The notes beneath the pieces were generated by a model. It made no database searches and was not told the DNA's origin. It worked only from the letters and a program-made list of their open reading frames with translations. Shown piece by piece: positions 1-64,000 of a stretch of DNA of 64,000 bases. Within the stretch, counting starts at the first letter, position 1. Every line of letters begins with the position of its first letter. The stretch covers positions 76,593 through 140,592 of the forward strand of contig CAYHBB010000040.1 of the NCBI GenBank assembly GCA_964354795.1, read 5' to 3'. A program made the position numbers and the translations under genes. Origin of the DNA: an uncultured Planctomycetales bacterium (lineage in GTDB: Bacteria > Omnitrophota > Gorgyraeia > Gygaellales > Profunditerraquicolaceae).

Positions 1-3000
1 TCCGCCGTCTAATAAGACTGAATTTGCGATTATCAATGTCGGCCTTTTGATGTCATCGGGGTCTACGGGACTGACCCTGCCTACTTCTTGACGCGCCTGC
101 CTGATCGCCAGCTTTAAATCCCCGGGGTTCCAGTACTCAACCGCGTACAAAGAACGTTTGATCTTAACGTCTTGGCGCAAGATGCGGGACAGGCGCCGGT
201 ATAGAGTCCGGTAGTTGCCGTGCTTACGCACTTCATTTCTGATGAACCTGCCTCTTGTCTTAACCAGATGTTTAAACAACTGCTCCTGCCGGCCGGTGAT
301 TACATCATTTACGGTTATGACCATATTCCTGTAGCCGACATAGGCATCCGGATAACGCCCGGACTTCTTATCTTTAGGACGGGGCAATAAATGTTGTGTC
401 CCGTCGACCATGATAATAATCGGCTGTTCGTTCAATATCCGATCATAAAGGGCGGCGCTGAAAAGATCAGGCTTGATATAATACGGCTTTTCATGGCATT
501 CGGTCGAGCCGATCCTGGCATAGTGGACTTCTACGCCGTCTTTAGCCAGATCTTTAAGGGTCGGACTGACCGCAAAACGGCCGTAACTTAAATTAGGGAC
601 CACCCAGACCGGACGGCCTATTTTATCTGCCTGTTTCTTTACCTCCATGATAAATTGCCTTAGCCTGAATGCTTCGTAAGCCGCGTACTTTACCTCTACC
701 TTCTCAACATGGCTTAATTGCACCTTTGTCCCCCGGTTGTTAAAATTTTTCAGGATCACTAAATATTCCTTAAAGCTGTATCTGTGCGGCTGTTTGAGCG
801 TCCTGTCCACGAGGCCCCTGAAAGTGGTATATTCCAGGTTGACGCTTAATTCATCATGAGGGTCAAAGGACATCTCTGCGGACTTAAACTTGCGCCTGAC
901 CTCACCCCAGCCTTTTATGGCCTCGTCGATCTTATTTTGTTGAGCCTGCCTTATCAGCTCCCGCATCAGATACTCTGTAGGTTCAAAACCTTTTATGCAA
1001 AGCTCTTTTAAGGCGTATACGGCCATCCTGAATTCAGAAGGATTACGGGTTAAATCAACTACCAAAGGTAACATTTTGTTCAAGGCAAAAGTGGGGTTCC
1101 TGCCGGAATCAACTAAAGCTATCCCTAAGGATAGCGCTTCATTTAGCTCTTCTATGTTTCGGGTAACTCTGGATACGCAAGGCAAAGTATCCTTCATGAT
1201 CTCATGATAATCATAATGCTTATTTTTCATCGAAAGCGCGAACTTCTCAGCAATACCGAGGCCTTGGATGAAAACATCTTTCTCTTTTCCTTTGGAGAGA
1301 ATAGCGCTTAAGCTATATTTAAACACGTGGCGGGGATTTATACCTACATTCTTCAGGCGCGCCGAGCTGTTTAAAAGTTCAATCAACCGCATATCCAATA
1401 TCCGCTTATTAAGCGTAAGCAAGATCTCTATTAAAACCTGATATGGCTCATTATCCTCGACTTTGCCCTCTTTGACTTTACTGTAGATTTCGCTGAGGAT
1501 GATTAACTTATTTCTTGGCCCTTTAAGAAAACTCAGCGTATTTTTTATTTGTAAGTAGATATGGATGGTTTTTGCGAATTTTACGCCCAGCGCTATCAAT
1601 AAAACCGGGATCGCTATTGCTAAAACTATTGCAATATAATGAACAGGCAGCATGCCCAGAAAACAAACGGGAACAATGCCAAGGAATGTGTTCGGCGACA
1701 GGGCTTCTGCCTTCCTGATCCCTTTTAATATTTTCAGGGTAGCCTGCCAGGATCTCGCGCCCACCAAATCTTCGGAGAATCTTACTCCCAGCCTTTGTAA
1801 ATTCTGCAGCGCCTCGCCTTCCGGCTTTCTGCCTACGGAGACTATGCTTGCATGCGGCAAAGCGCTGATGACATCCGCATCCAGCGCTCCGGCAGAAAAA
1901 GAATCCCCTATAAAAAGCACTTGCTCTAAAGGGATACTCTGCCTGATATCTTTTTCAATGCTCCTTAAGAAGTGCTCTGCCGCTTTTGCCTTACTGACTC
2001 CGCCGATGAGCACGTGAATCGTCCTCTTACCCCCCAGCCTGGGAACCAGATGCCAGCCACGTTCAAGGAATAGATCGGTCAACGCATCAATGGCCCTGCC
2101 CCTATCTAAGACATGGTCGATGGTGATAACCCCTTGGCGTTCCGGGCCGGTCAGGCGAACATGTTGCCCCAACCTTGCGGCTACAGCTTTCCTGACGGCC
2201 TCAGGATCAACGGACAAAACCGTATTCTCTGTAGCGTCATAAATTGCCTGACTAAGCAGCATTCCCTCATCATCGAATCTGTAGCATTTTGCTCCTACTG
2301 CCGGATAAAGTACAAGATTCTTCAGTAAATGTCTTTTCTCTTGCCAATTCTGAGAAATCGGTTCAAGGATATATCTAGCGATCTCATCTATTCCCTGTGT
2401 AGTAATCAAGGCTATCCGCGTCCCCTGCTCTAGCAATCCGAAAAGCTCTTCTAAAATGCCAGTGTCGATGACAGAGGTAGTGTCGGTAATGGTCCTATCA
2501 ATATCAAAGATCATCACTGAATACGGTTTGAGCAACCTAACAGGCCCTGCTTCAGATTTTGGCTCTTCTCTGGCTACGGGAGCTTCTACCCTAGGCTTGG
2601 CGGTTTGCGGCTGCTTGAGTTGTTTTATAAGGATACTATTCTCTTGCTTAAGCCCGGCTATTAACTGGCTGGCTTTACGCCATCTATAGGCCATGTAAAG
2701 AGACAAGGCGCCTAAGACAGACAAAACGACCATTAGGGCATTTCGGTTATCGTTTGTTCCACAACCTGGTTTCAAAGGCTGTATTTTAGGCGTAACTGTG
2801 ATATTTTCAATATTTGAAGCAGCTATGACAGGAGAAACTACGGGGATTTTCTGCTCAACAACCGACTCTTCTATTTTGGTATCAATAGGCGGCAACTCGA
2901 CAGCCGGCGCCTCAAGCGGGATGGTCAATATGTTGCCTGGATGGATAACCGCAGGATCAGCTATTTGGGAATTGGCTGTAACAACAGCATTGGTAAAAAC

Positions 3001-6000
3001 GTGCCAGGGGCATTTATCACTATAATCATTCTTCCAGATATTCCATAAACTGTCGCCTTCCTTGACAATGATAGTATCAGCCGCCCTCTTTTGTGGCTGA
3101 GCAACGGATTCCGCGTTTACCAAAGATGCAAATAAAGTTGAGGTAAGGATTGTAGCCAGCGATAGAAAACCGAGCAGCTCAATAAAAGTTTGGCCGCTGA
3201 CAACCTTTGCGCCCCTAATATAGCGTTGCTCAGGGATCGTTCCATCGCTAAGGGTATTGCGCAGCCGGTTATCTCTTGCAGGACCATGTGGTGCCGGACT
3301 GTCCAGCCCTTTGGTCACCGACCAGAAAAGAATATCCTTGGACGCTCCGATAAAAATAGAACGGTATGTATTCTCTCCTACGAGAAAAGTTATCTCTACA
3401 AAATTATATTCAGCATTAGTATGGACAATTTTGTAGTGGGCATTGATGATGATCTCCAGCGCCTTCTTCAATGGTATATCTGTCCCGCTTAAATCTTTTT
3501 CGGTCAACCCGCCACTGACAAAATCCTGAGCGATTCTTTCCTCTGATTCTCCCGTAGCCCTGGCAAGCTGCATTATCAGGGAATGCTGCATAAGCTTATC
3601 TTTTAAGGGAAGATTCGTTTTGATCTTATTCGCGCCTTCCTGTGGTTTCGCCTTGGACTTTCTTGCTGCTGCAACTACGAAAATCAGCCCTGCTACCACT
3701 AATACGCCAAAACCTACCACTAACCAAAACGGAAAACCCAGAATATTCGACGGAATCGTTGCAGTAATAGTAGTTATTGAGGCAACTAACGCAAAATCCA
3801 AAGGCACAATGGAAAAAATACCTTCCGGGCGGGGATGGGTTTCTGCGGACGATTGAGGATCTGCTGGTAATGAAGAATCAGGCATAGAGGATTTCTTTAA
3901 CAAATCAGCTACCTGAGCGGTTAACTGCGAGTTTCTAAAAGGCTTATGCATTATGGCATCTATAACAGTAAGATCCAAACCCCTGATCACATAACCGGAG
4001 ATCAATATAACCGGTATATTTTTATTCTTCGCCTTTACCTCTTTAGCTAATTCTCCGCCGTTTTTACCGCCGGGCATTTGAAAATCAGTTATGACTAGGT
4101 CAATATTTTCTACCCCTAATATCTTAAGCGCCTCTTCGGCATTAAGGGCGGTCAAAATATCATATCCTTCGCCACTTAACACCGCATCAAAAGTGCGCAA
4201 GATCATGGGTTGATCATCCACGAACAGTATTTTCTTCTTAGCGACAGATCCGGATTCAGTGATATCTTGAGAAAGCTGAATGGCCCCGTTTCTCGTTGAG
4301 TCCTCTTCTTCCTTCTGCGTATTCACGGGCTGAAGGCTGGGGATGACTTCCGAGGCGGGTTTGAAAACGCTTATCTCGGCAGAGCTTTGCCTGGCCTCGT
4401 CAGCAGCGCACTCCATTATCTTCGAAGACATTGCAGAAATAGGGATTCTCTGGTGCGGTATTCCGGCTCTGGCTATGCTATCCGGCATCTCTTCACAATA
4501 CCTGCTCCCATCTTTTGCAATTTCGCTTGGCGTAATATGCTGGACAAGAACTATGCCTCCGTTGCCCGCAATTTCTTTCGCTCCCGCCGTTCCATCCGAT
4601 CTCAAGCCTGATAAAACAACACAAATAACATCCTTATTGAATTCTGCTGCTGCCGATTTAAATAACAGGTCGATGGGAGAATACGCAATAACCTTACTTC
4701 TCCTAATGACCTCCCCACTAGCCGCGCTATCGAATAAAACCATAACTACCGGATAGCCGTTGTTATCTTTTTCAATCCAAGCATCCCGGCTAGTAACAAG
4801 TATCATCCCGCGCTCTAAATAGAACCTCTTTGGCGAATCCACACTTGGTTCACACAAAATGATCTTTCTCGACTTGTTTTGCTGAACAAATTCGGTAAAT
4901 GCGGCATAGCAGGGCCGTAAGTGTTCGTTAATTATGACCGGGGGATGATCCTGCGGCAATCCTTCAATTATCTCTTCGATCGCTTCATATCCACTGCGAG
5001 ACGCGCCGATCACGATTACCTTTCCTTTGTAGTCGATTGGCTTATGCGTGTCCGCTTGAGGAGTGGAAATTACTGTACCGAGAAGTATTGGTAGAATCGC
5101 AAGTGCCGCAATCGGCCCGGCGGTGGCTAGAATACTTGTGCCGATGCCGGCAAGGGCAAGCTTAATCGCGGCCCAATGCGGCGCGATAAAAAACGTTATC
5201 AGCGCGCCTACCGCCACCAACCCAATGAGCGCGATCAGGCTTACCCCGAGCTTAGTCGAGGGGCCTTGGCCTTCCTTCGGGGACACCCTTCCGATTTCCG
5301 CCAAAATTCTTGGCGGACTCGCCGCGTTTTGTGGCGAGGGCTCCCTGGCTGTCCCTTTTGCCATGAGGCCCCTTAACCTGATTAACTCATCACGGAATTG
5401 CTTTAGTGAAGAATACGCGCCGCTTCTTACCTCCCGGTGAAAAGCGCTAACTTCGCCGATCAGCCTTTGATTAACAGCTGTGTCATCAGAGAATCTTAGG
5501 CCGGGGATGATTTCCTCTATGAGCCTTCCTCCTTGCTCCCACAAAGCCGCATTAAAAAGCAAGCATTCTAGCTTAGGATAAATAGATAATTCCGTTTTTT
5601 TGTAATCAATAAAAATAACGTCTCCATTAGCAGTGACAATTTCATTATTGTCATTAATATCCCATATGCCGCGCACCCCTTTTTCCTCAAGATAGATGCA
5701 GATCTCGGTGATTTTTATCACGATATTAAATACCTCATCAACATATTCGCTAAGCGGCCTGCCTTTATATTTAAGAAAATGATGCGAGAAATCCCTGCCT
5801 TCTACATAAGGATAGACTATCGCCTCAGAATAGATATACGTATCATAATCGTCGGAGCTGATCCATAATCTCTTTCCGGGGTTTAATTCCGGCCTTGCGG
5901 TCATTCTGCGGGGACGATACACTTGAGAGTAATCGCCGCCTATCCTGTCAAAAGCCTCCTCTATGCCGTCACAGTGCGCCGTGTCGGAACAACCTTCCCG

Positions 6001-9000
6001 CTCTGTTTCAAGCTTGCGAATAACCACTAATTTCGCGGTATCCTCATCTACAGCTAAGTCCAGGCGCCGGGTATCTAACCGTCCGAAAGTACCGAGGATA
6101 AGGTATCTTTTATTTTCCTCCCCAAAGCTAAGCACTAACTCTTCGCATGGTTCTGGGGCCAGAACAATCCCTACCGGCCTTTCCCTGTTGACCGCTATGC
6201 GCATTAGTTCCGCGATCATCCTGTTCCTGCGGGACCTGTCCTCAAAGAAGAACCTAAACAGGTCCTCCGTGAACGCATCAGGCCTGTTTTTCATCCAGAA
6301 GAACAGCTCATCAAAACTCTCCCATTTCAGATCTTCCACTTCCCAAGAGCCGGGATTAGCCTTATCAAGCCTGGCCATTTCCTCGGCGATCCTATCCGCG
6401 TTCCCCTGTAGCTCATAATGTATCTGTGCCAGCGTTTCCGCCCTTCCTTTTATCCTGGACATTTCTTCTTCGGTCATGGGCAGGATAAAAAACGCCCTTC
6501 TTTCCTTATTGGAATCAGTTTCTGAATCATAAATAAATTCCCCGGGGACTCCCACCGGAATAAGCCTCTGCTTTAATCTTTCCTTAAATGTATCTGTCAA
6601 CTCCTCTTGGTCATATATATGCATCTGCTTTGTGACTTTATTGACAACTGAATCCAAATAACTAAAACCCGCCTCCAGATGCCCGCCGAATATTGTCCAT
6701 AAGTGGGGGTATTTCTTGAATCCTGCGCGCTGCTGCAGGATAAGGCCAAAATCCGGGGTTACCAGGGCGACATTTGCGGTCCTGTGCCAAAGGCCGGCGG
6801 CTTCAGCGATATTCTTATCTGCCTGGCCGATTACCTTTTCTTGGCCGGTAGTTGAGTTAGGGTCCAAAATATCGATTATTCTTCCGCTAGGATATAGAAA
6901 CGCAGGGTCCTCCTGCGGCAGGCGCAGCCTTCTTACAATTTCTTCGATCTTTTCTGCTTCAACGCCCAAGGATTTAAGATTTTCTCTTACTTGATCCAAC
7001 GCGCAGGCGCCAAGAAGGGCCTCTTTGCTTTTTTGCGCTTCCTCCCTTTCGCCGTACAGCTCTTCGTAATGGTTCATGACGCCGTTCATGATGCCGGAGA
7101 TCTGCTCCATCGTAGTATCGAACGGCATCTCGCATGTTAACCCGAGGAGAAAACGGTCGCGGTGCGCAAAGCGATCCATAATGGAGGATACTTCAGCCGT
7201 CAGCTCGGCAGGATCTTTCGCGGGAGTTATCTGTGAAGCCATGATGTTACCGATAAGATAATTTCCGGAAGCGGTAAGGACTTCGTACGCCTTTTCGAGA
7301 TCGACCTCCTCGTCGATGCTGTAGGCGTCGACGTTAAGGCCGGTCATGTTCGACAAAAACGGCGTCGAATCGCCGCAACCGTGGAAAATGACACCGATGC
7401 CCTTCGCCTTCGCCGCGGCGGCTACGGCGTTCACACGCCGCGTGATGCAATCGTCGTAATACGACGGCGTCATGATGGCGGTCGAAGGCTCAAGGATGAC
7501 GATAGCGTCCGCGCCGGCCGCGGCATACGCCTCGGCCTCCTGAGCAGAGACCTTTACGCAATAATCGAGGAGCGCCCCGAATGTCTCGGGATCGTCAAGC
7601 ATCGCCATGGCGGCATCCGCTTCGCCCACCAGGCGCGCGGCGAGAGTGAACGGCCCGATCACGTAGCCGACCTTAGCGACCTTGTTGCCGTATTCCACGC
7701 TGAGCGCGGCCATGGCGTTTATGAATACGCCGGTGCGGCCGTCCCTGTCGATCATCGGAAGTTTCAGTTTCGCGATATTCTCCTTCGTCAGAGTAAACGC
7801 CGGCCCAAATAACCTGCCTTCCTGGTCGATATGTTTCGGCCCGAAAACGGACCGTACCGGAAGCGCGCCGCTCTCTTTATTCGCCTGATAAACGGCCTCC
7901 GGCCATGATGAAAGATCCATCATCGTAAATACTACGTCGAGCCTGAGAGAATCCTGGACGAACCGTATAACCTCAGCCTGCTTTGACGGATCGGTGGCAA
8001 GATCCTTTACCGAATAGTCTTTACGCTCGTGTTCGTTAAAAAATTTCACTCCGCCGAAACTTATAAGCGGCATCCACATGGCTCTATTGCGCATATCGTC
8101 AAAGGTGATCCTTGCGGCTTCGGGCGCCGGAGCCGCTTCGCCTTTATCGACCCTGCCCCCGTCCAACGTCTCGCGCACCACCGCCCCCAGCATGCAGGCG
8201 CCAAGGATTAGCGGCAGGCTGTTCGGCGCGACAAACGCCGCCAACGCGCCCAGCGCCACAAACTCAAGCAACGCAATCATGCCTTGGCCAGACGCAGGGG
8301 ACACCCTTTCGATTGGCTTGATGGGTGTCCCTTGATTGGGTTCATGGGTGTCCCCATCTTGACAGAAGGAAGAACGCAGGACATACACAAAGGTCTCTTC
8401 TTGGATAAATACAGGCGCTCCCTCGCCCATATCATTCCATTCGCGGGACTTGACTTGGCGCTTATACGGCCCAAACTTAAAATAAGAATGATTTTCCCTG
8501 CCGGAAAACTCCTTTATTTTACTTTCGATTACGCGCGAAGCCTCAACTGAACAATGATCATCCGGGAATACTGAATGCCGGAAAATAACCCTTGCCTGCG
8601 CGACGAGATACTCCTGGACATTCGCAAAGAAACATTCAACATGTTCCTTATATACATATCTGTACCCGCCGTCAACAGACCTATCCCAACCGTCGACTGG
8701 AGAAGGAGTAAAGACAATAAGGTTAAATCTCCTTCCTTCCAGCCCCTGGAATAGATCTCCGCAGACAAACTCAAGCCTGCCCGGATTTGCGTTATTGTAA
8801 CCTAAGCTTTCGGCATTGGCCCGGGCGCAATCGACCGCCGCCTCTTTTACATCTGTAAATGTCACATGGCCGGCTCCCCGGCTAAGCATGATCAATCCTA
8901 ATATGCCTGAACCCGTGCCCAGATCAAGGCAGCGCTGGCCCGAGATGTCCCTGCCTAAGCGCTTTGCGATCACCCCTGTCAGCATGCCGCTGGGGGTGTA

Positions 9001-12000
9001 GACATCTCCCCCTGAAATTACGTACCCATCAAGTTCGGCTACATAGACACTCTCCCTCTGACGATAACTATACCTGCTTTTCAATGGTACCGGAAAATCC
9101 TTAGGCCTGGCGGAAGGCTTATTTCTTTTTATTCTGATCTTCTGGAAACTTCCTTCTTTCGACCATCGACGGGCGAGAGATTCCGGGACAAAAACATCTT
9201 CAGAATCTGAGAGGCTGCAGCACAATAAAAGCAGAGCTAATGCAAGAAAACTTAAATTGCCTGCGGAGACCACTGGCAAAGCTAAAAAATGTGCCAGCGC
9301 TCCGAGAGCCACCAGACCCGTTAGAAATACCAAAACGCTTACCTTGCTGACCAAAATTTCTAACGGGGCCAGCCCAAGGAGAGCAATCAGGATTGCCCCG
9401 AGCTTAGCCGGGGGGCTTTGGCCGGAAGATGAAACCCGGCCCTGTCTTTCCTGCATTGCCTTCTGCATTGCTTCGGCTAAAAACCTACAGGAATCCTCCC
9501 AGATGACACCTTTATTTATGTATAGGACAATTACCCCTTCTTTTCCTTTTAGTCTTTCCTGAACAATCTCTTTTGAACCATCGGTCCTCAAAATAACAAA
9601 AGTATCGGGCTTTATAGTTTTAATTTCCGACGCAAGCTGATCCCCATCCATTGTACACATATGCAAATCAGTAATAGCTATATCAAAGGGGCCTTGTCCG
9701 CTTTTGAATATTTCTATTGCCTCCTCTGCGCTATGTGCCGAGACAATGATGAATGCTGGATCGATCTTTCTTAATTGCCTGACCAGCAATTCTAAATCTT
9801 CTTCAGCATGTTCTATGACTAAAATTTTAATTGGAATATTTATATGTTGTGCGGATTGAATAGTTGCGGCGATAAAGAGGAGGCCGAGGCCAAGCGCCGC
9901 AATTGGTGGGCCGTGGTGCATGAATGCGCCGGCGATGGCAAGCTTAACCGCAGCCCAATGTGGCGCGATGACAAAAGCCGTCAGCGCGCCAAAGGCCATC
10001 AGCCCAAGAAGCGCGATCAGGCCCTGGCCACTGCGTGATCTATTTATCGAAGCACTGCCGGCCTTTCTTTCCACATACTCATCCACCGCTTTTAAGAATG
10101 CCCTGTTTTTCTTTGATTCAAGATAATAAAATGTATAGGCGTGCAATGGTCCCGCGGCGGAATCCATAATCTCTTTTTTCTTTAACCCAAACTTGGTCAA
10201 TTTATCAAAGAAACCTACTGCTGACCAAAGTTTGTCTTCGCAGGCTTCCGCGTGAATGGCGCCGTTGCCTATCTTCTGGCTTAAGGCTGCCGCAGCCTGC
10301 ACAAGCCTTGTGCCTACATAAGACAGCCCATTTTTGTTACCGGATGACCTTTGATGTTGCGGCTTGACGTCAACGGAACCGATAGCAAGCGCGTTATCCC
10401 TGTCGGGATACTCATAGTAATCCAGCACCTCCCTGTCAAATTTAAGGATCCCGGCCACTTTCTCCTTAGCGGTCAATACCAGCTCTTCCGATTCAAGATT
10501 AAGGAATCCGCGTATGATACAGGGCACTTTATTTCCGGCATCATCAATGACAAAAGTATCCTGCCTGAACCTGAAAAGCCCCCTGCGCAAAGCGCTAAGC
10601 GGATCGCTTATTGCTTCAAGTTTCAATCCTGCAGGCATCATGAGGGACAATTCTTTTTCCGCCTCGCTGGCAGAAGTAAAGTGCCTAGAAGGTATACCGC
10701 AGGATTCTGCGTTTACGACAAAATCCTGCCTGTCATCAAAATAAAGCATTTGCGAAGGCTGCACATAAAATTCCTGCTCGGTAAGCAGTAAGAATTTACG
10801 GAATATCTGCGCCCCGTCTCCCTTTCTAATACCCATCTCATAGGAGGCGTAAATACGGTCTGCCGCGCTTAACACTTCATATTTCCGCTTCAAATATGCA
10901 AGATGCATATGATTGGTATCGCTTAGGAAAGCCACTTTGATTCCGCAAGCCTTGAGCTTTTTTATCAGGTCAGCCGTATCCTGCCTTAGCTCGTATGAGC
11001 CGTTCCAGATACGCTTAAACGTCGCAAAATCAACACCCTCCAATTGAAGCTCTTCGGACATCTGCGCTACGAACTTACTTGTCGAGACCTCTCCTCTTTC
11101 GTAGCTGTGGTAGACGCCTGAATCCCTTAAAATAGCCGTTACCTCTTCTACTGTCTTATTGGTAAAGCCTTCTTTTACGAATCTCTCAGCTACCCTTTTA
11201 AAATCAAAATAGACAACAACGTTTCCAATATCAAAGACTACAAACCTTAACCTATCTGTGGATTTCTTAGAAACTGAAGAGGAAGTGTGCGTGGAAGACA
11301 CCGCTGCGGCAAGGAACGGGAGGAAAGCTATCGAAGCCAGTGGCCCGGCAATGGCAGGATGGCTCGCAAGACCAATGATGGCCGCCAGCAAGCCCAACCC
11401 TGCGAAACCAAAAAGTATAAAACACGCTAAATTATGATCAAACCAACCATGCGATCTTCCATTGGAAGAAGTGCGTTCGAGGATCTTCTGCTGATAGTGC
11501 TTTATCCAATAAAAAGCGTTATTAAGCCTCTTCTCCTGCTTTTTGGGATCCAACGCTTCTTTTAAAAAATCCACCCCGTCTTTACTTATATCAGATTTTT
11601 CTGACGCCTTAATAATAGTGTCCCTGTACTTGATGAAGGCCTGCAAGACCAGAATCTGTGTTTGTGAAGCCCTGATCTCATCCTCCTCGAATCTTAACGC
11701 CCCATACTTGATCTCATTAAGCATGTGGCCGTAAGCCTCATGGACAAAATCAGCCAGCATCACCGACGGATCATTTAAAACATTTTCATTAAGAATGATC
11801 ATATAGCTGTTTGAATTCGTTCTTTTGCTGAATATCTCAATATGTAACCCTGCAGGAGCTCGCCCTTCAAATCCCTGCGGGATATACCCTTTGCTGAATT
11901 TATAAAGCTGGACCATTTGCTCATCCGAGGCCCTGCATATACGCAGCCTATCGGTTTTCCAAAGCTCCAACACCAAGGTCAAATCAGCTTCCCCGGAGAA

Positions 12001-15000
12001 AGCGCCAACCATAGCCATCGCGACCTTGATCAGATCCAGTTTCTCTTCTTCGATCGCCTGAGCGGATACTTTTTCCAACAACTTTAATTCTTCCAGCTTA
12101 GCATCCTTAGGGCTCAATATTCTTCTGCCAAAATCATCCTTCATACCAAGCCCATTGACAGAGAGCTTAACAACCAATTTTACTCCAAGCAATGCTGCGA
12201 CAAGCGCCAAAACAGAAGCGATTACCGTTACTTTAGGTTTTCTGAAGAAAGCGAACACGCGGCTTCGGTCGGCGATTTTTGCCGCATTGATCAACCGCCC
12301 TGCTTCCTGATGGGGGCTGGGCCGGTCTTTTAAGGAATGCTCTATGACTTCGTGGATTAAGTCTTCTTTTGCTTCTTGGGTTTCTTTCTGGAAAGAACTC
12401 AGGCTTTCTTCGGTAACGATCAGGGTGATTTTTCCGTCAATGCTGATGATGACTGCGCCAAAATCCTTATCTATCCCTATTTCCCGATGCCTGACTACCG
12501 CGATACGATCAATACTTTGGACTACGGGCCCGGCGCGGATATCTTTAGCTTGAGCAAGTATTTTGCCTATCCCCTCCTGCTGCCCGGTTAAATACGCATT
12601 CACCCAAGGCATATCAACTTTGATTATTTTATTCTGCCCGAAGACTTTCTCAATTCTTTTTAGATCCTTACGTTTTAAGGCTCCAGTTTTACCGCGATTA
12701 TTTTCATCCTCTCCGGGCAATTCAGCGTCGAAAACTGTTTCCGCCTGGTTTTTCCAGAGCTTCGCTGTTTCCCCATTATGTCTCACCATTATAATCTTCC
12801 AATCAGCCCTAAAGGGATTCCAGTAATTCTGTCTTAAGTTTCCCTGAAGGATATGCGGGTACTTTCTCTTTATCCGTTCCCAGGTTGAAACATAAAACTC
12901 ATCAATGCCCATAGATCGGGCTACCTTCATGACATGCCTTATGGCAGCGTTGTTCCACACCCGGTAAGGATTCTCTTTAAGTTTTATCTGCCGCACGCCT
13001 CTGCTGGGATGCACTTCTTCAATAAAAAGAGCGGGCCTGCCGTCGCAGTAAAGATCTATTATTCCCACCCTCAGCCTTCCAAAAGAGCCATCCAGAGGAA
13101 GATAGGCATCGTACTCCGTAGGCGGGAATTCGACCAGGGCAGAAAGCTCAGGATGTCCGTCGATAAAACCTTCTTGCGGGAATATATCTGCAAACGGCAA
13201 TATCCGGTAATCAAAATCTGATTCTGTTAAATCACAGCGCGCAGGTATCATAAGGTTGCTGCCATCGCAAAACTTATATTCCCATTGGAAATCAGGATCT
13301 ACCTTTATCCTCTCAAAGAGCTCACCCGTTAATCTGTCTTTTTCTATTTGAGTCAATCCTTTTTTATCTTCCTCCGTTGCCACTCCGATGGTGCAGGCAC
13401 TAAGCATTAACGCCGCCGGCAGATAACAGGAAATAGCAGAACCAATCCCCGTGAAAACGAGCGCGGAAAAACCAAAGAAACCAAAGAGTACGAACATTAT
13501 TGGATACTGGTAGTAATAATTATAAGGCTCGAGGGTATCAATAATAATATCGGGATTACGCGGCCCATTGGTTTCCTTTGTGTACATATATTTATTCACG
13601 TGCCTGAATCGCTGCATTATCTGCCACCATTCCGGAAAACGTCCGCGCGCCCTGACCTTAAGCCGGCCCCTCCTTACTTTCTCATCCGTAACTATCACTT
13701 CGGCAAATACGTCGAGAAAACCGTTATCCTGCGGTATCCTGTTGACCCCTTCCACTATAAACACATCTACATTTGAGTTATCCTTGCATAAACCAGCGAA
13801 TGTCATCTCTGCCCATGATTCCAGAGGGGTCCTTTTTTGTTCTTTGAAGGCAGTTTTTTTGTTCATTCCGTTTGATTTCAACCAATCAAGCAGTGTATTT
13901 CTTATTAGGGTCTTACCGCTTCCGGGCTTGCCCTTGATCAGGACAACCACCGGCCTCTTGCGGCCCTTTGCCAGCTCCTCTTGAATGCGCTGCTTTAAGA
14001 CAACCAAACCCTGTCTTAAGCCAAATGCATTAGGTGAAGACAGGTAATCGGACCGGGCCATGCCAAGCAAAAACGGCGCGGCAATAGACACTGAAGCGAA
14101 TAAATTGAACCAGTGGTTTTGGGCCGCTTCCCATAAATCAAAATCAAAATTAGAAATTGATATGATCTGAGCCAGAAATGCCAAATACCAAAGCACAGCA
14201 GCGCCAAATATACCCCAGAATACCCACCGTCCAAATAGACTGAATATCTTTTTGAAATCAATATGCCAACAGCTGGGCCTATCCATTGACTCGGTTGCCT
14301 TAAAGACTTCTATTCTTAACTCCTGTGGTAGCTGAGTATAGATAGAATCATCGAGGATAGCTGCCTTTGCCCAATGTGTGATCGCTGTTTTTTCATTACC
14401 AAGAAAATAATGGATGTAGCCGAGATTTCCATGCGCCGCAGCGATATTTGGGTTACTAACCAGGACATCCTTGAAAAAGGGAATGGCTTCGTGATACCTT
14501 TCTTCTTCGCAGTATTTTAACCCCAGGTCAAATAATTCTTTTATTGTGAGCTTGGAATGCCGCAGGGTATATCTTTTTTCGCGGTTTTGACTAAGTTGAA
14601 CGCACATCCCTCCCAAGACAAAAAACGTAATAGTGGCGAGAACGCTTGTGCCGATGCCTGCCAGCGCAAACTTAATCGCGGCCCAATGCGGCGCGATAAA
14701 AAACGTTATCAGCGCGCCAATCGCCACCAGCCCAAATAGCGCAATCAGGCTTTGGCCGGAATTACCCTGCTCCTCAGTCGGCGGATTCAATGGATCATTG
14801 GAACGGTAGTGGTCAATAGAATAAATTTTTCTTATGATATGTGGATAGCGATTTTTATTTTGATATCCAGGAATAAATATATTATAACTTTTATCAATCC
14901 TTACTTCAGATACTCTGGCTAAAGACAAGAAAACCATTTTTACTTTTTGAATATGCGTTCGTAATTCATCAACTATCCCACGATCAAATTTCTTTAACCT

Positions 15001-18000
15001 GCCTCTAACAACATAGAGATCAATCACACATTTATACTGTCCGAATGCCTCACACAGAGAAAATGGTACTGCCAATAAAAGCCTCTTTAGGCGCGAATCA
15101 GCAGTTCCTTTAAATAGATCAATACGCTTACACAATATTTCATAAATGCAGTCGAGCTCATGACAAACCTTTTCTAACTTACTAATTGATGGCTTTTCCA
15201 TGGCGTTAGCAATCTCTTCTGCCATTTCCAAGTGAGGCCACACTTCTTCTTTAATACTTTTTGCTTCTCTACGCACTAGTTTAACAACTGTTTCTTGAGG
15301 CGTTCCCCGAGGCGCTGCCCTTTGATCTTGTGGTTGCTTCCCATTCGCAGAAACCACCACTCCCAGCGCGCAGGCGCCGAGGTTAAATATGCCAAGCCCT
15401 AATGCCGACGCATGGATCGGCCCAGTGATAAGTATCGGCGCCAAGATAAACGCCAGCACCACTAGCCCAAGAATTCCAATTAAGCTTTGTCCAGATTGGT
15501 TATTGATACATGCTGTCGCAATTGTGTCGGAAACAGTTTCCCCTTGGTTTTTCCAGAGCTTCGCTGTTTCCCCATTATGCCTCACCCTGACAATCATCCA
15601 ATCATACCTATAGGGAATCCAGTAATTTTGTCTTAAGTTTCCTTGACAAATATGTGGATATTTTTTCTTTATCCGTTCCCGGGTTGAGGCGTAAAACTCA
15701 TCAATGCCCATAGATCGGGCTACCTTCATAACATGCTTTATGGCAGCGCTGTTCCACGCCCGGTAAGGATTCTCTTTGAGTTTTATCTGCCGTACGCCTC
15801 TGCTGGGATGCACTTCTTCAATAAAAAGAGCAGGCCTGCCGTCGCAGTAAAAATCTATTATTCCCAACCTCAACCTTCCAAAAGAGCCATCCAGGGGAAG
15901 GTAGGCATCGTAATTCGTAGGCGGGAATTCGACCAGGGCAGAAAGCTCAGGATGTCCGTCGATAAAACCTTTTTGCGGGAATATATCTGCAAACGGCAAT
16001 ATCCGGTAATCAAAATCTGATTCTGTTAAATCACAACGCGCAAGTACCATAAGGTTTCTGCCATCGCAAAACTTATATCCCCATTGGAAATCAGGATTTG
16101 CTTTTATCCTCTCAAAGAGCTCGCTCAGCAACCTGTCTTTTTCTGTTTGCGACAATCCCTTTTTAGAAACACCCTTAAGACTGTTTCTTCCCGGACCCTT
16201 GTCGTCATTTAACTTACGGCAGAACTGTCCCCCATCCTGAACACACGCCGCCACCATCACTGCGCCCAGCGCTCCTGCCGGATGCATAAGGCCGGCAACC
16301 GCCAGCGCGCCCAACGCCACCAGCCCGAGGAGCAAAGGTAGGCTAAAGCCGGATTGAGAAGATGGGGAAACGTCCCCGATTTTATTTATTTTATTCAATA
16401 TTTCTCTTAACCCGCGTAAGTCTTTTTCCGCGGCATTGCTCATGGCAATAATTAAGTCAAAATGCTCACCCCTAAGCTGCTCCACCTTTCTGCTGATTAA
16501 TTTATTTATAAAGCGGCGTTTGCGCTTCAGGGTGCGCAGGCTGATTTTCTCTTTGAAGTTCTTCTGCTCGTTCATTGCAAACTGCATTGTCGCCTTTGAA
16601 CACAGGAAGCTCTTTATCTCGGGAAGGGTTAACCTGATCGATACACCCTTTTCGGTCATAACCACCCTGGAAGCCACCTCTGGCCGGTTGCGGATAAATT
16701 CTTTTAAGGCCCTGGCGACATAACCGTAGTCTGCCTCGCCAAAATACACCAGGTTCCTGATCGAGGCAAACTCTGGGTTAACCACAAGCTCCCGCAGGTG
16801 CGGCTGTTGTGCAGAACTAATGCCGATTACCTGCTGGTAGAGCTTGCGCAGGGTAAGGTGAAACTTAAATTCAAAAACCGCGTTTTCGCTTATTGCATCA
16901 AATTCTTTTACCTGGATTTTATCCCTGATTAGCACCCTGTCAATTGCCTTCAGCCTTCCGGGGCTAAGGTTCTTTAATGTGCTCTGCCTGTTTATGACAA
17001 CCTCGTATAACCCCGATATCTCGCCAGCCCATCCCAGCACGCGGTAGCGCCAACCTTCACCTGCCTGCGGCCACTTAGCCATATCCTTGACCGCTGCCCG
17101 GACAAATCCATGGATCATCTCAGCTGCCTGCCCATTGTATTCTAATAACTGCGTAACTTTCCTGCGGAAATTTGCAAACGAAAAGTCCCGGTTCACGAAG
17201 TTGCTCAATTTCTCTAAATCTTCCTCGACAGAAACGAAGCCAGGATTATTTTCTTGGGAAAGCACTGCGCCAAGAGCAAAAATGCCAAGCGCTAGTGCCG
17301 ACGGGGCATGAATCAGGCCGGCAATAAGTATTGACGCTAAGATAAACACCAGCGCCACCAGCCCGAGGAGCGCGATCAGGCTTTGGCCGGAGTCAGAGAA
17401 AATAGAACCGTCCCCTTTATTTGCAGGCAGGCTGAAGCCGGATCTGGATTTTTGGCTTTGTTCTCCTATCCTCTTGTGCAACAAGGCCTCCACGGAGGTG
17501 GAAGCGTCCCCTTTACTATATTTTTCTCTCATCGTGGCAAACTTCTTCGCTATTATTCGCCTTTTTTCTACACTATTCAACATCCGAGGACGGAATATAA
17601 GATAGGACCGAAAACCGGATAATTTAATATCAATAACCACAGGGGCCGTTTGTCCGTCTGCTAATGTTCTAACAACCACGTTAGCAGAGGATAAATCCGC
17701 GAAATTAAGTCTGCTACTCTGCATAAACTCTTCAATCCTTGCCATCTTATTCCAAAAGTCAGCGCTTTTGACCACCCCGTAATCTTCAAGGCGGGGAGAA
17801 ATACGGCCAGTGGCATCCAAAATACATTCTGTTTTTAGCGCAGTTTTTCCCCTGTATTTAGCGAATCCGTAAATTTTAGCAAAGCTATCCCGTAGATCAT
17901 AAGGGATAGACGGCGCAATACGTCTATACATTTTGTATTCATAACTGTTAAAATCCAGGATAAATAAATGCCGTAATAATGTGCGTATCCTCACTTCGGG

Positions 18001-21000
18001 CATAAGGATCTTAAAAACAAAGTTACCCTGCCTGTAAACGCGCCGGTGCGTGCCTCGAGCTACATAATCATCTTGTGCCTGCTGGCCATTCACAACGTCT
18101 CTGTGGTCGCGGTCGTCCATAAAAGCTGCTATCGTCTCTATTACAATCTGCCGTATTAATCGCAAAGACCAATTGCGAATCTCATGACTATTGACCTGCA
18201 TCGCCTCTTGTAATTCCTGAACTGTCTTAGGGCCCTTTCCGAAGCCTCTATGCGGACCAAATAAGCACAAGCCGCCCGGCCTTCTATAGGTAAAAACATC
18301 GACATAATCTGGATAATCTCTTAGGTTTTCCATCGAAAGAGGGCGCGGACCCAACAAAGACATTTCGCCTTTGATAATATTTACCACTTGAGGCAATTCA
18401 TCAAACAGGTTCTTCCGAAGGAACCATCCCAATGGTGTATGTCTTCTCTCTTCTGGTATGTTTGTATGAGTGAGGGTTCTAAATTTATAGATTCTAAAAG
18501 GGCGGCCTTTATATCCTATACGTTCCTCAGTATAAAAAACGGGGCCCTTCGATGTGAGTTTTATTAACGGTGCGATAATAATCGTTGCAATACAAAGAAC
18601 CGGCAACAACGATATCCCAACAATCATATCCATAGCCCTTAACCGCTTTACCCACCGCCGATAAGGAGTCTTCTCGTGTTCCTCGGTGCTTATTTTCCAA
18701 TTAAAACCAGAGTGCCCGGAGTTCGTTATTTGGCCAGCCGCGCTGATTCCATCGCTGTCGTTGCGGAGGTCTTCGCGGAGGGCATCTCTTGGGCCAATGT
18801 AGAACTTCCAAAGGATATATTCATCGGTCTCAACCAGAGAAAATCCTGCCTTCTTTAAGCATTTCTCTGTTTTGGCAACTTCTTCCGGGTCGCGATAAAA
18901 CTCTCTCTCATCTCTGCCGAAATAAACCGTAATTGCCCCGAGAGGACCCTTTATCAGATCGCTGTTTACACAGATGGCCATAATCAACACTAAGGCCTCT
19001 ATTCCGTAATCATGGTCCCTAAAATTAACCTTACTGAAAGGACCGCCGTGTATTGCATACCTGAACCATCTTTCCTGGGGCGGGTCAACAGGGCAGTCTA
19101 TAATCCCATGCCCTATGGCACAGGATTGGTCTGACCGTAGCGATATCAGAAAAACGTGTTGCTGTGGTAGTGCCTCTAAAGAGAATTTTCCATCCTCGCC
19201 GATCCGTTTTAAGACCCTGAAGAACGTGATTTCTATGTTTTTAAATCTGAAAACCTGGCAACTATTCTGGTCGAGGCTTTGCGGAAACATTACCCTGCCG
19301 ATTCCCGCAGGACAATTATAATCAGCCATACCTTTTATAAGCAGTTTGACGCGGCGGGCGGTTTCCTCAGCCGCCGAAATTTGTTCTTTTTCAAAACGAA
19401 CGCTTCGGATATACTCTTGACTCAACGGAATGGCATGATGGGGCACGGATGGGGAAGCGGGGACGTTTCCCCCTATTGTAACAGCTTTATTCTCATTGGG
19501 TTGCGAAGGCGAATTAAGAATTTGCTTATCGGAAGGCTGGATTGTTGCGGCTAATAGCGGGACGGCGGAAAGCGCAGCAAACGGCCCTGCGGTGGCGGGA
19601 TGACTCAGTAAACCAATAATAGCCGCCAGCACGCCCAGAGCCAAGAGGCCAACAAATAGTGTGATTAAGTTCTGGCTGGATGACCGACAGGGACTGTCCC
19701 CGCTTTTTGGGGACTGTCCCTGAATTTGTTTCCCTAAATCCTTGCGCTGCAACGTGCCCAAAGAGGGGGAAACGTCCCCTCTAATACACTCCCATTCCCC
19801 CTGTTCGAATTTGACTTTAACCGGCTCTCCCCTTACCCCGGATCTGTATACTGCTGACATTAACTTAATACCAATGCTGTGATCGGCAAGCGAGGATCTG
19901 ACTATTGCCTGCGTCAAATCTTTGCTTTCTGCCAGCACGGACAAGAACTCTTTCGCTGGCAAACTATCGTCTTCCGGCTCTACCGGCATAACCTCGATAC
20001 TCTTAGCGCTTCCTGTGACTACCGGGTTAGTTAAGAATAGAAGTTCGGCATGGCTGTCTCCTCCGATAGCTGCTTTATCCGAAATCCCGAATTTAGCGAT
20101 TCTTCTATACTGCACTGCTGCAACCGGGCCCTGATGAAGACTTAACAACTCATATTTGACCCTGAAACGGTCTTTTGAGATTATGGTTACCCCTTCATGG
20201 AGAAACTTTATACTAACCTGACATCTTTTTTCATCTCCATGTTTAAATGTGATAAGAATGTTTGCGTTGATTTCCGAAAGCCCTCTCAAGTTTTCTATAA
20301 CTCCCGGATCGATTTCGGAAAGCAGCTTTATTTGGCCGTCCCTGTGCCGGAAAACCGGAAAGGTAGTAAATGAATCCATCGGACGCCACAAATCAGCGTA
20401 AACTACCGCGCTATCAATATCCTTCGGATTAGTATGGCGGATCAACCACGGGATAATATCAAGGAAATGGTAGCCTGAATGCGAAATCTTGCCTCCGGCA
20501 GACTTATACGCCCATTGATTGCTTCCGTAAGACCCAAGACTCGCTTCATGCTCGTCTTTTGCAAATATCCAGTAACCGTCATTTGTCTCGTAATTAATGC
20601 TTGTAATCGGCACGGTTATCCCGTCGATACGGTTCGCAGAAATTCTTGCGGCTATTTTATTGAATACATCGGAGTATCTTTTCTGTGTAGCCGCCATAAA
20701 AAGCAACCCGGGCTTACTCTTGGCTATTCGCATCAGCTCTTCATAATCAGCAAATATCTGGCTAGCCCCGGCTTCGTCAATGCTGCAGCCTGATGGAGTA
20801 GTCAGAGGTTTATCCACAAGGACATGGTAACCAGCATTCAGCGCCCAGGAAACGTAGGCTTTATGCGAGACTGGATGAGTTGAAACAATCACTGCTATTC
20901 TTTCATAATCCTTTAATTTATCCTTCAGGCTTTCCTGTGTATCAAAGAACCGTTTGACTTCTTCCTCTGCAGGAACCCTTTTTCTCCATTCGTCGGGGAC

Positions 21001-24000
21001 ATATCGCTCTATCTCAGGCTGCTTTAAGCCCATACGTTGATAATATCTCTTGAGCTCCTCTTCATGCCCGCTATAAACTACTTCCTCCGCATCTCTACCC
21101 CTTGTGCCATTTTCTATTCTAAAATCAACAACAGCCAATAAGTGGCATTTTTCCCGATAACCCTCTAACGCGCGTAAATGAGCACTTAAAGCATACCTAC
21201 CGGCACCAATCAATATCACCCCAACTTTATGTTGTGGCAAGGAACAGCCGATAGAACCTTGCACTGAAGCCTCCCTGAAGGGAAGCGTGCCATCTTTATC
21301 TGCCTCATAAATATAATGCGTGTTATCGCTTATCGATGCTCTGATAGTAAAACTGGGGGGCGTTTCGGGGTTTTTGGGCTGGATGATCGCGCCGATGAGT
21401 GCCAGAGGCAGTACAATCGCAGCTGCCGGCGGCGCATGAATTAATCCTGCGATTAAAACCGGCACTAAAATATAAACGAGCACCACCAGCCCAAGAAGCG
21501 CGATCAGGCCTTGGCCGGAAGTAGGCTTCTTGTTAGGTTGAGGACTGACCAGGAAGGCCTTATAGAGCAGGGCGATCTCTTCGGCAGTGGCTTTTTCTTT
21601 CAATTTAAAATCCTTTATTGCTGCCTGAATAAGGTCAGAGGCAAAGAGGGTTTGCTCTTCTAGAGGCACCTGTTTCGCACAGGCGGCCTTTGGCTCTCTT
21701 TTAAGATAAGGCACCACTACGCCTAAGATATTATCTCGTTTATGTTTCTTCAAGCTAGGGATAAGGCAACCGAAATTACTTACTTTGGTAATGAAAAGAA
21801 GTGTATCGCAGGCAGTAAAAACCGGTGATTTCTCGGAAATGAAAGCGCTCTTGTACAGGCGGGCCCTCCAGTAGCGCGGAGATCCCGTGATAAGGTTATT
21901 CTTTGCGTGCCATTCGCGGAAAACCCTGCTGAAGACAGCCTCGTCATTAGCGTATCCTTTAACTTTATTCATATGCACATCATTGAGAAAATTCTGATAA
22001 GCCCTCATAAAACGCGAAACCAGCAAAGAATCTTCGGTTATAGAAATGATCAAATCTAATTGCCCTACTGCTCTAGCTGCCTTTTTCTCTGTAGTGGCGG
22101 CAGCAATCAATATGGAGGCGCGCTTAATCGCGTTAGTAAGGCCTGTAAATTCGACTTCTCTGAAGAACGGCCAGCGCAGTAATCTCTCCAACTCTGCTTT
22201 TGCGTTTTCCCGCCCTCCCCCTTGGAACAGTGACTTAATATCTTTCGCCCTGTCGATCACCCTGTTAAAACGCCTTTCTCCACACTGGCGCAGTTCAAGA
22301 CGCAATGATTCAAGATTTGAAAACATACCTTCTATGGCATGCAGGCGAAGCCCGATAAAAGGCAATGCTGCGCTCAGGCTTTCCGCCGCCAGCTTGAAAT
22401 ATCCTTTCTCAAGCAACTGCGCTGCAGTCTCCAGATCACTACGGCACTCTTTCTTAGATTCTACCTTTACGCCCTTAAGCTCATCGGCGAGAAAAGCGAT
22501 TTCCCTTACCAACTCCATAGCAGTATCCCTGGCTCCGGGATAATTGACAAGCTCTGATGATTTCCTTGAAATATCTTCAATCCTGTAAGAGAAATCTTTC
22601 ATCTTCCGGTAATCGCGGGCCAAAGAAGCAAAGATCTTATCCAGTATCCTGTGCCAGCGGTAAAGCGTAAATGTCTGCGGGCGCTGCCTGACCAAAGTCG
22701 TTCCCTCTTCGCTGAGAAGCCTGCCCATCAATATGGTGAATTTTCCGTTCTTTTTTCCTTCTTTTTCTTCGACAATCTTCTCTTTTACTTCCTGACAGTT
22801 TGCGCGTATGCGCTCATCCAGAATTTCTTTTCTTTGCTCTGCGGTTTTTCTGGATAAAGCGCTTAAGATCGCGCAGGCTGCCGGCTCATTGCCTTTTTCG
22901 ATCAGGCCCACTATTTCATCCGCTCTCTCTATACCGCTGTTTCGGATAACAATTTTAAGCTGGGCAATATTTCTCGCCACCTCTTCAGCTCCCGCCCTAC
23001 GCGTTCCTAAGCGTAAAGTGCGATGGTGCAGATCCTTGATTCTTTGGTGTCCGGCTTTTAACCTGGCCTCATGCCCATCTAAAGTCATGCCTAAAAATCC
23101 GCAGCAAGCAATGGCCCCGATTATAAACACTGGCTTAGCCAGTAAAATAGCGGTAACCCCTATCAGAATGAAGATTAATGGCAAATATTTGAACAATGAA
23201 ATAAAGTTATACAAACTGGAGTCCAGAGAAAGGCAGGCTTGTTTAAGAAAATTATATTGCTCTCCTATATCTTTTGCGCTAGCCACATCCGTTTCGGTGC
23301 AATTCCAAGTACTACCTTGATCAGGATGGCGGAAAGGAAAGTTAGTCTTTCCGTCAAAACCACTGACCAGCCTTATTGAGCCATCATTAAAAACCTTTGT
23401 CCCCGGATAAGGAATGGCTATATTATAGGACGCGCACGTGCCGAGTGCGCAAAGCATGATTAATAACGGCGGAGCACAAATAGCATGGCCCATGAACCCG
23501 GCAAGCCACAAAGGCAGGGTAACGGCGCATAAGAGAAATAGCCCCAGGGGCATAAGGTATTCGCTAAGAATGATGCCTGAAGCGGGATCACTGTTTTCGC
23601 TTCCTGCTCTTTCTTCGATTTTGTCGATGTTATCTTGGATCTCCTGCGCTGCCTCGCGCAATAGCTTTACGGCTTTTCCTAAAACAAATATATTCCTCTT
23701 ACGGTTTTCTCCAAGAAAAACACAGTTATAGAAATAACGCCCCAGGGTACTCCACAGGATAGGGTCGTTTATTGTGCCTTTATTTTCCGGCGGGTTTACG
23801 CGGCCCAGATATTTCTCCGCATTTAGCATTTCAAGAATGGCTAAATTCCCTGCAAGTTTTTTGCTTTCCTCAACAAATGTTTTCTTCGGCAAGATCAATT
23901 CTCCCTTGCCATCCTTGATGTTTTGCTCCAGTCCTCCCAGTAATACCGTCAGCGAGGAATTTAGATCGTGCTGGATCCAACTGTTAAAACCTATTGAAAA

Positions 24001-27000
24001 TACCATCTCCTGCCTGGATGTGTATGTTAATGAAGAATCTAAAAAAGTAACGAACTCCAATATTTCTTTAAAATATTGCACCCATTCTAAAGCGCTGACA
24101 AGGTGATCGTCTTTTGTTGTCAATGGCCTTTGCGGCCAGTCAATTTTCTCAGCCTGCTCTTCAAATATATTATAATGATCGTCATTCAGCTTTTCCCTTC
24201 GTTTTTTCAACTCCCCGAAGAACTGAGCCGTCATCTGCCGCACATACATGACTGAATCTGTCAACGCCGGGGCCAAAGGAGAATATTTCAGGGTTGCGCC
24301 TGCCAAATAGCCTATTACTTTCAAGAAAGCTTCTTTTTCAGAAATAAAATTGCCGATCATCTTATCCAGAAGATGAGCGTTCTCAAGGTCATTTTTGCTT
24401 ACAGCAATAAGCGACTGGTACGCGCGCATCACCCTGCCGAGCCTAGCCTGGTGATTCGATAATGCCTCGCGCTGCTGTGTGTCGATTTTATTTTCTTCTT
24501 TGGCGCGCAGAAAAAAATAATTGAACCAAGAAAGGTGATTAGGGAAGGCGTCGTTGAAATATAACTGTATCGCCTTAAATAAAAACTGCAGTGAATCTTC
24601 GGGTAAACCTTCCTTATTGTCTTCGGCCGCGCGCTCAAAAACAGTCTTTTTGTCATGGGTGGGTAAATTTCTTAGTATTTCAATAAATTCCGGACTATGG
24701 AATTCATCTTGCAGCTCTTTGGCCCCGATCCAGGAGTTTTCGTCATTTACCGCAGAAAGCGGGGTGGTTCCATCTGTAGACACATGGTAGATCTTTGTAT
24801 GAAAAGCGTCCTGCAAATCGTACAGTAAATTAAGTCTTGCGTCCTGTATATACAACGGCCCCAATTCCGTGTGCAGAAAATCCGAACGATATGCCGGGGC
24901 TTTCAAGACAATATCTCTTTTCGGCCAATTGCGGAATTCCCGGCAGAGAATAAAGGGCGTGCGCAAAGCGGTATCGATCAGTTTGTCTGCTGCCTGATCT
25001 TGGCCACGGCCCCTGAGATACTGATCAAAACAATTGCCTTTTAAGTCCTCCGCCGGGTCTGTTAAAGCAAACCTTTGCGCCTGATGCTTCAGCTGCCGGC
25101 AAATAACCTTGATCAAGACAAGCGCAAGAGAAGTTGCTCCCGCTGCCGCAGCAAAGACACTCAGGCTAGACATCGCTCCCACCCAGTCTTCAGGATCAGC
25201 TTTTACCTCTAATATAGGTAAGGCGCCTTCGGCTTTTCCCTGGATAGCGTGATACTGGTTCTCTGCAGGCTTAATAGCATAAATACCCTCTGCCGCAGCC
25301 TTAAGCTTAGCCTTTGAACCTAACACTCTTTGGACAACTGACAAGCGCAGAAGATTGTCTTTGATGCATTCACCTTGAGCATTCTTATTAAGAATCGATC
25401 TTAAGAATTTATTCCTTAGTTTGTATGAACTAAGGGCCATTGTCACGCAATTGAAGGAAGCCCGTAATTCATCTGTATCGTTTTCCGAGCCTTTACGGAC
25501 ATAGTAGTCGATTATGCCTTTCTCCAATGCCTCTTTTATTTGCGGCCTCTCCTCTAGGCCCCTTCCGCTTTGCAGGACAATATATGATTTGGAACCATTC
25601 TCTCTCATTGTGCGCGCAAAGGACAGTCCATCCATAAACTTCATCTCTAAATCAGTTATAATAATACCGAACTCTCCCTGGGCTTTGATAATCTCAAGCG
25701 CTTGCTTTGCGTCATTAGCGGTGATCGTCTCAGACAACCCGGAGCAAAAATAAAGCAGCCTTTTAAGTCCACTGAGTATGCTGGCTTCGTCATCTACTAA
25801 TAAAAGCCTTTTGTTCCCCGAAGAATTGATTACTGCACCTAAGCAAGCAAATACTCCAAGAAAAGCAAAAGACTTTAGAAAAGTGCTTAAGAACATGATA
25901 AGAGAAAACGCGGGGATAGAAATAAAGATGAAAGAAATAATAAACGGGCAAAGAATACCCAAAGCAACTAATATTTTAGTCAAAGCCTGCTTTCCGTTAT
26001 GCCCATTCATTTCATGAAGCGAGGAGATGATGCCGATAACCCTGCCTTTCTTATTAAGCACCTGCTGCTCAGTGATCCAAACGCTACGTACGCTTCCGTC
26101 GGCAAACTGATATTCCCGCTCAAAAGGCGGCAGAGTTTCCGGCTCTTTAAGCTTTTTAGCGACTACCGCGTGTACCTCCTCCTGGCACTTCGGCGCCACG
26201 AATTCCCAGACATAACGGCCGGCCATATCTTCGGCGCTATTTAATCCCAGGAACTTCACTTCAGCCTCGTTCACCCAGACAATCTCTCCATTCTCATTGA
26301 TCATGTGGGAAGGCACAGGTGAAGAGAGAAATTTAGCGTATTCTTCGGGACGATAAAGATTTTTAAGTTTGCGCACTGCTTCGCTCAGGAAACGCGGGGC
26401 GATATCCTCGACTGCGCCCTGATCGACGATTACCGTGGTATCGGCGTTCTCAAGAAGCATGCTCACCGGAGTCCCGCTTTCCATAAGCGCCTGTTTTAAT
26501 ATCTTTGCCTTGCGTTTACCGAGAGCAAGGAGAAAAACCTTCTTATCCGATTTTCCGCCTAAAACTATATCATACAAGCTCATCGTATTGGCGTAAGGGT
26601 TCACTTCGATACCGGGATAGTCCTCTCTGTTGGCGCGGATGATTTCCTCGGTAAGACGCACTTTTTTGAGCCTGCCCTGCTCTCTGATATCCAGATGCGA
26701 ACCTTGTGAGTTAAGGCCGATATGCCCATCCGAACCTACGCCTACAACAATAATATCCGCTCCCCCGAAATGCTCATTAAGCTCATTCATATAGGCTTTG
26801 GGATCAGGGCCGGCTCCGATATAATGAATATTTTTTCTTGATTCAGGCGTAGTGAAAACCAGCGAAAATAGTTCTTTCTCAAGCGTGTGCGCGTAGGAAT
26901 AAAGGCTGTCCACATCAAGGCCCTGGTATTCAGCTAACTGAAAAGCGTTCAATCCCTGCCAATAGATGCAGTATTCCTGGTCAGCAAGCGCCCGTAAGAA

Positions 27001-30000
27001 GCCCTTCCTTAATCCTCCGTTTGCGATATAGCTATTGACGGTCCTGCCGCCGGGAAAGATCACATTGACCAGCCCGCGCTCGGCCTGCACCCTGTTTATT
27101 TCGTTAGCGACAAGGCCCGCGGCAGTCCGGGCAAAATCACGCGAAGTCACGATATGGAAACCAAGATCCTTAAGTAGGCTAAGCGCCAACGGTAACTCAT
27201 TCTTACTGGCCGCAGTAAGCTCAAGAAGATAAGCAATGATCTGTTTTTTAAGCAGCGGGGATTCCTGGGCAAGACGCTTGATAATATCCTTCAGGACGAC
27301 AAAAAACGCCTCCTTATCGATCTGCCCCTGCTTCTTAGGCTTAAAAAGATCGTTCAAAACATTCCTGAATTGCTTCCATAAATCCGGTATCCTGCGGGGA
27401 TCTCTCAATGCCGCGAAAAGCACGGCTTCAAACATCCAGGCCGGCTCTGCTTCATCTGCCCCTAAGACGATCTTACCGTGTTCAGCCTTTACCAGGATGG
27501 AGATGAAGGCTTTGGCGCAGTCCGGAAGTTTTCCGGAATCTTTGATGACTTGATAAAAACGGTCAAAGCAAAATTTCTTATGCTTTACTATCAACTCGAC
27601 CATAGCCACAAGGCACGGTTCATACACGGTCCGGTCAGTCGAAGCAAAGATCTCCTCTAGTACCAGCTTTTTGGCGATGGCGCTGCGTAAGACAGACTGA
27701 CGGATTCCTTCACTTCCGATGCTAGGAGATATAATATTGCTGAGGATATCTGTTTTTAGGAGTAGCTTACGCTGCCTGACCAGGTGGCGCGTAAGGTTCA
27801 GCTTGTAATCACGGATGATACGATAGAAAAGATTATATATATTATCCGCCTCGTCTTCTTCCCCGTCTTCCACGCTATTTAATATATTTGTATTAGGGTC
27901 GAAATTCCGGTAAAAACGCAGTTCAGTGCCCAGATGTCCAACGAAAAGATAAACCAATAAAACCGAGACAGCTCCCAACGCCACGCGCTGCCAAGGCGCG
28001 CCCCCAAACAAGGCCAACATGAATACGGCCGTGATCAATCCGACCAAAACGCACTTGACGGTGATGATAGACGTCTCGGACCGCTTCTGAAGAAGGATGT
28101 CTCCATACTTGGCGACAGCAAAATTGAGAAGCGCAGAATCGTCATCAGGATCTTTCGCAACCTGATCTGCCAGCGCGATAAAATCATCATAGATTGCCCC
28201 ATCCTGACTTAACGCATGCCTCTTCAAATAAGCTTTAGCCCAGGCCTTTATTTCTTCCTGCTCGGAATCGCGTAACGCTTTCCAGGCCGAAACCTCTCTG
28301 CGGATAGCCGCCGCCTCTTCACTGATAGTGTGGTGTGCCTGTTCCTCATGGCACAGCAGCATATAAATAAGCATTGCGGGAACGGGGTGCTGGGGTGAGA
28401 ATAATTCTTCAGATAGGCTTACTGAACCATTCCTGCGCAGGGCTAACGCACCGCGGATCCTAGCCACATTTACCTTTGCGCCCTGCCGCCATAGCTCATG
28501 CACTTTAAATAAAAGCGCCTGATTATCACAGATCAAAGAGAGGAAATCCCTGATGTCTTCGCTATCGCCTTCGATCACAGGAACCGTATTCTTCAACCTT
28601 AAGAATGCAGCGGGAGAAAATAATTCAAGCTGTCGAGGAGCCTGCGGGGACGCAGGAATAAGCTGCCTTAAGGAGGCTTTGGTGGATTCGTAATATTCAG
28701 ATGGCGGCGCCCGGCCCCTGATCGACATCCATTGGATCAGGTCTTTTAGGATATTCCCTCTCTCATCAACCGGCCACACCGGAAGGTCTATCAGCCTCAT
28801 ATTGCTAAAATCGATCCTGGTAAAAAGCCTGTTCAGTCTTTTTTGCTGCTCTTTCTTAAAACAGTCTCCTCGTAATGCCCAAGCCAAAGGACCTTTGTTA
28901 GTCAAAAGATAATCTACCTGCGGACTGCCGTTTCTTAGAGCCGCTGCCTTAAGGTTATTTATCCATCTTTGCGTAGGCGCGATAAATCTCTCATGCGTCC
29001 TTGCCGCGTAATTCATAATATACCTTTCGACTTGATTGAGTCTACGCCGGGTCCTGAAAATCCTCATTTGAGTCCTATAATCATCGTCTTGCCCGTATCC
29101 GGCTACCAAGTTTGGATGGTTTTCTAAATATAGATAATGCTCCTTTATCCAATCCCTCATAGGAAGGCCGCAGATTGTATCATGCTCTAAATCGACTTCG
29201 ATATTATTCCTTCTTAGATCCTCGATACACCCGCAGAAAAGGCCTAAAGACAATACTGAAATAAAAGCTGAAGCCAAAGATAACCCTGAATGGCCTATGG
29301 CGACAGCGATAATCAAACTAAATCCAAAAAGAATAAGCGAAGTAAGAATGGGCGCGGCAGCGCGAAGAAATCTGTGCCTATAATGCAGCGAGGTATTACC
29401 GGAAGCAAACGAGGCTGCCTCAAGCTTTCTCAATAAAACTTCGGGTTTCAAATGCGTGCCATCGACCTTAAAGAGCCAAAAAAGCAGTATCTCCAGCTCT
29501 CTGTCAGCCAGGCCAGCTGCGCATATGACTCGCCGTAGCTCTCTCTTTAAATCTTCCGCAGACAAACCCCTTACCAGTATTTCTTTTTGCCTGAAGAGCT
29601 CTTTTCCCTGCAGGAATATCTTTCGTCTTCTCGCTAGCCCAGAATCTTTGCCTCCCAGGACGTCAAAAGTATCTATACCCAAGATCTGGGCAAGGACAGT
29701 GCCAAAACCAAACCAGTCTTTATGGACGCTGTTTTCGAGCCTGTCGCTCTTTGAGTGCGGGCCAAGATACGAAAAACCGGGAGTGAGTATTATTGATTTA
29801 TTTAGTACATTATCTTTCAATATGGCGCAGGAAAAGTCATATATGATCGGCCCATGGTGCGCAATAGCATCAGGATTTCTGGCTAAGGCAGCGGGTATCC
29901 AGATGTTCCTAGGGCCGAAATCTCGGTGAAGGATCCCCTGATCATGCACGTATTGCAGGCTCCTGGCAATCGAAAGCGCGAGGCGCTTTTTCTGGATTCC

Positions 30001-33000
30001 CGTCCAGTCCGAAAAATCGGCCTTCTCCATCGAAGACCCCTCGGGGAAAAGCTTCATGATCAAGACCGTGCGGTCTTCAGCGGGCAGCTCGGCAAATAAG
30101 TGCGGAAAATCGTTTCTTATCCCGAATCTATGCAGCCGGTAATAGATTTCTGCCTGCGGGGATTCCTGCGGTTCAAACGAAAACGCATGGGGGGAAGTCT
30201 TCGGCTTAGAAACCAGCACAGCGCATCTTTTAAGATGGATCCCAGCTTTCAGGTATTTAAAGACCGCGAACATCCCTCCGTCATCAATAAAGCTGAAGCG
30301 CGAGCCATCCACGTCATATTCATGGCCCTCTTTAGGATTCCTGATGCATAAAGCCTTATGCGCGATCCTCGCCATTTCTTCATCACTGAAGGCGCCTGAG
30401 GAGATCATACCCATCATAGATAAGCCAAATACCGCTATTATCCCGGAATTTACAACAATCTCCGACACTAATAAAGCGCTAGCAACCAAGCCAAGCCCAA
30501 TAAAAATAAACAACCCAGATATGATCAAGTCTACGCGAAGTAAAGATTTGCTCTTTATCGTTTCTTGAATAACCCTCCCTAACAACAATTCTGCGAACAG
30601 TTCGATATTGTCGCATTGCGGATTAAGCGTTCTCAGTATTGAAGATGCTTCCGATAACATGCGTCTTTTTAGCTTATCTTTATCATGCCTGAATTCAGCA
30701 TGGTTTGAGTAAAGGAAATATTTATACGCCAGGCTGCCTATTACATCTATCTCCTTATCCTTTAGTTCTCTGACTATTTTATCCAGGCGTTCATTTAAGG
30801 CCTTTTTATGCAGGTATTGACTGATCAGTATTACACAGATAAACGCAATTAAAATACCAGCGACAAAATAGACGCAAGGATGGATTACGGCAAACGGCAA
30901 AATTGTAAATCCCATTGCGCCGGGATTATTATCTGACTTATAAAACTTACGCTTAAGCAACCATACAATAGGTATCAGGGAAGCTAATATTACGGCGAGA
31001 TTTTCCCGGATCTTCTCCCAGATTATCTGAATGATATCCGGCACTCCGGGTTTGCCTTCCTCCTCTATATTTATCTTCCTATCTCTCTCGACGTTTTTCT
31101 GCGCATTTTCAATAAGATTTCGCGCTGCCTGAGGGCAGGCGACCTGTTCGATCAAGCTACCCCCAAGCGTTACGAAATTACTGCCTTTCGCAAAATAAAC
31201 ATTATTGGTGCTGGCTGCTGAGCACAAAACCGATGTGAATAGAATGATGAACGCCGCGAAAATACTGTTTACTGCGCGGCAGGAATCGTTATCCGGCCCG
31301 TTGGCCACCGCCGCTTCCTTTATAATCTTTATTCTCTCCACAAAAAGAGAAGGCGAAGAGTCAAAATGGACAAATACTTTTCTGATGGCAGGAAGATGTA
31401 AATCTTCGGTTAGTTCTAATGTTCCTGAACTAAATCTGACGGCGTTCACAAAAAGGCGCGCCTTGCAGGCAACAGTTCCTTCTCTGGCCATGATCCGTTC
31501 ATATTCCACTTCCTGACCTACGGAGAAATCCAGTATTTCAAGCTGCTTAGAGGCTTCGGTGAATTCCGGTTTTGTTTCAGTAAGCTTCTTAGCTTCCCTG
31601 TGCGTTTTCTTTATTACGGCTTCTTGGTATCCATGGTAGGAGACTGCCTCAAGCGCAGTGGCGAGGTTGCCGTTGAATTTCTCGGAGAAATCATCGGCAA
31701 ATTCTTTGGAAGAGAAATATATTTCGAGGGCACCTTTGTATCTACGCTCCCAGATGAATTTCTTAAGCGGCGGCGCGCGCGGGTTCTGACTGGTGAAATA
31801 GAAGAACTTGACCGGCGTGATGCATATGGCCGCAGAGAATCCGTTGAATTCAGGAAGCGAAGCGAACGCGCGTTTACGGATCAGGGCCTTACACCCCTTT
31901 ACTTCATCATCGCATAAATTCCCGAAAAATCCGTGCTTTTGACCATCGGACCGCCCTTCTTCCCGACTACTGCCGCAATTGCCATTTAAATCTGTGTTGA
32001 CGCGCGACTGCGCAGCTCCGATCTTCACATATGAGCCCTCGCCCCGGCTTACATAATCTACTATCTTAGTGAATATTTCCCTGGCGCTAAGACCCTGCGC
32101 CCGGCAGAGAGTGTTCGTAAAATCTCCGATAACGATCATTTTCTCCTTTGCCCGGGAAAGTGATACGTTTATCCGCTGCAAGCCGTCCATGGTCTCAAGA
32201 AAACCGATATTCTTAAGCTCCCCTTCGCTGCCATATTTACTACGCACCATAGAAACTATCACTACCTTGTTCTCCTGTCCCTGGATAGCATCGATAGTAT
32301 TGACCATAACGTGTATCTTGTGCACATCTTCTTCGCTGAATAGCCTGCGGCCCTGTAAAGAAAGATCGAATTTCACAAACTTAAGGAACGAATACAGACT
32401 CGAGGGATAGGGGTCCTTGATGAAATTTACGATAAAGCTGCGGCCGCGCGGATTAGACATGGCCTCTATATCAACCCTCAAGCTTTCCCTCAAAACACTT
32501 TTATCCTCATCCGTAAGATTAACTTTAGATTGGCCACTGGAACGTATTTTATCGATTACTGACTTTAAACGAAGAGCCAGGACTATCTCTTCATTTTGCG
32601 CAGCATAGGGTGAGATAATCGTGACGTCCTCGAAACCGTAGCGCCAGCTCTCATCCGACTTTACCTGATTTAAGATCAATTCCAACTCGCGCAAAACCGT
32701 GCTTACTTCGCGGATATTATAAGAGGAGAAGTTAAGCTGTGCCTCGCGGCCTGCGATATCAATGAGCTTAAGCGTATCTTCCTCAGCTATCTCCTTATCC
32801 TGCGCCTCATGGTCGCGCGCAAACAACTGGCCATCGTAAAAGATATTCACCAGCCCGGTGATCAACGGATGCGAACGTCTGTTCACTCTAAGCAGGTGGT
32901 GATCAAGGGAAATTCCGCGGTCACGCTGAAGTTCAAATGCGCGCTGGAAAAGAGAAATCTTGAAACTCCAGAGGTTGTCAGGCAAGAATATTTCTTCAAG

Positions 33001-36000
33001 CGGCGGCAGGCTGAATCGCTGCTCGAGGGTCTTACCTTCCTGGCGCATGATCGCCGCCTCTTCGTGCACCATCGCCTCCATATCCTGGCTGACTCCGAAA
33101 GCGGGAAGCTGCATGTGGTCTCCGACCAGGACGATCTTTTCTCCTGCCATCAACACAGGAACGATCGTTTCGGCGATAGTGGCGCGGCCGGCTTCTTCGA
33201 TGATCACGATATCAAACCTTCTGAAGAAACCGTTCTGGCGGATAAATTTGTCATTAAGGAACCCGTTATTCGTCCCAAGGATGACAAAACCGGATTTCTT
33301 CTTAGCATACCCCTGCTCAAACTCACGCAGGCACCTCTCGCGGTTCTTCCAGTTGGCTTTTATCTCATCGCTTATCTTCTCCTCCTGATTGCCGACGCGT
33401 ACAAAGGGTATTTGCGCCCTGCTCAGGCGCTCGCCGATATTGTTCACAGCAGCGTTAGACTGAGATACCACAAGCACCCGCTTTCCGTATTTAATATAAT
33501 ATCTTACAATGTCAGTTATGGTGGTAGTCTTGCCTGTACCGGGAGGGCCCTGAATAAGTGTGACAGAAGGCTCAAGACTTATGCCGGAAAGTACCGCGTT
33601 TCTCTGAGAGACATCGCTACGTATCAATTCGCTCACCGAGTCGATGTTTCTATCCCGGAAATCTCCCGGCTTATCCTTTTTCAACCCAAAGAGTATATCT
33701 AGGTAAGGATTAGCCGTGGTAGCCTTGCCGCGCGCAATTGACGACTGTAATTCTCCTATGACGCTGTCAAAATCTTCCTTCTGCCTTAAAAGAGAGGTGT
33801 CTTCGACTCTCTTGATGAAGCCTTTTGACCTGATGCAAATTAGGGCGCGCTCTTTCTGCTCGATGTTATCAAATTTAAAGACGATACTATTATCTTCCGC
33901 ATTTACTCCGACGACTTCAAAATAGTCATCGGTAACGGTCTCGCCTTCAAAATCAAGAAAGACAAAGCTGTCGCCTATGCGAGCCACATCTTTTGAGCGT
34001 ACGGTTATCCCTTCGAGAGCCGCAACCCGGTTATCGGTCTTCAGACGAAGCCCCCGCACAGTGAATGTATCTTCGAACTCTCCCTTAGGTAAGGCGCAGG
34101 AAGAATACAAATATTTGAAGGAGCCGTAAACATTTTTGATCCTGCGCTGCCTGTGTTCGACAGCAGTCAGGAGCGCTGAGATGATTCTATAATGGGGAAT
34201 AAGAAGTCTTAAGGTAATATTCCCGAGGGCAACGCTCTGCGCTTTCGCAAAATCTTCGTAGCCGGAATTTTTCTTTATCAATTCCGAAGCAAAGGTAAAA
34301 ACGGTCTCAAACTCGCCCTGTTTATTCATCCCCTCGAGGACTCCCAGGATCTCAGCGCACACCATCCTTACTTCTGGGCCGAGTGAAAAAGCGGCTAAAT
34401 ACATATCTTTAGTCCTGACAAAATCATTCTCTTGCAGAGTTTTGCGCGCCTCTTTCAAGATAGCTTCTCTTTTTTCAATAAGAGACCTGGCCTCTTCGAT
34501 TAGTTTTGCGGCCCGATGGTCATCAGGGCAAATCTTCAGGATTTTCTCGGCCGACTTCAGCGCTTCATCGGGATTACGGCCGCACAGGCTTTGCGCGCGC
34601 TCAAAAAGCTCAATCTTCTGAAGGAATCTGGTGATTGTCTGGTCTTTATCCGAACCTGTTGCAGGATTAAGCGCCTGTGCTAGCCTGCGCGCTTCGGCAA
34701 GATTACCAGCAGAATACTGTTCCTGCGCCTCTGACATCGTGTTCACTGTTAAGTAGAAAGCATGCGCGGCGGTATCCTGGGCGTTAAGGCCAAGAGCAGT
34801 ATTAAGCCAATTCAGCGCCCGCTGATAGTCAAAAGTACTGTATGCCTGACGTGCTTCTACCATGAGGCTAAGTATCCTCTCTGAGCGTTCGATAAACCAG
34901 ACACATTCGCCTCTCTTCAGCGCCAGCTCTCCTTCTATGCCCAGATACGCCTTCGCATCAGAGATCACTTGCGGATAAGAGCCCGTCTGAAAAAGCTGTT
35001 CCAAACGTAAGAGCACGATATCCGCGTCTTGCGCGGCAAGGTTATTGATTTCCGTTTTAAAGCCCGCGAAGGAGCGGCGGATAGCCTTATTGCTTATCCT
35101 TTCAGCGTCTATCTCGCTTACAAAACGATAAAGTCCATTCGAGTAAAAATATCCCAATAGGTGCAATACCTCTTCTAGTCTCATACCGTTGGAATCTTTC
35201 CCCTCAAGCAGGCAAGGCAAGGCAGCGCACAGATAATCGACAAATGGTTTACTACGATTCATCACAAGAAACAAGATAATCAGCTTCTTTTCTTCCTGAG
35301 CAATAGAAACCTCGCAAAGCATGGGAAGCAGTGATTGGGTAATCCTTTCTTTGGCGGACTCAGGAAGAAAGATAAAAACCCTGGAAAAAGCGAAGAGCAA
35401 TGTGTCGACTACCTGGGGATCGGGATCAAGGCGCAAAAACATAAGCATTTCTCGCCTGATGGAGTCTTCCTGGCCGCTGCGAGCCAGGGCATAAAAACGG
35501 CAAACGCTTAAAGCGCAATAGAGCGGGAAATAACTCACAGGCAGCTTAGTAATATCGGCAACTCTTTCTTTGAGGCTCATAAAATCATCTTTGAATATAT
35601 CGTCAAACGCCGCAATCAAGGCCTTCCCGATATCGGGTAAATTTTGCTGCTTGGCGAATGCCTTACGGATACTTTCTGCCATGGAAGCGGCCTTTTCGGT
35701 TCCGAAATCATCTCCGGCATCCTCAAGCGACTTTGCGGTAAAAGCCATGAGGATTGCATGCAGGATAACAGCCTCAAACATAGCGGATTGCTGCGATATC
35801 ATTGATGCCATGAGGTCCGAAATATTCACCAGCACCTTAAGGTTATTGCCGGATAACTTATAAAACATTGCCAGCGACTCCCAGTCGTTTATCCGCACAG
35901 GTTCCTTCTCCTGCTTTTTATTATTTACAAAGGCTTCTCGGGACTGAACGAGCTTATACAGCTGGCTTTTGAAATTGATCATCCGGTTTGCGTTTGCGCT

Positions 36001-39000
36001 AAACTCATCAGCAATAAAATCAGCTTTTGCGCTGGCCAGATCTTCGCCGACCAGTTTGAATATCTGGGGATCCAGGCTGTTTCCTGCCTGCAGGCATTCA
36101 TATTCTTTCAGGAATCCTTGGGCCTTGCTAAAGGCGTGATTTTGATATGCGTCTTTAAATGCCATCGCAAGCGCAAAGACATACTCCGGTGTCCGTTGAT
36201 GATAGCGGTAACTGCGGAAGAGCGCGATAACTTTTTCTATGCATTCAAAATCGCGCTTCTGCTCTATTAGAGCGGCGGGGATAGTCATCCTTTGATCAGA
36301 AATACTTATTAGTCCTTCAAGGCCGATAAGTACGAGCCTTCTTACTGATTCAACATACAGACAGGGACCTGCGAAAGCAATAATGCCCTCAAAGACGCTT
36401 TGCATATGCGGCCGGTCATTCTTGCAGGAATCAATAATGTTATGCCACCACCTGCAGATAACACCCATAAAGCTTGAGGCATAAGAATCCTCTTCCTGCG
36501 GCCTGCGCTGTTCGTTGAGATCGCCAAAATTATCATTCATCCAGGCAAGCACATGCCGGATGAGGCCTATGGCGCTATCAACCTGTTTCTTTTGGGTAAG
36601 TTTCCCTAGATGGATATCGGTCCGCGCCAGCGCAGCCTGCATATCTTCTGCCAACTGCTTGCCTTTGGAATGAGAAAAAGCACCGTAACTCTCGTGGGCT
36701 TTCTTTATTGCTGTAAGGCGGTCGAATAGGCCCTGAATATCCTTGGTCTCAATATTAAGCGCTACGACCTCTTCGGCTGTCGGGGGTTGATCGTTATTCT
36801 CTTCGCAGTTTAAGGCGCTGTTTAAAAGCCCCTGAAGCGCGGATTTATAGGTATCCTCAAAGCGTATTTCAAATAATTCTTCGGCTTGCAACAAGAGTTC
36901 AAGCTCTTTCTTACGAGTTTTAAAATATTCGAAGCTCGCGCGGCAGGCTTCTCCGTGATTTCCATATAAGAATTTCGCTGTCTCATGGCGCAATATATCG
37001 CTGAAAAATACCTCGAAAATAACGCAGCGGGGATCGTATCGATCATACGGCGGAGCGCGCGCGGCGATCTCATCAAGTACGGTTATTTTAGCTGAGCCGC
37101 CTTCCACTTCAGCAATATTTCCGGAAGCGGTACTATCGCTGAATCCGACTTCAAATTCCCGGTCAGGCCTGAAACGCGTAAAATATTTCTTAATATATTT
37201 ATAAATTTCCTTTAAATTGGCCTTGCCGTTGCCCTTGATCTGGCCGCAGAGGGTCGCCGGATAGGCATGCGAGCCAAGGCGTCCTGCCATCTTCTTATTC
37301 TGTTTTGCCCTTTCGCTCAGGGCCCTTTTAATAAGCAGATGAGCAAGGTTCTCTACCTTTTTACGGCCTTCACCGACCCTACTAAGTATAGAAATTGCTT
37401 CATGCAATAACGCATCCCGAAATTTTTCTTTATTATCCTGATATTCCTTCTTTTGCAAAAGAAAATCATATTTAATCACGAGCTCGCGCACCCCATCTTT
37501 TCCCTGCTTCTTAAGCTTATTCAGCATATCATCCAGGTAAATATTCAATATTTCCTCTGTATTGTCTTTTGAGCCTGACTTTACAGATAAGAATATTATT
37601 ACTCCCAATATTATGATACCGACAATACCAATGGCCACATAAGCCGATACCGGAATAACAGCCAGCGGCAAGGCCGCGATCCCCATCATTGCGGAATTAT
37701 TCCTCTTTTCTTCATCCGCCTTGCGCTTAATCCACGGCATCAATGAAGCTATAGCAGCCAAGATTGCAAGAGACACAACAGCTATCTTGCCGCACTTCTT
37801 TGACTCCTGTTCAAGCTGTTCTTCAATTTTACGCGTCTCTTCATTATTCTTAGCGATTATCACCTGCCCTTGCGCTATTTCCCTGCGGTAATCCTGGTTA
37901 AGCAACGTATCCTCATCCAGCGCTTTTTCGTCTAATCCAGAGAATCGCGCTTTCGGGTTATTTGTGAACTCGCTAGCCGTAAGATCGACCAAAACCCCAT
38001 CCTGCATTACCGTGAAACTCCCGAATAGTTTCGCAATAAAGCTATCAAATTTTTCTTCAGATGAGCCGAAACAGAAACAAAAATCTTTCGTGGAATTAGT
38101 CACATCCACTAAGGCAAAGGTGCCATCGCTTAATCTTACAATATTCGCCACATGGTGGTATTCTTGGCCAGACTCATTCTTTGCTGTGCAGGGAACCGTC
38201 CCGGCGTCTAGGCCGCAAACCCTGGCCATCACCTCAAAAAGGCGCGCATATGTCGCGCAGATCGCCTTCTTTTGCTCGAGCGCTTCCCCGATAAGCAGGC
38301 TCTCATCTGTATAGGAAAGATTTGACCTGATGACATGAATAAGCCATTTTGCCGTCTGCATCTCTATGTTCACCCAATCTTTAGCGTAGTCTTTACGTAC
38401 CTGCTCGTTCTTAAGCAGCTGCCCGATCTGTGACAGAGTTACTGCAGTGAAATTTGTTTTATATGCCTGATTATATAAAATGACAAATTGCTCATAAGCT
38501 TCCCGCGCGAACTTAGATTCCTGGTTAGCTTTATCGATCCATCCGCTAAACACTGCTTCTAATTTATCGTCGTTATAACCGGCTTTCTGCAAAGAAACCC
38601 TATCCGAATCAATAAAAGCATATTTGCTGACTGTATTGGTGTCTGGGCCCTGGGCAAAAACACCGCTAGCACATATTCCAGACAAAAGGAGCATGCAAAT
38701 GGTTTTGCCGAATAAATACTCGACCAAACCGTTGCCTTTACGTAAATGCAGCGCCCGAAGAAAGCTGGAAGGATCTTCTTCTTCCGCCTGATAAGCCTGA
38801 AGCATCCTTAACTCCGGATCAGCCTTCATTAAAGGCATGATTATATCCAGGATCTTTCCCGCCCTTATAGGATGGCTTAATTTTCTAATCGCCTTGGCTT
38901 TCAACTGCTTTATCCTTCCTTCACTTACACATAATTCATCTGCCAGCTCCTTGTCAGATAGTCTTGCGCTCATGCCAAGATAATTACGCATTACGATCTC

Positions 39001-42000
39001 TTCCCTGGCGGTAAGAGTAGGCAACACAACTTCCAGCGCGCGCTCCAAAGCAGCTCTTCTTTGGGTGGAGAAATCAGGAATATTCTCCAACACCGCATCA
39101 AAAGAACCCAAAGGCATCATCTCCTGCTGGCTATAAACCTTAATATAAGCGCGGACTTCCGGAGTAAGTATGGATTTATTACGGAAAGATCCTACCTGGG
39201 CCTTGAGAGCCTCAAGTTCTGTAGATTGTCTTTCGTGGATATCGGAGACTTCTTTAATGAAGAAATCTATCACCTCTTTGGGATAACCTTTGTTCTTAAG
39301 GATCCCCCTTACCGTATCTTCCTGGCCTTCGATAAGCCAGCCTAAAACGTTATCAGCTATCTCAAATTCTTCCGGAGGCCCCTGCTCTTTGCCTGAATCC
39401 TCGATATATTGAGTTGCGATATCCAAAGCCATTTGCGAGAGAAGCGTAAACTCGTGGCGATATTGCGGATATAATTTTGCCCCAAAGCCCTGTCCCGCGG
39501 CGGTGATGGGGTGGGAAACGACCTCTTCCAAATGCCCGATACCCATGATCCTATACAGCGCAAATTTCGCCCATACCTGTAACTGCAAGGGTTCCTGCGG
39601 ATCCTTCATGATGTTTTCAAACAGCGTACGCGACCAATGGAGATACTGGCGGGAGCTTTCTTGATGCCACTTCAAAACAATAGATAAACATACGACCGCG
39701 TCTTTTCGCACCAGCGCATCGTTATCTTTATTGATGATGACCTTGAACAAGATATTCGCCAATCTGTCTTTTTCTGCATCTGTAATATAGTAAGACAGGC
39801 GGCCAAGGGCAAAAAGCTGAAAGCGAAGTTCGCAAAGCGTAAAGTTATCCAACCTGCCGTCTTCGCGTACACCCTGCTCGCATCCTACGAGACTCTCCAG
39901 CTTATCGATATATATAGGTATGTCTCTGCGGTGATAAAACAATCCCATAGGAGCCATCTCAATAGCGATCTCATAGAGGGAATGGCGGTAAGGCAGTTTT
40001 CCCTGCGTACGCTCCTGGTCTATCTGGGTAAACTTCATCAGGTATGGGTCTTTTTTGCGGACCAAAGAATCGGCCCTTTCAAAGATAGCGGAAGCGTGTT
40101 TACGTACCAAGTCGATCAGGTCAAAAGAAAAATCAGCCTCTGACTCAAGCCAATCCTCTAAAAGCGCCATTACCCGGTGCAATACCAGAATATCTATTTC
40201 ATCAGTGACATGGATACGGTAGAAATCAGAGTCCCGTAGGATAGCAGCGACACCGTTAGCGTGATTATGGCGGATGTCTTCGCGTGAACAACAGATGCCT
40301 CCGCCGTTAAGCAACTCTCCTGGAAGGTAGATTATCCCGTGTTTCTTTAATTCCGCCTGCAAAGAACGCTTAATGGCGTTATTCGCTCCTTCGGAAATAA
40401 TCAGACACTGCAATTTGGAAATCTGCGCGATATCACAAATAACATTGGCTGCCGCCGCCAGACACAATATAGTCGTCTTCTGGTATATAAGCTCATTTAC
40501 AATCGTGGCGTCCCCGAATACCGCTTTTACTCCACGAGAAACTAACCCCTCTGTCAGCTCTTTGATTTCGGCATCGCTAAAGACGTTTTTGCCCGTTTTG
40601 GGATTAAGGGGATTGGCTATCCAGATTGTCGAGTGCTCCAATCCGTCGAGATTCCGCATCCCCAATAAATTCTTCAGCGTCAGCTTATCCGGGTCAGCTT
40701 CGGCAATGCTGCGCGCCTCAAGGAGAAAATCTCTCGGCAAACCCTCCTCGCGGTAAATAGCAAAGAACTTATTGGAGAAACCGCGTATCTTGAAATTGAA
40801 TATGGAAAAAAGAGTCATAAGAAGCTTGGCCACGCCGCTGCCTACATCGCCAAATCCCTGAATGATCCAGCTGATACAATTAAAATCTATTTTCAGGTTC
40901 CTGATGAATTCAATCACTTCCGCAGGATAATAAGCGCTGGCATCCAAAATATGCTTTAACATCCTTAATGCGGTGACCGTACCCTGCACCACCCCACGGC
41001 TGGTGACCATCCAGGCGGTATGAGAAAATCCGCCTTCTGATTCCGGGTTGCTGGTTGTAGGCTTCAAAACCTCTTTTTCATCGATAGGCTTTATGCCTAA
41101 ACGCTGGGCATTGGCATTGATATCCCGGACGGTTTCTTTTGCAGTCCTGACCATAATACCCATGCGCCTGTCCACATCGCGCATCATATCGGGCCCGTCG
41201 ATAATCGCAAATCCTAAAAGGCGCGCAATAACCATAGCCCTGGTATATTCTTCAAAGACCTTATCTTCTTCAGCAAGGATCCTTGCCTTCTCTTCATCGC
41301 TTTGGCCGGGCTGCGAAGAAACGCTGGGGCCTAAACGCGTGATGCGGTCTCCGCCCTTACCCATCAATAATCCCATATCATAAATATCCTGCGGGCCGTA
41401 AAGCACAGGCATACCTATCCAATTATCCTTATCCTGGATAGCGAAGGTAGTCTTCTTTCCGTGATAAGGGATTTCCCAGATTGCATTCTTATATTCCATG
41501 GAATTGGCCAGCTGGGAGCCTTCATGGGCGAGCCCGAGCTTACTACGCGGATCAAGGATAATATTGACCTCTTTTAAGACTCCGCGGCCGACGAAAACAA
41601 TAAGCAGCGGGTTTTTGTCCAACGGGCAATTCCTGAAGATTTCGCCTTTGAGCGCGATGGCGATAGGTAAGTTTTTTTCTTTCCTGTACGCGTCATCAGT
41701 CGTGTCTACAATGACATTTGCCTCTATCTCTTCCGCGGTCAGGTCTAATTTTTCTCCTAGCTTAAAGATATTAATGATAGACTGGATGAGTTGTTCTCTA
41801 TCAGCCTGCATATTGCAAAAATCAAGAAGCGACAGTTCTTCTTTATTACTTATTCGGGTAAGGTTTGCTTCTATTTCTAGCTTTGCGCCTTCGGAAAACT
41901 TTTTACGCTCAGGCAAAGATTTACCTCTATGCATTACTTTGCGGATTAACTCCTCGATCTCGGTGTTTGTATCGTGCTGGGTCCGCAAGGCCAAAGACGC

Positions 42001-45000
42001 AAACTCATGCGCCAGGCGCGCCTGGAGTTCCAAAGGATCGGCATATTCATCTGCTTTTGTCAATATAATGACCTCTTTTTTATCCGGATGGATTACTGCC
42101 CTGATCTGGGTGCCCAGGTAAAGAGTCTCTGCGTCTACGCTCATCCCCTGCCCGCCACGGACAGAGACCTGATAAATCGCATAACCTTCGATCGCCTTTT
42201 TAACAAAAGCTTCCTCTATATTGATACGCTGTGACTTTAAGGCACTAACCAGGGACGATACTGTCTGGTCTATCAATTCTCTGCCGGTTTCCTCCCTCCG
42301 GTAAACGCCGCAAAGCGTAAACAGCCGCCTTACTTCCTGCGCGCTTAATTCTTTATCCGCGCAGGATAGATCCTTACTATCAACGCTAGCGGAAGACTCC
42401 AGTTTAGATGTTTCCCCCGTATTGCCGTGATCCAGGTTGAACATTTGGGCTACCGCAGGAAGATAATCTTTCTCAAGCGTAGAGCGTATGCGGGCTTCGT
42501 CTTTCTCCAGTATCTTTATATAACGGTAAGCGCTTAAGTCGTCGCTCCTGTTTTTCACATGGTGCATTACGGCTTGCGTATAAGCCTGGATATCAGGCTT
42601 GGCAATATCAATGCCCATATTCATTATTTTATTTCTTGTGGCAAGCGAGACAAGATTAAAATAGGGATCGGATACGATCAATCTCTGAAGAGAAAGCATA
42701 GCCATGGCCCAGGCGACGATCTCTTCCTGTACCCTGCTTTTAAGAAGCGCCTTTTCGTCATGCCTTACGGGATCAGCAGGGTGCATAGCAGCAAAATCCT
42801 GAAAGATAGCGCGCGCCCACATGTGGCCGATGATCTCATGAATGATATCGAATTCCTTTATCTCCTCTTTTATTACCCACCCGGCGTCTCTTTTCTCCAA
42901 AGCGCTCTTATCAATGAAAAGATAGACTTTGCCTTCATCCGAAGTGAATAATTTCGCCTTAAAGCGCGGATATACGCTTCCTAATTGGGCAGAAGTATCC
43001 ACAGCCAGGATTTCCGGCAAAGGAACTTCATCAACAGACTCAGCTAAAACACCCAAACAGCTTCTGACGTAGCCTGTCAGGCTTAATGTATCAACCGGTT
43101 CGCTGAAGAAAGTATTATTCAGCAATTGCCTGTCAAGCCTGGCTCGCTGAAACGGCGATAACGCACAAGCCTTAGCGGCCTTTGCCTCATGGCGCTCGGG
43201 ATGGCTGTTCACCATCTTGATAAAACTAAGGATCCCAAATTTAAGGGTTGTGATCTTTTTCTCATAAACCACGGGATCGTGCTCTATCTTTTCGTGCAAG
43301 GGGCCCTGCAAGTATTCCGATGGCAGAATAATCGAATGAGCATTCTTTCGGGGCGCAGAACAGTGCAGGATACTTTCCGCTGTAATAGAAGTAACAGGGA
43401 TGCCGTAAACACCGTTAGCCAGATGACTGAAACAGGCATCCTGAGCAAGGACTGTAGTGGCTATACCTAAAATATTATGTATGTAAGGCTGGATCCCCTC
43501 TTTTTTGGGCACAAGGATCTGGCTTTGGGCAGCCGTGTTCTTATTACGCATCTCATTCCGGGCTCCCTCTACAACTTTTTGCAAATAATCATTGCAGGCT
43601 TCTGCCTGCCTTCCCCAGCCGCAGGTAAACACAAGATAAGCGCCTTTTATATCGCGCGCAAGCGCGATAATCACACCCATCCATTCTTCGGGTTCTAGTA
43701 AGCTGCGCTTGGATATATCGGCCGCATATAAGTTTATGATGACCACTTTTTTCGTAGGGTCAAAAGCTCCTAATGAGCCACCACTATTGCATTCGTCAAA
43801 TAATCTCTTCATCCAATCCAGGGCGATGATCGACTCTTCGATGCCGTATTGTATTGCGGGCATATTTTCTACGGTTACATCCAGGCCCAGGATACCGTAA
43901 GTCTCAATAGGAAGAAGCCAGATGCCAGTTGGCTTCAGCAGCCATTCAGACGCCACATCATTACTGATCCCGGATTTACTGGCGACTTTCCCGATCAGCT
44001 CTTCCATCCCCGATACATTATAAAGACAGCCTTCGCGGTCTAAAAATGTCGGATGATAATACCCGTAGATAGCGGGGCTCATCAGGCCAGGGTTCAAAGA
44101 CGAAATATTCGACAGCGGAGCGAACAGCCTGACGACATAAGGAGATTTTCTATTGATTGAATTGCCGGATCCCGCAAGCCAATTAAAATTTCCTTCCCCT
44201 CTGCCGATATCTATAATGTCGATCACCATATCGATCTCATGATCAAGTAAGACGGTTTTTAACTCTACGTCAAAAGGCTTATTGTCCTTTTTGCATTGCT
44301 CCCTTATTTCTCGCGACGAAGGTATCAGCTGGATCTTACCGGTAAATTGCCTGGCTATGAAAATATCCGGCAGGTCTGAGGCCAGATATATAGTGGCATC
44401 CGGAAACTTCTTCATCAATCCGGTCACCAGCGGCCAGAGAGTGATAGTCTCCTCTTCGAGATCAGATATGATCAGCGTCTTAAAGTCAGCAAAAACAAGA
44501 ATCTTCTTGATTTCTTCAGAAGGGATCTGCGCAAGCGGCTTGCTGATTGTCTTTTTCTCCCCTTCGTTGCTAGATGCCTGTATCAGAGCGCCCAGCAAAC
44601 CAAAAACAAGCAAAGATGCAGGATGAACCAATCCCGCGATAACCGCCCCTAAAGCAAAAACCGCAAGGATTATCTGCAAGGTGCGGGTCGATGAAGAATC
44701 TTGCGCGCTGCGTGCTTTTTGTTCGGCCGCTGCGGAGGCCTTATTTGAAGCCCCGCTGGAAAGCGACTTTTGCTCCCCACCAGCCACGGAAGGTAGAGCT
44801 AGGTCATTGTTATCCTTTCCAGCGGAGCAAGGCAAATCTATACAATCCCCATCCCTTTGCTCGCTTTCGCTCGCAAGGGACGCCTTCGCCCCTTCCGGGG
44901 CTCGGCAGCCAGCCACGGAAGGTAGAAGATCGCCTTTTTCAATTCTTTGCAACGGGGCATGACAAGTCTTTACGGGCCCCATCCTTTCAGATACATTCAT

Positions 45001-48000
45001 TTCCTTTAATACTTCTTCCGGATCCCGCCCGTTCTGAAACGCCTGAATAATCGCGCGCGCTTTCTTAGAAGGCAGAACTATAGTCCGAGGATAAAAATAG
45101 CGGTAGGCGCAATTGTCGCAAGGCGTGATTCTCTCACCGCGCTCGAGGCGGTAACGATTAAGCTCTACCATAGCTTCAAATGTAGACCAGTATTGTATCT
45201 GGCTACCATGCATGCCAAGAGCCATCTTTTCAAGCAAGCTGAAGTTATAAAGGTGGGATACGCCGAATATCGCTCCGATCTCGTGAGCGACAACCTGCTT
45301 CAAGCGGGCGGGAGTAAGGCAGGGCTTGACTACTATCCAGATACGCCCATATGTATCGACAAAATTAAAGGCGTCTATTGAAATATCAAAGCAGGTCAGG
45401 GATTTGATCAACTTTTCCATCTCCTGAAACAGTTCAGGAGGGCCGCGCACAAAATGCGCGCCCATGCTATATTCCGCCAAAGAACCCAGCCCCTGGGCCC
45501 TTAATATGCCCCTTACTTCATCTATTTCTGTATCGGCCATGGCGCCGCAATTTACGAATAGTTTTTGATTGCGCTCGGAAACAGCGCCCACCGTATCCTG
45601 GACCGTCTTTTCATGGAACTGGATAATACTGCTTGCGTCCCTGCTGCTGCTGAATGCCGCGTTATCGCGCGCGCGCATTTTTCCTGCGACCAGGTCAGCC
45701 CAGACGCAGATCAGGCCCTTGGCCTGATTGCGGATATCTCCCTGAGTAAGGCCCATCTTCAAAGCATTATATGAGAGCTGACCATAATTATCTTTAATGC
45801 GATAAACAGCAACTGCTTCCTCAAGTTTTACCACTAGTGATTCGATATCGGGGATGGTCTCTCCGTGCGAATCGCCGTCAACACAGGAGGTTTTTTCGTA
45901 TTCAACTATGTAACCTGTGCCGCTTAAAACTTTTCCTTGTGCGTCACGCACTACCGGTTTTACCCGCTCAGGAATTACCCCATCCGCAGTGGCAAAAGTA
46001 GGAGCGCCGTTTTGCTGGGCATTGCCGAAGCTAGTCGGGCCAGCCTCTTTATCCTTAAAAGAAAGCATCCCACCAAAATCAACACCCTGCTGGATGATCC
46101 ATGAGGTATGCACGTTGTGGTTGGAAATAAAGATAATATGGTACTTTAGTTCAGGATATTTCTTAAGCAATTCTTCTGTCCTGGCCTTTAAGCAGTCGCC
46201 GAAACCACAGAACCTTCTTCCGCCGATAAGTAGGACAACTCTGGCTTTGATGATTCGTTCTCTAAGATCAGGGTTGCGGCTGAGTTTATCCACAATGATC
46301 CTACTTGACCGCAGATCACTGTAACCGGCAATGATATCTAAGATAAGATCTGCGCATTTATAAGGCACCATCCTGCGCACAAAACTAAAGATTGGCATAT
46401 CCATAAGTTTTTGCTTTGCCGCTTCTGCCTCATCCTTAAGCTGCTGATTGAGCTCTCCAAAGGTCTCCTTAAACAGCTCATCGATCAGATGCCTCTTTTG
46501 GATCTTCTTAGCTTCTTGTAAACCCTTTACGAACATTTTGCGATAATTCTCCATGCTATCAAGAAAAGCGAATAATCCACGGTAAGTACTTATGTCAATA
46601 TCCTGGGTATTCGCGACTCTGCGCGCCAGGTTTTCCATATATCGCCTTAGCATCCATTTTATGGGCTTACCCTGCCAACGCTCAATATCTGAACCTTCGC
46701 TATTCCCAAAAAGCGCATCTTCAACTACCTTATCCGCGACCGCTTCAAATAGAAGCGGATCGGTTTCCAGTATCCGCGTGTGGGCGGTAGAACATCCAGT
46801 GATAATGTCGCTGACCAGCGCCGTGAGCTTAACCAAATCTACTATACCGTCGTGCAGGACTGAACAAAACTTGTCCGCTATCTGCAGGCGGTTAAACATA
46901 TACGCATGGTAAACCGGCAAGCCGGCTGCGACAATCGTATGATTATAATGGTGTACGGGCAAGTCCTTGAAAAGGTGCAGCGCTATTCCCTCATTAGCGC
47001 TCAGTTTATCTTTACGTAAAGCGATGATTTCCGGGTTGTAATCATCTTTGACTGCGGCGGGGATGGCTAATGTGGTATTCACTTCGCTGGTTGAGAAAAG
47101 AAGCTTGTCTTGTATATGGCCTTTCTTATAACTATCGATGATAAACTGCAGGAGTACCTTACGGTAGAGAAGTGTCTGCACAGCGCGCCAATCGTCATCG
47201 CTATCTCCGGGATAGGCCTCATTAAATATCTCGGGGCAATACATCCAGTATTCCCTTAATTCGGATTCCCTCTGGAAACGATTACGGTAAAGCTCTACCT
47301 TTACCGGCCCGATATGGTGGATATGCGTTCCTTCGTGAACATCCACATCCAGATTGATATGGTAAGTCTTCACCGGCTCAAGGCAGTGCTTCAGGATCCC
47401 GATCAGCCCTTCTTCAGGATTGATCTTATATTTTTCATACAGCTGCCTGTGGTAGACTACCGGCCCGCGCGGCATGATCCTGCCGCGGTCCTCAACCTTG
47501 CCTTTAATGGCATTTGCGTAAAGAACACCCATGACATGGATCCTCTTTGAGGCCTCAATCTCACCCCAATATTTACTCAAAACCTGATACCATCCCCTGA
47601 CTAAATCAGGCTTAAAGCTTCCCAGGCCGCCGGCCATGATGATCTTGGCGATTTCTCCGGTGTTGTACGCCGCCTCCTCAGGAGTGCATCCCCAGACGTC
47701 TATAAGGTATTCCTCAAACGCCTTCAGGAATTTCTCAGAAAGCTCATACTCCATTTGGAGCACCCAGATATCCCTGCCCTGAAGATTGTTAACGGCATCG
47801 CAAAGGGCCTGCTCTTTGAAATCTTCTGCCCACTGCCAATCTACGGAAAATCCTGCTGTGTCATCGAGCCTATCTTGACTACGGATCAGTCCGGAGACCA
47901 TATGCCTTAACACCGGATCGATTAATACTGCGCTATTTACTCCTGCGCTGCCGACTGAATTATCCGCCTTATTCAATGAATCCAACATCCGGCCTAACTC

Positions 48001-51000
48001 AGTGTCTTTTGCGTTCTCGGGGATCACAAAAATAGCATCTTTGCCAGATCTACGGTCCCGGATCCCGCCAAAAATCTCGAAATTAAGGACAGCTACAATC
48101 CGGGCGGGTAAATTTAGCGATAATGATCTAAAGACATCCGGGTCGCCTAAACGCAATCTATCTAAGCTTAGGTTCTCTTCATGGGTTATTGGGAATAACA
48201 CTGCCTGGATTTCGTGAGCGATGGTTTGAACTGAGGCATTTACAGGATGAACAATAAGCGGCTTTGTTCCGACAGGGGTATCCAAAAGCACAATGCAGGC
48301 ACCGATATCCCAGCCGTCAGGCGCACGGGCATAATGGATGCCGCGGGCCTGCTCCAGTTCGTCGAATCTGCTACGATTAATGCCAAAACGTTTTGCAAAC
48401 AAATTACGCGCATCCTCAAGAATATCGCTATCTTTGTATATCCCTGCGCGAATAGAATCAATGCCGAATTTATGCGCGTAAGCATCGACGAGCGCGGCAT
48501 CAAGGCCGTTTTCCGAGCGGTCAACAGGCCGCTGATCTATTACGCACTCATCGTTTACCCTTGCTGAGTAACTTTGAGAAAGGATCACACAGAGAGTGTT
48601 TTCGCTCCTATGGATCTTTATCTCGGAAAAGCGGGTTTGAATATCCTCCTGCTCTTCCAGAGGAACGGACAAGCTCCTGCGTATATTTAATATAGTGGTA
48701 TTGTCTTCCGCCCTTTCCCTATCAAGGTCATAAAGGAAATTTATGATATCGATCTTTTCTTTCATATCCGGATCTCGGCTGATATATTTCCACAATCCGT
48801 AAATGAACCTGAGCGCCACAACCATATTCCCGTCTTCGGCGAGCCACCGCAGATCCCATACGCCGCGGCGGATACTCACCCGGCTTAAGAAAGCGATGAA
48901 TTCACCATCGCTGAGGAACTTCACCACATCCTCAGGGAGATTCTTATGCCTGGCGATCTCAGATAAAGAACCCCGCCACTCCTCGCCGTCAAATGTGCCT
49001 AGATCAGCGGCCACCCCGCCTTGTCCTGTAAGCCCGGCAAAAAGCCTTATCTTTGCCCAGTTTTCTTTCATCCTTGAATATGTGGAGAACCGTCCGAGGC
49101 TGGAAAGAAAAACGATGCTGCGTATGTGCCCGGCGCTTACCGTATTTTTCGCCTTTGAGACGACCCATGTGGCGGAAACTATAGATGCCAGCTTTGTGAA
49201 TCTGTACCAGTTGGCAAGATACGCATTATCAAGACTAAGCTCCCATCGCTTCTCAGCTTTATTTTCACTCAGTGAAATATTTAACCCTCGTTCTTTCAGA
49301 TTACGCAGGATCTCTTCGAAGCGCATACGCTCATCTGTGAGCCTGTTTATTTCGTCAAACGATGTATTTCGGAATATTTCAGCTATCGGTTCGGAACTAA
49401 AAGGAGCCAACGCGGAAGGAGCACTAAATCTTATCCACTCGATCTCTCCTTCTTCCTTATTGCCTGCAAGGTGTTCTTCGGCCCTGGCCAAGACGCGGCT
49501 TAAAAGAAATATCATTTTGACCAGCGAATCCGGGTCAAGTGACTGCAAAAAGAATATGCAAGAATCAATCACCCTCACAGGCGTATGCTCGGGATTGTCA
49601 AAATATTTACGTATCAAAGCGAAACTATCCGGCTGCTTCTGTTTTATATCTTCCAGCAGCGCCTTCGCTTTCTCGTACTTAGCCGAAGATGGCGGAAGGC
49701 CTTCTCTTGTGGAAGAGAATATCTTTAACCTGTAATCAAGAAGCTGCCTGCCGAATTCTTCGGACAAATAATCTTTCGCATTTTTAGCGCCCATTAGCCC
49801 GCTAAAAAACTTTGTCTTGTCGCCAGAAAGCCCCATGCCCTTTCCTGAAGCATAGATATCAGCAAGATTAAGAAGAGACAGGACTTTTATTGCCAGGGAG
49901 TCCGGCTCGTAATTAAGGCTGTCCCGGGAAAGCACCCTATACGTCCTTTCGCCGAAATGTATGGTCCCCAGATCAACGTGATGAAATATTGCCCATGCCG
50001 CCAGTTTTATCTGTTCGTCGGAGAACCTATCCTCCTGAGGGAGAAAACCGTTTATCGCATTAATGATCCCCGAGACAATAGGAGCCCCTGCTTCTGCGTG
50101 ATGCGGACTCTTTGAGGGCTCTCCGATATCATGCAACAAAGCGATCAAATATACCAGCCTGCGCATTGTCAACGCATTGCCTGCGGCAAAGATCTCTTTA
50201 AGCGCGTCACGGAACATCCTAAAAGACGATTCGAAAACAAGATCCCCTTCTTTATCTTTGTTGATCGCGGCCAGATCATCATTCTCGCCTTTGTCCAGCG
50301 CGTTAATGAATACGGCCGCGCCTAAAGAATGCTCAAAGATATTCTGCTTAAAACTACCGCTCTGGAATTTTATCCCCTTCTTAAGCTCGATCATCTTCGG
50401 GAACAGTTTTTCTATTACTTCCCGATTTTGCGCAAATGCGACATCGCGGCTATCAAGCACTTGAATGAAAGCTGTCACGTCTTTTTCGTCCCATAAAACG
50501 CAAGCCTGCCCTTCTTTGCCCGGGGCAGGGCCCGGCTTTTGGCCGGCGGCCTTCGGATCTACAGGTTTTACGGCTGGCGCAGTGGGCTTAAGCCTTTTTT
50601 CTAATTCCGCCTTGAGCCTGCTAAAGTGCTGCTCCATATATATAGGAGAGCCTTCGCCAAAGAATAAAGTCCCGAAATCCCTGTGCAATGTAGTCAGGCC
50701 CATGATCGTCTGCATTTCATCTGATTTTATTCCGCGCTCTTTTCCGTAGACATCCGAACTCGATAGGGTTTTAAGAAAATGAGGCAGGAACTCCCAGTTA
50801 TCCAACGATTCATCCCGGTATAAAAGACGGGTGTAGAGAAGAAGTATGACAGAGACCCATAATATCTTCTTCATAGAAGGCTGGGAAATAATAGCCTTGT
50901 ACGTAACGATAAAACTTTCAACATCTTCTGCCAAAGGCGCGAGGCTTTCGGAAAGGCTGTATTTTCTAAGATACGAGGTCAGGTCTTCTATACGCAACGC

Positions 51001-54000
51001 CCCCCTTGCCACATTATCGATTTGATCAAGAAACCGGATAGAAGCGACGACTCTTTCATAGCGGTTCCTGACTCTTCCTTTCTCGTCTTTTGTCTCGGGG
51101 ACATCCTTGAGCTCATCCATAAAAAGCATTTCCTGCAGCCTTTGCCAAAGAAGCGAGATGCTCGGTTGCCGGATCTCAAATTCATCCCAGAGCCTGATAA
51201 AGTTCTCGCGCTCTACCTCTGTTATACTTGCGGTCGAACTTCTCAGGGCAACAAGCAACTTATCATCACGGACACTATTGCAAAGGATAGGATTGATTTC
51301 AAGAAGATACACTATCGCGTAAGAATAATTCCTGATAGCAAAAGTATATTTAAACTTATTTTCCGTTCCTGAGGAGAAGTAGGTGTCGCCCAGAGCCACG
51401 AACAGATCCGCGATCCTGCTGCGAATATCCTTTGGCCCGTATTCAAACCCCCCAAGGCATCCCAGGCGCCTCAGATATTCAACGGTTAAGGATACCTCCT
51501 TGCCTATCAAATTAGGCGTCTTGTCTATCGACATCCTCATGTCTGTGTATTCCCGCAGGAATGAAAGGTGGTCTCTGGCGATTCTAGAGGGCAATGTGGC
51601 CGTATTACTAAGAAGTGATTCCATCCTTTCATCACGAAAAATATACCGCATCTCGGAAATCAAAAGAAAGGCTTTGTGCACAAACTCATCACCATGATTA
51701 TCTTTAGACACCCCATTGCAATGCCGGCCTGATTTCTCCAGCCACAAAGCCAGGACCTGATGATAAATCTGCGATTCTATGATCAGCTCTTCCGCTTCGC
51801 TATAGTCGCCCTTATCTTTCCACAGGCAGCTATTCAGCAATAGCACTGCCTCACCCGCGCTTGCATCCGACCTGCAAGCGCTGAGAGCGGACGCATTTAC
51901 CTTAAACTCTAATCTCCATTTTGTTCCCGAAACGAAAAACTCTTTAACCAAGGGATTATTGCTAATGATCCTATCCAATATTTTCTTTATCGGAGCTGAC
52001 GCGATCTCGCTCATTGAGGCGTACGTCTTCGGCAAATCATCCCCAGACTGACCCTTAGGCAAAACCCTCCAGAAAGAATTATGCAAATTTCTTTCCACTT
52101 CTGCAGCGGGCCTTCCGTTTTCCGAATGGTCGGCTGCTGAAACGGCTGGAACAAGATATCTTGTATCGAGCGGCGGCTGGAATACCTGCGTATCAGCATC
52201 TTTCTGCGTGAAAGCCTGGAGAATCTCTTTTGCCCTGCTTTTTATCGAACTATAGAATTCCCCGCTAATAAACTGCGCATGCCGGGGATTCCTGTCTCCG
52301 TTATAATTTGCTAACCCTTCAGCGTAATCTACGCAGTCAGCCAGGTTTATCCCTCCGGCATACCCCTTATTCTTTGCCTCGGTACCGGAAGGCCTTATCT
52401 CGACCCATTTATCGCTGAAGGCCAAATAAGTACCATCGCCGACAAAAAGGATGTTCTCTAAGTTGCTAAAATTAAGCTCGCTAAACGCTTCCTGCAGAAT
52501 TGCCCGGGCGTCTTCAATGCCTATCATGCCAGCCCGCAACGCAAGGGTAATGCTTAAAAAATAAGTGTCATTTTTCGTCCTAATCCCTAGCCCCTCCCTT
52601 ATTTCGTCATCAAGCTTTTTCGAATCTTTCTCATTAGGATTATAATAGATAACGTCCGCTCGGTAATCAAACCTGGAAGTTATCCGGTTATCCTCATAGA
52701 TCTCTTCCAGATAATCGGAAAGCATTTTGTTGCGGCTTTCTGAGTATGCGGCGAGCGCTGCAGTGACAATCATGGCTTCTCCCGCAGACTTCTCTCTCAT
52801 AGCGATGGCGGACCTTCCATTGGTGCTCCTGATCAATTCCGCAGGCCCGAAGATCTCACCGCCGGATTCTTCGCCCGCAAAAAGCGCGCGCGGATTCTTT
52901 CCTATATTGATATTGTTTCCGTAAATATCGGTAATAATGACGTCCTCGCCTGGGCGCGTCCTGAGCTGAAATTCCGCCTTTCGCAATATCGAGGCAATTT
53001 CTTTGAAACCCACCGGAACCTCTACTACCGCAACCCCGTTCTTTTGCGCCCACTCAAGCCAGGTCCTGGAAGAAGGAGTGGTCTTTACCATAAACCAGTT
53101 GTATTTATTCCACAGGCCCGCATCTTCTAATGCTTTCTTTTGATAGGCAATAGTCAGCAAAAACGACTGGTTCGGCGTATATACAGCCAACACCCTGGAA
53201 TTGCCCATATCAATATATGCTATCCCTAAACGCTGCAAAGAAGCAATATTCTCGCTGGATTCGATTTGCGCGGTAACCAGCCTATCGCCGTCCGGGTCAG
53301 TCATCAACACCGTTGTTCCTACGGGGTAATCTTTGAGTAATTCGCTGTAGCCGGTCATTTGTACCACCGGCATGATCACCTGCTGTGTCTTTTTATCAAA
53401 TTTAGTCATCGCCAGATCGCACGACAAATCATAGAATTCGCGGTTTCCGTTCTTAGGGTTAGTATCAAGCTTGCCGACTCCGTGGAAGAAGGAATCTTCG
53501 GCAGTATGCAGCCACCTTATTTTATGGTCGATGCCCAGATGTCTGAATATTCCGGACATTGTCCGGTACATGCATCCGCCGACGCAATCGATGACTACGG
53601 GATCCCTCATCCCCTTTATCTTTTCGAGGTTTGCCGCAGTAGCAACGCCTCTTCTTAAATATTCGACGTAAAGCTGCATACCGTCTTCAAGCCGGGATAA
53701 TAGCCCGGTGTCGATCAGTGGATTATCTTTGGCCGCGATGGCGACCGTATAACTACCCTGCTCTTCGATTACCTTGAATATCCTCTCGATCTCCGCAACG
53801 AACTCCATGGATTCTTCGGGCAGGTACTGGCTGCCCTGATTATTTATGTCCTTGGTAGCGATAAAGGTGGCGATGGCGTGGCTGGCAGTTACGTATTCAG
53901 CGCCGATGAAATCAAGCATGAATGCCAGGAATGAGATCATCCAGATCGGCATGGTCTGATATCCTGCTACAGTATGTGTAGTTATGCCTTCATGCGCTTG

Positions 54001-57000
54001 TATTCTGGAAATCAATTCTACAAACGCGAGGGAATTATATCTTACTTCTGAAGCGGCTATCTTATGCAGTTCTACTGCGCTATATTTATTATTGGCGACC
54101 CTGGCCTTGGCCAAAGTAGCCAGGAGGATCGCGAAAAGATGCAAGGGGTATTGCGGGCGGGTGTCCTGCGGATAGACAATATTCTGGTTTCCGCGGATGC
54201 CGGCAGTAGATTTCTCCGCCTCATCCTTGTATTTCGTTAACCATCTTTTTAAGCCCAATCCTTCAGGATTATTCTTCTCATCAAAATCAGATAAATGCGC
54301 TTTGGTTAACGTAACCTTAAACTCACCGGGATTTGATAAATCTATCCGGGAATTATTCTTTACGTGCGCGGGAGTCCTCTCTTCTATGTCGAGCAACAAC
54401 TCCCGCTCTAAAGCGCGGGCCCTTTCATTATCAGAGCGGCCCGATACCACAACCATGCCCAACAGGCCAAGAAGGATAAATGATGTGGGATGAACCAATG
54501 CAGCTAAAGCAGCAATACTGAAGAAGAAAATAATGGGTAAGACAGAACGCAATACGAGAGCTGAAGGAGCATTAGTTTCAAGCCAGAATAAAACTCCGTT
54601 AGTAGAAACCGACAGGTCTTCATTAAAACGGTAGCTGTATACTTTGCCGGAGGTGTGCACTTGGATCGCGCGCGGTTTAGTAAGGCGTATATTTACGTTT
54701 ACAATATCGTTATCAGACAGGCCGAATCTTTCTTTGGCATCCTGCGTTACCAAGACTTTTAACCTTTCAATGCGCTTTTCATATTCCGTGATAAGACGGT
54801 CGATTGCAGCGTCATGTAATTTAGAAGTGACTCTGCCGGAGAATGTCGAATTATTATTTCCTTTAGCAGTCTCGTGCCAGACCGTTTCATATAAGCGCAT
54901 CCATGTTTTACTGAATCCAGCAGCCTTATTCGGCGCCGTATTCTTCAAGGCAAAGACCGCTGCTACTAAGAATAAGGCGACCGCCCCCATTACGATCAAT
55001 AGTTTATTGCTGATCTTCCCCGACGTTTTGGTTTGCCGGTTGTCAGCCGCCGAATCCCTGGCAAAAGAAACATCTCCCTTTTGATAAAGCATATAGGCGC
55101 CTTCGGTCAACTCATTATCTTTTAATTTCTCGGGCGAGGTATTGGTCTTAACCAGGCGCAAATAATCAAGGAAGCCCTTACTTGGCAAAGTCACATCCTG
55201 CATGTAAAGGTATCCGCCCTCTCTTGTGCAAGAAAAGATATTGCCGTAATACTTATCCGCGGATCCGTCCCTGGCGAGCTTCCCTCCCAGGCCGGGGAAT
55301 TTCACGATAGTAAGGTCGCTTGCTCCTTTTAAGAAATCAAGCGGCTGGGTGCAATCTTTACGATGGAAATGCACAGTGACTTTTCTCGCAAATAATCCGG
55401 ATCTATACCTAATCTCGACTTCTATTATATCTAGGGTAGGATATTTGTAGGTGAAAGAGTAATTGAAACTGTCGCCGGTGAAATTGGGGATATGGTTATG
55501 GAAGAACCCGGTAATAGTTTCCATTGAATACTGGTCTTCATTATCCACCAGATGCACATCTGTTACTGTCGGGATGTTCCTGATGATTTCATAAGGCAGG
55601 GAGTAGTCCCAGCCGCAGGCAAGATAAAGGATGGTTTTTACTTCGCCGTCCGGTATCAGCTTCCAGACAGCTTCCCGGGCGTTTGTTTTTTCCGGGCCTG
55701 CGCGGCTTTCCTTGCCGCGGCTCTCTGCAAATCTCCTGAACGCGCTAACAGCGCTGGCAATAATTCTGCGCAGGCCCCGGTAGAAATCTGCATCAAAGAG
55801 CATGCCAGGGAAAGAGTAGAGCTTTGAGGATAAGGGATTGCCTTCAGAAGGTAAAACAAACCTCAGGCGGACCTTTACATGCGCGCCTTCCTTTAATAAA
55901 GCGATGATTTCCTTTGGAGCTAAATTTTGCTGCCAGGCACCCTCCACTAAAGAAGCCTCTAACACCACCGCTTCTGTGTCTTTCAGGTAGCTGACCACGG
56001 AACTAAGCAAGGCTACTGTAGGATGGCTGAAATTTATGCTTGAGACCTTGCCTCTTAGTTCACCTATCATCCATTTAAAAACTCTGCTGCCCAGCCCCTG
56101 CCTCCTTGCTACCCGGCCGTATCCTATGGCCCTTCCAAAAATAAGAAGGTCAAAACTTGCTTCCCCTTCTTTGGCTCTGGGCAATACCAGGTCCAAATGC
56201 CCCATTTCCTTATAGTTTTCGGCTCTATTCTCCTGGCCCCTATTTGTATTAAGGTAAATATAATCAAAATAATGCGATGCGTTGCTGTCGGCAATGTCGG
56301 CCATATGCCTGTGGAGCTCAAGCTCCCCCTCTATTGAACAGACAATACTTATTTCCAGACCTCTGACATCTACCTTGGCCGGCCCCAGCTTAAACATAGC
56401 TATGTGCTCTTTTTTCCCGGATATTTTTCCCATCTTCTGATAAAGATTCCGCGCGTAGTGATGGGGAACATTTAATTTTTCTCTGAATGAAGATTTTTCG
56501 TCTTCCCAGACCAACATATTTATGACTTCAGGATATTGAGTCTCCAACCCCCTGTCGCTTACCATAATGCTGGCTAAAAGATATATTTCAAAACCTGAAT
56601 ACCTATCGGACCTGATCTTCTTGACCCAAATCTTTACTTTTAGCTCCGTTGACTCGGATAGATCATCGGAGAGAGGCAAGCTGCTGATAATACCCACATA
56701 GTCGTAATGAAGGGCGCAGTTGCAGCTACATTGATTGCCGTTGCCACCGAGGCTATCTTCGATAGCCAGGTCCATTAATATGCTGACGATCAGCTCTTTC
56801 CTTTCAGGGCCGCTATGCGTGAAGAATCTGGCTATTTGCCGGCCTTTATCAAAGACAAAATTGCCCATCCAGGCTTTCAGCCAATTCTTAACTATATCTT
56901 TCTCGATCTCCTTGCCCGCGCCTTTTAAATATCCGATCAATTCTTCATTGCCCATGATCCTTTCATTGCCCATTTTTATCGCTTCAAATTTATCGCGCAG

Positions 57001-60000
57001 CTCCTTGAGTGAACCGGTCAATTCCTCAACAGATACCCTTGTCTCTTGAGGAAGGTGTAAAACGTTACCAGGATGCTGCTCAAAAAAGACGATCATATCT
57101 GCGATATTTGCCAAGGCTTTGGCGGCATTCTGCACAAAAATAGGGTTTCCTCCGCGAGAAGCATTGACCACTATTTCAACTTGATTTGCCAACAAAGGCA
57201 TGATTTCTTTAATTGATCTAATGCCCCCGCTTATCTGGCTGTTAATGTTGCCTACTACATCCTCGTTTATCTGGCCGCTCATTTCCTTAAGGCAAGGGTC
57301 TCTTACTTTCTCAAACAGCTCCGCGATCTTCTCGTCTGTTTCCATGACATCAAAATCTGGATTATTTACCGCCATCCCCAATAGGCCTAACATAAGTAGC
57401 GATACAGGCTGGACAAAGACAGCTTGCCCTTCGGCAAGACTCAGGGCAAGCATGGCTCCGACGGCCAACATAAACACCCACTTTGAAAGCGCTTTCCTGA
57501 GATTTAAAAATAAAAGGCTACGGTAAGATCCGGGAGGAAGCGAATAGCAGCTCTCCTCCCAAGTCTTATTGGTAGATAAGATCGCGCTTATCAATAAGTA
57601 TTGACTTGACCTTGGCCATGAGGATATCCTTGAGTTCCTGGCTGGCCCGTAGCCAGACGCCGTCTGCGGTTTTCCCCCTGACTGTTCCGTCGGGCTCGAC
57701 AAGGAAACAAAATTCAGACCACCAGAGAGGATGTTTAACAAATACGAAGAGATTTTTTGTATCAGGCAAGATGCGGATGATTTCCAATTCCTGTAAATTG
57801 ACCATTTTGTTACCTCCTTATTATTTTTGGCCGCTGCCAAGGATTTAAGTAAAGCCCCGTTGCAAAACGACAAATCTTCCCCACCAGCCACGGAAGGTAG
57901 AAGATTGCCTTTTTCAATTCTTTGCAACGGAGCATGACAAGTCTTTAGCGCCCTGATTAATAAAAATCCTAAACCCGGTGTAAATAATCCGTAGAATCCT
58001 GAATCGCTCCTTAATGCGGCCTTGGCCTGGCCCGGAGCAGAAAACAGGATGAAACATCCGATAAATGTAAGGTTCGAGATGGCCTGGCCGGTCAATAACC
58101 AACCGAAGAGAATAAAGCCTAAAGCGCATGCCCTGCTTATCCCCAATGTTATCCGCGTAGCCATATAACTGCCGAGATGCAGCTTAGAAACCAAAACGGC
58201 TCTCAGTATCCTTCCCCCGTCTGTAGGAAATACAGGAAGAAGGTTCAGGGCCGCTAAAATCAAATTAATGTAGGCAATGCTGCTTAAGATCTGTGCCCAG
58301 CTGCTGACCCCTATAGTAAAGGTAAGGCCCCCGGGCACAAGCCAGAAACTGAGCGCGAACAATAACGGCGCCAGTAAGATATTCACCAATGGACCGGCAA
58401 ACGCGATGCTCATCTGCTCCCTGGGAGTGCGGCCAACCCCCTGCATGCGGGCGAATCCGCCGATGATCGTCAAGAGGACATCGTTGGTCCTGATATGGTA
58501 TTTGCGCGCCTTCAAGATATGCCCAAACTCATGCAAAGTCACTAAGCTGAATATGGCAGCGTAAAGAACCAGTCCCGGCAATCCCCATGCGTTAATCGCA
58601 AGGAACAGGCCCAGATAAAGGCTCCAGTGCGCTCTTACGGGGACTCCTTTTACGGTAAAGAGGGTGATATTCAATCTATCAAGAACACCATTCAAATTTC
58701 CATTCAGGGAAGCTGACAGCAGCGGAATCGGTAATCCTAGACAGGCAAAAGCAGCGCCCGAACAATCGCTCCTTAAACCTTCCAATAAATTCTTAAAGGC
58801 GCTTTCTTCGATATTACTCTTACCCATATCGTGCTCTATGTCTTCAGCAGTGGCCCGTTCATATTTTTCCCTGTTATCAGCCAGAGCAAACCCGTCCAGC
58901 TCATGGGTCCCCAGGACAGGGGAAAGCCTGTATTCCTGCGTCCTTATCACCGTAGGCCAGATATAAATGAAATCCCCCAGCATGGAAACTGAATGTTCAA
59001 TATTTTGAGATTGAAGCGCGGATACGCACTTCATAAAGGCGGATTTGAATCTTTCCGTGCCATCTGCCTTCATGCAGATCACAGATAAAGGATAATCAGT
59101 GAGTACATATACCTCGGCTCCCTGAGCCTCGAAGGCGGCTTTTCTGGCAGCGCTTTCCACGGGCAGAGAACAATCATAATAATTTGCCTGTATGTGCAGA
59201 TGGAAGACAGAAGCTAATTTCCCGGGATTTATGCCCAATTTTAATCTTGGGGAGCGGGATAATCTCCTTATTGCCAGCATTGTCTCAAGGGCCGCCTCGC
59301 TGACCTGCTGCGGAAATTCTTTTTCGGGCTCAGGAACGATTACAATGTGGTACTTAAAGGAAGCATTCTTATTGATATCTACAGCGATATGCCTTGCGTC
59401 TATCACTAAATCCAGGAGCCTCCTTACAGGGCCCTCTTCCTTCAGGAATTTATTAAAATTCTTATTGGGATCGAACTTTAAAACATCAATGTTAGAGCTG
59501 CTCTTTCCGGTATTGCGCGCCTTCTTCGCATTATCGTAATCTGCGCGTCCGGAATTGAACCTCATCATCCACCTGCCTACTTCCCTGGTCTCGGTAATGT
59601 AAGGGTCATACGCGAATACCCCGGGCTGATGCGCCCTTATATCCCAAAGCTCCTGAACCGTAGTATCAAAATCTAATACTCCCTCCACAATCAGCCTTCC
59701 CAGTATCCAGCTCGCCTGCCCTTGAGAAATTTCATCGATAGCCCTGATAAATTCCTTCTGCCAATCGCTCACTCTTTGCTCGGATTCACGAAAGACCATA
59801 TCCTGGTAAAGATTCAGGATTATCTGGGTCTTTAATTCCTCGCTCAGGACGCTGTTCTTTCTCAAGACTTCTTTGACCTGCGCTGCCTTGACTGCTTCTG
59901 AGGCCTCGCTAGGTTGCGCGCGATTGTCATTGAAACCATCAGGATTATTATTGTGCCACTCCCAGGCGCTTCTGATTATGTCTTTAATCCCCATTGTCGG

Positions 60001-63000
60001 GGTGATACCGAGCTCTTGCGTAGCTTTCGTGTGACTAATAACCAGCCTGTCAACTTCTCCCTCGGGTTTTCCTTCAATGATGATCTTTTGGGCGATATCG
60101 GGGCAGGACTGCGAAGCAATCTCGATCACCGCCTGCTGAATTTCCTTTATGCTGAATCCTGTGCCGCTTCCGAAGGCAAAGGTATCAGACCGGCCAGTTT
60201 CACATAAGCGCTCAAATGAAGCCGCGAACAAGCGCGCGACATCACCGACAAAAACAAAATCGCGGATAGGCGTGCCGTCTTTGGTAGCGGCCATTACACG
60301 CCGCCTTATCAGGGGATTCGCCTTAAGCTCAGGCTCGCTATAGATATGCCAATCGACATTGTTTCTTTTACCTAAAGCGACAAGGAGCAATCTGGGGATT
60401 ATATGGGTTTCGGGATCATGGTCTTCGCCGATATTCAAGCTTCCGCCTGCCACATTGGCATAGCGTAAAGTCACGTATTGTATGCCTTTTTGCCTGCTGT
60501 ATTCCTCTAGTACCTTTTCTACAAGGACTTTTGTCCTGTTGTAGGGATCTGAAGGTGAAACTTGTGAATGCTCATCAAAGGCTTCGTTTTCACTTAAGTT
60601 CGAGTCTCCATAAACAGCTCCGCTGGAGGCCTGGACGATATATTTGATCCCGTGCCTGGCCATGGCCTCAAGCAGCCTGATCTCATTGATCACATTGTTG
60701 TAATAATAATCCAGCGGCCTCTTTAATGATTCATAGCCCATGGTGTTGGCGGCAAGATTGAATACGGCGCATGGTTTATATTTCGCGATCACCTCTTCTA
60801 ACCTGGCAGTATCCGCTAAATCTCCCTCCTCGAATATCGCCTTGCTTTGCACGGCGGCTTTCTGGTGCCCCTTACGCAGATTATCAAAGACCACAACGCG
60901 ATAACCGCGGCTTATTAATTCCCTGATCACAAAACTCCCCACGTATCCTGCGCCGCCGACAACGAGCACAACGGCCTCGGGCTTATTTCTATTTTTAGTA
61001 AACTCTTGCATAAAAGCGCTGATCCTCTCGGCTACTATTTTTTGCGTTGCTTCGTCCTTGGCATAAATCCTCTTATAAAAGTCCTGGAACTCCCGGGAGA
61101 AGACAATTGGAATCCACCATTCCGGATGCTGGGTGTACCAAGAAACCACTTCCTGAACGCCATCTTTTAAGGAAATAACCGGCTGCCATCCTAATTTAGT
61201 GCGTATCTTGCTGTCATCCACAGGATACCAGGGGTCATGCCCGGGCCTGGGAGGAATAGCATAAATATACTCATCAAGGTCCTTTCTTTTGTTGGCAACG
61301 CCCATGGCTTGCAAAATCTGGTAGACCATCCAGAGATTACGTTTCTGATTTCTTCCCGCTATATTGTAAATTCCTCCGGGTTCTCCCCGATGGAGCACGG
61401 CGTCGATCGCCCGGGACATATCCCAAACAGAAAGCCAGTCTCTCTTACCCTCGCCCTTATTAAAGAGAGGGATCTTTAATCCCAGCATCTTATGGATGAT
61501 CGTAAAGGGCAGGAGTTTCTCCGGATATTGATAAGGGCCATAGTTGTTAGTCCCGCGGATCATCTTTGCCCCGAGGTTCCAGGCGTGGTTGAATACCTGG
61601 ACCATAAGGTCTGCTCCGGCCTTGGAAACGCCATAGGGGTTGCCGGGAGCAAATTTTGTATTTTCTTTGAAGCGCCTGCGCTGCTCCAGCCTCGCCCCGC
61701 CATAAACCTCATCGGTGGAAATGTGCAGCATCACCACTTCATTGCGGCCGGATTCTTTACGCGCCTTATTCTCATCACGCACTGTTTCCAGCATATTCAA
61801 TGTCCCGCCTACATTGCTGTCCACGAATGGCATCGCGCTATAATTTGACCTATCCACGTGGCTTTCTGCGGCAAAGTTGACTACAGCATCCACTCTTCTT
61901 ATCAGCGCCTGCACACATTCTCTGTCCCTTACATCCCCCTTCACGACTTCAAGCCTGGGGCCCAAATCCTTATCCCGCATGATATCCTCTAGGTTCTCCC
62001 ATCTGGCGGCATAGGTAAACTTATCCAGCACAATTACCCGGTAATTCGGGTGGACTGACAAGAAATAACGCACGAATACAGAACCGATGAATCCTGCTGC
62101 TCCGGTGACCAGAACCGTAGGCTTACCGCTGGTGTTGCCTATACAAAGATCGTCTTTGGGATGCCCGGGATTTTCCTTTACCGCACGGGGCACTGGATAG
62201 GCAGAGGCGAGACTAGAGATCCTCTGTTCATTGCTGGGAAGGCCCATATCTATCAGCATCGCGGTAAGGATTTCATTTATTAAAGAACGGGACAGGACCG
62301 GATCTGTGTCTATGCGGCTTTTTAATTCCTCCCACATCTCAATAGCCTCTTTTGATTGCGCTTGGACTTGAACATCCGCATAACCTTGCGGGTGGGTCTT
62401 ACGCCATAAATAGAAATGCCCAACCATATCCTGCAATCTATGGCGCGGCTTCCAACCAAGCAATTCAGTGGCCTTCCTGGGGGAGACCACGATTCTATCA
62501 ACGTCGAATCTTCTTTTTCCCTCAATAACGATGCGGCTGTCCACATCGCGATGTTCCGGCCTGGCAACTTCCCTGACCATAGATACTACTTCCTTAGCAG
62601 ATATGCCTTTTCCTGTCCCTAAATTGAAGGTGTCTGATCCTTTGCCATCCTCTAAATATCCCAAAGCCGCAAGATAAGCAGCCACGGCATCCTCTACATG
62701 CACATACTCTCTTATGGCTGTGCCGTCAGGAGTATTTGCCAGGCAGCGGTCAGGGTCTTGGGCAGACCATAAGACTCTTCTGGCGGCATCTTCCGCTACA
62801 GAAATCAACGTCGGAATCAGGTTCGTAGGCTGCAAAGTGTCCTCTCCCATGGAGCCATCCGCTAATGCTCCGGCGATATTTGCGCAGCGTAAAATTACAA
62901 ACTTAAAACCACAGTTTTCAGCATAGCTGCGGATAATCTGCTCACCTAAGTATTTTGTCCTTGCGTAGGGGCTGACAGGAAACACCTCGCTCGTCTCGCT

Positions 63001-64000
63001 GAATTCCTCTCCTGCTGCCAGATGTGTTTCTCCGTATATGGCTACACTTGAGGCAAAGATAATATTTTTCGCCTTATAAGACCTCATTACTTCCAAGAGA
63101 TTAAGCGTAGCCTGTATATTGTGGTAATAATAGTCTAGGGGCCTTAAGAATGATTCGGGTATTACCTTAAGGGATGCCAGATGGAAGACTGTTTCCGGTT
63201 TATATTTGGCAAACACCGCTTCTAGCCTTGCTTGATCAGTAAGGTCCCCCTCCTCAAAGTCCACTCCCTCAGCTACTGCTTTTCTATGGCCGTTTATTAA
63301 ATTATCGTAGACTATGACTTTCCTGCCCTCGGCAAGCAATGCCTTAACCAATATGCTTCCCAGGTAACCCGCGCCTCCGGTGACAAGTACGGTAGAGCTT
63401 TTTGTTTTCACCAGCGCGCCGCGGCTATTGTCTTCGTTAGGAAATTCCAGCTCTCTTAAGCTTGCGCTGTCGGATACATTGTTACGAGCCATCTTACGAT
63501 GCCTGTGGACTAAAGACTGCATAAAGAAATCGGGATTATTTGCCAAGATCTTAAGCAATCTCTCTGTGGGGATCAATAATCTGCCAAGCTGCTCCCAATC
63601 ATCCGCACTGGCAGCAAGCGAGAATCTAAGCGGAACAAGCAACAGGATATCTTCCGCATTGCCTAACCGGCGATACATGGTGCTATCCGCTTTTATGACT
63701 TCAATCGCTTTTCCATTGTTCTGGCTTGCCACAGAAGAAAGGATCTTGTCGGTGATCGGGCTTCTGTAATGGCCCCAGTAAACTACTTTTTCTATTCCCG
63801 ACCTTACCGCAACTGTAGCGCAGACCGGACAGGTCTTCAAAAGTGTAAAGCAGTCGGCACCCTTAAGCTCTTTCTTACGGCCGTTGAATATAGCCTGCGC
63901 AACTGCCCGCTGTTCAGCGCATAAGGTATGTTTGTACGCACCCTTCAAATGGCGGCAGACATTATTTTCAAATTGCGCCGAGGACAATTCCGTGTTCACC
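1..64000 (-). CDS. Internal fragment of a single giant multidomain ORF, open at both window edges, at least 21,300 codons. Predicted membrane-tethered multi-enzyme polyprotein.
   Basis: Sixteen hand-reverse-complemented segments at 3, 8160, 17460, 21600, 33540, 45000, 57480, 57900, 58260, 58560, 59220, 59967, 60960, 61140, 62160 and 63492 are all in the frame whose codon first bases are divisible by 3, and each gives sensible protein motifs. No TTA, CTA or TCA in that register on the + strand lines I checked: 1-300, 30001-30060, 40021-40080, 50041-50100 and 57481-57900. Junctions between modules at 17281-17460 and 21361-21600 read through with no stop. The supplied ORF track lacks this ORF, so the track is filtered or incomplete. 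Confidence 0.72.
1750..2520 (-). other. HAD-superfamily (Cof/IIB-like) phosphatase module.
   Basis: VMIFDIDRTITDTTSV (revcomp of 2485-2520; DxDxT motif I) ...RIALITTQGIDE...LFIGDSFSAGALDADVISALP. Confidence 0.45.
2950..3110 (-). other. LysM (peptidoglycan-binding) module.
   Basis: DTIIVKEGDSLWNIWKN (revcomp of 3030-3060) ...ADPAVIHPGNILTIP. Confidence 0.5.
3900..4290 (-). other. REC receiver module.
   Basis: KKILFVDDQPMILRTF (revcomp of 4200-4230) ...IDLVITDFQMPGGKNGGELAKEVKAKNKNIPVILISGY. Confidence 0.55.
4350..5060 (-). other. CheB-type protein-glutamate methylesterase catalytic module.
   Basis: KVIVIGASRSGYEAIEEIIEGLPQDHPPVIINEHLRP... then DVICVVLSGLRSDGTAGAKEIAGNGGIVLVQH.... Confidence 0.5.
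5090..5290 (-). repeat. Hydrophobic two-helix (TM-hairpin-like) linker repeat, representative copy.
   Basis: Encodes EGQGPSTKLGVSLIALIGLVAVGALITFFIAPHWAAIKLALAGIGTSILATAGPIAALAILPILL. The + strand core is ...cagcccaa(g/t)(a/g)agcgcgatcaggc...ggcc.... Confidence 0.6.
7050..8150 (-). other. Uroporphyrinogen-decarboxylase (URO-D/MtaA-like) superfamily module.
   Basis: ITFDDMRNRAMWMPLISFGG... (revcomp of 8101-8160 confirmed) ...VIFHGCGDSTPFLSNMTGLNVDAYSIDEEVDL... Confidence 0.35.
8190..8300 (-). repeat. Hydrophobic linker repeat copy.
   Basis: SPASGQGMIALLEFVALGALAAFVAPNSLPLILGACMLGAVV. Confidence 0.5.
8550..9150 (-). other. Class I SAM-dependent methyltransferase module, HemK/PrmC-like with an NPPY-type motif.
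   Basis: GQRCLDLGTGSGILGLIMLSRGAGHVTFTDV (revcomp around 8900-8930) ...FNLIVFTPSP. Confidence 0.55.
9450..9860 (-). other. REC-like receiver module.
   Basis: IKILVIEHAEEDLELLVRQLRKIDPAFIIVSAHSAEEAIEIFKSGQGPFDIAITDLHMCTMDGDQLASEIKTIKPDTFVIL. Confidence 0.4.
9890..10040 (-). repeat. Hydrophobic linker repeat copy.
   Basis: RSGQGLIALLGLMAFGALTAFVIAPHWAAVKLAIAGAFMHHGPPIAALGLGLLFIAA. Confidence 0.55.
10650..11250 (-). other. HAD-superfamily hydrolase-like module.
   Basis: LRFVVFDIGNVVVYFDF (revcomp of 11210-11245) ...KVAFLSDTNHMHLAY...MLYFDDRQDFVVNAESCGI. Confidence 0.35.
11690..11780 (-). other. HExxH zinc-metallopeptidase-like motif in a module of unknown family.
   Basis: LADFVHEAYGHMLNEIKYG (revcomp around 11725-11750). 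A second such motif, IHEIIGHMWARA, sits at about 42820-42850. Confidence 0.3.
12700..13400 (-). repeat. Copy B of a duplicated coding module of about 650-700 nt. It is roughly 90% identical at protein level to 15500-16250.
   Basis: Out-of-frame shadow ORFs in the track are near-identical between 12934..13221 and 15733..16020, and between 12563..12826 and 15389..15613. In-frame translation repeats GLTQIEKDRLTGELFERIKVDPDFQWEYKFCDGSNLMIPARCDLTESDFDYRILPFADIFPQEGFIDGHPELSALVEFPP... Confidence 0.6.
13850..13990 (-). other. P-loop NTPase (Walker A) module.
   Basis: RPVVVLIKGKPGSGKTLIRNTLLDWL (revcomp of 13900-13925). Confidence 0.45.
14270..14600 (-). other. TPR-like repeats.
   Basis: LGLKYCEEERYHEAIPFFKDVLVSNPNIAAAHGNLGYIHYFLGNEKTAITHWAKAAILDD. 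Confidence 0.4.
14610..14770 (-). repeat. Hydrophobic linker repeat copy.
   Basis: GNSGQSLIALFGLVAIGALITFFIAPHWAAIKFALAGIGTSVLATITFFVLGG. Near-identical at nucleotide level to 5090-5290. Confidence 0.6.
15370..15500 (-). repeat. Hydrophobic linker repeat copy.
   Basis: SGQSLIGILGLVVLAFILAPILITGPIHASALGLGIFNLGA. Confidence 0.5.
15500..16250 (-). repeat. Copy A of the duplicated coding module, paired with 12700-13400.
   Basis: In-frame translation GLSQTEKDRLLSELFERIKANPDFQWGYKFCDGRNLMVLARCDLTESDFDYRILPFADIFPQKGFIDGHPELSALVEFPP..., nearly identical to the 12.7-13.4 kb module. Confidence 0.6.
16250..16360 (-). repeat. Hydrophobic linker repeat copy.
   Basis: SGFSLPLLLGLVALGALAVAGLMHPAGALGAVMVAA. 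Confidence 0.5.
17280..17400 (-). repeat. Hydrophobic linker repeat copy, hand-verified.
   Basis: Revcomp of 17281-17460 gives ...GDGSIFSDSGQSLIALLGLVALVFILASILIAGLIHAPSALALGI. No stop on either side. Confidence 0.65.
18150..18750 (-). other. Bacterial sugar transferase module, the polyprenyl-phosphate sugar-phosphate transferase catalytic domain of PglC/WbaP/WcaJ type.
   Basis: GPVFYTEERIGYKGRPFRIYKFRTL...LFDELPQVVNIIKGEMSLLGPRPL (revcomp of 18360-18405) is the hallmark motif of this family. Confidence 0.62.
19560..19690 (-). repeat. Hydrophobic linker repeat copy.
   Basis: LITLFVGLLALGVLAAIIGLLSHPATAGPFAALSAVPLLAA. Confidence 0.5.
20700..21350 (-). other. Gfo/Idh/MocA-family NAD(P)-dependent oxidoreductase module.
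   Basis: KVGVILIGAGRYALSAHLRAL (revcomp around 21195-21225) ...LLAVVDF... then IAVIVSTHPVSHKAYVSWALNAGYHVLVDKPLT. Confidence 0.5.
21400..21530 (-). repeat. Hydrophobic linker repeat copy, hand-verified.
   Basis: Revcomp of 21361-21600 gives ...LVSPQPNKKPTSGQGLIALLGLVVLVYILVPVLIAGLIHAPPAAAIVLPLALIGAIIQ. It is in frame with both flanking modules. Confidence 0.65.
25400..25815 (-). other. Response-regulator receiver (REC) module.
   Basis: KRLLLVDDEASILSGLKRLL (revcomp of 25782-25812) ...IITDLEMKFMDGLSFARTMRENGSKSYIVLQSGRG. Confidence 0.5.
26000..26330 (-). other. PAS sensor module.
   Basis: MINENGEIVWVNEAEVKFLGLNSAEDMAGRYVWEFVAPKCQEEV...FEREYQFADGSVRSVWITEQQVLNKKGRVIGIISSLHE is PAS-like. Confidence 0.45.
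26450..27250 (-). other. Glucosamine-6-phosphate deaminase / 6-phosphogluconolactonase (NagB/Pgl/DevB) family module.
   Basis: VNVIFPGGRTVNSY..., ADIIVVGVGSDGHIGLNSQG (revcomp around 26715-26750), ...KKVFLLALGKRKAKILKQALMESGTPVSMLL...TVIVDQGA. Confidence 0.5.
29450..30350 (-). other. Protein-kinase-like (eukaryotic-type Ser/Thr kinase fold) module, possibly degenerate.
   Basis: Catalytic-loop-like QYVHDQGILHRDFGPRNIWI (revcomp around 29895-29930) and a DFS in place of DFG (IIYDFSCAIL). Confidence 0.4.
32100..33650 (-). other. Superfamily-1 (Upf1/DNA2-like) helicase / P-loop NTPase module.
   Basis: Walker A LIQGPPGTGKTTTITDIV (revcomp of 33481-33540). Motif II IVLVGDHMQLPAF at about 33100-33130. 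A later QGQENKVVIVSMVRS...RINVSLSRAK C-terminal helicase motif. Confidence 0.6.
38000..38450 (-). other. Transglutaminase-like (TGc) cysteine-protease-like core module.
   Basis: KKAICATYARLFEVMARVCGLDAGTVPC...EYHHVANIVRLSDGTFALVDVTN (revcomp around 38235-38265). Cys, His and Asp core residues sit at the expected spacing. Confidence 0.5.
38850..39010 (-). other. Sigma-70 region 4 (4.2) helix-turn-helix module.
   Basis: LTAREEIVMRNYLGMSARLSDKELADELCVSEGRIKQLKAKAIRKLSHP (revcomp around 38880-38920) is a canonical sigma-70 region 4.2 pattern. Confidence 0.55.
43350..44500 (-). other. GT9-like (ADP-heptose:LPS heptosyltransferase family) glycosyltransferase module.
   Basis: ILVFADFKTLIISDLEEETITLWPLVTGLMKKFPDA... 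then VVIINLYAADISKRS...GAYLVFTCGWG... then LAQDACFSHLANGVYGIPVTSI (revcomp of 43413-43440). This matches the heptosyltransferase C-terminal motif shape. Confidence 0.4.
44570..44700 (-). repeat. Diverged hydrophobic linker copy.
   Basis: LQIILAVFALGAVIAGLVHPASLLVFGLLGALIQA. Confidence 0.45.
44800..44975 (-). repeat. Short LPSVAG-containing repeat units, about 61 nt each. There are two copies here and one more at 57885-57950.
   Basis: + strand gccacggaaggtagaagat(c/t)gcctttttcaattctttgcaacgg(g/a)gcatgacaagtcttta occurs at 44912-44972 and 57889-57949. In frame it encodes KTCHAPLQRIEKG(D/N)LLPSVAG. An extra LPSVAGG-encoding copy sits at about 44800-44830. Confidence 0.55.
49850..50350 (-). other. 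HD-domain metal-dependent phosphohydrolase-like module.
   Basis: LIALLHDIGEPSKSPHHAEAGAPIV...IFHHVDLG (revcomp around 50105-50130) shows the H...HD...H pattern. Confidence 0.4.
52150..54150 (-). other. Alpha-D-phosphohexomutase (phosphoglucomutase/phosphomannomutase) module.
   Basis: YVTASHAIA at about 53880, MTDPDGDRLV at about 53290 (the DxDGDR Mg site), and FAGEESGGEIFGP at about 52870 (the GEESGG sugar loop). Confidence 0.55.
57340..57480 (-). repeat. Diverged hydrophobic linker copy, hand-verified.
   Basis: Revcomp of 57421-57480 gives WVFMLAVGAMLALSLAEGQA... followed by VFVQPVSLLMLGLLGMAV. Confidence 0.5.
57566..57805 (-). CDS. 79-aa small ORF in an alternative frame, embedded inside the giant ORF. 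It is preceded by TAA TAA and a GGAGGT ribosome-binding site.
   Basis: ATG at 57805 with GGAGGT 7 nt upstream and two stop codons in this frame just before it. Translation is MVNLQELEIIRILPDTKNLFVFVKHPLWWSEFCFLVEPDGTVRGKTADGVWLRASQELKDILMAKVKSILIDKRDLIYQ, which looks protein-like. The giant-ORF frame stays open across it but encodes low-complexity S-rich sequence here. Confidence 0.4.
   Translation of the reverse strand: MVNLQELEIIRILPDTKNLFVFVKHPLWWSEFCFLVEPDGTVRGKTADGVWLRASQELKDILMAKVKSILIDKRDLIYQ
57885..57950 (-). repeat. LPSVAG-containing 61-nt repeat copy, located just after the M50 protease module.
   Basis: See 44800-44975. Revcomp of 57841-57900 gives LPSVAGGEDLSFCNGALLKSLAAAKNNKEV. 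Confidence 0.55.
58000..58720 (-). other. M50 (site-2 protease) family intramembrane zinc metalloprotease module.
   Basis: HEFGHILKARK (revcomp of 58501-58560) and LNLLPVFPTDGGRIL (revcomp of 58201-58260) match the HExxH plus LDG signature of S2P/M50 peptidases. There are hydrophobic helices between them. Confidence 0.6.
58900..59600 (-). other. HIT-superfamily, GalT/Apa2-like (HxHxQ) nucleotidyltransferase or phosphorylase-like module.
   Basis: KLASVFHLHIQANYYD (revcomp of 59161-59220) carries an HxHxQ motif of the galactose-1-phosphate uridylyltransferase branch of the HIT superfamily. It sits directly after the two epimerases and the dehydratase. Confidence 0.35.
59930..60990 (-). other. 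Second NAD-dependent sugar epimerase/dehydratase module, GalE/WbpP-like.
   Basis: VGGAGYVGSFVIRELISRGYRVVVFDNLRKGHQ (revcomp of 60901-60960), ...SPSDPYNRTKVLVEKVLEEY..., and it ends AWEWHNNNPDGF at about 59967. Confidence 0.55.
61080..62160 (-). other. rfbB: dTDP-glucose 4,6-dehydratase (RfbB)-like module.
   Basis: KPTVLVTGAAGFIGS (revcomp of 62101-62160), ISTDEVYG, NPYGVSKAGADLMV, and the C-terminus EVVSWYTQHPEWW (revcomp of 61081-61140). Same frame as the GalE-like module. Confidence 0.62.
62370..63492 (-). other. galE: UDP-glucose 4-epimerase (GalE)-like NAD-dependent epimerase module.
   Basis: Reads VLVTGGAGYLGS...YGETHLAAGEEFSE...SPYARTKYLGEQI... and ends ...LGWKPRHRLQDMVGHFYLWRKTHPQGYAD, which matches a GalE C-terminus. 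The reading frame stays open into the next module. Confidence 0.6.
63495..64000 (-). other. Cytidine/dCMP-deaminase-like zinc-binding module, partial. It continues upstream beyond the window and reads in frame into the GalE-like module.
   Basis: Minus-strand translation gives ...KHTLCAEQRAVAQAIFNGRKKELKGADCFTLLKTCPVCATVAVRSGIEKVVYW..., with CAE and CxxC zinc-ligand motifs. No stop before the MARNNVS start of the epimerase module. Confidence 0.4.

Follow-up and report, generated by a model that had tools for sequence, protein, structure and literature searches.

A sugar-nucleotide cassette and a site-2 protease core in one giant stop-free reading frame resembling the multi-enzyme genes of Omnitrophota

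RESULTS

A stop-free frame spanning the whole window

The region described here is probably a sugar-nucleotide cassette within a giant multi-enzyme, membrane-tethered gene of the Omnitrophota (Gorgyraeia) type, translated straight through; we put the probability of this reading at roughly 0.7. The window (the whole stretch of 64,000 bases of DNA that was analysed) is filled by a single minus-strand frame with no stop codon in 21,333 codons, compared with 583–1,565 stops in the other five frames. The ORF extends past the window on both sides and its length is therefore a lower bound, at least 21,333 codons. The features are listed in Table 1, where amino acid n starts at plus-strand coordinate 63999 − 3(n − 1), reading along the minus strand.

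A first-pass annotation had described five modules (GalE-like, RfbB, a second epimerase, an HxHxQ module and an M50 protease) fused at 58000–63492. The fused modules are real, but they make up only a 5.5-kb piece of the ORF: the open frame continues beyond both 58000 and 63492 and is cut only by the window ends. All five lie in one frame with no stop between them, as had been claimed; the frame is on the minus strand, which the annotation had not specified. The peptide anchors HPQGYAD (at 62394), KPTVLVTGAAGFIGS (at 62124) and WYTQHPEWW (at 61140) likewise share this frame. In-frame stops are absent from the intervals 62130–62370 and 60990–61080.

Pfam identifies approximately 25 distinct domain types in the same frame across the 64-kb window. 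Outside the five sugar and protease modules there are about 20 further enzyme and signalling domains, together with dozens of hydrophobic hairpins. No family dominates, the highest copy numbers being three response regulators and three SDR modules. The phosphoglucomutase (PGM) module, downstream in the same frame, provides a functional link to the sugar-nucleotide cassette. Of the deaminase module, the N-terminal half falls past the window end. The two copies of the 64-nt repeat are identical at 62 of 64 bases and have sharp boundaries, where the chance expectation is 0 matches.

Reassignment of stop codons does not need to be invoked, as none of the three stop codons occurs in this frame and all of them occur in the others. 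No support was found for an origin from a phage or virus. No tRNA genes, marker genes or rRNA were found in the 64-kb window, and the window DNA was not found by exact 59-mer scans of three collections, covering genome, metagenome and viral contigs.

Table 1. Features of the minus-strand frame, with positions counted from the first base of the window and residues numbered along the frame.
Feature	Residues	Position	Strand	Description
Stop-free frame	21,333 codons	1..63999	−	Fills the window and is truncated by both window ends; contains all other listed parts
Cytidine/deoxycytidylate-deaminase zinc-binding module, C-terminal half	21–74	63778..63939	−	Pfam dCMP_cyt_deam_1, E 3.8e-08, profile positions 48–100 of 102
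GalE module 1, UDP-glucose 4-epimerase type	204–539	62383..63390	−	TIGR01179, 281.7 bits, profile 2–331 of 332
Linker 1	540–627	62119..62382	−	Starts with a helical C-terminal extension common to the GalE modules; coding-like codon-position GC, no stops
dTDP-glucose 4,6-dehydratase (RfbB/RmlB) module	629–965	61105..62115	−	TIGR01181, 349.9 bits; PDB matches
Linker 2	966–1010	60970..61104	−	No stops, no family match
GalE module 2, paralogue of module 1	1011–1349	59953..60969	−	TIGR01179, 249.2 bits
Linker 3	1350–1429	59713..59952	−	Helical connector from GalE module 2 to the phosphorylase-like module; conserved in L003
HxHxQ module (FHLHIQ)	1430–1744	58768..59712	−	GalT/Apa branch of the HIT superfamily; GDP-D-glucose phosphorylase-like
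M50 site-2-protease membrane core, complete	1785–1990	58030..58647	−	HEFGH, NLLPVFPTDGG
64-nt DNA repeat, in frame, directly after the M50 core		57884..57947	−	Peptide VKTCHAPLQRIEKGNLLPSVAG; second copy at 44909–44972
Hydrophobic hairpin	2170–2211	57367..57492	−	Kyte-Doolittle; first of many hairpin-length inserts between soluble modules
Phosphoglucomutase/phosphomannomutase module	3318–3769	52693..54048	−	Pfam PGM_PMM_III, E 2.5e-06; PGM_PMM_I, E 0.0015

Epimerase and dehydratase modules

Each of the five modules (GalE1, RfbB, GalE2, HxHxQ and M50) has intact catalytic motifs. The Pfam families expected by the first-pass annotation were recovered for Epimerase (E 4e-163, in three stretches), GDP_Man_Dehyd (2.5e-149) and Peptidase_M50 (1.6e-19), but no GalT/HIT match was obtained. 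The first module is indeed of GalE type, scoring above the equivalog cutoff of TIGR01179 (281.7 against 262.3 bits). It aligns over its full length to PDB 2c20 (E 5e-68) and carries the motifs GGAGYLGS, FASSVAIYG with the catalytic Ser, and YARTK.

The assignment of the second module as RfbB is borne out from end to end, both by TIGR01181 and by PDB 2hun. The TIGR01181 match (349.9 bits, E 1.1e-104) covers profile positions 2–321 of 321, and lies 15 bits under the cutoff of 365.1. The ten top PDB matches are all dTDP-glucose 4,6-dehydratases, the best being 2hun (E 4.9e-83). The module has the motifs GAAGFIGS, STDEVYG and YGVSK, and both the catalytic T-D-E triad and YxxxK are present, with hiSTDEVYGg and nPYGVSKAg aligning to the same motifs in 2hun. 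The module is thus predicted to be RmlB-like in its working, at a score that does not reach strict TIGR01181 equivalog status.

The second epimerase is again GalE-type, as annotated. Its score of 249.2 bits is just under the TIGR01179 cutoff of 262.3, the query being truncated at profile position 325. It contains GGAGYVGS, ASSGAVYG and YNRTK, aligns to 2c20, and matches module 1 along 406 amino acids at 40% identity (E 1.7e-83). Its identity to the GalE of a giant ORF from an Omnitrophota MAG (L003), described below, is 53%.

Linkers and internal start signals

The linker between the first GalE module and RfbB had been given as an uninterrupted stretch of about 75 residues. It contains no stop, but its length is 83–89 residues, according to the choice of boundaries. 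The alignment of the two GalE modules continues to residues 595 and 1411 respectively, into the C-terminal extension, which is also aligned in the Omnitrophota protein P0001. Together the four inter-module linkers comprise 254 codons with 0 stops, compared with 16–19 expected at the off-frame stop density, and their codon-position GC pattern is that of the modules.

None of the modules begins with its own Met; in-frame Met codons are found 16–48 residues upstream of the module starts. A Shine-Dalgarno-like motif combined with an in-frame ATG does not occur anywhere in the window. In the first 2,300 residues, which include the module borders, no such motif is combined with any in-frame start codon. 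Across the whole window there is no enrichment in frame, where 14 of 1,131 start-like codons have the motif compared with 16 of 1,381 in an off frame. The recurrent inter-module peptides SSP[VIL], RASASG and GGVIGAMSERV, seen in comparable large proteins, are absent from the window.

The HxHxQ module is phosphorylase-like

On its own, the HxHxQ segment has no match in Pfam (E <= 10), NCBIfam or PDB sequences (phmmer). A word-indexed homologue search returned nothing, and only two proteins when the family alignment was used; a full HMMER search found 94 homologues. The segment matches an insect GDP-D-glucose phosphorylase 1 (P0056; phmmer E 3.1e-7), and the family profile matches Apa2 (4i5t; E 1.6e-5). 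Of 30 homologues, 8 match Pfam ATP_transf. The Pfam models of the GalT N- and C-terminal domains are matched neither by the window segment (E up to 10) nor by any of the 30, and we therefore conclude that the module is not GalT proper. Within the motif, H178 is invariant among the 30 homologues and H176 and L177 are nearly so; the F of FHLHIQ occupies the near-invariant N position before HLH.

The structure was predicted with AlphaFold2 from an alignment, giving a pLDDT of 91.7 and a pTM of 0.90 (a single-sequence prediction gave a pLDDT of 35, and that model was not used). Foldseek matched the model to Apa2 (4i5t, 4i5v, 4i5w) with E 1e-9 to 2.5e-8, probability 1.00 and a TM score of 0.58–0.69 over approximately 320–330 columns; other HIT-fold proteins rank next. 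The model supports a two-lobed HIT-like fold of the GalT/Apa branch. The description of this module as HIT/GalT-like therefore holds at the level of the superfamily and branch, on the strength of the AlphaFold model and the Apa2 match, but it is nearer to GDP-D-glucose and Ap4A phosphorylases than to GalT itself. We predict it to be an NDP-hexose or dinucleotide phosphorylase-like enzyme.

The HxHxQ motif, with one His of the triad replaced, is also found in GDPGP1, GDP-L-galactose phosphorylase (VTC2) and Apa2, and this replacement favours phosphorolysis (PMC11066809). The likeness to GDPGP1 and Apa2 extends to a domain of about 310 residues, with sequence homology to GDPGP1 and a full-length fold match to Apa2. 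The window module differs in its low identity to Apa2 (12–13%) and to GDPGP1-type proteins (approximately 24–27%), and in its position after a GalE module to which it is fused, within a giant ORF. Its homologues sit in proteins of 1,100–6,585 residues, several of which are named Omnitrophota and fill their contigs; in the loci compared, modules of this type keep company with GalE, UDPGP, starch synthase and PGM, a neighbourhood in line with putative phosphorolysis or nucleotidyl transfer on an NDP-hexose.

Yeast Gal10, a GalE-mutarotase (PDB 1z45) that is among the PDB matches of GalE module 1, likewise has GalE covalently tied to an enzyme of hexose or nucleotide-sugar interconversion. Gal10 consists of two domains in 699 residues, whereas in the window GalE is paired with a HIT-type phosphorylase, and dozens of other beads share the chain with this pair.

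A complete site-2 protease core is the first hydrophobic region

The M50 (site-2) protease identified previously is confirmed: the whole core aligns to the structure 3b4r (M. jannaschii site-2 protease, mjS2P; E 6.4e-22, residues 12–208 of 224), and both HEFGH and NLLPvfPtDGG are present. Peptidase_M50 (PF02163) matches with E 1.6e-19 to 1.5e-20, at 74 bits against a cutoff of 27.2. The number of helices in the core is even (six). A hydropathy scan finds no membrane segment in the preceding ~1,790 residues; the hydrophobic segments of the core are the first true ones along the frame. Over the whole window, about 50 hydrophobic segments (predicted to be transmembrane from a Kyte-Doolittle scan) were found, many of them 41–55 residues long and located between modules of cytoplasmic type.

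The minimal site-2 proteases MJ0392 (3b4r) and SpoIVFB have the same six-helix core with HExxH and NxxPxxxxDG, and compared with these the window protease has no PDZ or CBS domain. It differs from them in not being free-standing: in the same chain, soluble enzymes take up the ~1,790 residues before it, and approximately 19,000 residues follow downstream.

The closest relatives are Omnitrophota

The nearest relatives are from Omnitrophota MAGs (L003, 51–53% identity; L001, 42–45%; P0001, 34%), and P0017 and P0020 are also named Omnitrophota. An Omnitrophota affinity of the window is thus suggested by its nearest relatives only, at 34–53% identity. The L003 sequence, from a 328-kb contig, is stop-free across the whole of its 20,966 nt in a frame of at least 6,988 residues. 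Its GalE, linker and phosphorylase are 53% identical to those of the window, with 4 gapped positions in 741 columns and the linker aligned throughout, and the pair is flanked by UDP-glucose pyrophosphorylase and starch synthase. In L001 a phosphorylase-like module is followed by a PGM region, the same order as in the window; the PGM region of the window is 43–45% identical to the PGM-bearing ORF of L001, with the phosphorylase-like module upstream of it.

Support from a second genome was found for the junction of GalE module 2 with the phosphorylase only, and not for the GalE1–RfbB, RfbB–GalE2 or phosphorylase–M50 junctions. When the whole string of 1,897 residues was used as a homologue query, only multi-domain proteins of 1,000–1,600 residues sharing SDR modules were found, and no giant relative. 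A scan of metagenome contigs for loci related to the whole string found only ordinary GalE-type genes of ~314 residues, at 36–38% identity.

DISCUSSION

A probable sugar-nucleotide cassette in a predicted membrane-tethered chain

If the frame is read through, the enzymes would be made as beads on a single chain. Its soluble first part would hold two GalE epimerases (UDP-Glc/UDP-Gal type), RmlB, and the HIT module resembling NDP-hexose phosphorylases; the chain would then enter the membrane through the six-helix S2P core and continue with hydrophobic hairpins, PGM and many modules of cytoplasmic type. RmlB would presumably convert dTDP-glucose to dTDP-4-keto-6-deoxyglucose, and the HIT module may release hexose-1-phosphate from a nucleotide sugar by cleavage or exchange. 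The resulting pathway would interconvert hexose-1-P and nucleotide sugars, leading to an epimer or a deoxy-sugar, with PGM leading to Glc-6-P. The S2P core would act as an anchor, and it may also be a processing protease. The enzyme modules are expected to be cytoplasmic. We note that Nielsen and Lui read their largest multi-enzyme giant as facing the periplasm (10.64898/2026.06.07.730766), with which a cytoplasmic orientation would conflict if their reading applies generally.

The enzymes of the cassette are normally encoded by separate genes, and the first-pass annotation regarded their fusion as surprising. This surprise is reduced, because giant multi-enzyme ORFs have been described from Omnitrophota in bioRxiv preprints of 2023 and 2026 (10.1101/2023.11.21.568195, 10.64898/2026.06.07.730766). 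Like the window, the Omnitrophota (Gorgyraeia) multi-enzyme giants are single ORFs of more than 10,000 residues tiled by varied Pfam families of which none dominates, a sugar-metabolism set (PGM, epimerase, HIT) occurring alongside response regulator, HAD, HD and methyltransferase domains. Those giants have dozens of membrane helices; in the window, the ~50 hydrophobic segments by Kyte-Doolittle may be their counterpart, beside the six-helix S2P core. [quoted passage not shown] West-Roberts et al. cite reports that Omnitrophota giant proteins are transcribed as a single mRNA and have been detected by proteomics (10.1101/2023.11.21.568195). Unlike the giants described whole, the window is an internal 64-kb piece only. 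It also differs from the Archaeovorin and Dockerin types (West-Roberts et al. 2023, 10.1101/2023.11.21.568195), of which the hallmark SecA-DEAD, C39 peptidase and dockerin are lacking in the segment: SecA DEAD-like helicase, C39 peptidase, dockerin, glycosyl hydrolase and NUDIX are all absent from its 21,333 residues (Pfam E <= 0.01). The M50/S2P core and the GalE-RmlB-GalE-phosphorylase string are mentioned neither by Nielsen and Lui (10.64898/2026.06.07.730766) nor by West-Roberts et al. (10.1101/2023.11.21.568195), the term M50 occurring 0 times. The phenomenon itself is already described for Omnitrophota, and the window opens no new category.

Alternative explanations

The giant chain could be made once and then cut at or near its membrane hairpins, by the embedded S2P or by other proteases of the ORF, releasing the upstream sugar enzymes. 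Both zinc-binding motifs are present in the complete S2P core, and the many similar transmembrane hairpins (such as SGQSLIALLGLV...LIAGLIHAP) are possible repeated intramembrane substrates; post-translational cleavage by embedded peptidases has been proposed by West-Roberts et al. (10.1101/2023.11.21.568195), and the sequences GGVIGAMSERV and RASASG, repeated between modules in other large proteins of this type, resemble processing or junction signals. A recurrent linker motif of this kind was not found in the window, however, and there are no membrane segments among the five modules, so that S2P would be unable to separate these from each other. The linker between GalE and phosphorylase is moreover conserved as continuous sequence, suggesting a stable didomain. 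We regard such cleavage as possible but unlikely. In a bolder reading, the GalE–helical linker–HxHxQ pair would be a conserved bifunctional Leloir-like shortcut, taking UDP-galactose-type sugars to hexose-1-phosphate by phosphorolysis, S2P would cut its own chain at the recurrent hairpins, and the gene would be a polyprotein that replaces an operon. This is speculative, and we consider it distinctly improbable.

That the modules are instead made singly, through translation starts or promoters inside the ORF, with the lack of stops incidental, seems to us very unlikely. Modules of this kind do occur in relatives as separate consecutive genes on the same strand: in L001 there are three ORFs of 1,850 to >2,448 residues, and in L008 a gene of 11,849 residues is followed by genes of 347–1,233 residues that include a GalE-kinase fusion. 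The in-frame Met codons 16–48 residues before the module starts could also be taken as start sites. Nevertheless, keeping 64 kb free of stops in one frame requires selection for read-through translation; Shine-Dalgarno-like motifs with an in-frame start are missing from the first 2,300 residues and are not enriched window-wide; and no module has its own Met, while protein-level conservation extends into the linkers. It is harder still to credit an artefact or decay, whether through misassembly, sequencing error or pseudogenes that have lost their stops. The identical sequence was not found in the public collections searched, which would fit an artefact, but errors break frames and do not make 21,333 stop-free codons. 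Moreover, the catalytic motifs are all intact and the matches full length, codon-position composition is uniform in modules and linkers alike, and the same didomain is present in the independently assembled Omnitrophota MAG (L003), in a stop-free frame of its own.

Implications for giant multi-enzyme genes

Giant ORFs composed of ordinary cytoplasmic enzymes raise the question of how chains tens of thousands of residues long are translated, folded and inserted in bacteria, and whether such genes are substitutes for operons with a fixed stoichiometry, the chains perhaps being cut afterwards. The window is a clean and well-annotated example, in which the active sites of five recognisable enzymes are intact, no membrane segment lies between the enzymes, and a complete intramembrane protease comes next. 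The didomain of GalE and HIT-type phosphorylase, which a second giant ORF has conserved, is of a size suited to expression and assay.

An uninterrupted reading frame

Stop codons were counted in all six frames of the window. One minus-strand frame contains none over 64,000 bases (21,333 codons), and the remaining five contain 583 to 1,565 each; the window sits entirely within one ORF. Residue n of this frame starts at plus-strand position 63999 − 3(n − 1). Among bacterial-code ORFs contained inside the window none exceeds 310 aa, because the listing leaves out those crossing the window ends. The first-pass annotation had placed a string of five modules (GalE 1, RmlB/RfbB, GalE 2, an HxHxQ module and an M50/S2P core) in one open frame at 58000–63492. 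The common open frame is confirmed; the extent is not, since the frame runs past both limits, and neither its full length nor its strand had been noted. All three anchor peptides (HPQGYAD, the RfbB start peptide and WYTQHPEWW) lie in the stop-free frame, at 62394, 62124 and 61140, and the intervals singled out for checking, 62130–62370 and 60990–61080, are therefore open. The four inter-module linkers comprise 254 codons without a stop, where the off-frame stop density predicts 16–19, and their GC by codon position follows the same order as in the modules (GC1 > GC3 > GC2). A cytidine-deaminase-type module at residues 21–74 (profile positions 48–100 of 102) is cut by the window start, and the chain therefore extends further upstream.

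Modules, membrane segments and repeats

In the first 2,000 residues of the translated window, Pfam returned the Epimerase (E = 4e-163, three stretches), GDP_Man_Dehyd (2.5e-149) and Peptidase_M50 (1.6e-19) matches that had been predicted. Each of the three SDR modules, once aligned, displays GxxGxxG, YxxxK and either the catalytic Ser or Thr-Asp-Glu, and the M50 core carries HEFGH and NLLPVFPTDGG. GalE 1 and GalE 2 are 40% identical over 406 aa and, judged by this alignment, are paralogues; it continues some 60 residues beyond the canonical GalE C-terminus into a common helical extension, which also aligns in P0001, a 1,230-aa Omnitrophota GalE-kinase fusion.

Features of the giant ORF
Feature	Residues	Window coordinates	Strand	Details
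GalE 1	204-539		minus	TIGR01179 281.7 bits (cutoff 262.3); PDB 2c20 E 5e-68
RmlB/RfbB	629-965		minus	TIGR01181 349.9 bits (cutoff 365.1), end to end; PDB 2hun E 5e-83
GalE 2	1011-1349		minus	TIGR01179 249.2 bits (cutoff 262.3)
HxHxQ module	1430-1744		minus	homologue alignment, profile, fold model
M50/S2P core	1785-1990		minus	PDB 3b4r E 6.4e-22, residues 12-208 of 224
Recurrent hairpin copies	~14160, 15536, 16168, 16415, 17992, 19581	~21400-21520, 17260-17390, 15350-15500, 14620-14760, 9950-10030, 5130-5260	minus	
64-nt DNA repeat		57884-57947 and 44909-44972	minus	62/64 bases identical, sharp boundaries
64-nt repeat, partial third copy		44780-44797	minus	
227-aa duplication	15946-16172 vs 16879-17105	12727-13026 vs 15526-15825	minus	

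Elsewhere in the same frame, Pfam identified phosphoglucomutase (PGM), an HD domain, a Glu/Leu-type dehydrogenase, sigma-70 region 4, a transglutaminase core, an AAA_11/AAA_12 helicase, a protein-kinase-like domain, glucosamine-6-P isomerase, PAS, three response-regulator receivers, a GFO/IDH Rossmann domain, bacterial sugar transferase, YrbL, TPR, HAD, methyltransferase, uroporphyrinogen decarboxylase, CheB methylesterase and LysM. We note that modules usually found in unrelated systems are united in one frame: sigma-70 region 4, uroporphyrinogen decarboxylase, the Glu/Leu dehydrogenase, the helicase, the kinase-like domain, LysM, and a CheB module that precedes a receiver domain.

On a hydropathy scan, residues 1–1,790 contain no membrane segment, the three peaks there being the Rossmann glycine loops; beyond this come the S2P core and then about 50 hydrophobic segments. 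Many of these are of hairpin length (41–55 aa), lie between cytoplasmic-type modules and have the common sequence SGQSLIALLGLV...LIAGLIHAP. The recurrent form is SGQ[SG]LIALLGLV..L..IL...LIAGLIHAP, with a variant LIAL.GLVA.GALITFFIAPHWAAIKLALAG; with at least six copies between soluble modules, it resembles a standard membrane staple.

The 64-nt repeat encodes VKTCHAPLQRIEKG[N/D]LLPSVAG; its two full copies are in frame, 13 kb apart and with unrelated flanks. They could stem from a recent gene-conversion event or from insertion of a small element, or they could be a conserved signal. The 227-aa segment (82% amino-acid identity, and 89% DNA identity over 300 nt) points to a recent duplication internal to the giant ORF.

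Identity of the HxHxQ module

Searched alone, this segment gave no match in Pfam at E up to 10 (where a GalT/HIT match had been expected), NCBIfam or PDB sequences, nor in a word-indexed protein search, and AlphaFold run on the single sequence was unusable (pLDDT 35). Exhaustive HMMER searching against 1.84 billion representatives gave 94 homologues, which delimit a domain some 310 aa long. Part of them stand alone at about 320 aa, including an insect protein named GDP-D-glucose phosphorylase 1 (E = 3e-7); others lie within proteins of 1,100–6,585 aa, of which several bear the name Omnitrophota and several span an entire contig. In a 30-sequence alignment H178 of the FHLHIQ motif is invariant, and 8 of the 30 sequences match Pfam ATP_transf. 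The profile of this alignment matched Apa2, the Ap4A phosphorylase of yeast (E = 1.6e-5), and gave weak matches to HIT proteins. With the alignment as input, AlphaFold gave a confident model (pLDDT 91.7, pTM 0.90), whose sole strong Foldseek match was again Apa2 (E = 1e-9, probability 1.00, TM 0.58–0.69 over about 320–330 columns), further HIT-fold proteins ranking after it. The "HIT/GalT-like" label thus holds at the level of the superfamily, on the Apa2 profile and fold and the GDP-D-glucose phosphorylase 1 homologue, and fails for GalT itself. A related HIT-family enzyme, GDP-L-galactose phosphorylase, uses phosphate rather than water because it lacks one histidine (PMC11066809). Precomputed annotation assigns Pfam PF26216 and PF26217 to two homologues, P0043 and P0109, and a Pfam scan of both proteins returned neither accession; newer Pfam models may already cover the domain.

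Relatives

Exact 59-mer scans of genome, metagenome and viral contigs did not find the window DNA, which contains no marker gene; the relatives closest to it are Omnitrophota. When one genome per species was scanned by pattern, the HxHxQ module turned up at three loci, two of them in Omnitrophota MAGs. Locus L003 (2–20965; MAG LacPavin_0920_WC90_MAG_43_22, contig JAPLLX010000004.1, 328 kb) has no stop in any of the 20,966 nt examined, giving one frame of 6,988 aa, and its ORF necessarily extends beyond these 21 kb. Its residues 2917–3655 are 53% identical to window residues 1009–1747, with gaps in just 4 of 741 columns and the linker aligned throughout. The frame encodes UDPGP, GalE, the HxHxQ module, starch synthase with GT1, ARMT1-like and CofD; unlike in the window, the pair is preceded by UDP-glucose pyrophosphorylase and followed by starch synthase, ARMT1-like and CofD. 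The match through the linker and the differing neighbours mark GalE–linker–phosphorylase as a conserved unit, shuffled among giant ORFs. Junctions with RfbB, GalE 1 and M50 have so far been found in the window alone. In locus L001 the HxHxQ module is followed by a PGM region in the next large ORF (43–45% identical to window residues 3196–3982), the same order as in the window.

Locus L008 (1–13693; Omnitrophota MAG GCA_030649895.1, contig JAUSEX010000037.1) has an 11,849-aa gene, then an IS200-type (Y1_Tnp) transposase and same-strand genes of 347–1,233 aa, among them the GalE-APH fusion P0001. This run resembles either a fragmented giant ORF or fragments heading for fusion, and the neighbourhood suggests that giant chains grow or break through fusion and fission of adjacent genes.

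Short peptides recur between enzyme modules in other large HxHxQ-bearing proteins (P0026, P0020, P0016, P0019, P0034, P0037): GGVIGAMSERV about seven times in P0026, RASASG about six times in P0020, and SSP[VIL] in several. They may be junction or processing signals; none of the three occurs in the window.

Discussion

The best reading is that read-through translation would produce a single, very long polypeptide by which cytoplasmic enzymes are stapled to the membrane, because one frame stays open for 64 kb, the modules have no start codons of their own, internal Shine-Dalgarno-like signals with an in-frame ATG are lacking, and a linker is conserved at the protein level. No Shine-Dalgarno-like motif precedes an in-frame ATG across the whole window, nor any start codon in the first 2,300 residues, and over the window such motifs with a start are as frequent in frame as off frame; a stop-less operon with internal starts is unlikely, as is an artefact. 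The chief alternative is that the chain is a polyprotein and is cleaved once made, in which case the embedded S2P may do the cutting at the recurrent hairpins. This protease appears to be active, and cleavage of giant proteins by embedded peptidases has been proposed (10.1101/2023.11.21.568195), but no membrane segment lies between the five modules and the window has no recurrent linker motif.

As part of a single chain, the five-module region would form a soluble sugar-nucleotide block. GalE would interconvert UDP-hexose epimers, the HIT-type module may release or exchange hexose-1-phosphate from a putative nucleotide-sugar substrate, the downstream PGM would connect to Glc-6-P, and RmlB would commit dTDP-glucose to deoxy-sugars; a phosphoglycosyl transferase (Bac_transf) sits further along. 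For the stretch covered here, which begins downstream of the ORF's N-terminus, the NAD or nucleotide dependence of the enzymes and the even number of helices in the S2P core argue for a probable cytoplasmic location; however, Nielsen and Lui read their own largest example as periplasm-facing (10.64898/2026.06.07.730766).

A 2023 paper described Omnitrophota giant genes that encode up to 85,804 aa, with evidence cited for single-mRNA transcription and proteomic detection (10.1101/2023.11.21.568195); none of their hallmark SecA, C39 or dockerin domains was seen within the window. A 2026 preprint catalogued 916 proteins with lengths of 10,000 aa or more and defined a "multi-enzyme metabolic cluster" class with sugar metabolism (PGM, starch synthase, GT1), response-regulator, HAD, HD, methyltransferase and HIT domains and up to 147 TM helices (10.64898/2026.06.07.730766). 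The window agrees with this class in length and domain mix and, provisionally, on the hydropathy scan, in membrane content, and we rate it a further example of an already described type. New here are a GalE-phosphorylase didomain that is conserved, an identity for the HxHxQ module, which Pfam does not see, and the presence of an S2P core within a giant chain.

Follow-up and report, generated by a model that had tools for sequence, protein, structure and literature searches.

A site-2 protease core and recurrent hydrophobic linkers in a giant multi-enzyme protein of the Omnitrophota

Our best explanation of the 64-kb stretch of DNA analysed here (the window), to which we give about an even chance, is that it forms an interior part of a giant gene of more than 21,333 codons encoding a membrane-tethered string of enzymes, in which an M50 (site-2 protease, S2P) core is one conserved module. 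New here are the recurrence of this M50 core in fusion proteins of the Omnitrophota and the retention of predicted hydrophobic hairpins at four of five junctions in a related lineage. In the arrangement that we propose, ordinary cytoplasmic enzyme and signalling domains would be joined by conserved helix–break–helix hydrophobic linkers, each of which would dip into or cross the inner membrane and return the chain to the cytoplasmic side, so that the enzymes would line the inner face of this membrane like beads. Because the six helices of the M50 core would start and end in the cytoplasm, it would fit into the string without switching sides. Most likely, the protease would be a captured membrane-resident enzyme module acting on unspecified substrates, and the main role of the hairpins would be that of anchors and junction cassettes, not of obligatory cleavage sites.

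A stop-free frame tiled with cytoplasm-type domains

The minus-strand frame that begins at nucleotide 63999 runs through the whole window, 21,333 codons, without a single stop; the remaining five frames contain 623–1565 stops each. The giant protein announced in the preliminary description of this locus is therefore real, and it extends past both ends of the window. More than 30 distinct Pfam families, nearly all of cytoplasm type, tile the chain, which at 21,333 aa or more places it among giant multi-enzyme proteins (at least 10,000 aa, many distinct Pfam families and no dominating repeat). Among its domains are sugar epimerases, a phosphoglucomutase, a helicase, a kinase, response regulators, CheB, URO-D, a methyltransferase and HAD; on the signalling side we found three receiver domains, PAS, CheB and a kinase-like domain. 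A LysM domain between two single-span segments is the sole clear periplasm-type excursion of the chain (Table 1). A sigma-70 region-4-like helix-turn-helix is followed, approximately 50 aa downstream, by a hydrophobic segment (aa 8425–8450), and the transglutaminase-like core noticed earlier at about 38.0–38.45 kb was recovered by domain search, with its Cys (AICATYA), His (YHHVANI) and Asp (ALVDVT) all visible. No C39, S8 or SecA_DEAD domain was found within the window, beyond which both ends of the gene fall.

Internal translation starts, which would provide separate translation units instead of proteolysis, are unsupported: a single Shine–Dalgarno plus ATG site lies in frame, compared with 16 and 7 out of frame. 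A search of the window for elements of processing at the mRNA level gave zero Rfam matches and zero tRNA genes. Two further metalloprotease sites, described earlier as HExxH at 11.73 kb and 42.83 kb, in fact read HEAYGH and HEIIGH, that is, the six-residue HExxGH; they are mutually dissimilar, are supported by neither Pfam nor NCBIfam and were rejected. The sole other true HExxH outside the M50 core, HEGTH at nt 47323–47337, is also without family support, and approximately 0.6 occurrences of HExxH are expected from composition.

Table 1 Features of the giant frame, in nucleotides of the window and residues of the translated chain
Feature	Position (nt)	Strand	Residues (aa)	Evidence or remark
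Single ORF, internal piece of giant multi-enzyme gene	1–63999	−		Stop counts and Pfam tiling
M50/site-2 protease core, six TM helices	58015–58689	−	1771–1995	PF02163, 3B4R alignment, AlphaFold (AF2) model
HEFGH, two zinc-binding His and catalytic Glu	58519–58533	−	1823–1827	Alignment
IIGGFA, membrane re-entrant beta-hairpin	58450–58467	−	1845–1850	Aligns with PIGGVA of 3B4R
NLLPVFPTDGG, third zinc ligand Asp1927, N-x2-P-x4-DG motif	58213–58245	−	1919–1929	Alignment
Soluble repeat KTCHAPLQRIEKGxLLPSVAGG, copy 1	57880–57948	−		Repeat D6: 64 nt, 97% identity
Same repeat, copies 2 and 3	44905–44973 and 44776–44817	−
First hairpin linker after M50	57361–57492	−	2170–2213	Linker HMM envelope aa 2142–2250, E 1.6e-19; within the interval of the preliminary description
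Region richest in type-A linkers (12 of about 15)	5062–25989	−	Starts at 12671, 14162, 14776, 15538, 15884, 16171, 16415, 17522, 17991, 18220, 18572, 19584	HMM, AF2
Other three type-A linkers	57361–57492, 54439–54546, 44572–44682	−
Type-B hydrophobic linker	37570–37698	−	8768–8810	Family common to P0044 and P0109
Further type-B copies	30805–30915, 3655–3789, 1558–1701	−
Sigma-70 region-4-like helix-turn-helix	38875–39024	−	8326–8375	Sigma70_r4, E 1e-6
Transglutaminase-like Cys-His-Asp core	38104–38346	−	8552–8632	30 bits versus cut-off 23
LysM domain between two single-span segments	2917–3069	−	20311–20361	Domain search and hydropathy

Hydrophobic linkers recur between the enzyme beads

An iterated HMM gathered approximately 15 linkers into one family (type A), in which a long helix is followed by an H-P type break and a short helix; the AF2 model of one linker comprised a 28-aa helix, a break and a 16-aa helix. 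The 12 type-A linkers of the richest region each separate cytoplasm-type enzyme beads. A second family (type B) has four copies in the window. Both families sit at many junctions, and long multi-enzyme stretches have neither. For a count of their spacing, we took 26 hydrophobic double stretches as hairpins; at least 10 double stretches exist in addition to the type-A family. Conservation of the linkers, claimed in the preliminary description, was thus confirmed, with its figure of 'dozens' being generous. The linker part shared most widely is the N-terminal SGQ-(S/G)LIALLGLVALGAL, and not GLIHAPSA/GLVHPA, which had been proposed as the consensus and which we found in four linkers only. The same linker motif, as IAGLIHAPPA, is also present in P0044, a fragment of another Omnitrophota giant.

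On either side, domains of the chain are bordered by uncharged stretches of 36–60 aa. Reading each such stretch as a single span would put response regulators and URO-D outside the cell. From hydropathy we infer hairpins that keep both flanks on the same side, although helix 2 (11–16 aa) is short for a full span. The turns between the helices measure 2–7 residues (for example, HAPS, HPAG and HPATAGP). Searching 5.8 billion proteins with a profile of 18 linkers gave zero significant matches, because such a profile is too short and too hydrophobic.

The soluble repeat listed in Table 1 is a separate element. The window has three copies of its LPSVAGG motif, and a relative (P0045) has one. We considered the VAGC of copy 2 as a lipobox and rejected it, as the preceding hydrophobic signal region is absent and the other copies read VAGG.

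The embedded M50 module is a complete S2P core

The M50 module matched PF02163 with 76.9 bits (cut-off 27.2; E 1.9e-21) and aligned end to end, over residues 4–209, with M. jannaschii S2P 3B4R (E 2.5e-24; 32% identity). HEFGH matches HELGH of 3B4R, with H48, E49 and H52 invariant in our alignment of homologues (alignment A1), D1927 is aligned to D148 in FPMDGG of 3B4R, and GG and AGP are likewise in place. The AF2 model of the module (pLDDT 92.4, pTM 0.87) contains two strands, residues 63–69 and 72–77, that form a re-entrant beta-hairpin between TM2 and TM3. Foldseek matched this model to 3B4R_A (E 1e-12, TM-score 0.79/0.83) and to SpoIVFB (8VJM/8VJL; TM-score 0.70). In S2Ps the re-entrant loop binds substrate by strand addition, and its role has been described for SpoIVFB (PMC11486902). 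The preliminary description had named HEFGH and 'LDG' as the motifs of the module and missing catalytic residues as the finding that would undo its proposal; careful alignment left all catalytic and structural motifs intact, HEFGH as given and 'LDG' in fact reading FPTDGG, in which the Asp is kept and the Leu is replaced by Thr. By alignment and model, the module is a complete SpoIVFB/MjS2P-type intramembrane metalloprotease core that is very probably active.

No PF00571 match was found downstream of the M50 core, after TM6. Stand-alone homologues in alignment A1 run on into CBS, whereas the modules of the window and of P0046, a related Omnitrophota fragment, do not: the core has lost its CBS domain. 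A search for an attached PDZ domain was likewise negative, and an RseP-type identity was rejected (TIGR00054, 25.4 bits versus a cut-off of 147.6; no PDZ). The module shares with the CBS-group S2Ps (3B4R; SpoIVFB 8VJL/8VJM, PMC11486902) the six-TM core, HExxH in TM2, the Asp in NxxPxxxxDG of TM4 and the re-entrant beta-hairpin with GG, and differs from them in having neither a C-terminal CBS domain nor a recognisable interdomain linker. CBS-group S2Ps are proteins of 220–390 aa, whereas the M50 core of the window is embedded in a giant chain, with 1,770 residues or more on its N-terminal side and 19,300 or more on its C-terminal side.

Relatives are found in other Omnitrophota giants

The nearest relatives of the chain are fragments of giant genes of Candidatus Omnitrophota, and the only close relatives of its giant-specific modules are proteins of Candidatus Omnitrophota metagenome-assembled genomes (MAGs; 47–63% identity), which points indirectly to an Omnitrophota origin of the window. 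A search of 1.84 billion representatives with the M50 module gave 14,178 matches, the best two of which were long Omnitrophota ORF fragments carrying HEFAH and FPLDGG. With catalytic residues intact, the module recurs in two other Omnitrophota fusion proteins, which brings the number of Omnitrophota lineages to three. P0109, a complete Omnitrophota ORF of 767 aa, has the order NDK–hairpin–TPR–M50–hairpin with all motifs intact, so that M50 is found in small fusion proteins too, like other cargo enzymes. Among the modules common to the window and the P0046 lineage, M50 is nevertheless the best conserved (50% identity versus 29–41%), which hints at a role more central than that of random cargo. 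In four of five cases, the P0046 lineage has a predicted hairpin at the junction where the window has one, although the flanking modules are only 29–41% identical. One junction with a hairpin in the window is occupied in a relative by a soluble Ser-rich/acidic linker. The giant gene of one relative has a sugar ABC transporter downstream of it.

Against GTDB representative genomes, the M50 module had a single match, in Bacteroidota (24% identity), and a first metagenome scan gave zero matches. A second metagenome scan, with a two-sequence alignment as query, listed at least 80 loci, all of them in ordinary ORFs and none above 42% identity; the median length of the M50-bearing ORFs among the matches listed (81 loci) was 376 aa, and the JGI contig of P0045 was absent among these matches. 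A word-index search with the M50 module returned stand-alone M50(+CBS) proteins only, and the giant-embedded relatives were recovered by exhaustive HMMER search.

Is the chain cut?

Against the reading as a membrane-tethered string, the most obvious substrates of a protease that lacks a regulator and stands beside dozens of Gly/Pro-rich membrane helices would lie in its own chain. Moreover, many of the enzymes of the chain are normally oligomers, which would be awkward in an uncut chain. We therefore weighed the proposal of the preliminary description that the chain is a self-processing polyprotein, in which the embedded M50 protease would cut the hairpin linkers, in cis or between chains, to yield separately anchored enzymes. 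We regard it as unlikely. The cut would probably fall near the cytoplasmic face, in the conserved first part of helix 1 (SGQ-SLIALLG...) or within helix 2, the short one that precedes the next bead. GLIHAPSA, which had been suggested as the cleavage site, is an improbable one, as it would lie in the far-side membrane turn of a few linkers and the zinc site of S2Ps lies near the cytoplasmic face.

Several observations are nonetheless in keeping with self-processing. By sequence and model, the M50 core has an intact catalytic apparatus and fold; it is kept with its motifs in the three Omnitrophota lineages as the best-conserved shared module, and it is free of a CBS or PDZ gate. The linkers are conserved in sequence within and between genomes, beyond mere hydrophobicity, and are rich in Gly, Ala and Pro, residues that favour S2P substrates. 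In the C-terminal half of the chain, the beads between hairpins are of ordinary protein size (approximately 120–970 aa). SpoIVFB, the closest characterised relative, cuts a short hydrophobic segment on a cytoplasmic domain without a site-1 cut, and this segment crosses the membrane N-out/C-in, as helix 2 of the hairpins would (PMC11486902).

On the other side, the case for self-processing is one of co-occurrence only, and a single M50 core would have to serve approximately 26 hairpins spread over more than 21,000 residues. Many junctions between enzymes, among them those of long multi-enzyme stretches (aa 1–1745 and 3190–6438), are free of hairpins, so that cleavage of hairpins could not release individual enzymes there, and one hairpin junction is soluble in a relative. 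SREBP and its S1P/S2P pathway resemble the present case in that the candidate substrate is a two-helix hairpin with both flanks cytoplasmic and the protease is of the M50 family; in the SREBP hairpin, however, S2P requires a prior cut in a luminal loop of approximately 30 residues, whereas the linker turns, at 2–7 residues, are too short as extracytoplasmic loops to take a site-1 cut. A site-1 protease is not evident here, and the protease and its putative substrates are part of one polypeptide, which also sets the system apart from SREBP. Omnitrophota giants generally have a similar density of TM helices, yet M50 is not among their reported recurrent domains; besides two Omnitrophota giant fragments, none of the best 80 metagenome M50 loci listed lies in a long ORF. 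Viral polyproteins such as that of flaviviruses, which is threaded through the membrane and cut by embedded and host proteases, are likewise long single products with many enzymes, an encoded protease (here the M50 core and the transglutaminase-like core) and membrane segments between modules. The present gene is in contrast a cellular one, its embedded M50 protease is intramembrane, its cleavage sites are only candidates, and many of its junctions have no candidate site.

Less probable still, and in our view rather improbable, is cleavage by other proteases, that is, C39/S8 peptidases near the N termini of the giants or the transglutaminase-like core, at soluble motifs such as LPSVAGG(E/D), with M50 uninvolved. 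Double-glycine leaders have hydrophobic residues at −4 and −7, as does LPSVAGG, which fits the double-glycine consensus only partially. This motif has three copies in the window and one in P0045, its DNA is unusually conserved, and the Cys-His-Asp core is intact; three sites in 21,333 aa are, however, few, and the window, outside which the N terminus lies, contains neither C39 nor S8. Cleavage of Omnitrophota giants by embedded C39/S8 peptidases has been proposed by West-Roberts et al. 2023 (bioRxiv 10.1101/2023.11.21.568195).

Release of sigma factors, regulators and membrane-tethered transcription factors is the classical role of S2Ps. That the M50 core frees particular signalling beads on a signal, such as the sigma-70 region-4-like helix-turn-helix close to its hydrophobic segment or the response-regulator beads, would have a precedent in pro-sigmaK and SpoIVFB (PMC11486902) and a setting in the three receivers, PAS, CheB and kinase-like domain of the chain, but is very improbable, given that region 4 stands alone with no whole sigma factor, that the recorded Pfam list of the P0046 fragment has no sigma domain and that an anti-sigma-like or site-1 element is absent.

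Discussion

Giant, multi-enzyme, membrane-anchored proteins of Omnitrophota have already been described (bioRxiv 10.1101/2023.11.21.568195; bioRxiv 10.64898/2026.06.07.730766; PMC10066038), and Nielsen & Lui 2026 define the class and a 'TM-only, cytoplasmic domains' topology (bioRxiv 10.64898/2026.06.07.730766). The chain of the window resembles these 'multi-enzyme metabolic cluster' or Archaeovorin giants in its stop-free ORF of tens of kilobases, in the combination of PGM/PMM, response regulators, HAD, HD, methyltransferases and NUDIX in one chain, and in its numerous TM helices at low, even density. It differs in the M50/S2P module, which is unmentioned in the main texts describing such giants, and in the recurring linker sequence families, unmentioned in those portions of the published descriptions that were available to us. 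Most full-length Omnitrophota giants are reported to have a SecA_DEAD-like domain and, at the N terminus, a C39/S8 peptidase; neither was found within the window, beyond which both gene ends lie.

Whether Omnitrophota giants, of 10,000 to 147,000 residues, exist as single chains or as cut pieces is an explicitly open question, for which this locus offers a concrete handle, with a compact, confidently modelled protease module in one chain with short, conserved linkers as its candidate substrates. If self-processing were true, a cellular polyprotein of more than 21,000 residues would be processed inside the membrane into dozens of anchored enzymes, this would be the first case in which an intramembrane protease matures a cellular polyprotein, and the CBS-group S2P core would gain a defined class of natural substrates. 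If instead the chain is uncut, as the preferred reading of a membrane-tethered string has it, the linkers would define a new repeated membrane anchor and junction cassette that strings cytoplasmic enzymes along the membrane. The linker families are also practical markers for dividing the giants into units for structure prediction.

A giant chain of cytoplasm-type domains

Six-frame translation of the window revealed a minus-strand frame, read from nt 63999, with 0 stops in 21,333 codons, open at both window ends; the remaining five frames hold 623-1565 stops each. The giant protein posited in the preliminary description is therefore real, and the window covers an internal piece of it only. Base composition is even across the window, with a GC content of 0.44-0.53 and a negative GC skew. 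Sites combining a Shine-Dalgarno-like sequence with ATG are depleted in frame (1, versus 16 and 7 in two other frames; minus strand, whole window), which may reflect selection against internal initiation or a codon-composition effect; with this single in-frame site, separate translation of the beads, the enzyme or signalling units between hydrophobic hairpins, is unsupported. A search of the window for embedded RNA elements found none.

Pfam scanning of 25 overlapping 1000-aa tiles of the ORF matched almost exclusively cytoplasm-type enzymes and signalling domains. The deaminase fragment and epimerases (see table) are followed by Peptidase_M50, PGM/PMM domains I-III, HD, a weak glycogen-phosphorylase-like match, ELFV dehydrogenase, Sigma70_r4, Transglut_core, an AAA_11/AAA_12 (Upf1-like) helicase, protein-kinase-like and glucosamine-6-P isomerase-like domains, PAS, three response-regulator receivers, GFO_IDH_MocA, Bac_transf, YrbL, TPR, HAD, class I methyltransferase, URO-D, NUDIX, CheB methylesterase and LysM. 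The transglutaminase-like core noted earlier was confirmed, with Cys, His and Asp visible in the sequence. Two supposed further HExxH motifs in fact read HExxGH and lie in modules that are not similar to each other and for which no family match was found. The chain holds 6 HE...H occurrences against about 0.6 expected.

About 50 aa separate a sigma-70 region-4-like helix-turn-helix (HTH) from the hydrophobic segment that comes after it, an arrangement that, in the same chain as a site-2 protease (S2P), is reminiscent of membrane-tethered transcription regulators. A hairpin-adjacent module occurs twice, indicating that the chain grows by internal duplication. A short in-frame repeat on the minus strand, KTCHAPLQRIEKGxLLPSVAGG(E/D), has three copies, two of which are 97% identical over 64 nt, well beyond any other similarity in the window; its LPSVAGG core is also present in P0045, an Omnitrophota relative (aa 748). 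By its residues at -1, -2, -4 and -7 the element resembles a double-glycine (C39-type) processing site; other possibilities are a soluble junction cassette or a tract of gene conversion.

Coordinates of features in the giant ORF and of their counterparts in relatives
Feature	Window nt	Window aa	Strand	Relative (aa)	Remark
Deaminase fragment, three NAD-dependent epimerase/dehydratase domains		200-1264			Pfam
M50 module	58015-58689	1771-1995	minus		PF02163, 76.9 bits (cut-off 27.2)
LPSVAGG repeat	57880-57948, 44905-44973, 44776-44817	2018-2040, 6343-6365, 6395-6408			
HEIIGH	42823-42840				HExxGH motif, unannotated module
Sigma-70 region-4-like HTH	38875-39024	8326-8375	minus		
Hydrophobic segment	38650-38727	8425-8450			
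Transglutaminase-like core		8552-8632			30 bits (cut-off 23)
Type B linkers	37570-37698, 30805-30915, 3655-3789, 1558-1701			P0044, P0109	Family common to these Omnitrophota proteins
(N/K)GDGS motif	~17410	15529		P0044 (900); P0046 (1917, 2414, 3503, 4510)	
Duplicated module, DNA	12727-13026, 15526-15825				89% identical over 300 nt
Duplicated module, protein		15946-16172, 16879-17105			78-87% identical
HEAYGH	11725-11742				HExxGH motif, unannotated module
LysM	2917-3069	20311-20361	minus		
Shared M50		1778-1995		P0046 (268-481)	50% identity
Shared module		11609-11780		P0046 (758-931)	41% identity
Shared module		11744-12669		P0046 (1035-1919)	31% identity
Shared module		13653-14149		P0046 (2514-2984)	37% identity
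Shared module		18639-18970		P0046 (3592-3942)	29% identity
Matching hairpins		11975, 12671, 13598, 18572		P0046 (1259, 1939, 2436, 3524)	

Giant ORFs are common in Omnitrophota (PMC10066038). West-Roberts et al. described proteins as long as 85,804 aa that contain numerous TM regions (bioRxiv 10.1101/2023.11.21.568195), and Nielsen & Lui defined a 'multi-enzyme metabolic cluster' class with PGM/PMM, receivers, HAD, HD, methyltransferases and NUDIX, as well as a dominant 'TM-only' topology with cytoplasmic domains (bioRxiv 10.64898/2026.06.07.730766). The window protein is a member of this known giant multi-enzyme class. New with respect to these studies are its embedded S2P core and its linker families: M50, site-2 proteases and polyproteins are absent from the main texts of both and one supplementary file, and recurring linker families go without mention in the parts consulted.

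An intact site-2 protease core

The M50 module aligned end to end with the crystallised core of the M. jannaschii S2P (3B4R, residues 4-209, E 2.5e-24) and matched B. subtilis SpoIVFB more weakly in sequence. HEFGH pairs with HELGH, AGPLVN with AGPLVS and NLLPVFPTDGGRIL with NLIPAFPMDGGRIL, while IIGGFA lies opposite PIGGVA, the re-entrant beta-hairpin. Every hallmark thus lines up, and the catalytic residues are invariant: alignment with stand-alone homologues retains H, E, H, GG, GP, two Asn, P-x-DGG and R. The preliminary description was right about HEFGH and the Asp ligand, the latter lying in TDG, not LDG. An AlphaFold2 model from 41 homologues (pLDDT 92.4, pTM 0.87) has six helices and the beta-hairpin; Foldseek ranked 3B4R first (E 1e-12, TM 0.79/0.83), with SpoIVFB:pro-sigmaK complexes next (TM 0.70). 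The module is probably active as a protease.

Assignment to the RseP equivalog was ruled out (25 bits versus 147.6, and no PDZ domain). In the nearest stand-alone relatives a CBS domain follows TM6, whereas Pfam found none beyond TM6 here. From the 3B4R alignment and the positive residues after HEFGH, we infer that both ends of the core lie on the cytoplasmic side, so that it can be spliced into a cytoplasmic chain without changing its side.

Hydrophobic linkers and topology

Hydropathy analysis of the ORF revealed 76 hydrophobic 19-residue windows and 30 uncharged hydrophobic stretches of 21-65 aa (mostly 33-49 aa), several of them broken in the middle by His-Pro, Pro or Gly. An HMM iterated from eight obvious seed copies converged at about 15 members, termed type A, whose consensus is S-G-Q-(S/G)-L-I-A-L-L-G-L-V-A-L-G-A-L and, after 0-25 variable residues, A-G-L-(I/V)-H-(A)-P and L-L-G-A-(V/I)-(I)-Q. 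The four copies of a second family, type B, look like a short hydrophobic piece, Pro and one long helix with Lys/Arg after it. Conserved linkers are therefore real, but about 15 type A and four type B copies fall short of the 'dozens' first reported; the GLIHAP-type turn was likewise overstated, occurring in only four type A copies, and the widely shared part is the N-terminal half. In an AlphaFold model of one type A linker (pLDDT 77), 28 helical residues lead to a break at Ala-Pro, beyond which a helix of 16 residues follows. By inspection, helix 2 has 11-15 residues in most copies, which suggests that the linkers form not a pair of full spans but a hairpin that is tight or partly re-entrant. 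Linker copies are 60-90% identical in DNA and use the same codon at 55-80% of identical residues, so that, given the segmental duplication, part of the family resemblance is due to duplication. A conserved (N/K)GDGS motif lies 5-40 residues upstream of several type A hairpins in three lineages and is a possible additional junction signal.

In the C-terminal half, cytoplasm-type domains are each bordered by double-length hydrophobic stretches, in the order receiver, GFO, Bac_transf with YrbL, two further beads, TPR, HAD, receiver, methyltransferase, URO-D with NUDIX, and CheB with receiver, with a hairpin before each unit and after the last. Were the stretches single spans, every other bead, receivers and URO-D among them, would be placed outside the cell; hairpins keep all beads inside. 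LysM, between two single-length hydrophobic segments, is the sole clear periplasm-facing, wall-binding excursion. Hairpins are 71-3250 aa apart overall and about 120-970 aa apart in the C-terminal half; aa 1-1745 and 3190-6438 have none despite several enzymes.

Relatives of the giant chain

A 1001-aa query from the linker-rich region matched only partial Candidatus Omnitrophota MAG proteins: P0042 (62% identity) and P0043 (47%), each matching one module, and P0044, the C-terminal 1711 aa of a giant ORF exiting its contig, with one module 63% identical to the window and the same linker (...ILIAGLIHAPPA...). Before aa 15598 the window has a hairpin, whereas P0043 has a soluble Ser-rich/acidic linker at the matching junction. 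Downstream of the P0044 ORF (GCA_026387455.1 JAPLLR010000048.1, 5176-15162) lie two PilZ genes, a sugar ABC transporter (SBP and two permeases), an MFS transporter and GH2, a set in keeping with the link that has been reported between giant genes and the import of carbohydrates.

An exhaustive HMMER search with the M50 region over 1.84 billion representatives gave 14,178 matches, headed by P0045 and P0046 (E 3e-45, 51% identity; next match 2.7e-31). P0045 (3073 aa) is named 'site-2 protease family protein, partial [Candidatus Omnitrophota bacterium]' at NCBI, and P0046 (4519 aa) is one ORF filling a whole 13.6-kb contig; both keep HEFAH and FPLDGG and are without CBS. P0046 shares modules with the window in the same order and is far more compact; in the window, M50 and the shared module that follows it are about 9,600 residues further apart. 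By identity, M50 is the best-conserved shared module, and hairpins occupy the same junctions in 4 of 5 cases. Since modules are shared mosaically with P0042, P0043, P0044 and P0046, and homology blocks often stop at hairpins, the linkers may be recombination or junction cassettes for in-frame module gain and loss.

P0109, a more distant third example, is a complete Omnitrophota ORF of 767 aa (NDK-hairpin-TPR-M50-hairpin; HELGH and FPLDGG intact) that adjoins other fused-enzyme ORFs. An Omnitrophota contig (GCA_015233705.1 JADFXE010000034.1, 731-11184; masked N runs) carries a same-strand row of fusion ORFs, called at about 770-1,160 aa each (NDK-TPR-M50; MbnB/TglH-like with guanylate kinase; cytidylate kinase with DUF218), a row that resembles a multi-enzyme giant in 'split' or early-stage form. 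Among the matches listed, all 80 of the closest metagenome M50 loci are in ordinary ORFs, and median M50 ORF length is 376 aa over 81 M50-bearing loci. Architecturally, the window locus is a variant in which a giant Omnitrophota enzyme chain carries an S2P core devoid of CBS and PDZ.

Proposed tethering and possible processing

The best-supported reading, which we hold with middling confidence, is that cytoplasmic enzymes would be strung together and tethered to the membrane, with the hairpins as anchors and junction cassettes and M50 as one conserved, probably active, membrane-resident module.

That the M50 module instead cuts its own chain at the linkers, as first proposed, seems unlikely, even though the protease is intact and carries no regulatory domain, it is better conserved than neighbouring modules, the linkers are conserved and Gly/Ala/Pro-rich, and the beads are of normal protein size. 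One point against it is that the SREBP paradigm requires a loop cut, which is not possible in the 2-7 residue turns of the window hairpins. As the S2P active site lies near the cytoplasmic face, any cut would point to the conserved helix-1 entry or helix 2 and not to the GLIHAP turn, the cut site originally envisaged. In favour of self-cleavage, SpoIVFB, the closest characterised relative, cuts a short hydrophobic segment joined to a cytoplasmic domain with no need of a site-1 cut, and holds that segment as a beta-strand on its re-entrant loop, N-out/C-in, like helix 2 of a hairpin (PMC11486902). Against self-cleavage, the evidence is co-occurrence only, one protease would serve about 26 hairpins, many enzyme junctions have no hairpin, one hairpin junction is soluble in P0043, and membrane helices are a general trait of Omnitrophota giants, in which M50 has not been reported to recur.

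Less probable still is that other proteases process the chain at soluble motifs, LPSVAGG for example; embedded C39 and S8 peptidase domains have explicitly been proposed to cut giants into smaller products, at points stated to be unknown (bioRxiv 10.1101/2023.11.21.568195). The most doubtful reading is that signalling beads, for instance the sigma-r4-like HTH, are selectively released. The locus by itself gives no answer on how giant proteins are processed; it makes that question experimentally approachable.

Follow-up and report, generated by a model that had tools for sequence, protein, structure and literature searches.

What is a complete small reading frame with a strong ribosome binding site doing inside a giant gene whose own frame never closes over it? 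The question arises from the 64,000-nucleotide stretch of DNA analyzed here (the window), the minus strand of which is one uninterrupted reading frame: the codons starting at positions 63999-3k include no stop over 21,333 codons, and the remaining five frames contain between 623 and 1,565 stops each. The sequence-only reading of this DNA had described a small ORF with a strong ribosome binding site in an alternative frame of the giant ORF, located between an M50 peptidase module and a hydrophobic linker. It had left three possibilities, namely a truly overlapping nested gene, a programmed frameshift or recoding site, and a junction of two giant ORFs that happens to remain open. Upon inspection the layout was present as it had been described, including the open giant frame, and the relevant features are the following:

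1..64000, minus strand: giant stop-free ORF of the multi-enzyme type, at least 21,333 codons, running past both window ends
58189..58560, minus strand: Peptidase_M50 module (PF02163, E 1.6e-19), amino acids 1814-1937 of the giant frame, directly upstream of the nested gene
57566..57848, minus strand: giant frame across the overlap, open, Ser-rich and with atypical codon usage
57818..57823, minus strand: TAATAA, a double stop in the frame of the small ORF that adjoins the Shine-Dalgarno sequence and closes the small frame upstream
57812..57819, minus strand: Shine-Dalgarno sequence AAGGAGGT, 6 nt before the ATG, with GGAGGT at 57812-57817 and AACAAA as spacer
57566..57805, minus strand: nested small gene with ATG at 57803-57805, 79 codons and TAA at 57566-57568, offset by -1 from the frame of the giant ORF
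57364..57495, minus strand: hydrophobic segments of the giant frame (predicted membrane, Kyte-Doolittle scan), 25-68 amino acids past the stop of the small ORF

The giant frame encodes more than 25 distinct Pfam families that are unrelated to each other and tile the polypeptide without a dominant one. Among them are Epimerase (three times), GDP_Man_Dehyd, Peptidase_M50, PGM, HD, ELFV_dehydrog and AAA_11/12 as well as Response_reg, PAS, URO-D, Bac_transf and CheB. The ORF exceeds the 10,000-codon criterion of the Omnitrophota multi-enzyme giant proteins, a class defined in 10.64898/2026.06.07.730766, and it shares with the 'multi-enzyme metabolic cluster' giants of the Omnitrophota a length of more than 10,000 amino acids, dozens of unrelated Pfam domains and hydrophobic segments between the modules.

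The small ORF, the translation of which begins MVNLQELEIIRILPD, has a start and a stop of its own and is contained entirely in a larger same-strand ORF at an offset of -1, as is required of a nested gene. An initiation signal of its own was likewise present (AAGGAGGT, 6 nt, ATG). When the whole window was scanned for codon usage by frame, an off-frame outscored the giant frame by 8.8 nats at 57461-57820, and the only other such spot was a marginal 0.5-nat blip at 8531-8770. Just one of 32 sense-strand AGGAGG or GGAGGT hexamers is followed by an ATG at a distance of 4-9 nt and an ORF of at least 50 codons, and this is the site of the small ORF. An internal promoter scan of 56800-58400 did not yield a sigma-70-like promoter on the minus strand. 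Initiation of the small ORF is inferred to take place internally, on the mRNA of the giant gene. Over the overlap, the peptide of the giant frame, which had been characterized beforehand as rich in serine and not protein-like, indeed contains 24% Ser versus 6.7% over the whole giant frame, and its codon usage is not that of the giant gene. We read this stretch as a tolerated linker of the giant protein.

Substitution periodicity was determined with homologues that are 80% and 75% identical. In the small frame, the substitution counts for the three codon positions were [15,2,24] and [16,7,36] against loci L004 and L005; counts of [16,6,36] were also obtained. Amino-acid identity to the homologues amounts to 74-80% in the small frame and to 54-70% in the giant frame. 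The periodicity follows the small frame over the overlap and passes to the giant frame downstream of it, where purifying selection on the giant frame is back, with codon-position counts of [24,19,55]. The number of giant-frame stops expected over the overlap was estimated by synonymous resampling with the codon usage of the giant gene while the 79-aa sequence was held. For the window, 6.2 stops were expected and none was seen (P 1.8e-4). The same absence of giant-frame stops over the small ORF was found in 35/35 family loci at a mean expectation of 4.1 per locus (median P 0.003, summed log10 P -86.5), and in each of these 35 loci the third frame contains 1-13 stops. A junction that stays open by chance, as had been considered for this site, is not compatible with zero stops throughout where about four would be expected at each locus. 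Judged by these substitution patterns and by the missing stops, both reading frames were shown to be held by selection, and the criterion of dual constraint was met.

We then asked how widely the arrangement recurs. The small ORF is nested in a long stop-free ORF at 40 of the 41 family loci examined, and the giant frame is +1 relative to it in every nested case. For the GTDB part of this set, loci were gathered with a hand-made degenerate DNA pattern followed by HMM confirmation; a GTDB search with patterns built on close homologues had returned no loci. The giant frame proved to be +1 and long in 31 of the 32 assessable HMM-confirmed GTDB loci, the exception being interrupted by an N-run, and for 29/31 with a nested ORF it stays open along the whole of the fetched piece (up to 8 kb). 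The nested layout with the same relative frame is also present in loci L006, L007 and L011 and in five further metagenome loci. Viral contigs gave 0 matches to the small gene. Conservation of the 79-aa ORF and its ribosome binding site in relatives, proposed earlier as a check, was borne out for both: a Shine-Dalgarno sequence matching at least 7 nt of AAGGAGGTGA lies 4-8 nt before the ATG in 27/35 family loci, and in about half of the family loci a small-frame stop precedes the ATG by 12-21 nt. Apart from the Shine-Dalgarno element the pre-ATG sequences vary between loci, and all three types of stop codon are used to end the small ORF. The comparison shows that the start signal, the start position and the stop position are conserved and that the nested arrangement is widespread.

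An artefact of sequencing or assembly would have to consist of two compensating indels. Nothing speaks for this beyond the a priori possibility, and the shared layout, i.e., in-frame stops before a Shine-Dalgarno sequence and ATG, an ORF of 74-97 codons with its own stop and a giant frame at +1, is encountered at over 40 independent loci from differing samples, assemblers and phyla. An assembly indel, which would have refuted the overlap, is excluded by the occurrence of the two-frame layout in dozens of independent assemblies, and we attach practically no weight to this explanation.

More has to be said about the possibility that the site is the junction of two giant genes, with the small ORF as a leader that loads ribosomes by way of its strong Shine-Dalgarno sequence, whereupon these terminate and reinitiate on the downstream giant gene, any read-through being incidental. 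Gene callers and NCBI annotation split the locus in just this manner (L007, L011, L002, L005). In L007 a gene of at least 9,482 amino acids is called 53 nt past the small ORF, a plausible GAGGAG-GTG start follows the small ORF there, and a purine-rich sequence resembling a Shine-Dalgarno element is often found 3' of the stop. However, neither along the entire small ORF nor for kilobases before it does the giant frame close, and genuine enzyme domains are encoded in it. Without a stop codon in the giant frame, the upstream gene cannot end at the small ORF. Furthermore, a conserved, foldable amino-acid sequence would be needless for a mere loading ORF, and no conserved main-frame start codon exists past the stop. 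We therefore regard a leader ORF as improbable and prefer a nested gene.

Several putative RNA elements surround the nested gene:

57857..57930, minus strand: conserved structured hairpin with the invariant top ACCUUCCGUGGCUGGUGGGG (23-mer at 57878-57900), 88 nt upstream of the small-ORF ATG
57518..57575, minus strand: long hairpin with the core GGGAGGA...TCCTCCC, the 5' arm of which holds the small-ORF stop (fold -31.4 kcal/mol, z -2.1 to -2.4)
57503..57517, minus strand: U-rich tract CCUUUUAUUUUUAAA, directly 3' of the post-stop hairpin, conserved in close relatives only
57485..57496, minus strand: palindrome GAAAGCGCTTTC, where the giant-frame peptide is K-A-L-S
44765..44806, minus strand: second copy of the ACCUUCCGUGGCUGGUGGGG hairpin, 12.8 kb downstream in the giant ORF

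The upstream hairpin has a covarying lower stem (AAUCUUC/GAAGAUU) and an outer stem CCGUUGCAAA/UUUGCAACGG, a covariation score of 0.423 versus 0.234 in shuffles (0/500) and a covariance model match of 48.5 bits. Its exact 23-mer is expected 0 times by chance. L004 lacks the stretch of about 135 nt on which the hairpin lies (an indel). The hairpin is stop-free in all three frames, and in its second copy it carries compensatory changes in the outer stem (CCGCUGGAAAG/CUUUCCAGCGG). The peptide LPSVAGG encoded there was considered as a double-glycine cleavage site and rejected, as conservation of the 23-mer extends to synonymous positions and its copies fall in all three frames; the 23-mer is therefore a nucleic-acid element. 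Nor is the hairpin specific to the nested gene, since only 5/37 independently sampled hairpins lie within 400 nt of a small ORF. Five of 37 sampled hairpins of this type were located outside giant ORFs. A search of Rfam with 56500-58800 gave a chance-level mir-955 match (E 0.2) as the sole result.

The hairpin after the stop is retained in L001, L004 and L005 with one compensatory pair. As a universal feature of the nested gene it had to be discarded, because a comparable hairpin (z < -1) follows the stop in only about 35% of the family loci. The fold consists of a stem followed by CCUUUUAUUUUU; a scan for the terminator consensus made no call at this position. Together with the U-tract the hairpin looks like an intrinsic terminator, and such a pair, if active, would counter read-through transcription of the giant gene. 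As a separate observation, made by eye and without statistics, elements that resemble the palindrome, of the type (G/A)AAGCG(C/G)TTTC or AAACGCTTTC, are seen 10-100 nt past the stop in many family loci.

Elements like these bear on the second of the earlier readings, a programmed frameshift or recoding event. Ribosomes in the giant frame could shift by -1 near the Shine-Dalgarno sequence and yield an isoform with the 79-aa domain at its end, or those in the small ORF could shift by +1 before its stop and proceed in the giant frame. Stimulators of the kind known from dnaX and prfB combine an SD-like element inside a coding region with a hairpin downstream. An A-run (CAAAAAU, ACAAAAUG) lies near the Shine-Dalgarno sequence in the window. 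However, the search for slippery heptamers that had been suggested found no X XXY YYZ sequence, neither the stretch from the Shine-Dalgarno sequence to the ATG nor that before the stop is conserved across loci, and TAATAA shuts the small frame up to the Shine-Dalgarno sequence. The post-stop hairpin, a potential stimulator, is confined to the minority of loci mentioned above. The giant frame is open for kilobases on either side without termination after the site, and therefore no shift is needed; in addition, a shift near either end would not explain why the giant frame is free of stops along the entire small ORF. Recoding is thus very hard to sustain here, and the true overlapping gene that had been listed as first reading stands, with selection on the small frame and a giant frame kept open across some 40 diverged loci.

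The surroundings of the nested gene are much less constant. The flanking giant-frame modules are real enzyme domains according to Pfam and differ from locus to locus. Jackhmmer searches with the 700 amino acids upstream and the 900 amino acids downstream of the small ORF in the window retrieved only L001, L004 and L005, plus a partial match in the distant L022. Conservation of the M50 module in its upstream position is limited to L004, a close relative, and we place the module outside the cassette because the flanking domains are heterogeneous and flank homology is largely limited to close relatives. The small gene and the dual-coding stretch behave as one conserved cassette, which is found in giant ORFs of both Omnitrophota and Planctomycetota. 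A single member of the family (P0055, loci L008-L010) resides among ordinary genes without an overlapping open frame, and nesting is therefore not obligatory for the small protein. We found no described precedent in the literature for a conserved nested gene such as this one, which Omnitrophota and Planctomycetota share in about 40 of their giant genes.

Constant cassettes in changing surroundings, here the small gene with its Shine-Dalgarno sequence and often a hairpin close by, could also be selfish or mobile elements that insert into giant ORFs, are tolerated by keeping the host frame open, and encode a protein serving the element. Such tolerance can be likened to that of inteins or stop-free repeats. 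The flanking modules are non-homologous between loci, and an Omnitrophota genome study reports many hypervariable loci with mobile cargo (10.64898/2026.06.07.730766). The adjacent ACCUUCCGUGGCUGGUGGGG hairpin is itself an indel between close relatives that is stop-free in three frames. The small ORF of the window differs from that of L005 by 25% in a background that is 94% identical (6% divergence of the flanks), and many short contigs break upstream of the small ORF at a distance of no more than about 100 nt. The contig breaks and the excess divergence of the small ORF hint at recombination or structural heterogeneity, which the nested-gene model does not explain. Against mobility, there is one copy of the small gene in 64 kb and one per fetched locus, the sole repeat being a 133-kb contig from which two separate 8-kb pieces each carry a different member. 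The small protein lacks a recombinase or nuclease signature in our searches and, with 79 amino acids, is too small for such an enzyme. Target-site duplications were not established, viral contigs are without matches, and vertical inheritance combined with module shuffling explains the constant frame relation and the deep divergence equally well. A mobile cassette remains conceivable but unlikely, even though it is less easily dismissed than a leader ORF.

With respect to the product of the nested gene, a search of 1.84 billion proteins gave 54 representatives at E<1e-3. Of these, about 40 are full-length members of 71-105 amino acids, the nested copies among the family having 74-97 codons, and the protein from the window matches the family HMM with an E value of 5e-33. 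The relatives stem mostly from metagenome-assembled genomes of Candidatus Omnitrophota and in some cases of Planctomycetota. An identical protein is encoded on three contigs, each from another sample. The AlphaFold2 model (pLDDT 89.8) of this protein of about 9 kDa has five beta-strands and a C-terminal helix, suggesting a compact fold. No significant match was obtained in Pfam, NCBIfam, PADLOC or PHROGs, ComS included, and comparison of the model with the PDB by Foldseek gave no match at E<0.001. This is a previously unannotated conserved protein family linked to giant genes.

Taken together, it is likely that the small ORF is a gene with a translation start of its own, overprinted in the -1 frame on a linker that is rich in serine and belongs to the giant multi-enzyme ORF of an Omnitrophota-type bacterium, although neither Ribo-seq nor proteomics is available for either frame. 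According to this proposal, ribosomes in the giant frame would read through the 240 bases and yield an unconstrained Ser-rich spacer, the sole requirement being the absence of a stop. Other ribosomes would start at AAGGAGGT-6 nt-ATG on the same mRNA, make the free protein of about 9 kDa and end at TAA. Support for translation and function of the nested product is indirect and consists only of its conservation and the confidently predicted fold. By analogy, we infer that the small protein may work with, or on expression or assembly of, the giant protein in whose gene it is encoded. A further step, which we offer only tentatively, is that the nested protein of about 79 amino acids, often together with the invariant hairpin, is a dedicated cis-encoded factor that giant ORFs of Omnitrophota and Planctomycetota need for expression, processing or assembly. 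Binding to the giant chain as it emerges, or to the mRNA that encodes it, would be one conceivable mode of action.

Among phages, same-strand genes nested out of frame are an accepted phenomenon; the bacterial examples are rare and of narrow distribution, and they usually meet with doubt. The best analogy is provided by comS of Bacillus subtilis, which is located out of frame inside the surfactin synthetase gene srfAB and has its own ribosome binding site (see PMC12915044, PMC8160284). Because comS lies wholly inside a large gene on the same strand, its expression is tied to transcription of the latter. The two cases share a small same-strand ORF with its own ribosome binding site in another frame of a very large multi-modular gene, and the logic of comS in srfA, by which a small trans-acting partner is of necessity transcribed and inherited along with the large gene, might apply here as well. 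However, there is no sequence relationship between ComS and the 79-aa family. ComS has 46 amino acids and is restricted to Bacillus, whereas the new family has about 71-105 and occurs in metagenome-assembled genomes of Omnitrophota and Planctomycetota. The host of comS is a non-ribosomal peptide synthetase gene and that of the present gene a stop-free ORF of at least 21,000 codons for unrelated enzymes; comS overlaps a catalytic domain, the present gene a low-complexity linker.

GndA in gnd of Escherichia coli and other nested microproteins resemble our case in that internal out-of-frame initiation gives rise to an independent small protein. The known bacterial out-of-frame nested microproteins have fewer than 50 amino acids and are narrowly distributed (PMC11230408; 10.1101/520783), whereas we find a predicted foldable domain of 79 amino acids, a consensus Shine-Dalgarno sequence and a dual-coding layout conserved over very large distances. 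The locus does not qualify as a polymorphic toxin-immunity pair, as the upstream modules are Peptidase_M50 and ordinary enzymes that vary by locus. In the CdiA-CT/CdiI and Rhs systems the immunity gene follows the stop of the toxin gene and immunity proteins are hypervariable; in contrast, the present gene is overprinted and its product belongs to one family detectable by a single HMM. A text term search of the preprints by Nielsen & Lui 2026 and West-Roberts et al. 2023 revealed no mention of a nested gene, an internal ribosome binding site or frame-switched coding.

The comparative evidence is unusually clean for a bacterial overlap, with two frames under selection at about 40 diverged loci from two phyla, and the hosts belong to the most extreme bacterial genes known, with ORFs of 20,000 to more than 100,000 codons. 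A nested gene accounts for the splitting of some giant ORFs by annotation pipelines, through which the length of these ORFs is underestimated. It has been raised in print, and left open, whether the giant transcript and protein act as a single unit or as several (West-Roberts et al. 2023). The nested site is a precise place for telling read-through from separate translation, and the out-of-frame position of the small gene makes it possible to test, at the gene itself, whether a giant ORF is translated as a single polypeptide. If the small protein is a cis-encoded factor, it would be a hallmark of this class of giant genes, and its gene would form with the host gene a same-strand overlapping pair more widely conserved than any other known from bacteria.

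The minus-strand frame of the window whose codons start from 63999-3k has no stop in 64,000 bases (21,333 codons); stop counts in the other five frames were 623-1,565. In this giant frame (window 1-64000, minus strand) dozens of ordinary cytoplasmic-type enzymes and signalling domains are fused into a long series of unrelated Pfam domains. These include three epimerases, GDP-mannose dehydratase, Peptidase_M50, phosphoglucomutase, HD and Glu/Leu dehydrogenase, and further AAA_11/12 helicase, response regulators, PAS, URO-D, sugar transferase and CheB. The giant ORF fits the class of "multi-enzyme metabolic cluster" giant proteins of Omnitrophota (10.64898/2026.06.07.730766). A strong Shine-Dalgarno (SD) sequence with an ATG for the giant frame was sought across the 64 kb and not found. 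Long ORFs also occur on the plus strand at 32809-33702 (297 aa), 48803-49735 (310 aa) and 41498-42121 (207 aa). Two plus-strand frames have only about half the stops of the third, and the long ORFs there are probably shadow ORFs of codon bias.

Within the giant ORF, the sequence-only reading had described a small ORF with its own start context and, across it, an open but Ser-rich giant frame. Both descriptions held, and the features concerned are the following.

Small ORF and start signal in the window
57566-57805, minus strand: small ORF of 79 aa, beginning MVNLQELEIIRILPD, in the -1 frame relative to the giant frame
57818-57823, minus strand: in-frame stops TAATAA, followed by GGAGGT
57812-57817, minus strand: GGAGGT, followed by six bases and the ATG

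Serine makes up 24% of the giant-frame peptide over the overlap versus 6.7% overall. When a codon model trained on the giant frame was slid along the window, an off-frame outscored the giant frame in one substantial stretch, 57461-57820, by 8.8 nats; the only other such advantage was a 0.5-nat blip at 8531-8770. The sense strand of the window carries 32 AGGAGG/GGAGGT hexamers, and besides that of the small ORF just one is followed by an ATG 4-9 nt downstream, where it opens an ORF of 18 codons. With the 79-aa sequence held fixed and its synonymous codons redrawn from the usage of the giant gene, 6.2 giant-frame stops were expected on average over the overlap, and the probability of an open frame was 1.8e-4.

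Three contigs from other samples (L001-L003) encode the identical small protein, and two more encode homologues with 80% (L004) and 75% (L005) identity. On each of the five, one frame, in register with the giant frame of the window, is free of stops throughout. In homologue comparisons, nucleotide differences in the overlap were distributed over the small-ORF codon positions as [15,2,24], [16,7,36] and [16,6,36], and protein identity was 74-80% in the small frame and 54-70% in the giant frame. Over the 1.5 kb that follow the overlap, the window and L005 differed instead mainly at the giant-frame third position ([24,19,55]). Purifying selection on amino acids thus acts on the small frame in the overlap, whereas outside the overlap it acts on the giant frame. 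In the overlap, the only thing selected in the giant frame is that it stays open.

A family profile built from three close sequences was searched against 1.84 billion cluster representatives and retrieved 54 at E<1e-3. About 40 of these are full-length (71-105 aa) and have W28, F34, G40, G44 and W51 in common. No assignment was obtained from Pfam, NCBIfam, PADLOC or PHROG, and no members were found in the viral contigs searched. AlphaFold2 with a 41-sequence alignment predicted five strands and a C-terminal helix (pLDDT 89.8), and structure searches gave generic matches only. From this model it can be said that the small protein is predicted to be a compact beta-sheet-plus-helix domain, a type common in protein-protein interaction, inhibitor or immunity modules. 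Family positions 43-75 (window residues ~43-75), which read GxGKxxxxxWLxxxxExxxxIxxKVxxLL, weakly resembled the RecA C-terminal domain by profile, without reaching significance against single RecA chains (E 0.2-0.8).

The nested arrangement recurs. In three further loci (L006, L007 and L011) the +1 frame has no stop over the small ORF and runs on into a long ORF downstream; one of them, L007, is an Omnitrophica MAG at NCBI in which an annotated gene of at least 9,482 aa begins 53 nt past the small gene. Scanning GTDB, one genome per species, with a degenerate DNA pattern of the family motif gave 36 loci, and the family HMM confirmed 32, almost entirely from Candidatus Omnitrophota and Planctomycetota MAGs. 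An N-run interrupts one of the 32, which was left out of the frame assessment. The +1 frame was long in all 31 assessable loci and open over the whole 8-kb piece in 29, reaching as far as 7.6 kb upstream and 7 kb downstream of the small ORF; the +2 frame closed within tens of bases. Five more loci, found independently via a conserved hairpin element, showed the +1 relation again. Over 35 loci not one giant-frame stop fell in the overlap, with a mean of 4.1 expected (median P 0.003, summed log10 P -86.5). The proposal of the sequence-only reading that the junction of two genes had merely stayed open by chance is thus excluded statistically. An assembly indel, which would have refuted a nested gene, is likewise excluded: the same layout is present in independent assemblies.

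The check proposed on conservation of the ORF and its ribosome-binding site was met by the recurrence of the family and by an SD match of at least 7 nt to AAGGAGGTGA, 4-8 nt before the ATG, in 27 of the 35 loci. Programmed frameshifting at the small ORF, also put forward from the sequence alone, lacks its defining features, since no slippery site is conserved, TAATAA closes the small frame immediately before the SD, family small ORFs between them end in all three stop codons and the giant frame never closes. Nor can a leader ORF that merely reloads ribosomes onto a downstream gene explain two things: the conserved, foldable protein, and an upstream reading frame without a stop at which to end. 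The small protein is almost always encoded within a giant multi-module ORF. The single clear exception is the family protein P0055, encoded among ordinary genes without an overlapping open frame.

The giant-frame flanks of family loci hold real but unrelated domains: phosphorylase, ARMT1-like, HEAT, HATPase, M20, radical SAM and PEP-utilizers upstream, and PPDK_N, TPR, GGDEF, AlaDH, Fic and PGM downstream. Outside close relatives, similarity to the window's own flanks is limited to a partial match in one locus (L022). A mobile cassette as the origin and means of spread of the nested gene is not excluded. It would accord with the differing flanks, with several contigs ending within ~100 nt upstream of the ATG and with the divergence from L005, where the small ORF differs at 25% of nucleotides (L005 1-240) and the next 1.6 kb at about 6%; however, neither a recombinase nor repeat copies nor target duplications turned up. 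The L005 contrast points to replacement of an allele, or to recombination, restricted to the nested gene.

Five independent contigs (L001, L002, L005, L007 and L011) end ~100 nt or less upstream of the nested gene or inside it, which suggests strain-level structural heterogeneity or an assembly-breaking repeat. Modular in-frame indels separate close relatives: L004 (715-1258 versus window ~55700-57560) is without ~590 aa that follow the window's overlap, and L001 (~380-440) has an extra 54 nt (18 codons) past a palindrome downstream of the small ORF. L003 1-225, which precedes the shared segment, is GC-rich and reads, in another frame that contains a stop, as a PEP-utilising/PPDK-like N-terminus; the "giant" frame is open even so. 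Either this short contig is chimeric or its upstream module is a different one. Two different family members lie in non-overlapping 8-kb pieces (L028 and L040) of one Omnitrophota contig, JAPLLR010000046.1 (132,931 nt), so a genome, and possibly a single giant ORF, can hold more than one nested copy.

Sequence elements lie on both sides of the small ORF.

Elements after the stop, window and close relatives
57518-57575, minus strand: long hairpin, its 5' arm holding the small ORF's stop codon
57503-57517, minus strand: U-tract after this hairpin
57485-57496, minus strand: palindrome GAAAGCGCTTTC, past the hairpin

Hairpin element, upstream of the ATG and elsewhere in the window
57878-57900, minus strand: 23-mer CTACCTTCCGTGGCTGGTGGGGA, 88 nt upstream of the ATG
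44774-44796: second copy of the 23-mer
57857-57930 and 44765-44806, minus strand: copies of the hairpin element
44908-44923, minus strand: weak third match

The hairpin after the stop is present in only about a third of family loci. By visual inspection, many loci carry the palindrome or relatives such as AAAGCGGTTTC and AAACGCTTTC 10-100 nt past the stop. The palindrome always reads K-[AT]-[LV]-S in the giant frame, and we cannot tell whether its signal lies at the peptide or the nucleic-acid level.

The upstream 23-mer occurs with 0-1 mismatches in six GTDB family loci and in L003, whose locus is almost identical to that of the window, and its conservation extends to synonymous positions. 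It makes up the invariant top (ACCUUCCGUGGCUGGUGGGG) of a hairpin whose lower stem covaries (score 0.423 versus 0.234 for shuffles, 0 of 500; slid controls at most 0.228), often with an outer stem GGCYGCUGCGG...CCGCAGCRGCC. In the window it is carried on a ~135-nt insertion (57826-57960, minus strand; 45 in-frame codons, ...GFYGLFTPGLGFLLIRALKTCHAPLQRIEKGNLLPSVAGGEDLSFCNGALLKSLAAAKNN) that is shared with L003 and missing from the 80%-identical L004 (~400-470). The element is also present in L014, L016, L017, L024-L026, L029, L032, L037, L039, L040, L042, L046 and L048-L082. Small-ORF loci gave 17 significant model matches, most within ~200 nt of the small ORF, with four copies 0.7-12.8 kb away as exceptions. 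When the hairpin was sampled alone in metagenomes, 32 of 37 copies were in sense orientation within stop-free frames spanning the locus, five lay outside giant ORFs and only five had a small ORF within 400 nt. The hairpin is therefore an element in its own right, more numerous in these genomes than the nested gene and enriched near it. Inside giant ORFs it occurs on the sense strand in any of the three frames, all of them stop-free, and it is occasionally intergenic. Rfam gave no match; the element may serve as a site of pausing, antitermination or protein binding, or may be a small mobile repeat.

An overprinted gene is the simplest account of the locus. This first proposal of the sequence-only reading, a genuine nested gene, is supported and much extended by the selection pattern, the family and its recurrence. 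The giant ORF would be read through across the overlap, giving a tolerant Ser-rich linker, and a separate ribosome population would initiate at the strong SD-ATG to yield the free small protein. Given the compact domain and its near-constant location in giant ORFs, we favour, as an inference, a protein of unknown function that acts in trans as a partner of the giant gene's product or in its expression. Overprinting would guarantee co-transcription and co-inheritance of the small gene with the giant gene, a logic like that of comS within srfA of Bacillus (PMC12915044).

Same-strand out-of-frame nested genes are already known as a kind; this family, its giant host and the breadth of its conservation are not. 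Full-text literature searches did not uncover any account of a gene nested in giant ORFs, and term searches of both published accounts of Omnitrophota giant genes turned up neither frameshifts nor overlapping or internal ORFs nor ribosome-binding sites. The nested small ORF is confirmed as an observation, and its function and expression await experiment. Where a gene caller keeps the small gene, it splits the giant ORF at that point, and published giant-protein lengths may therefore be underestimates.
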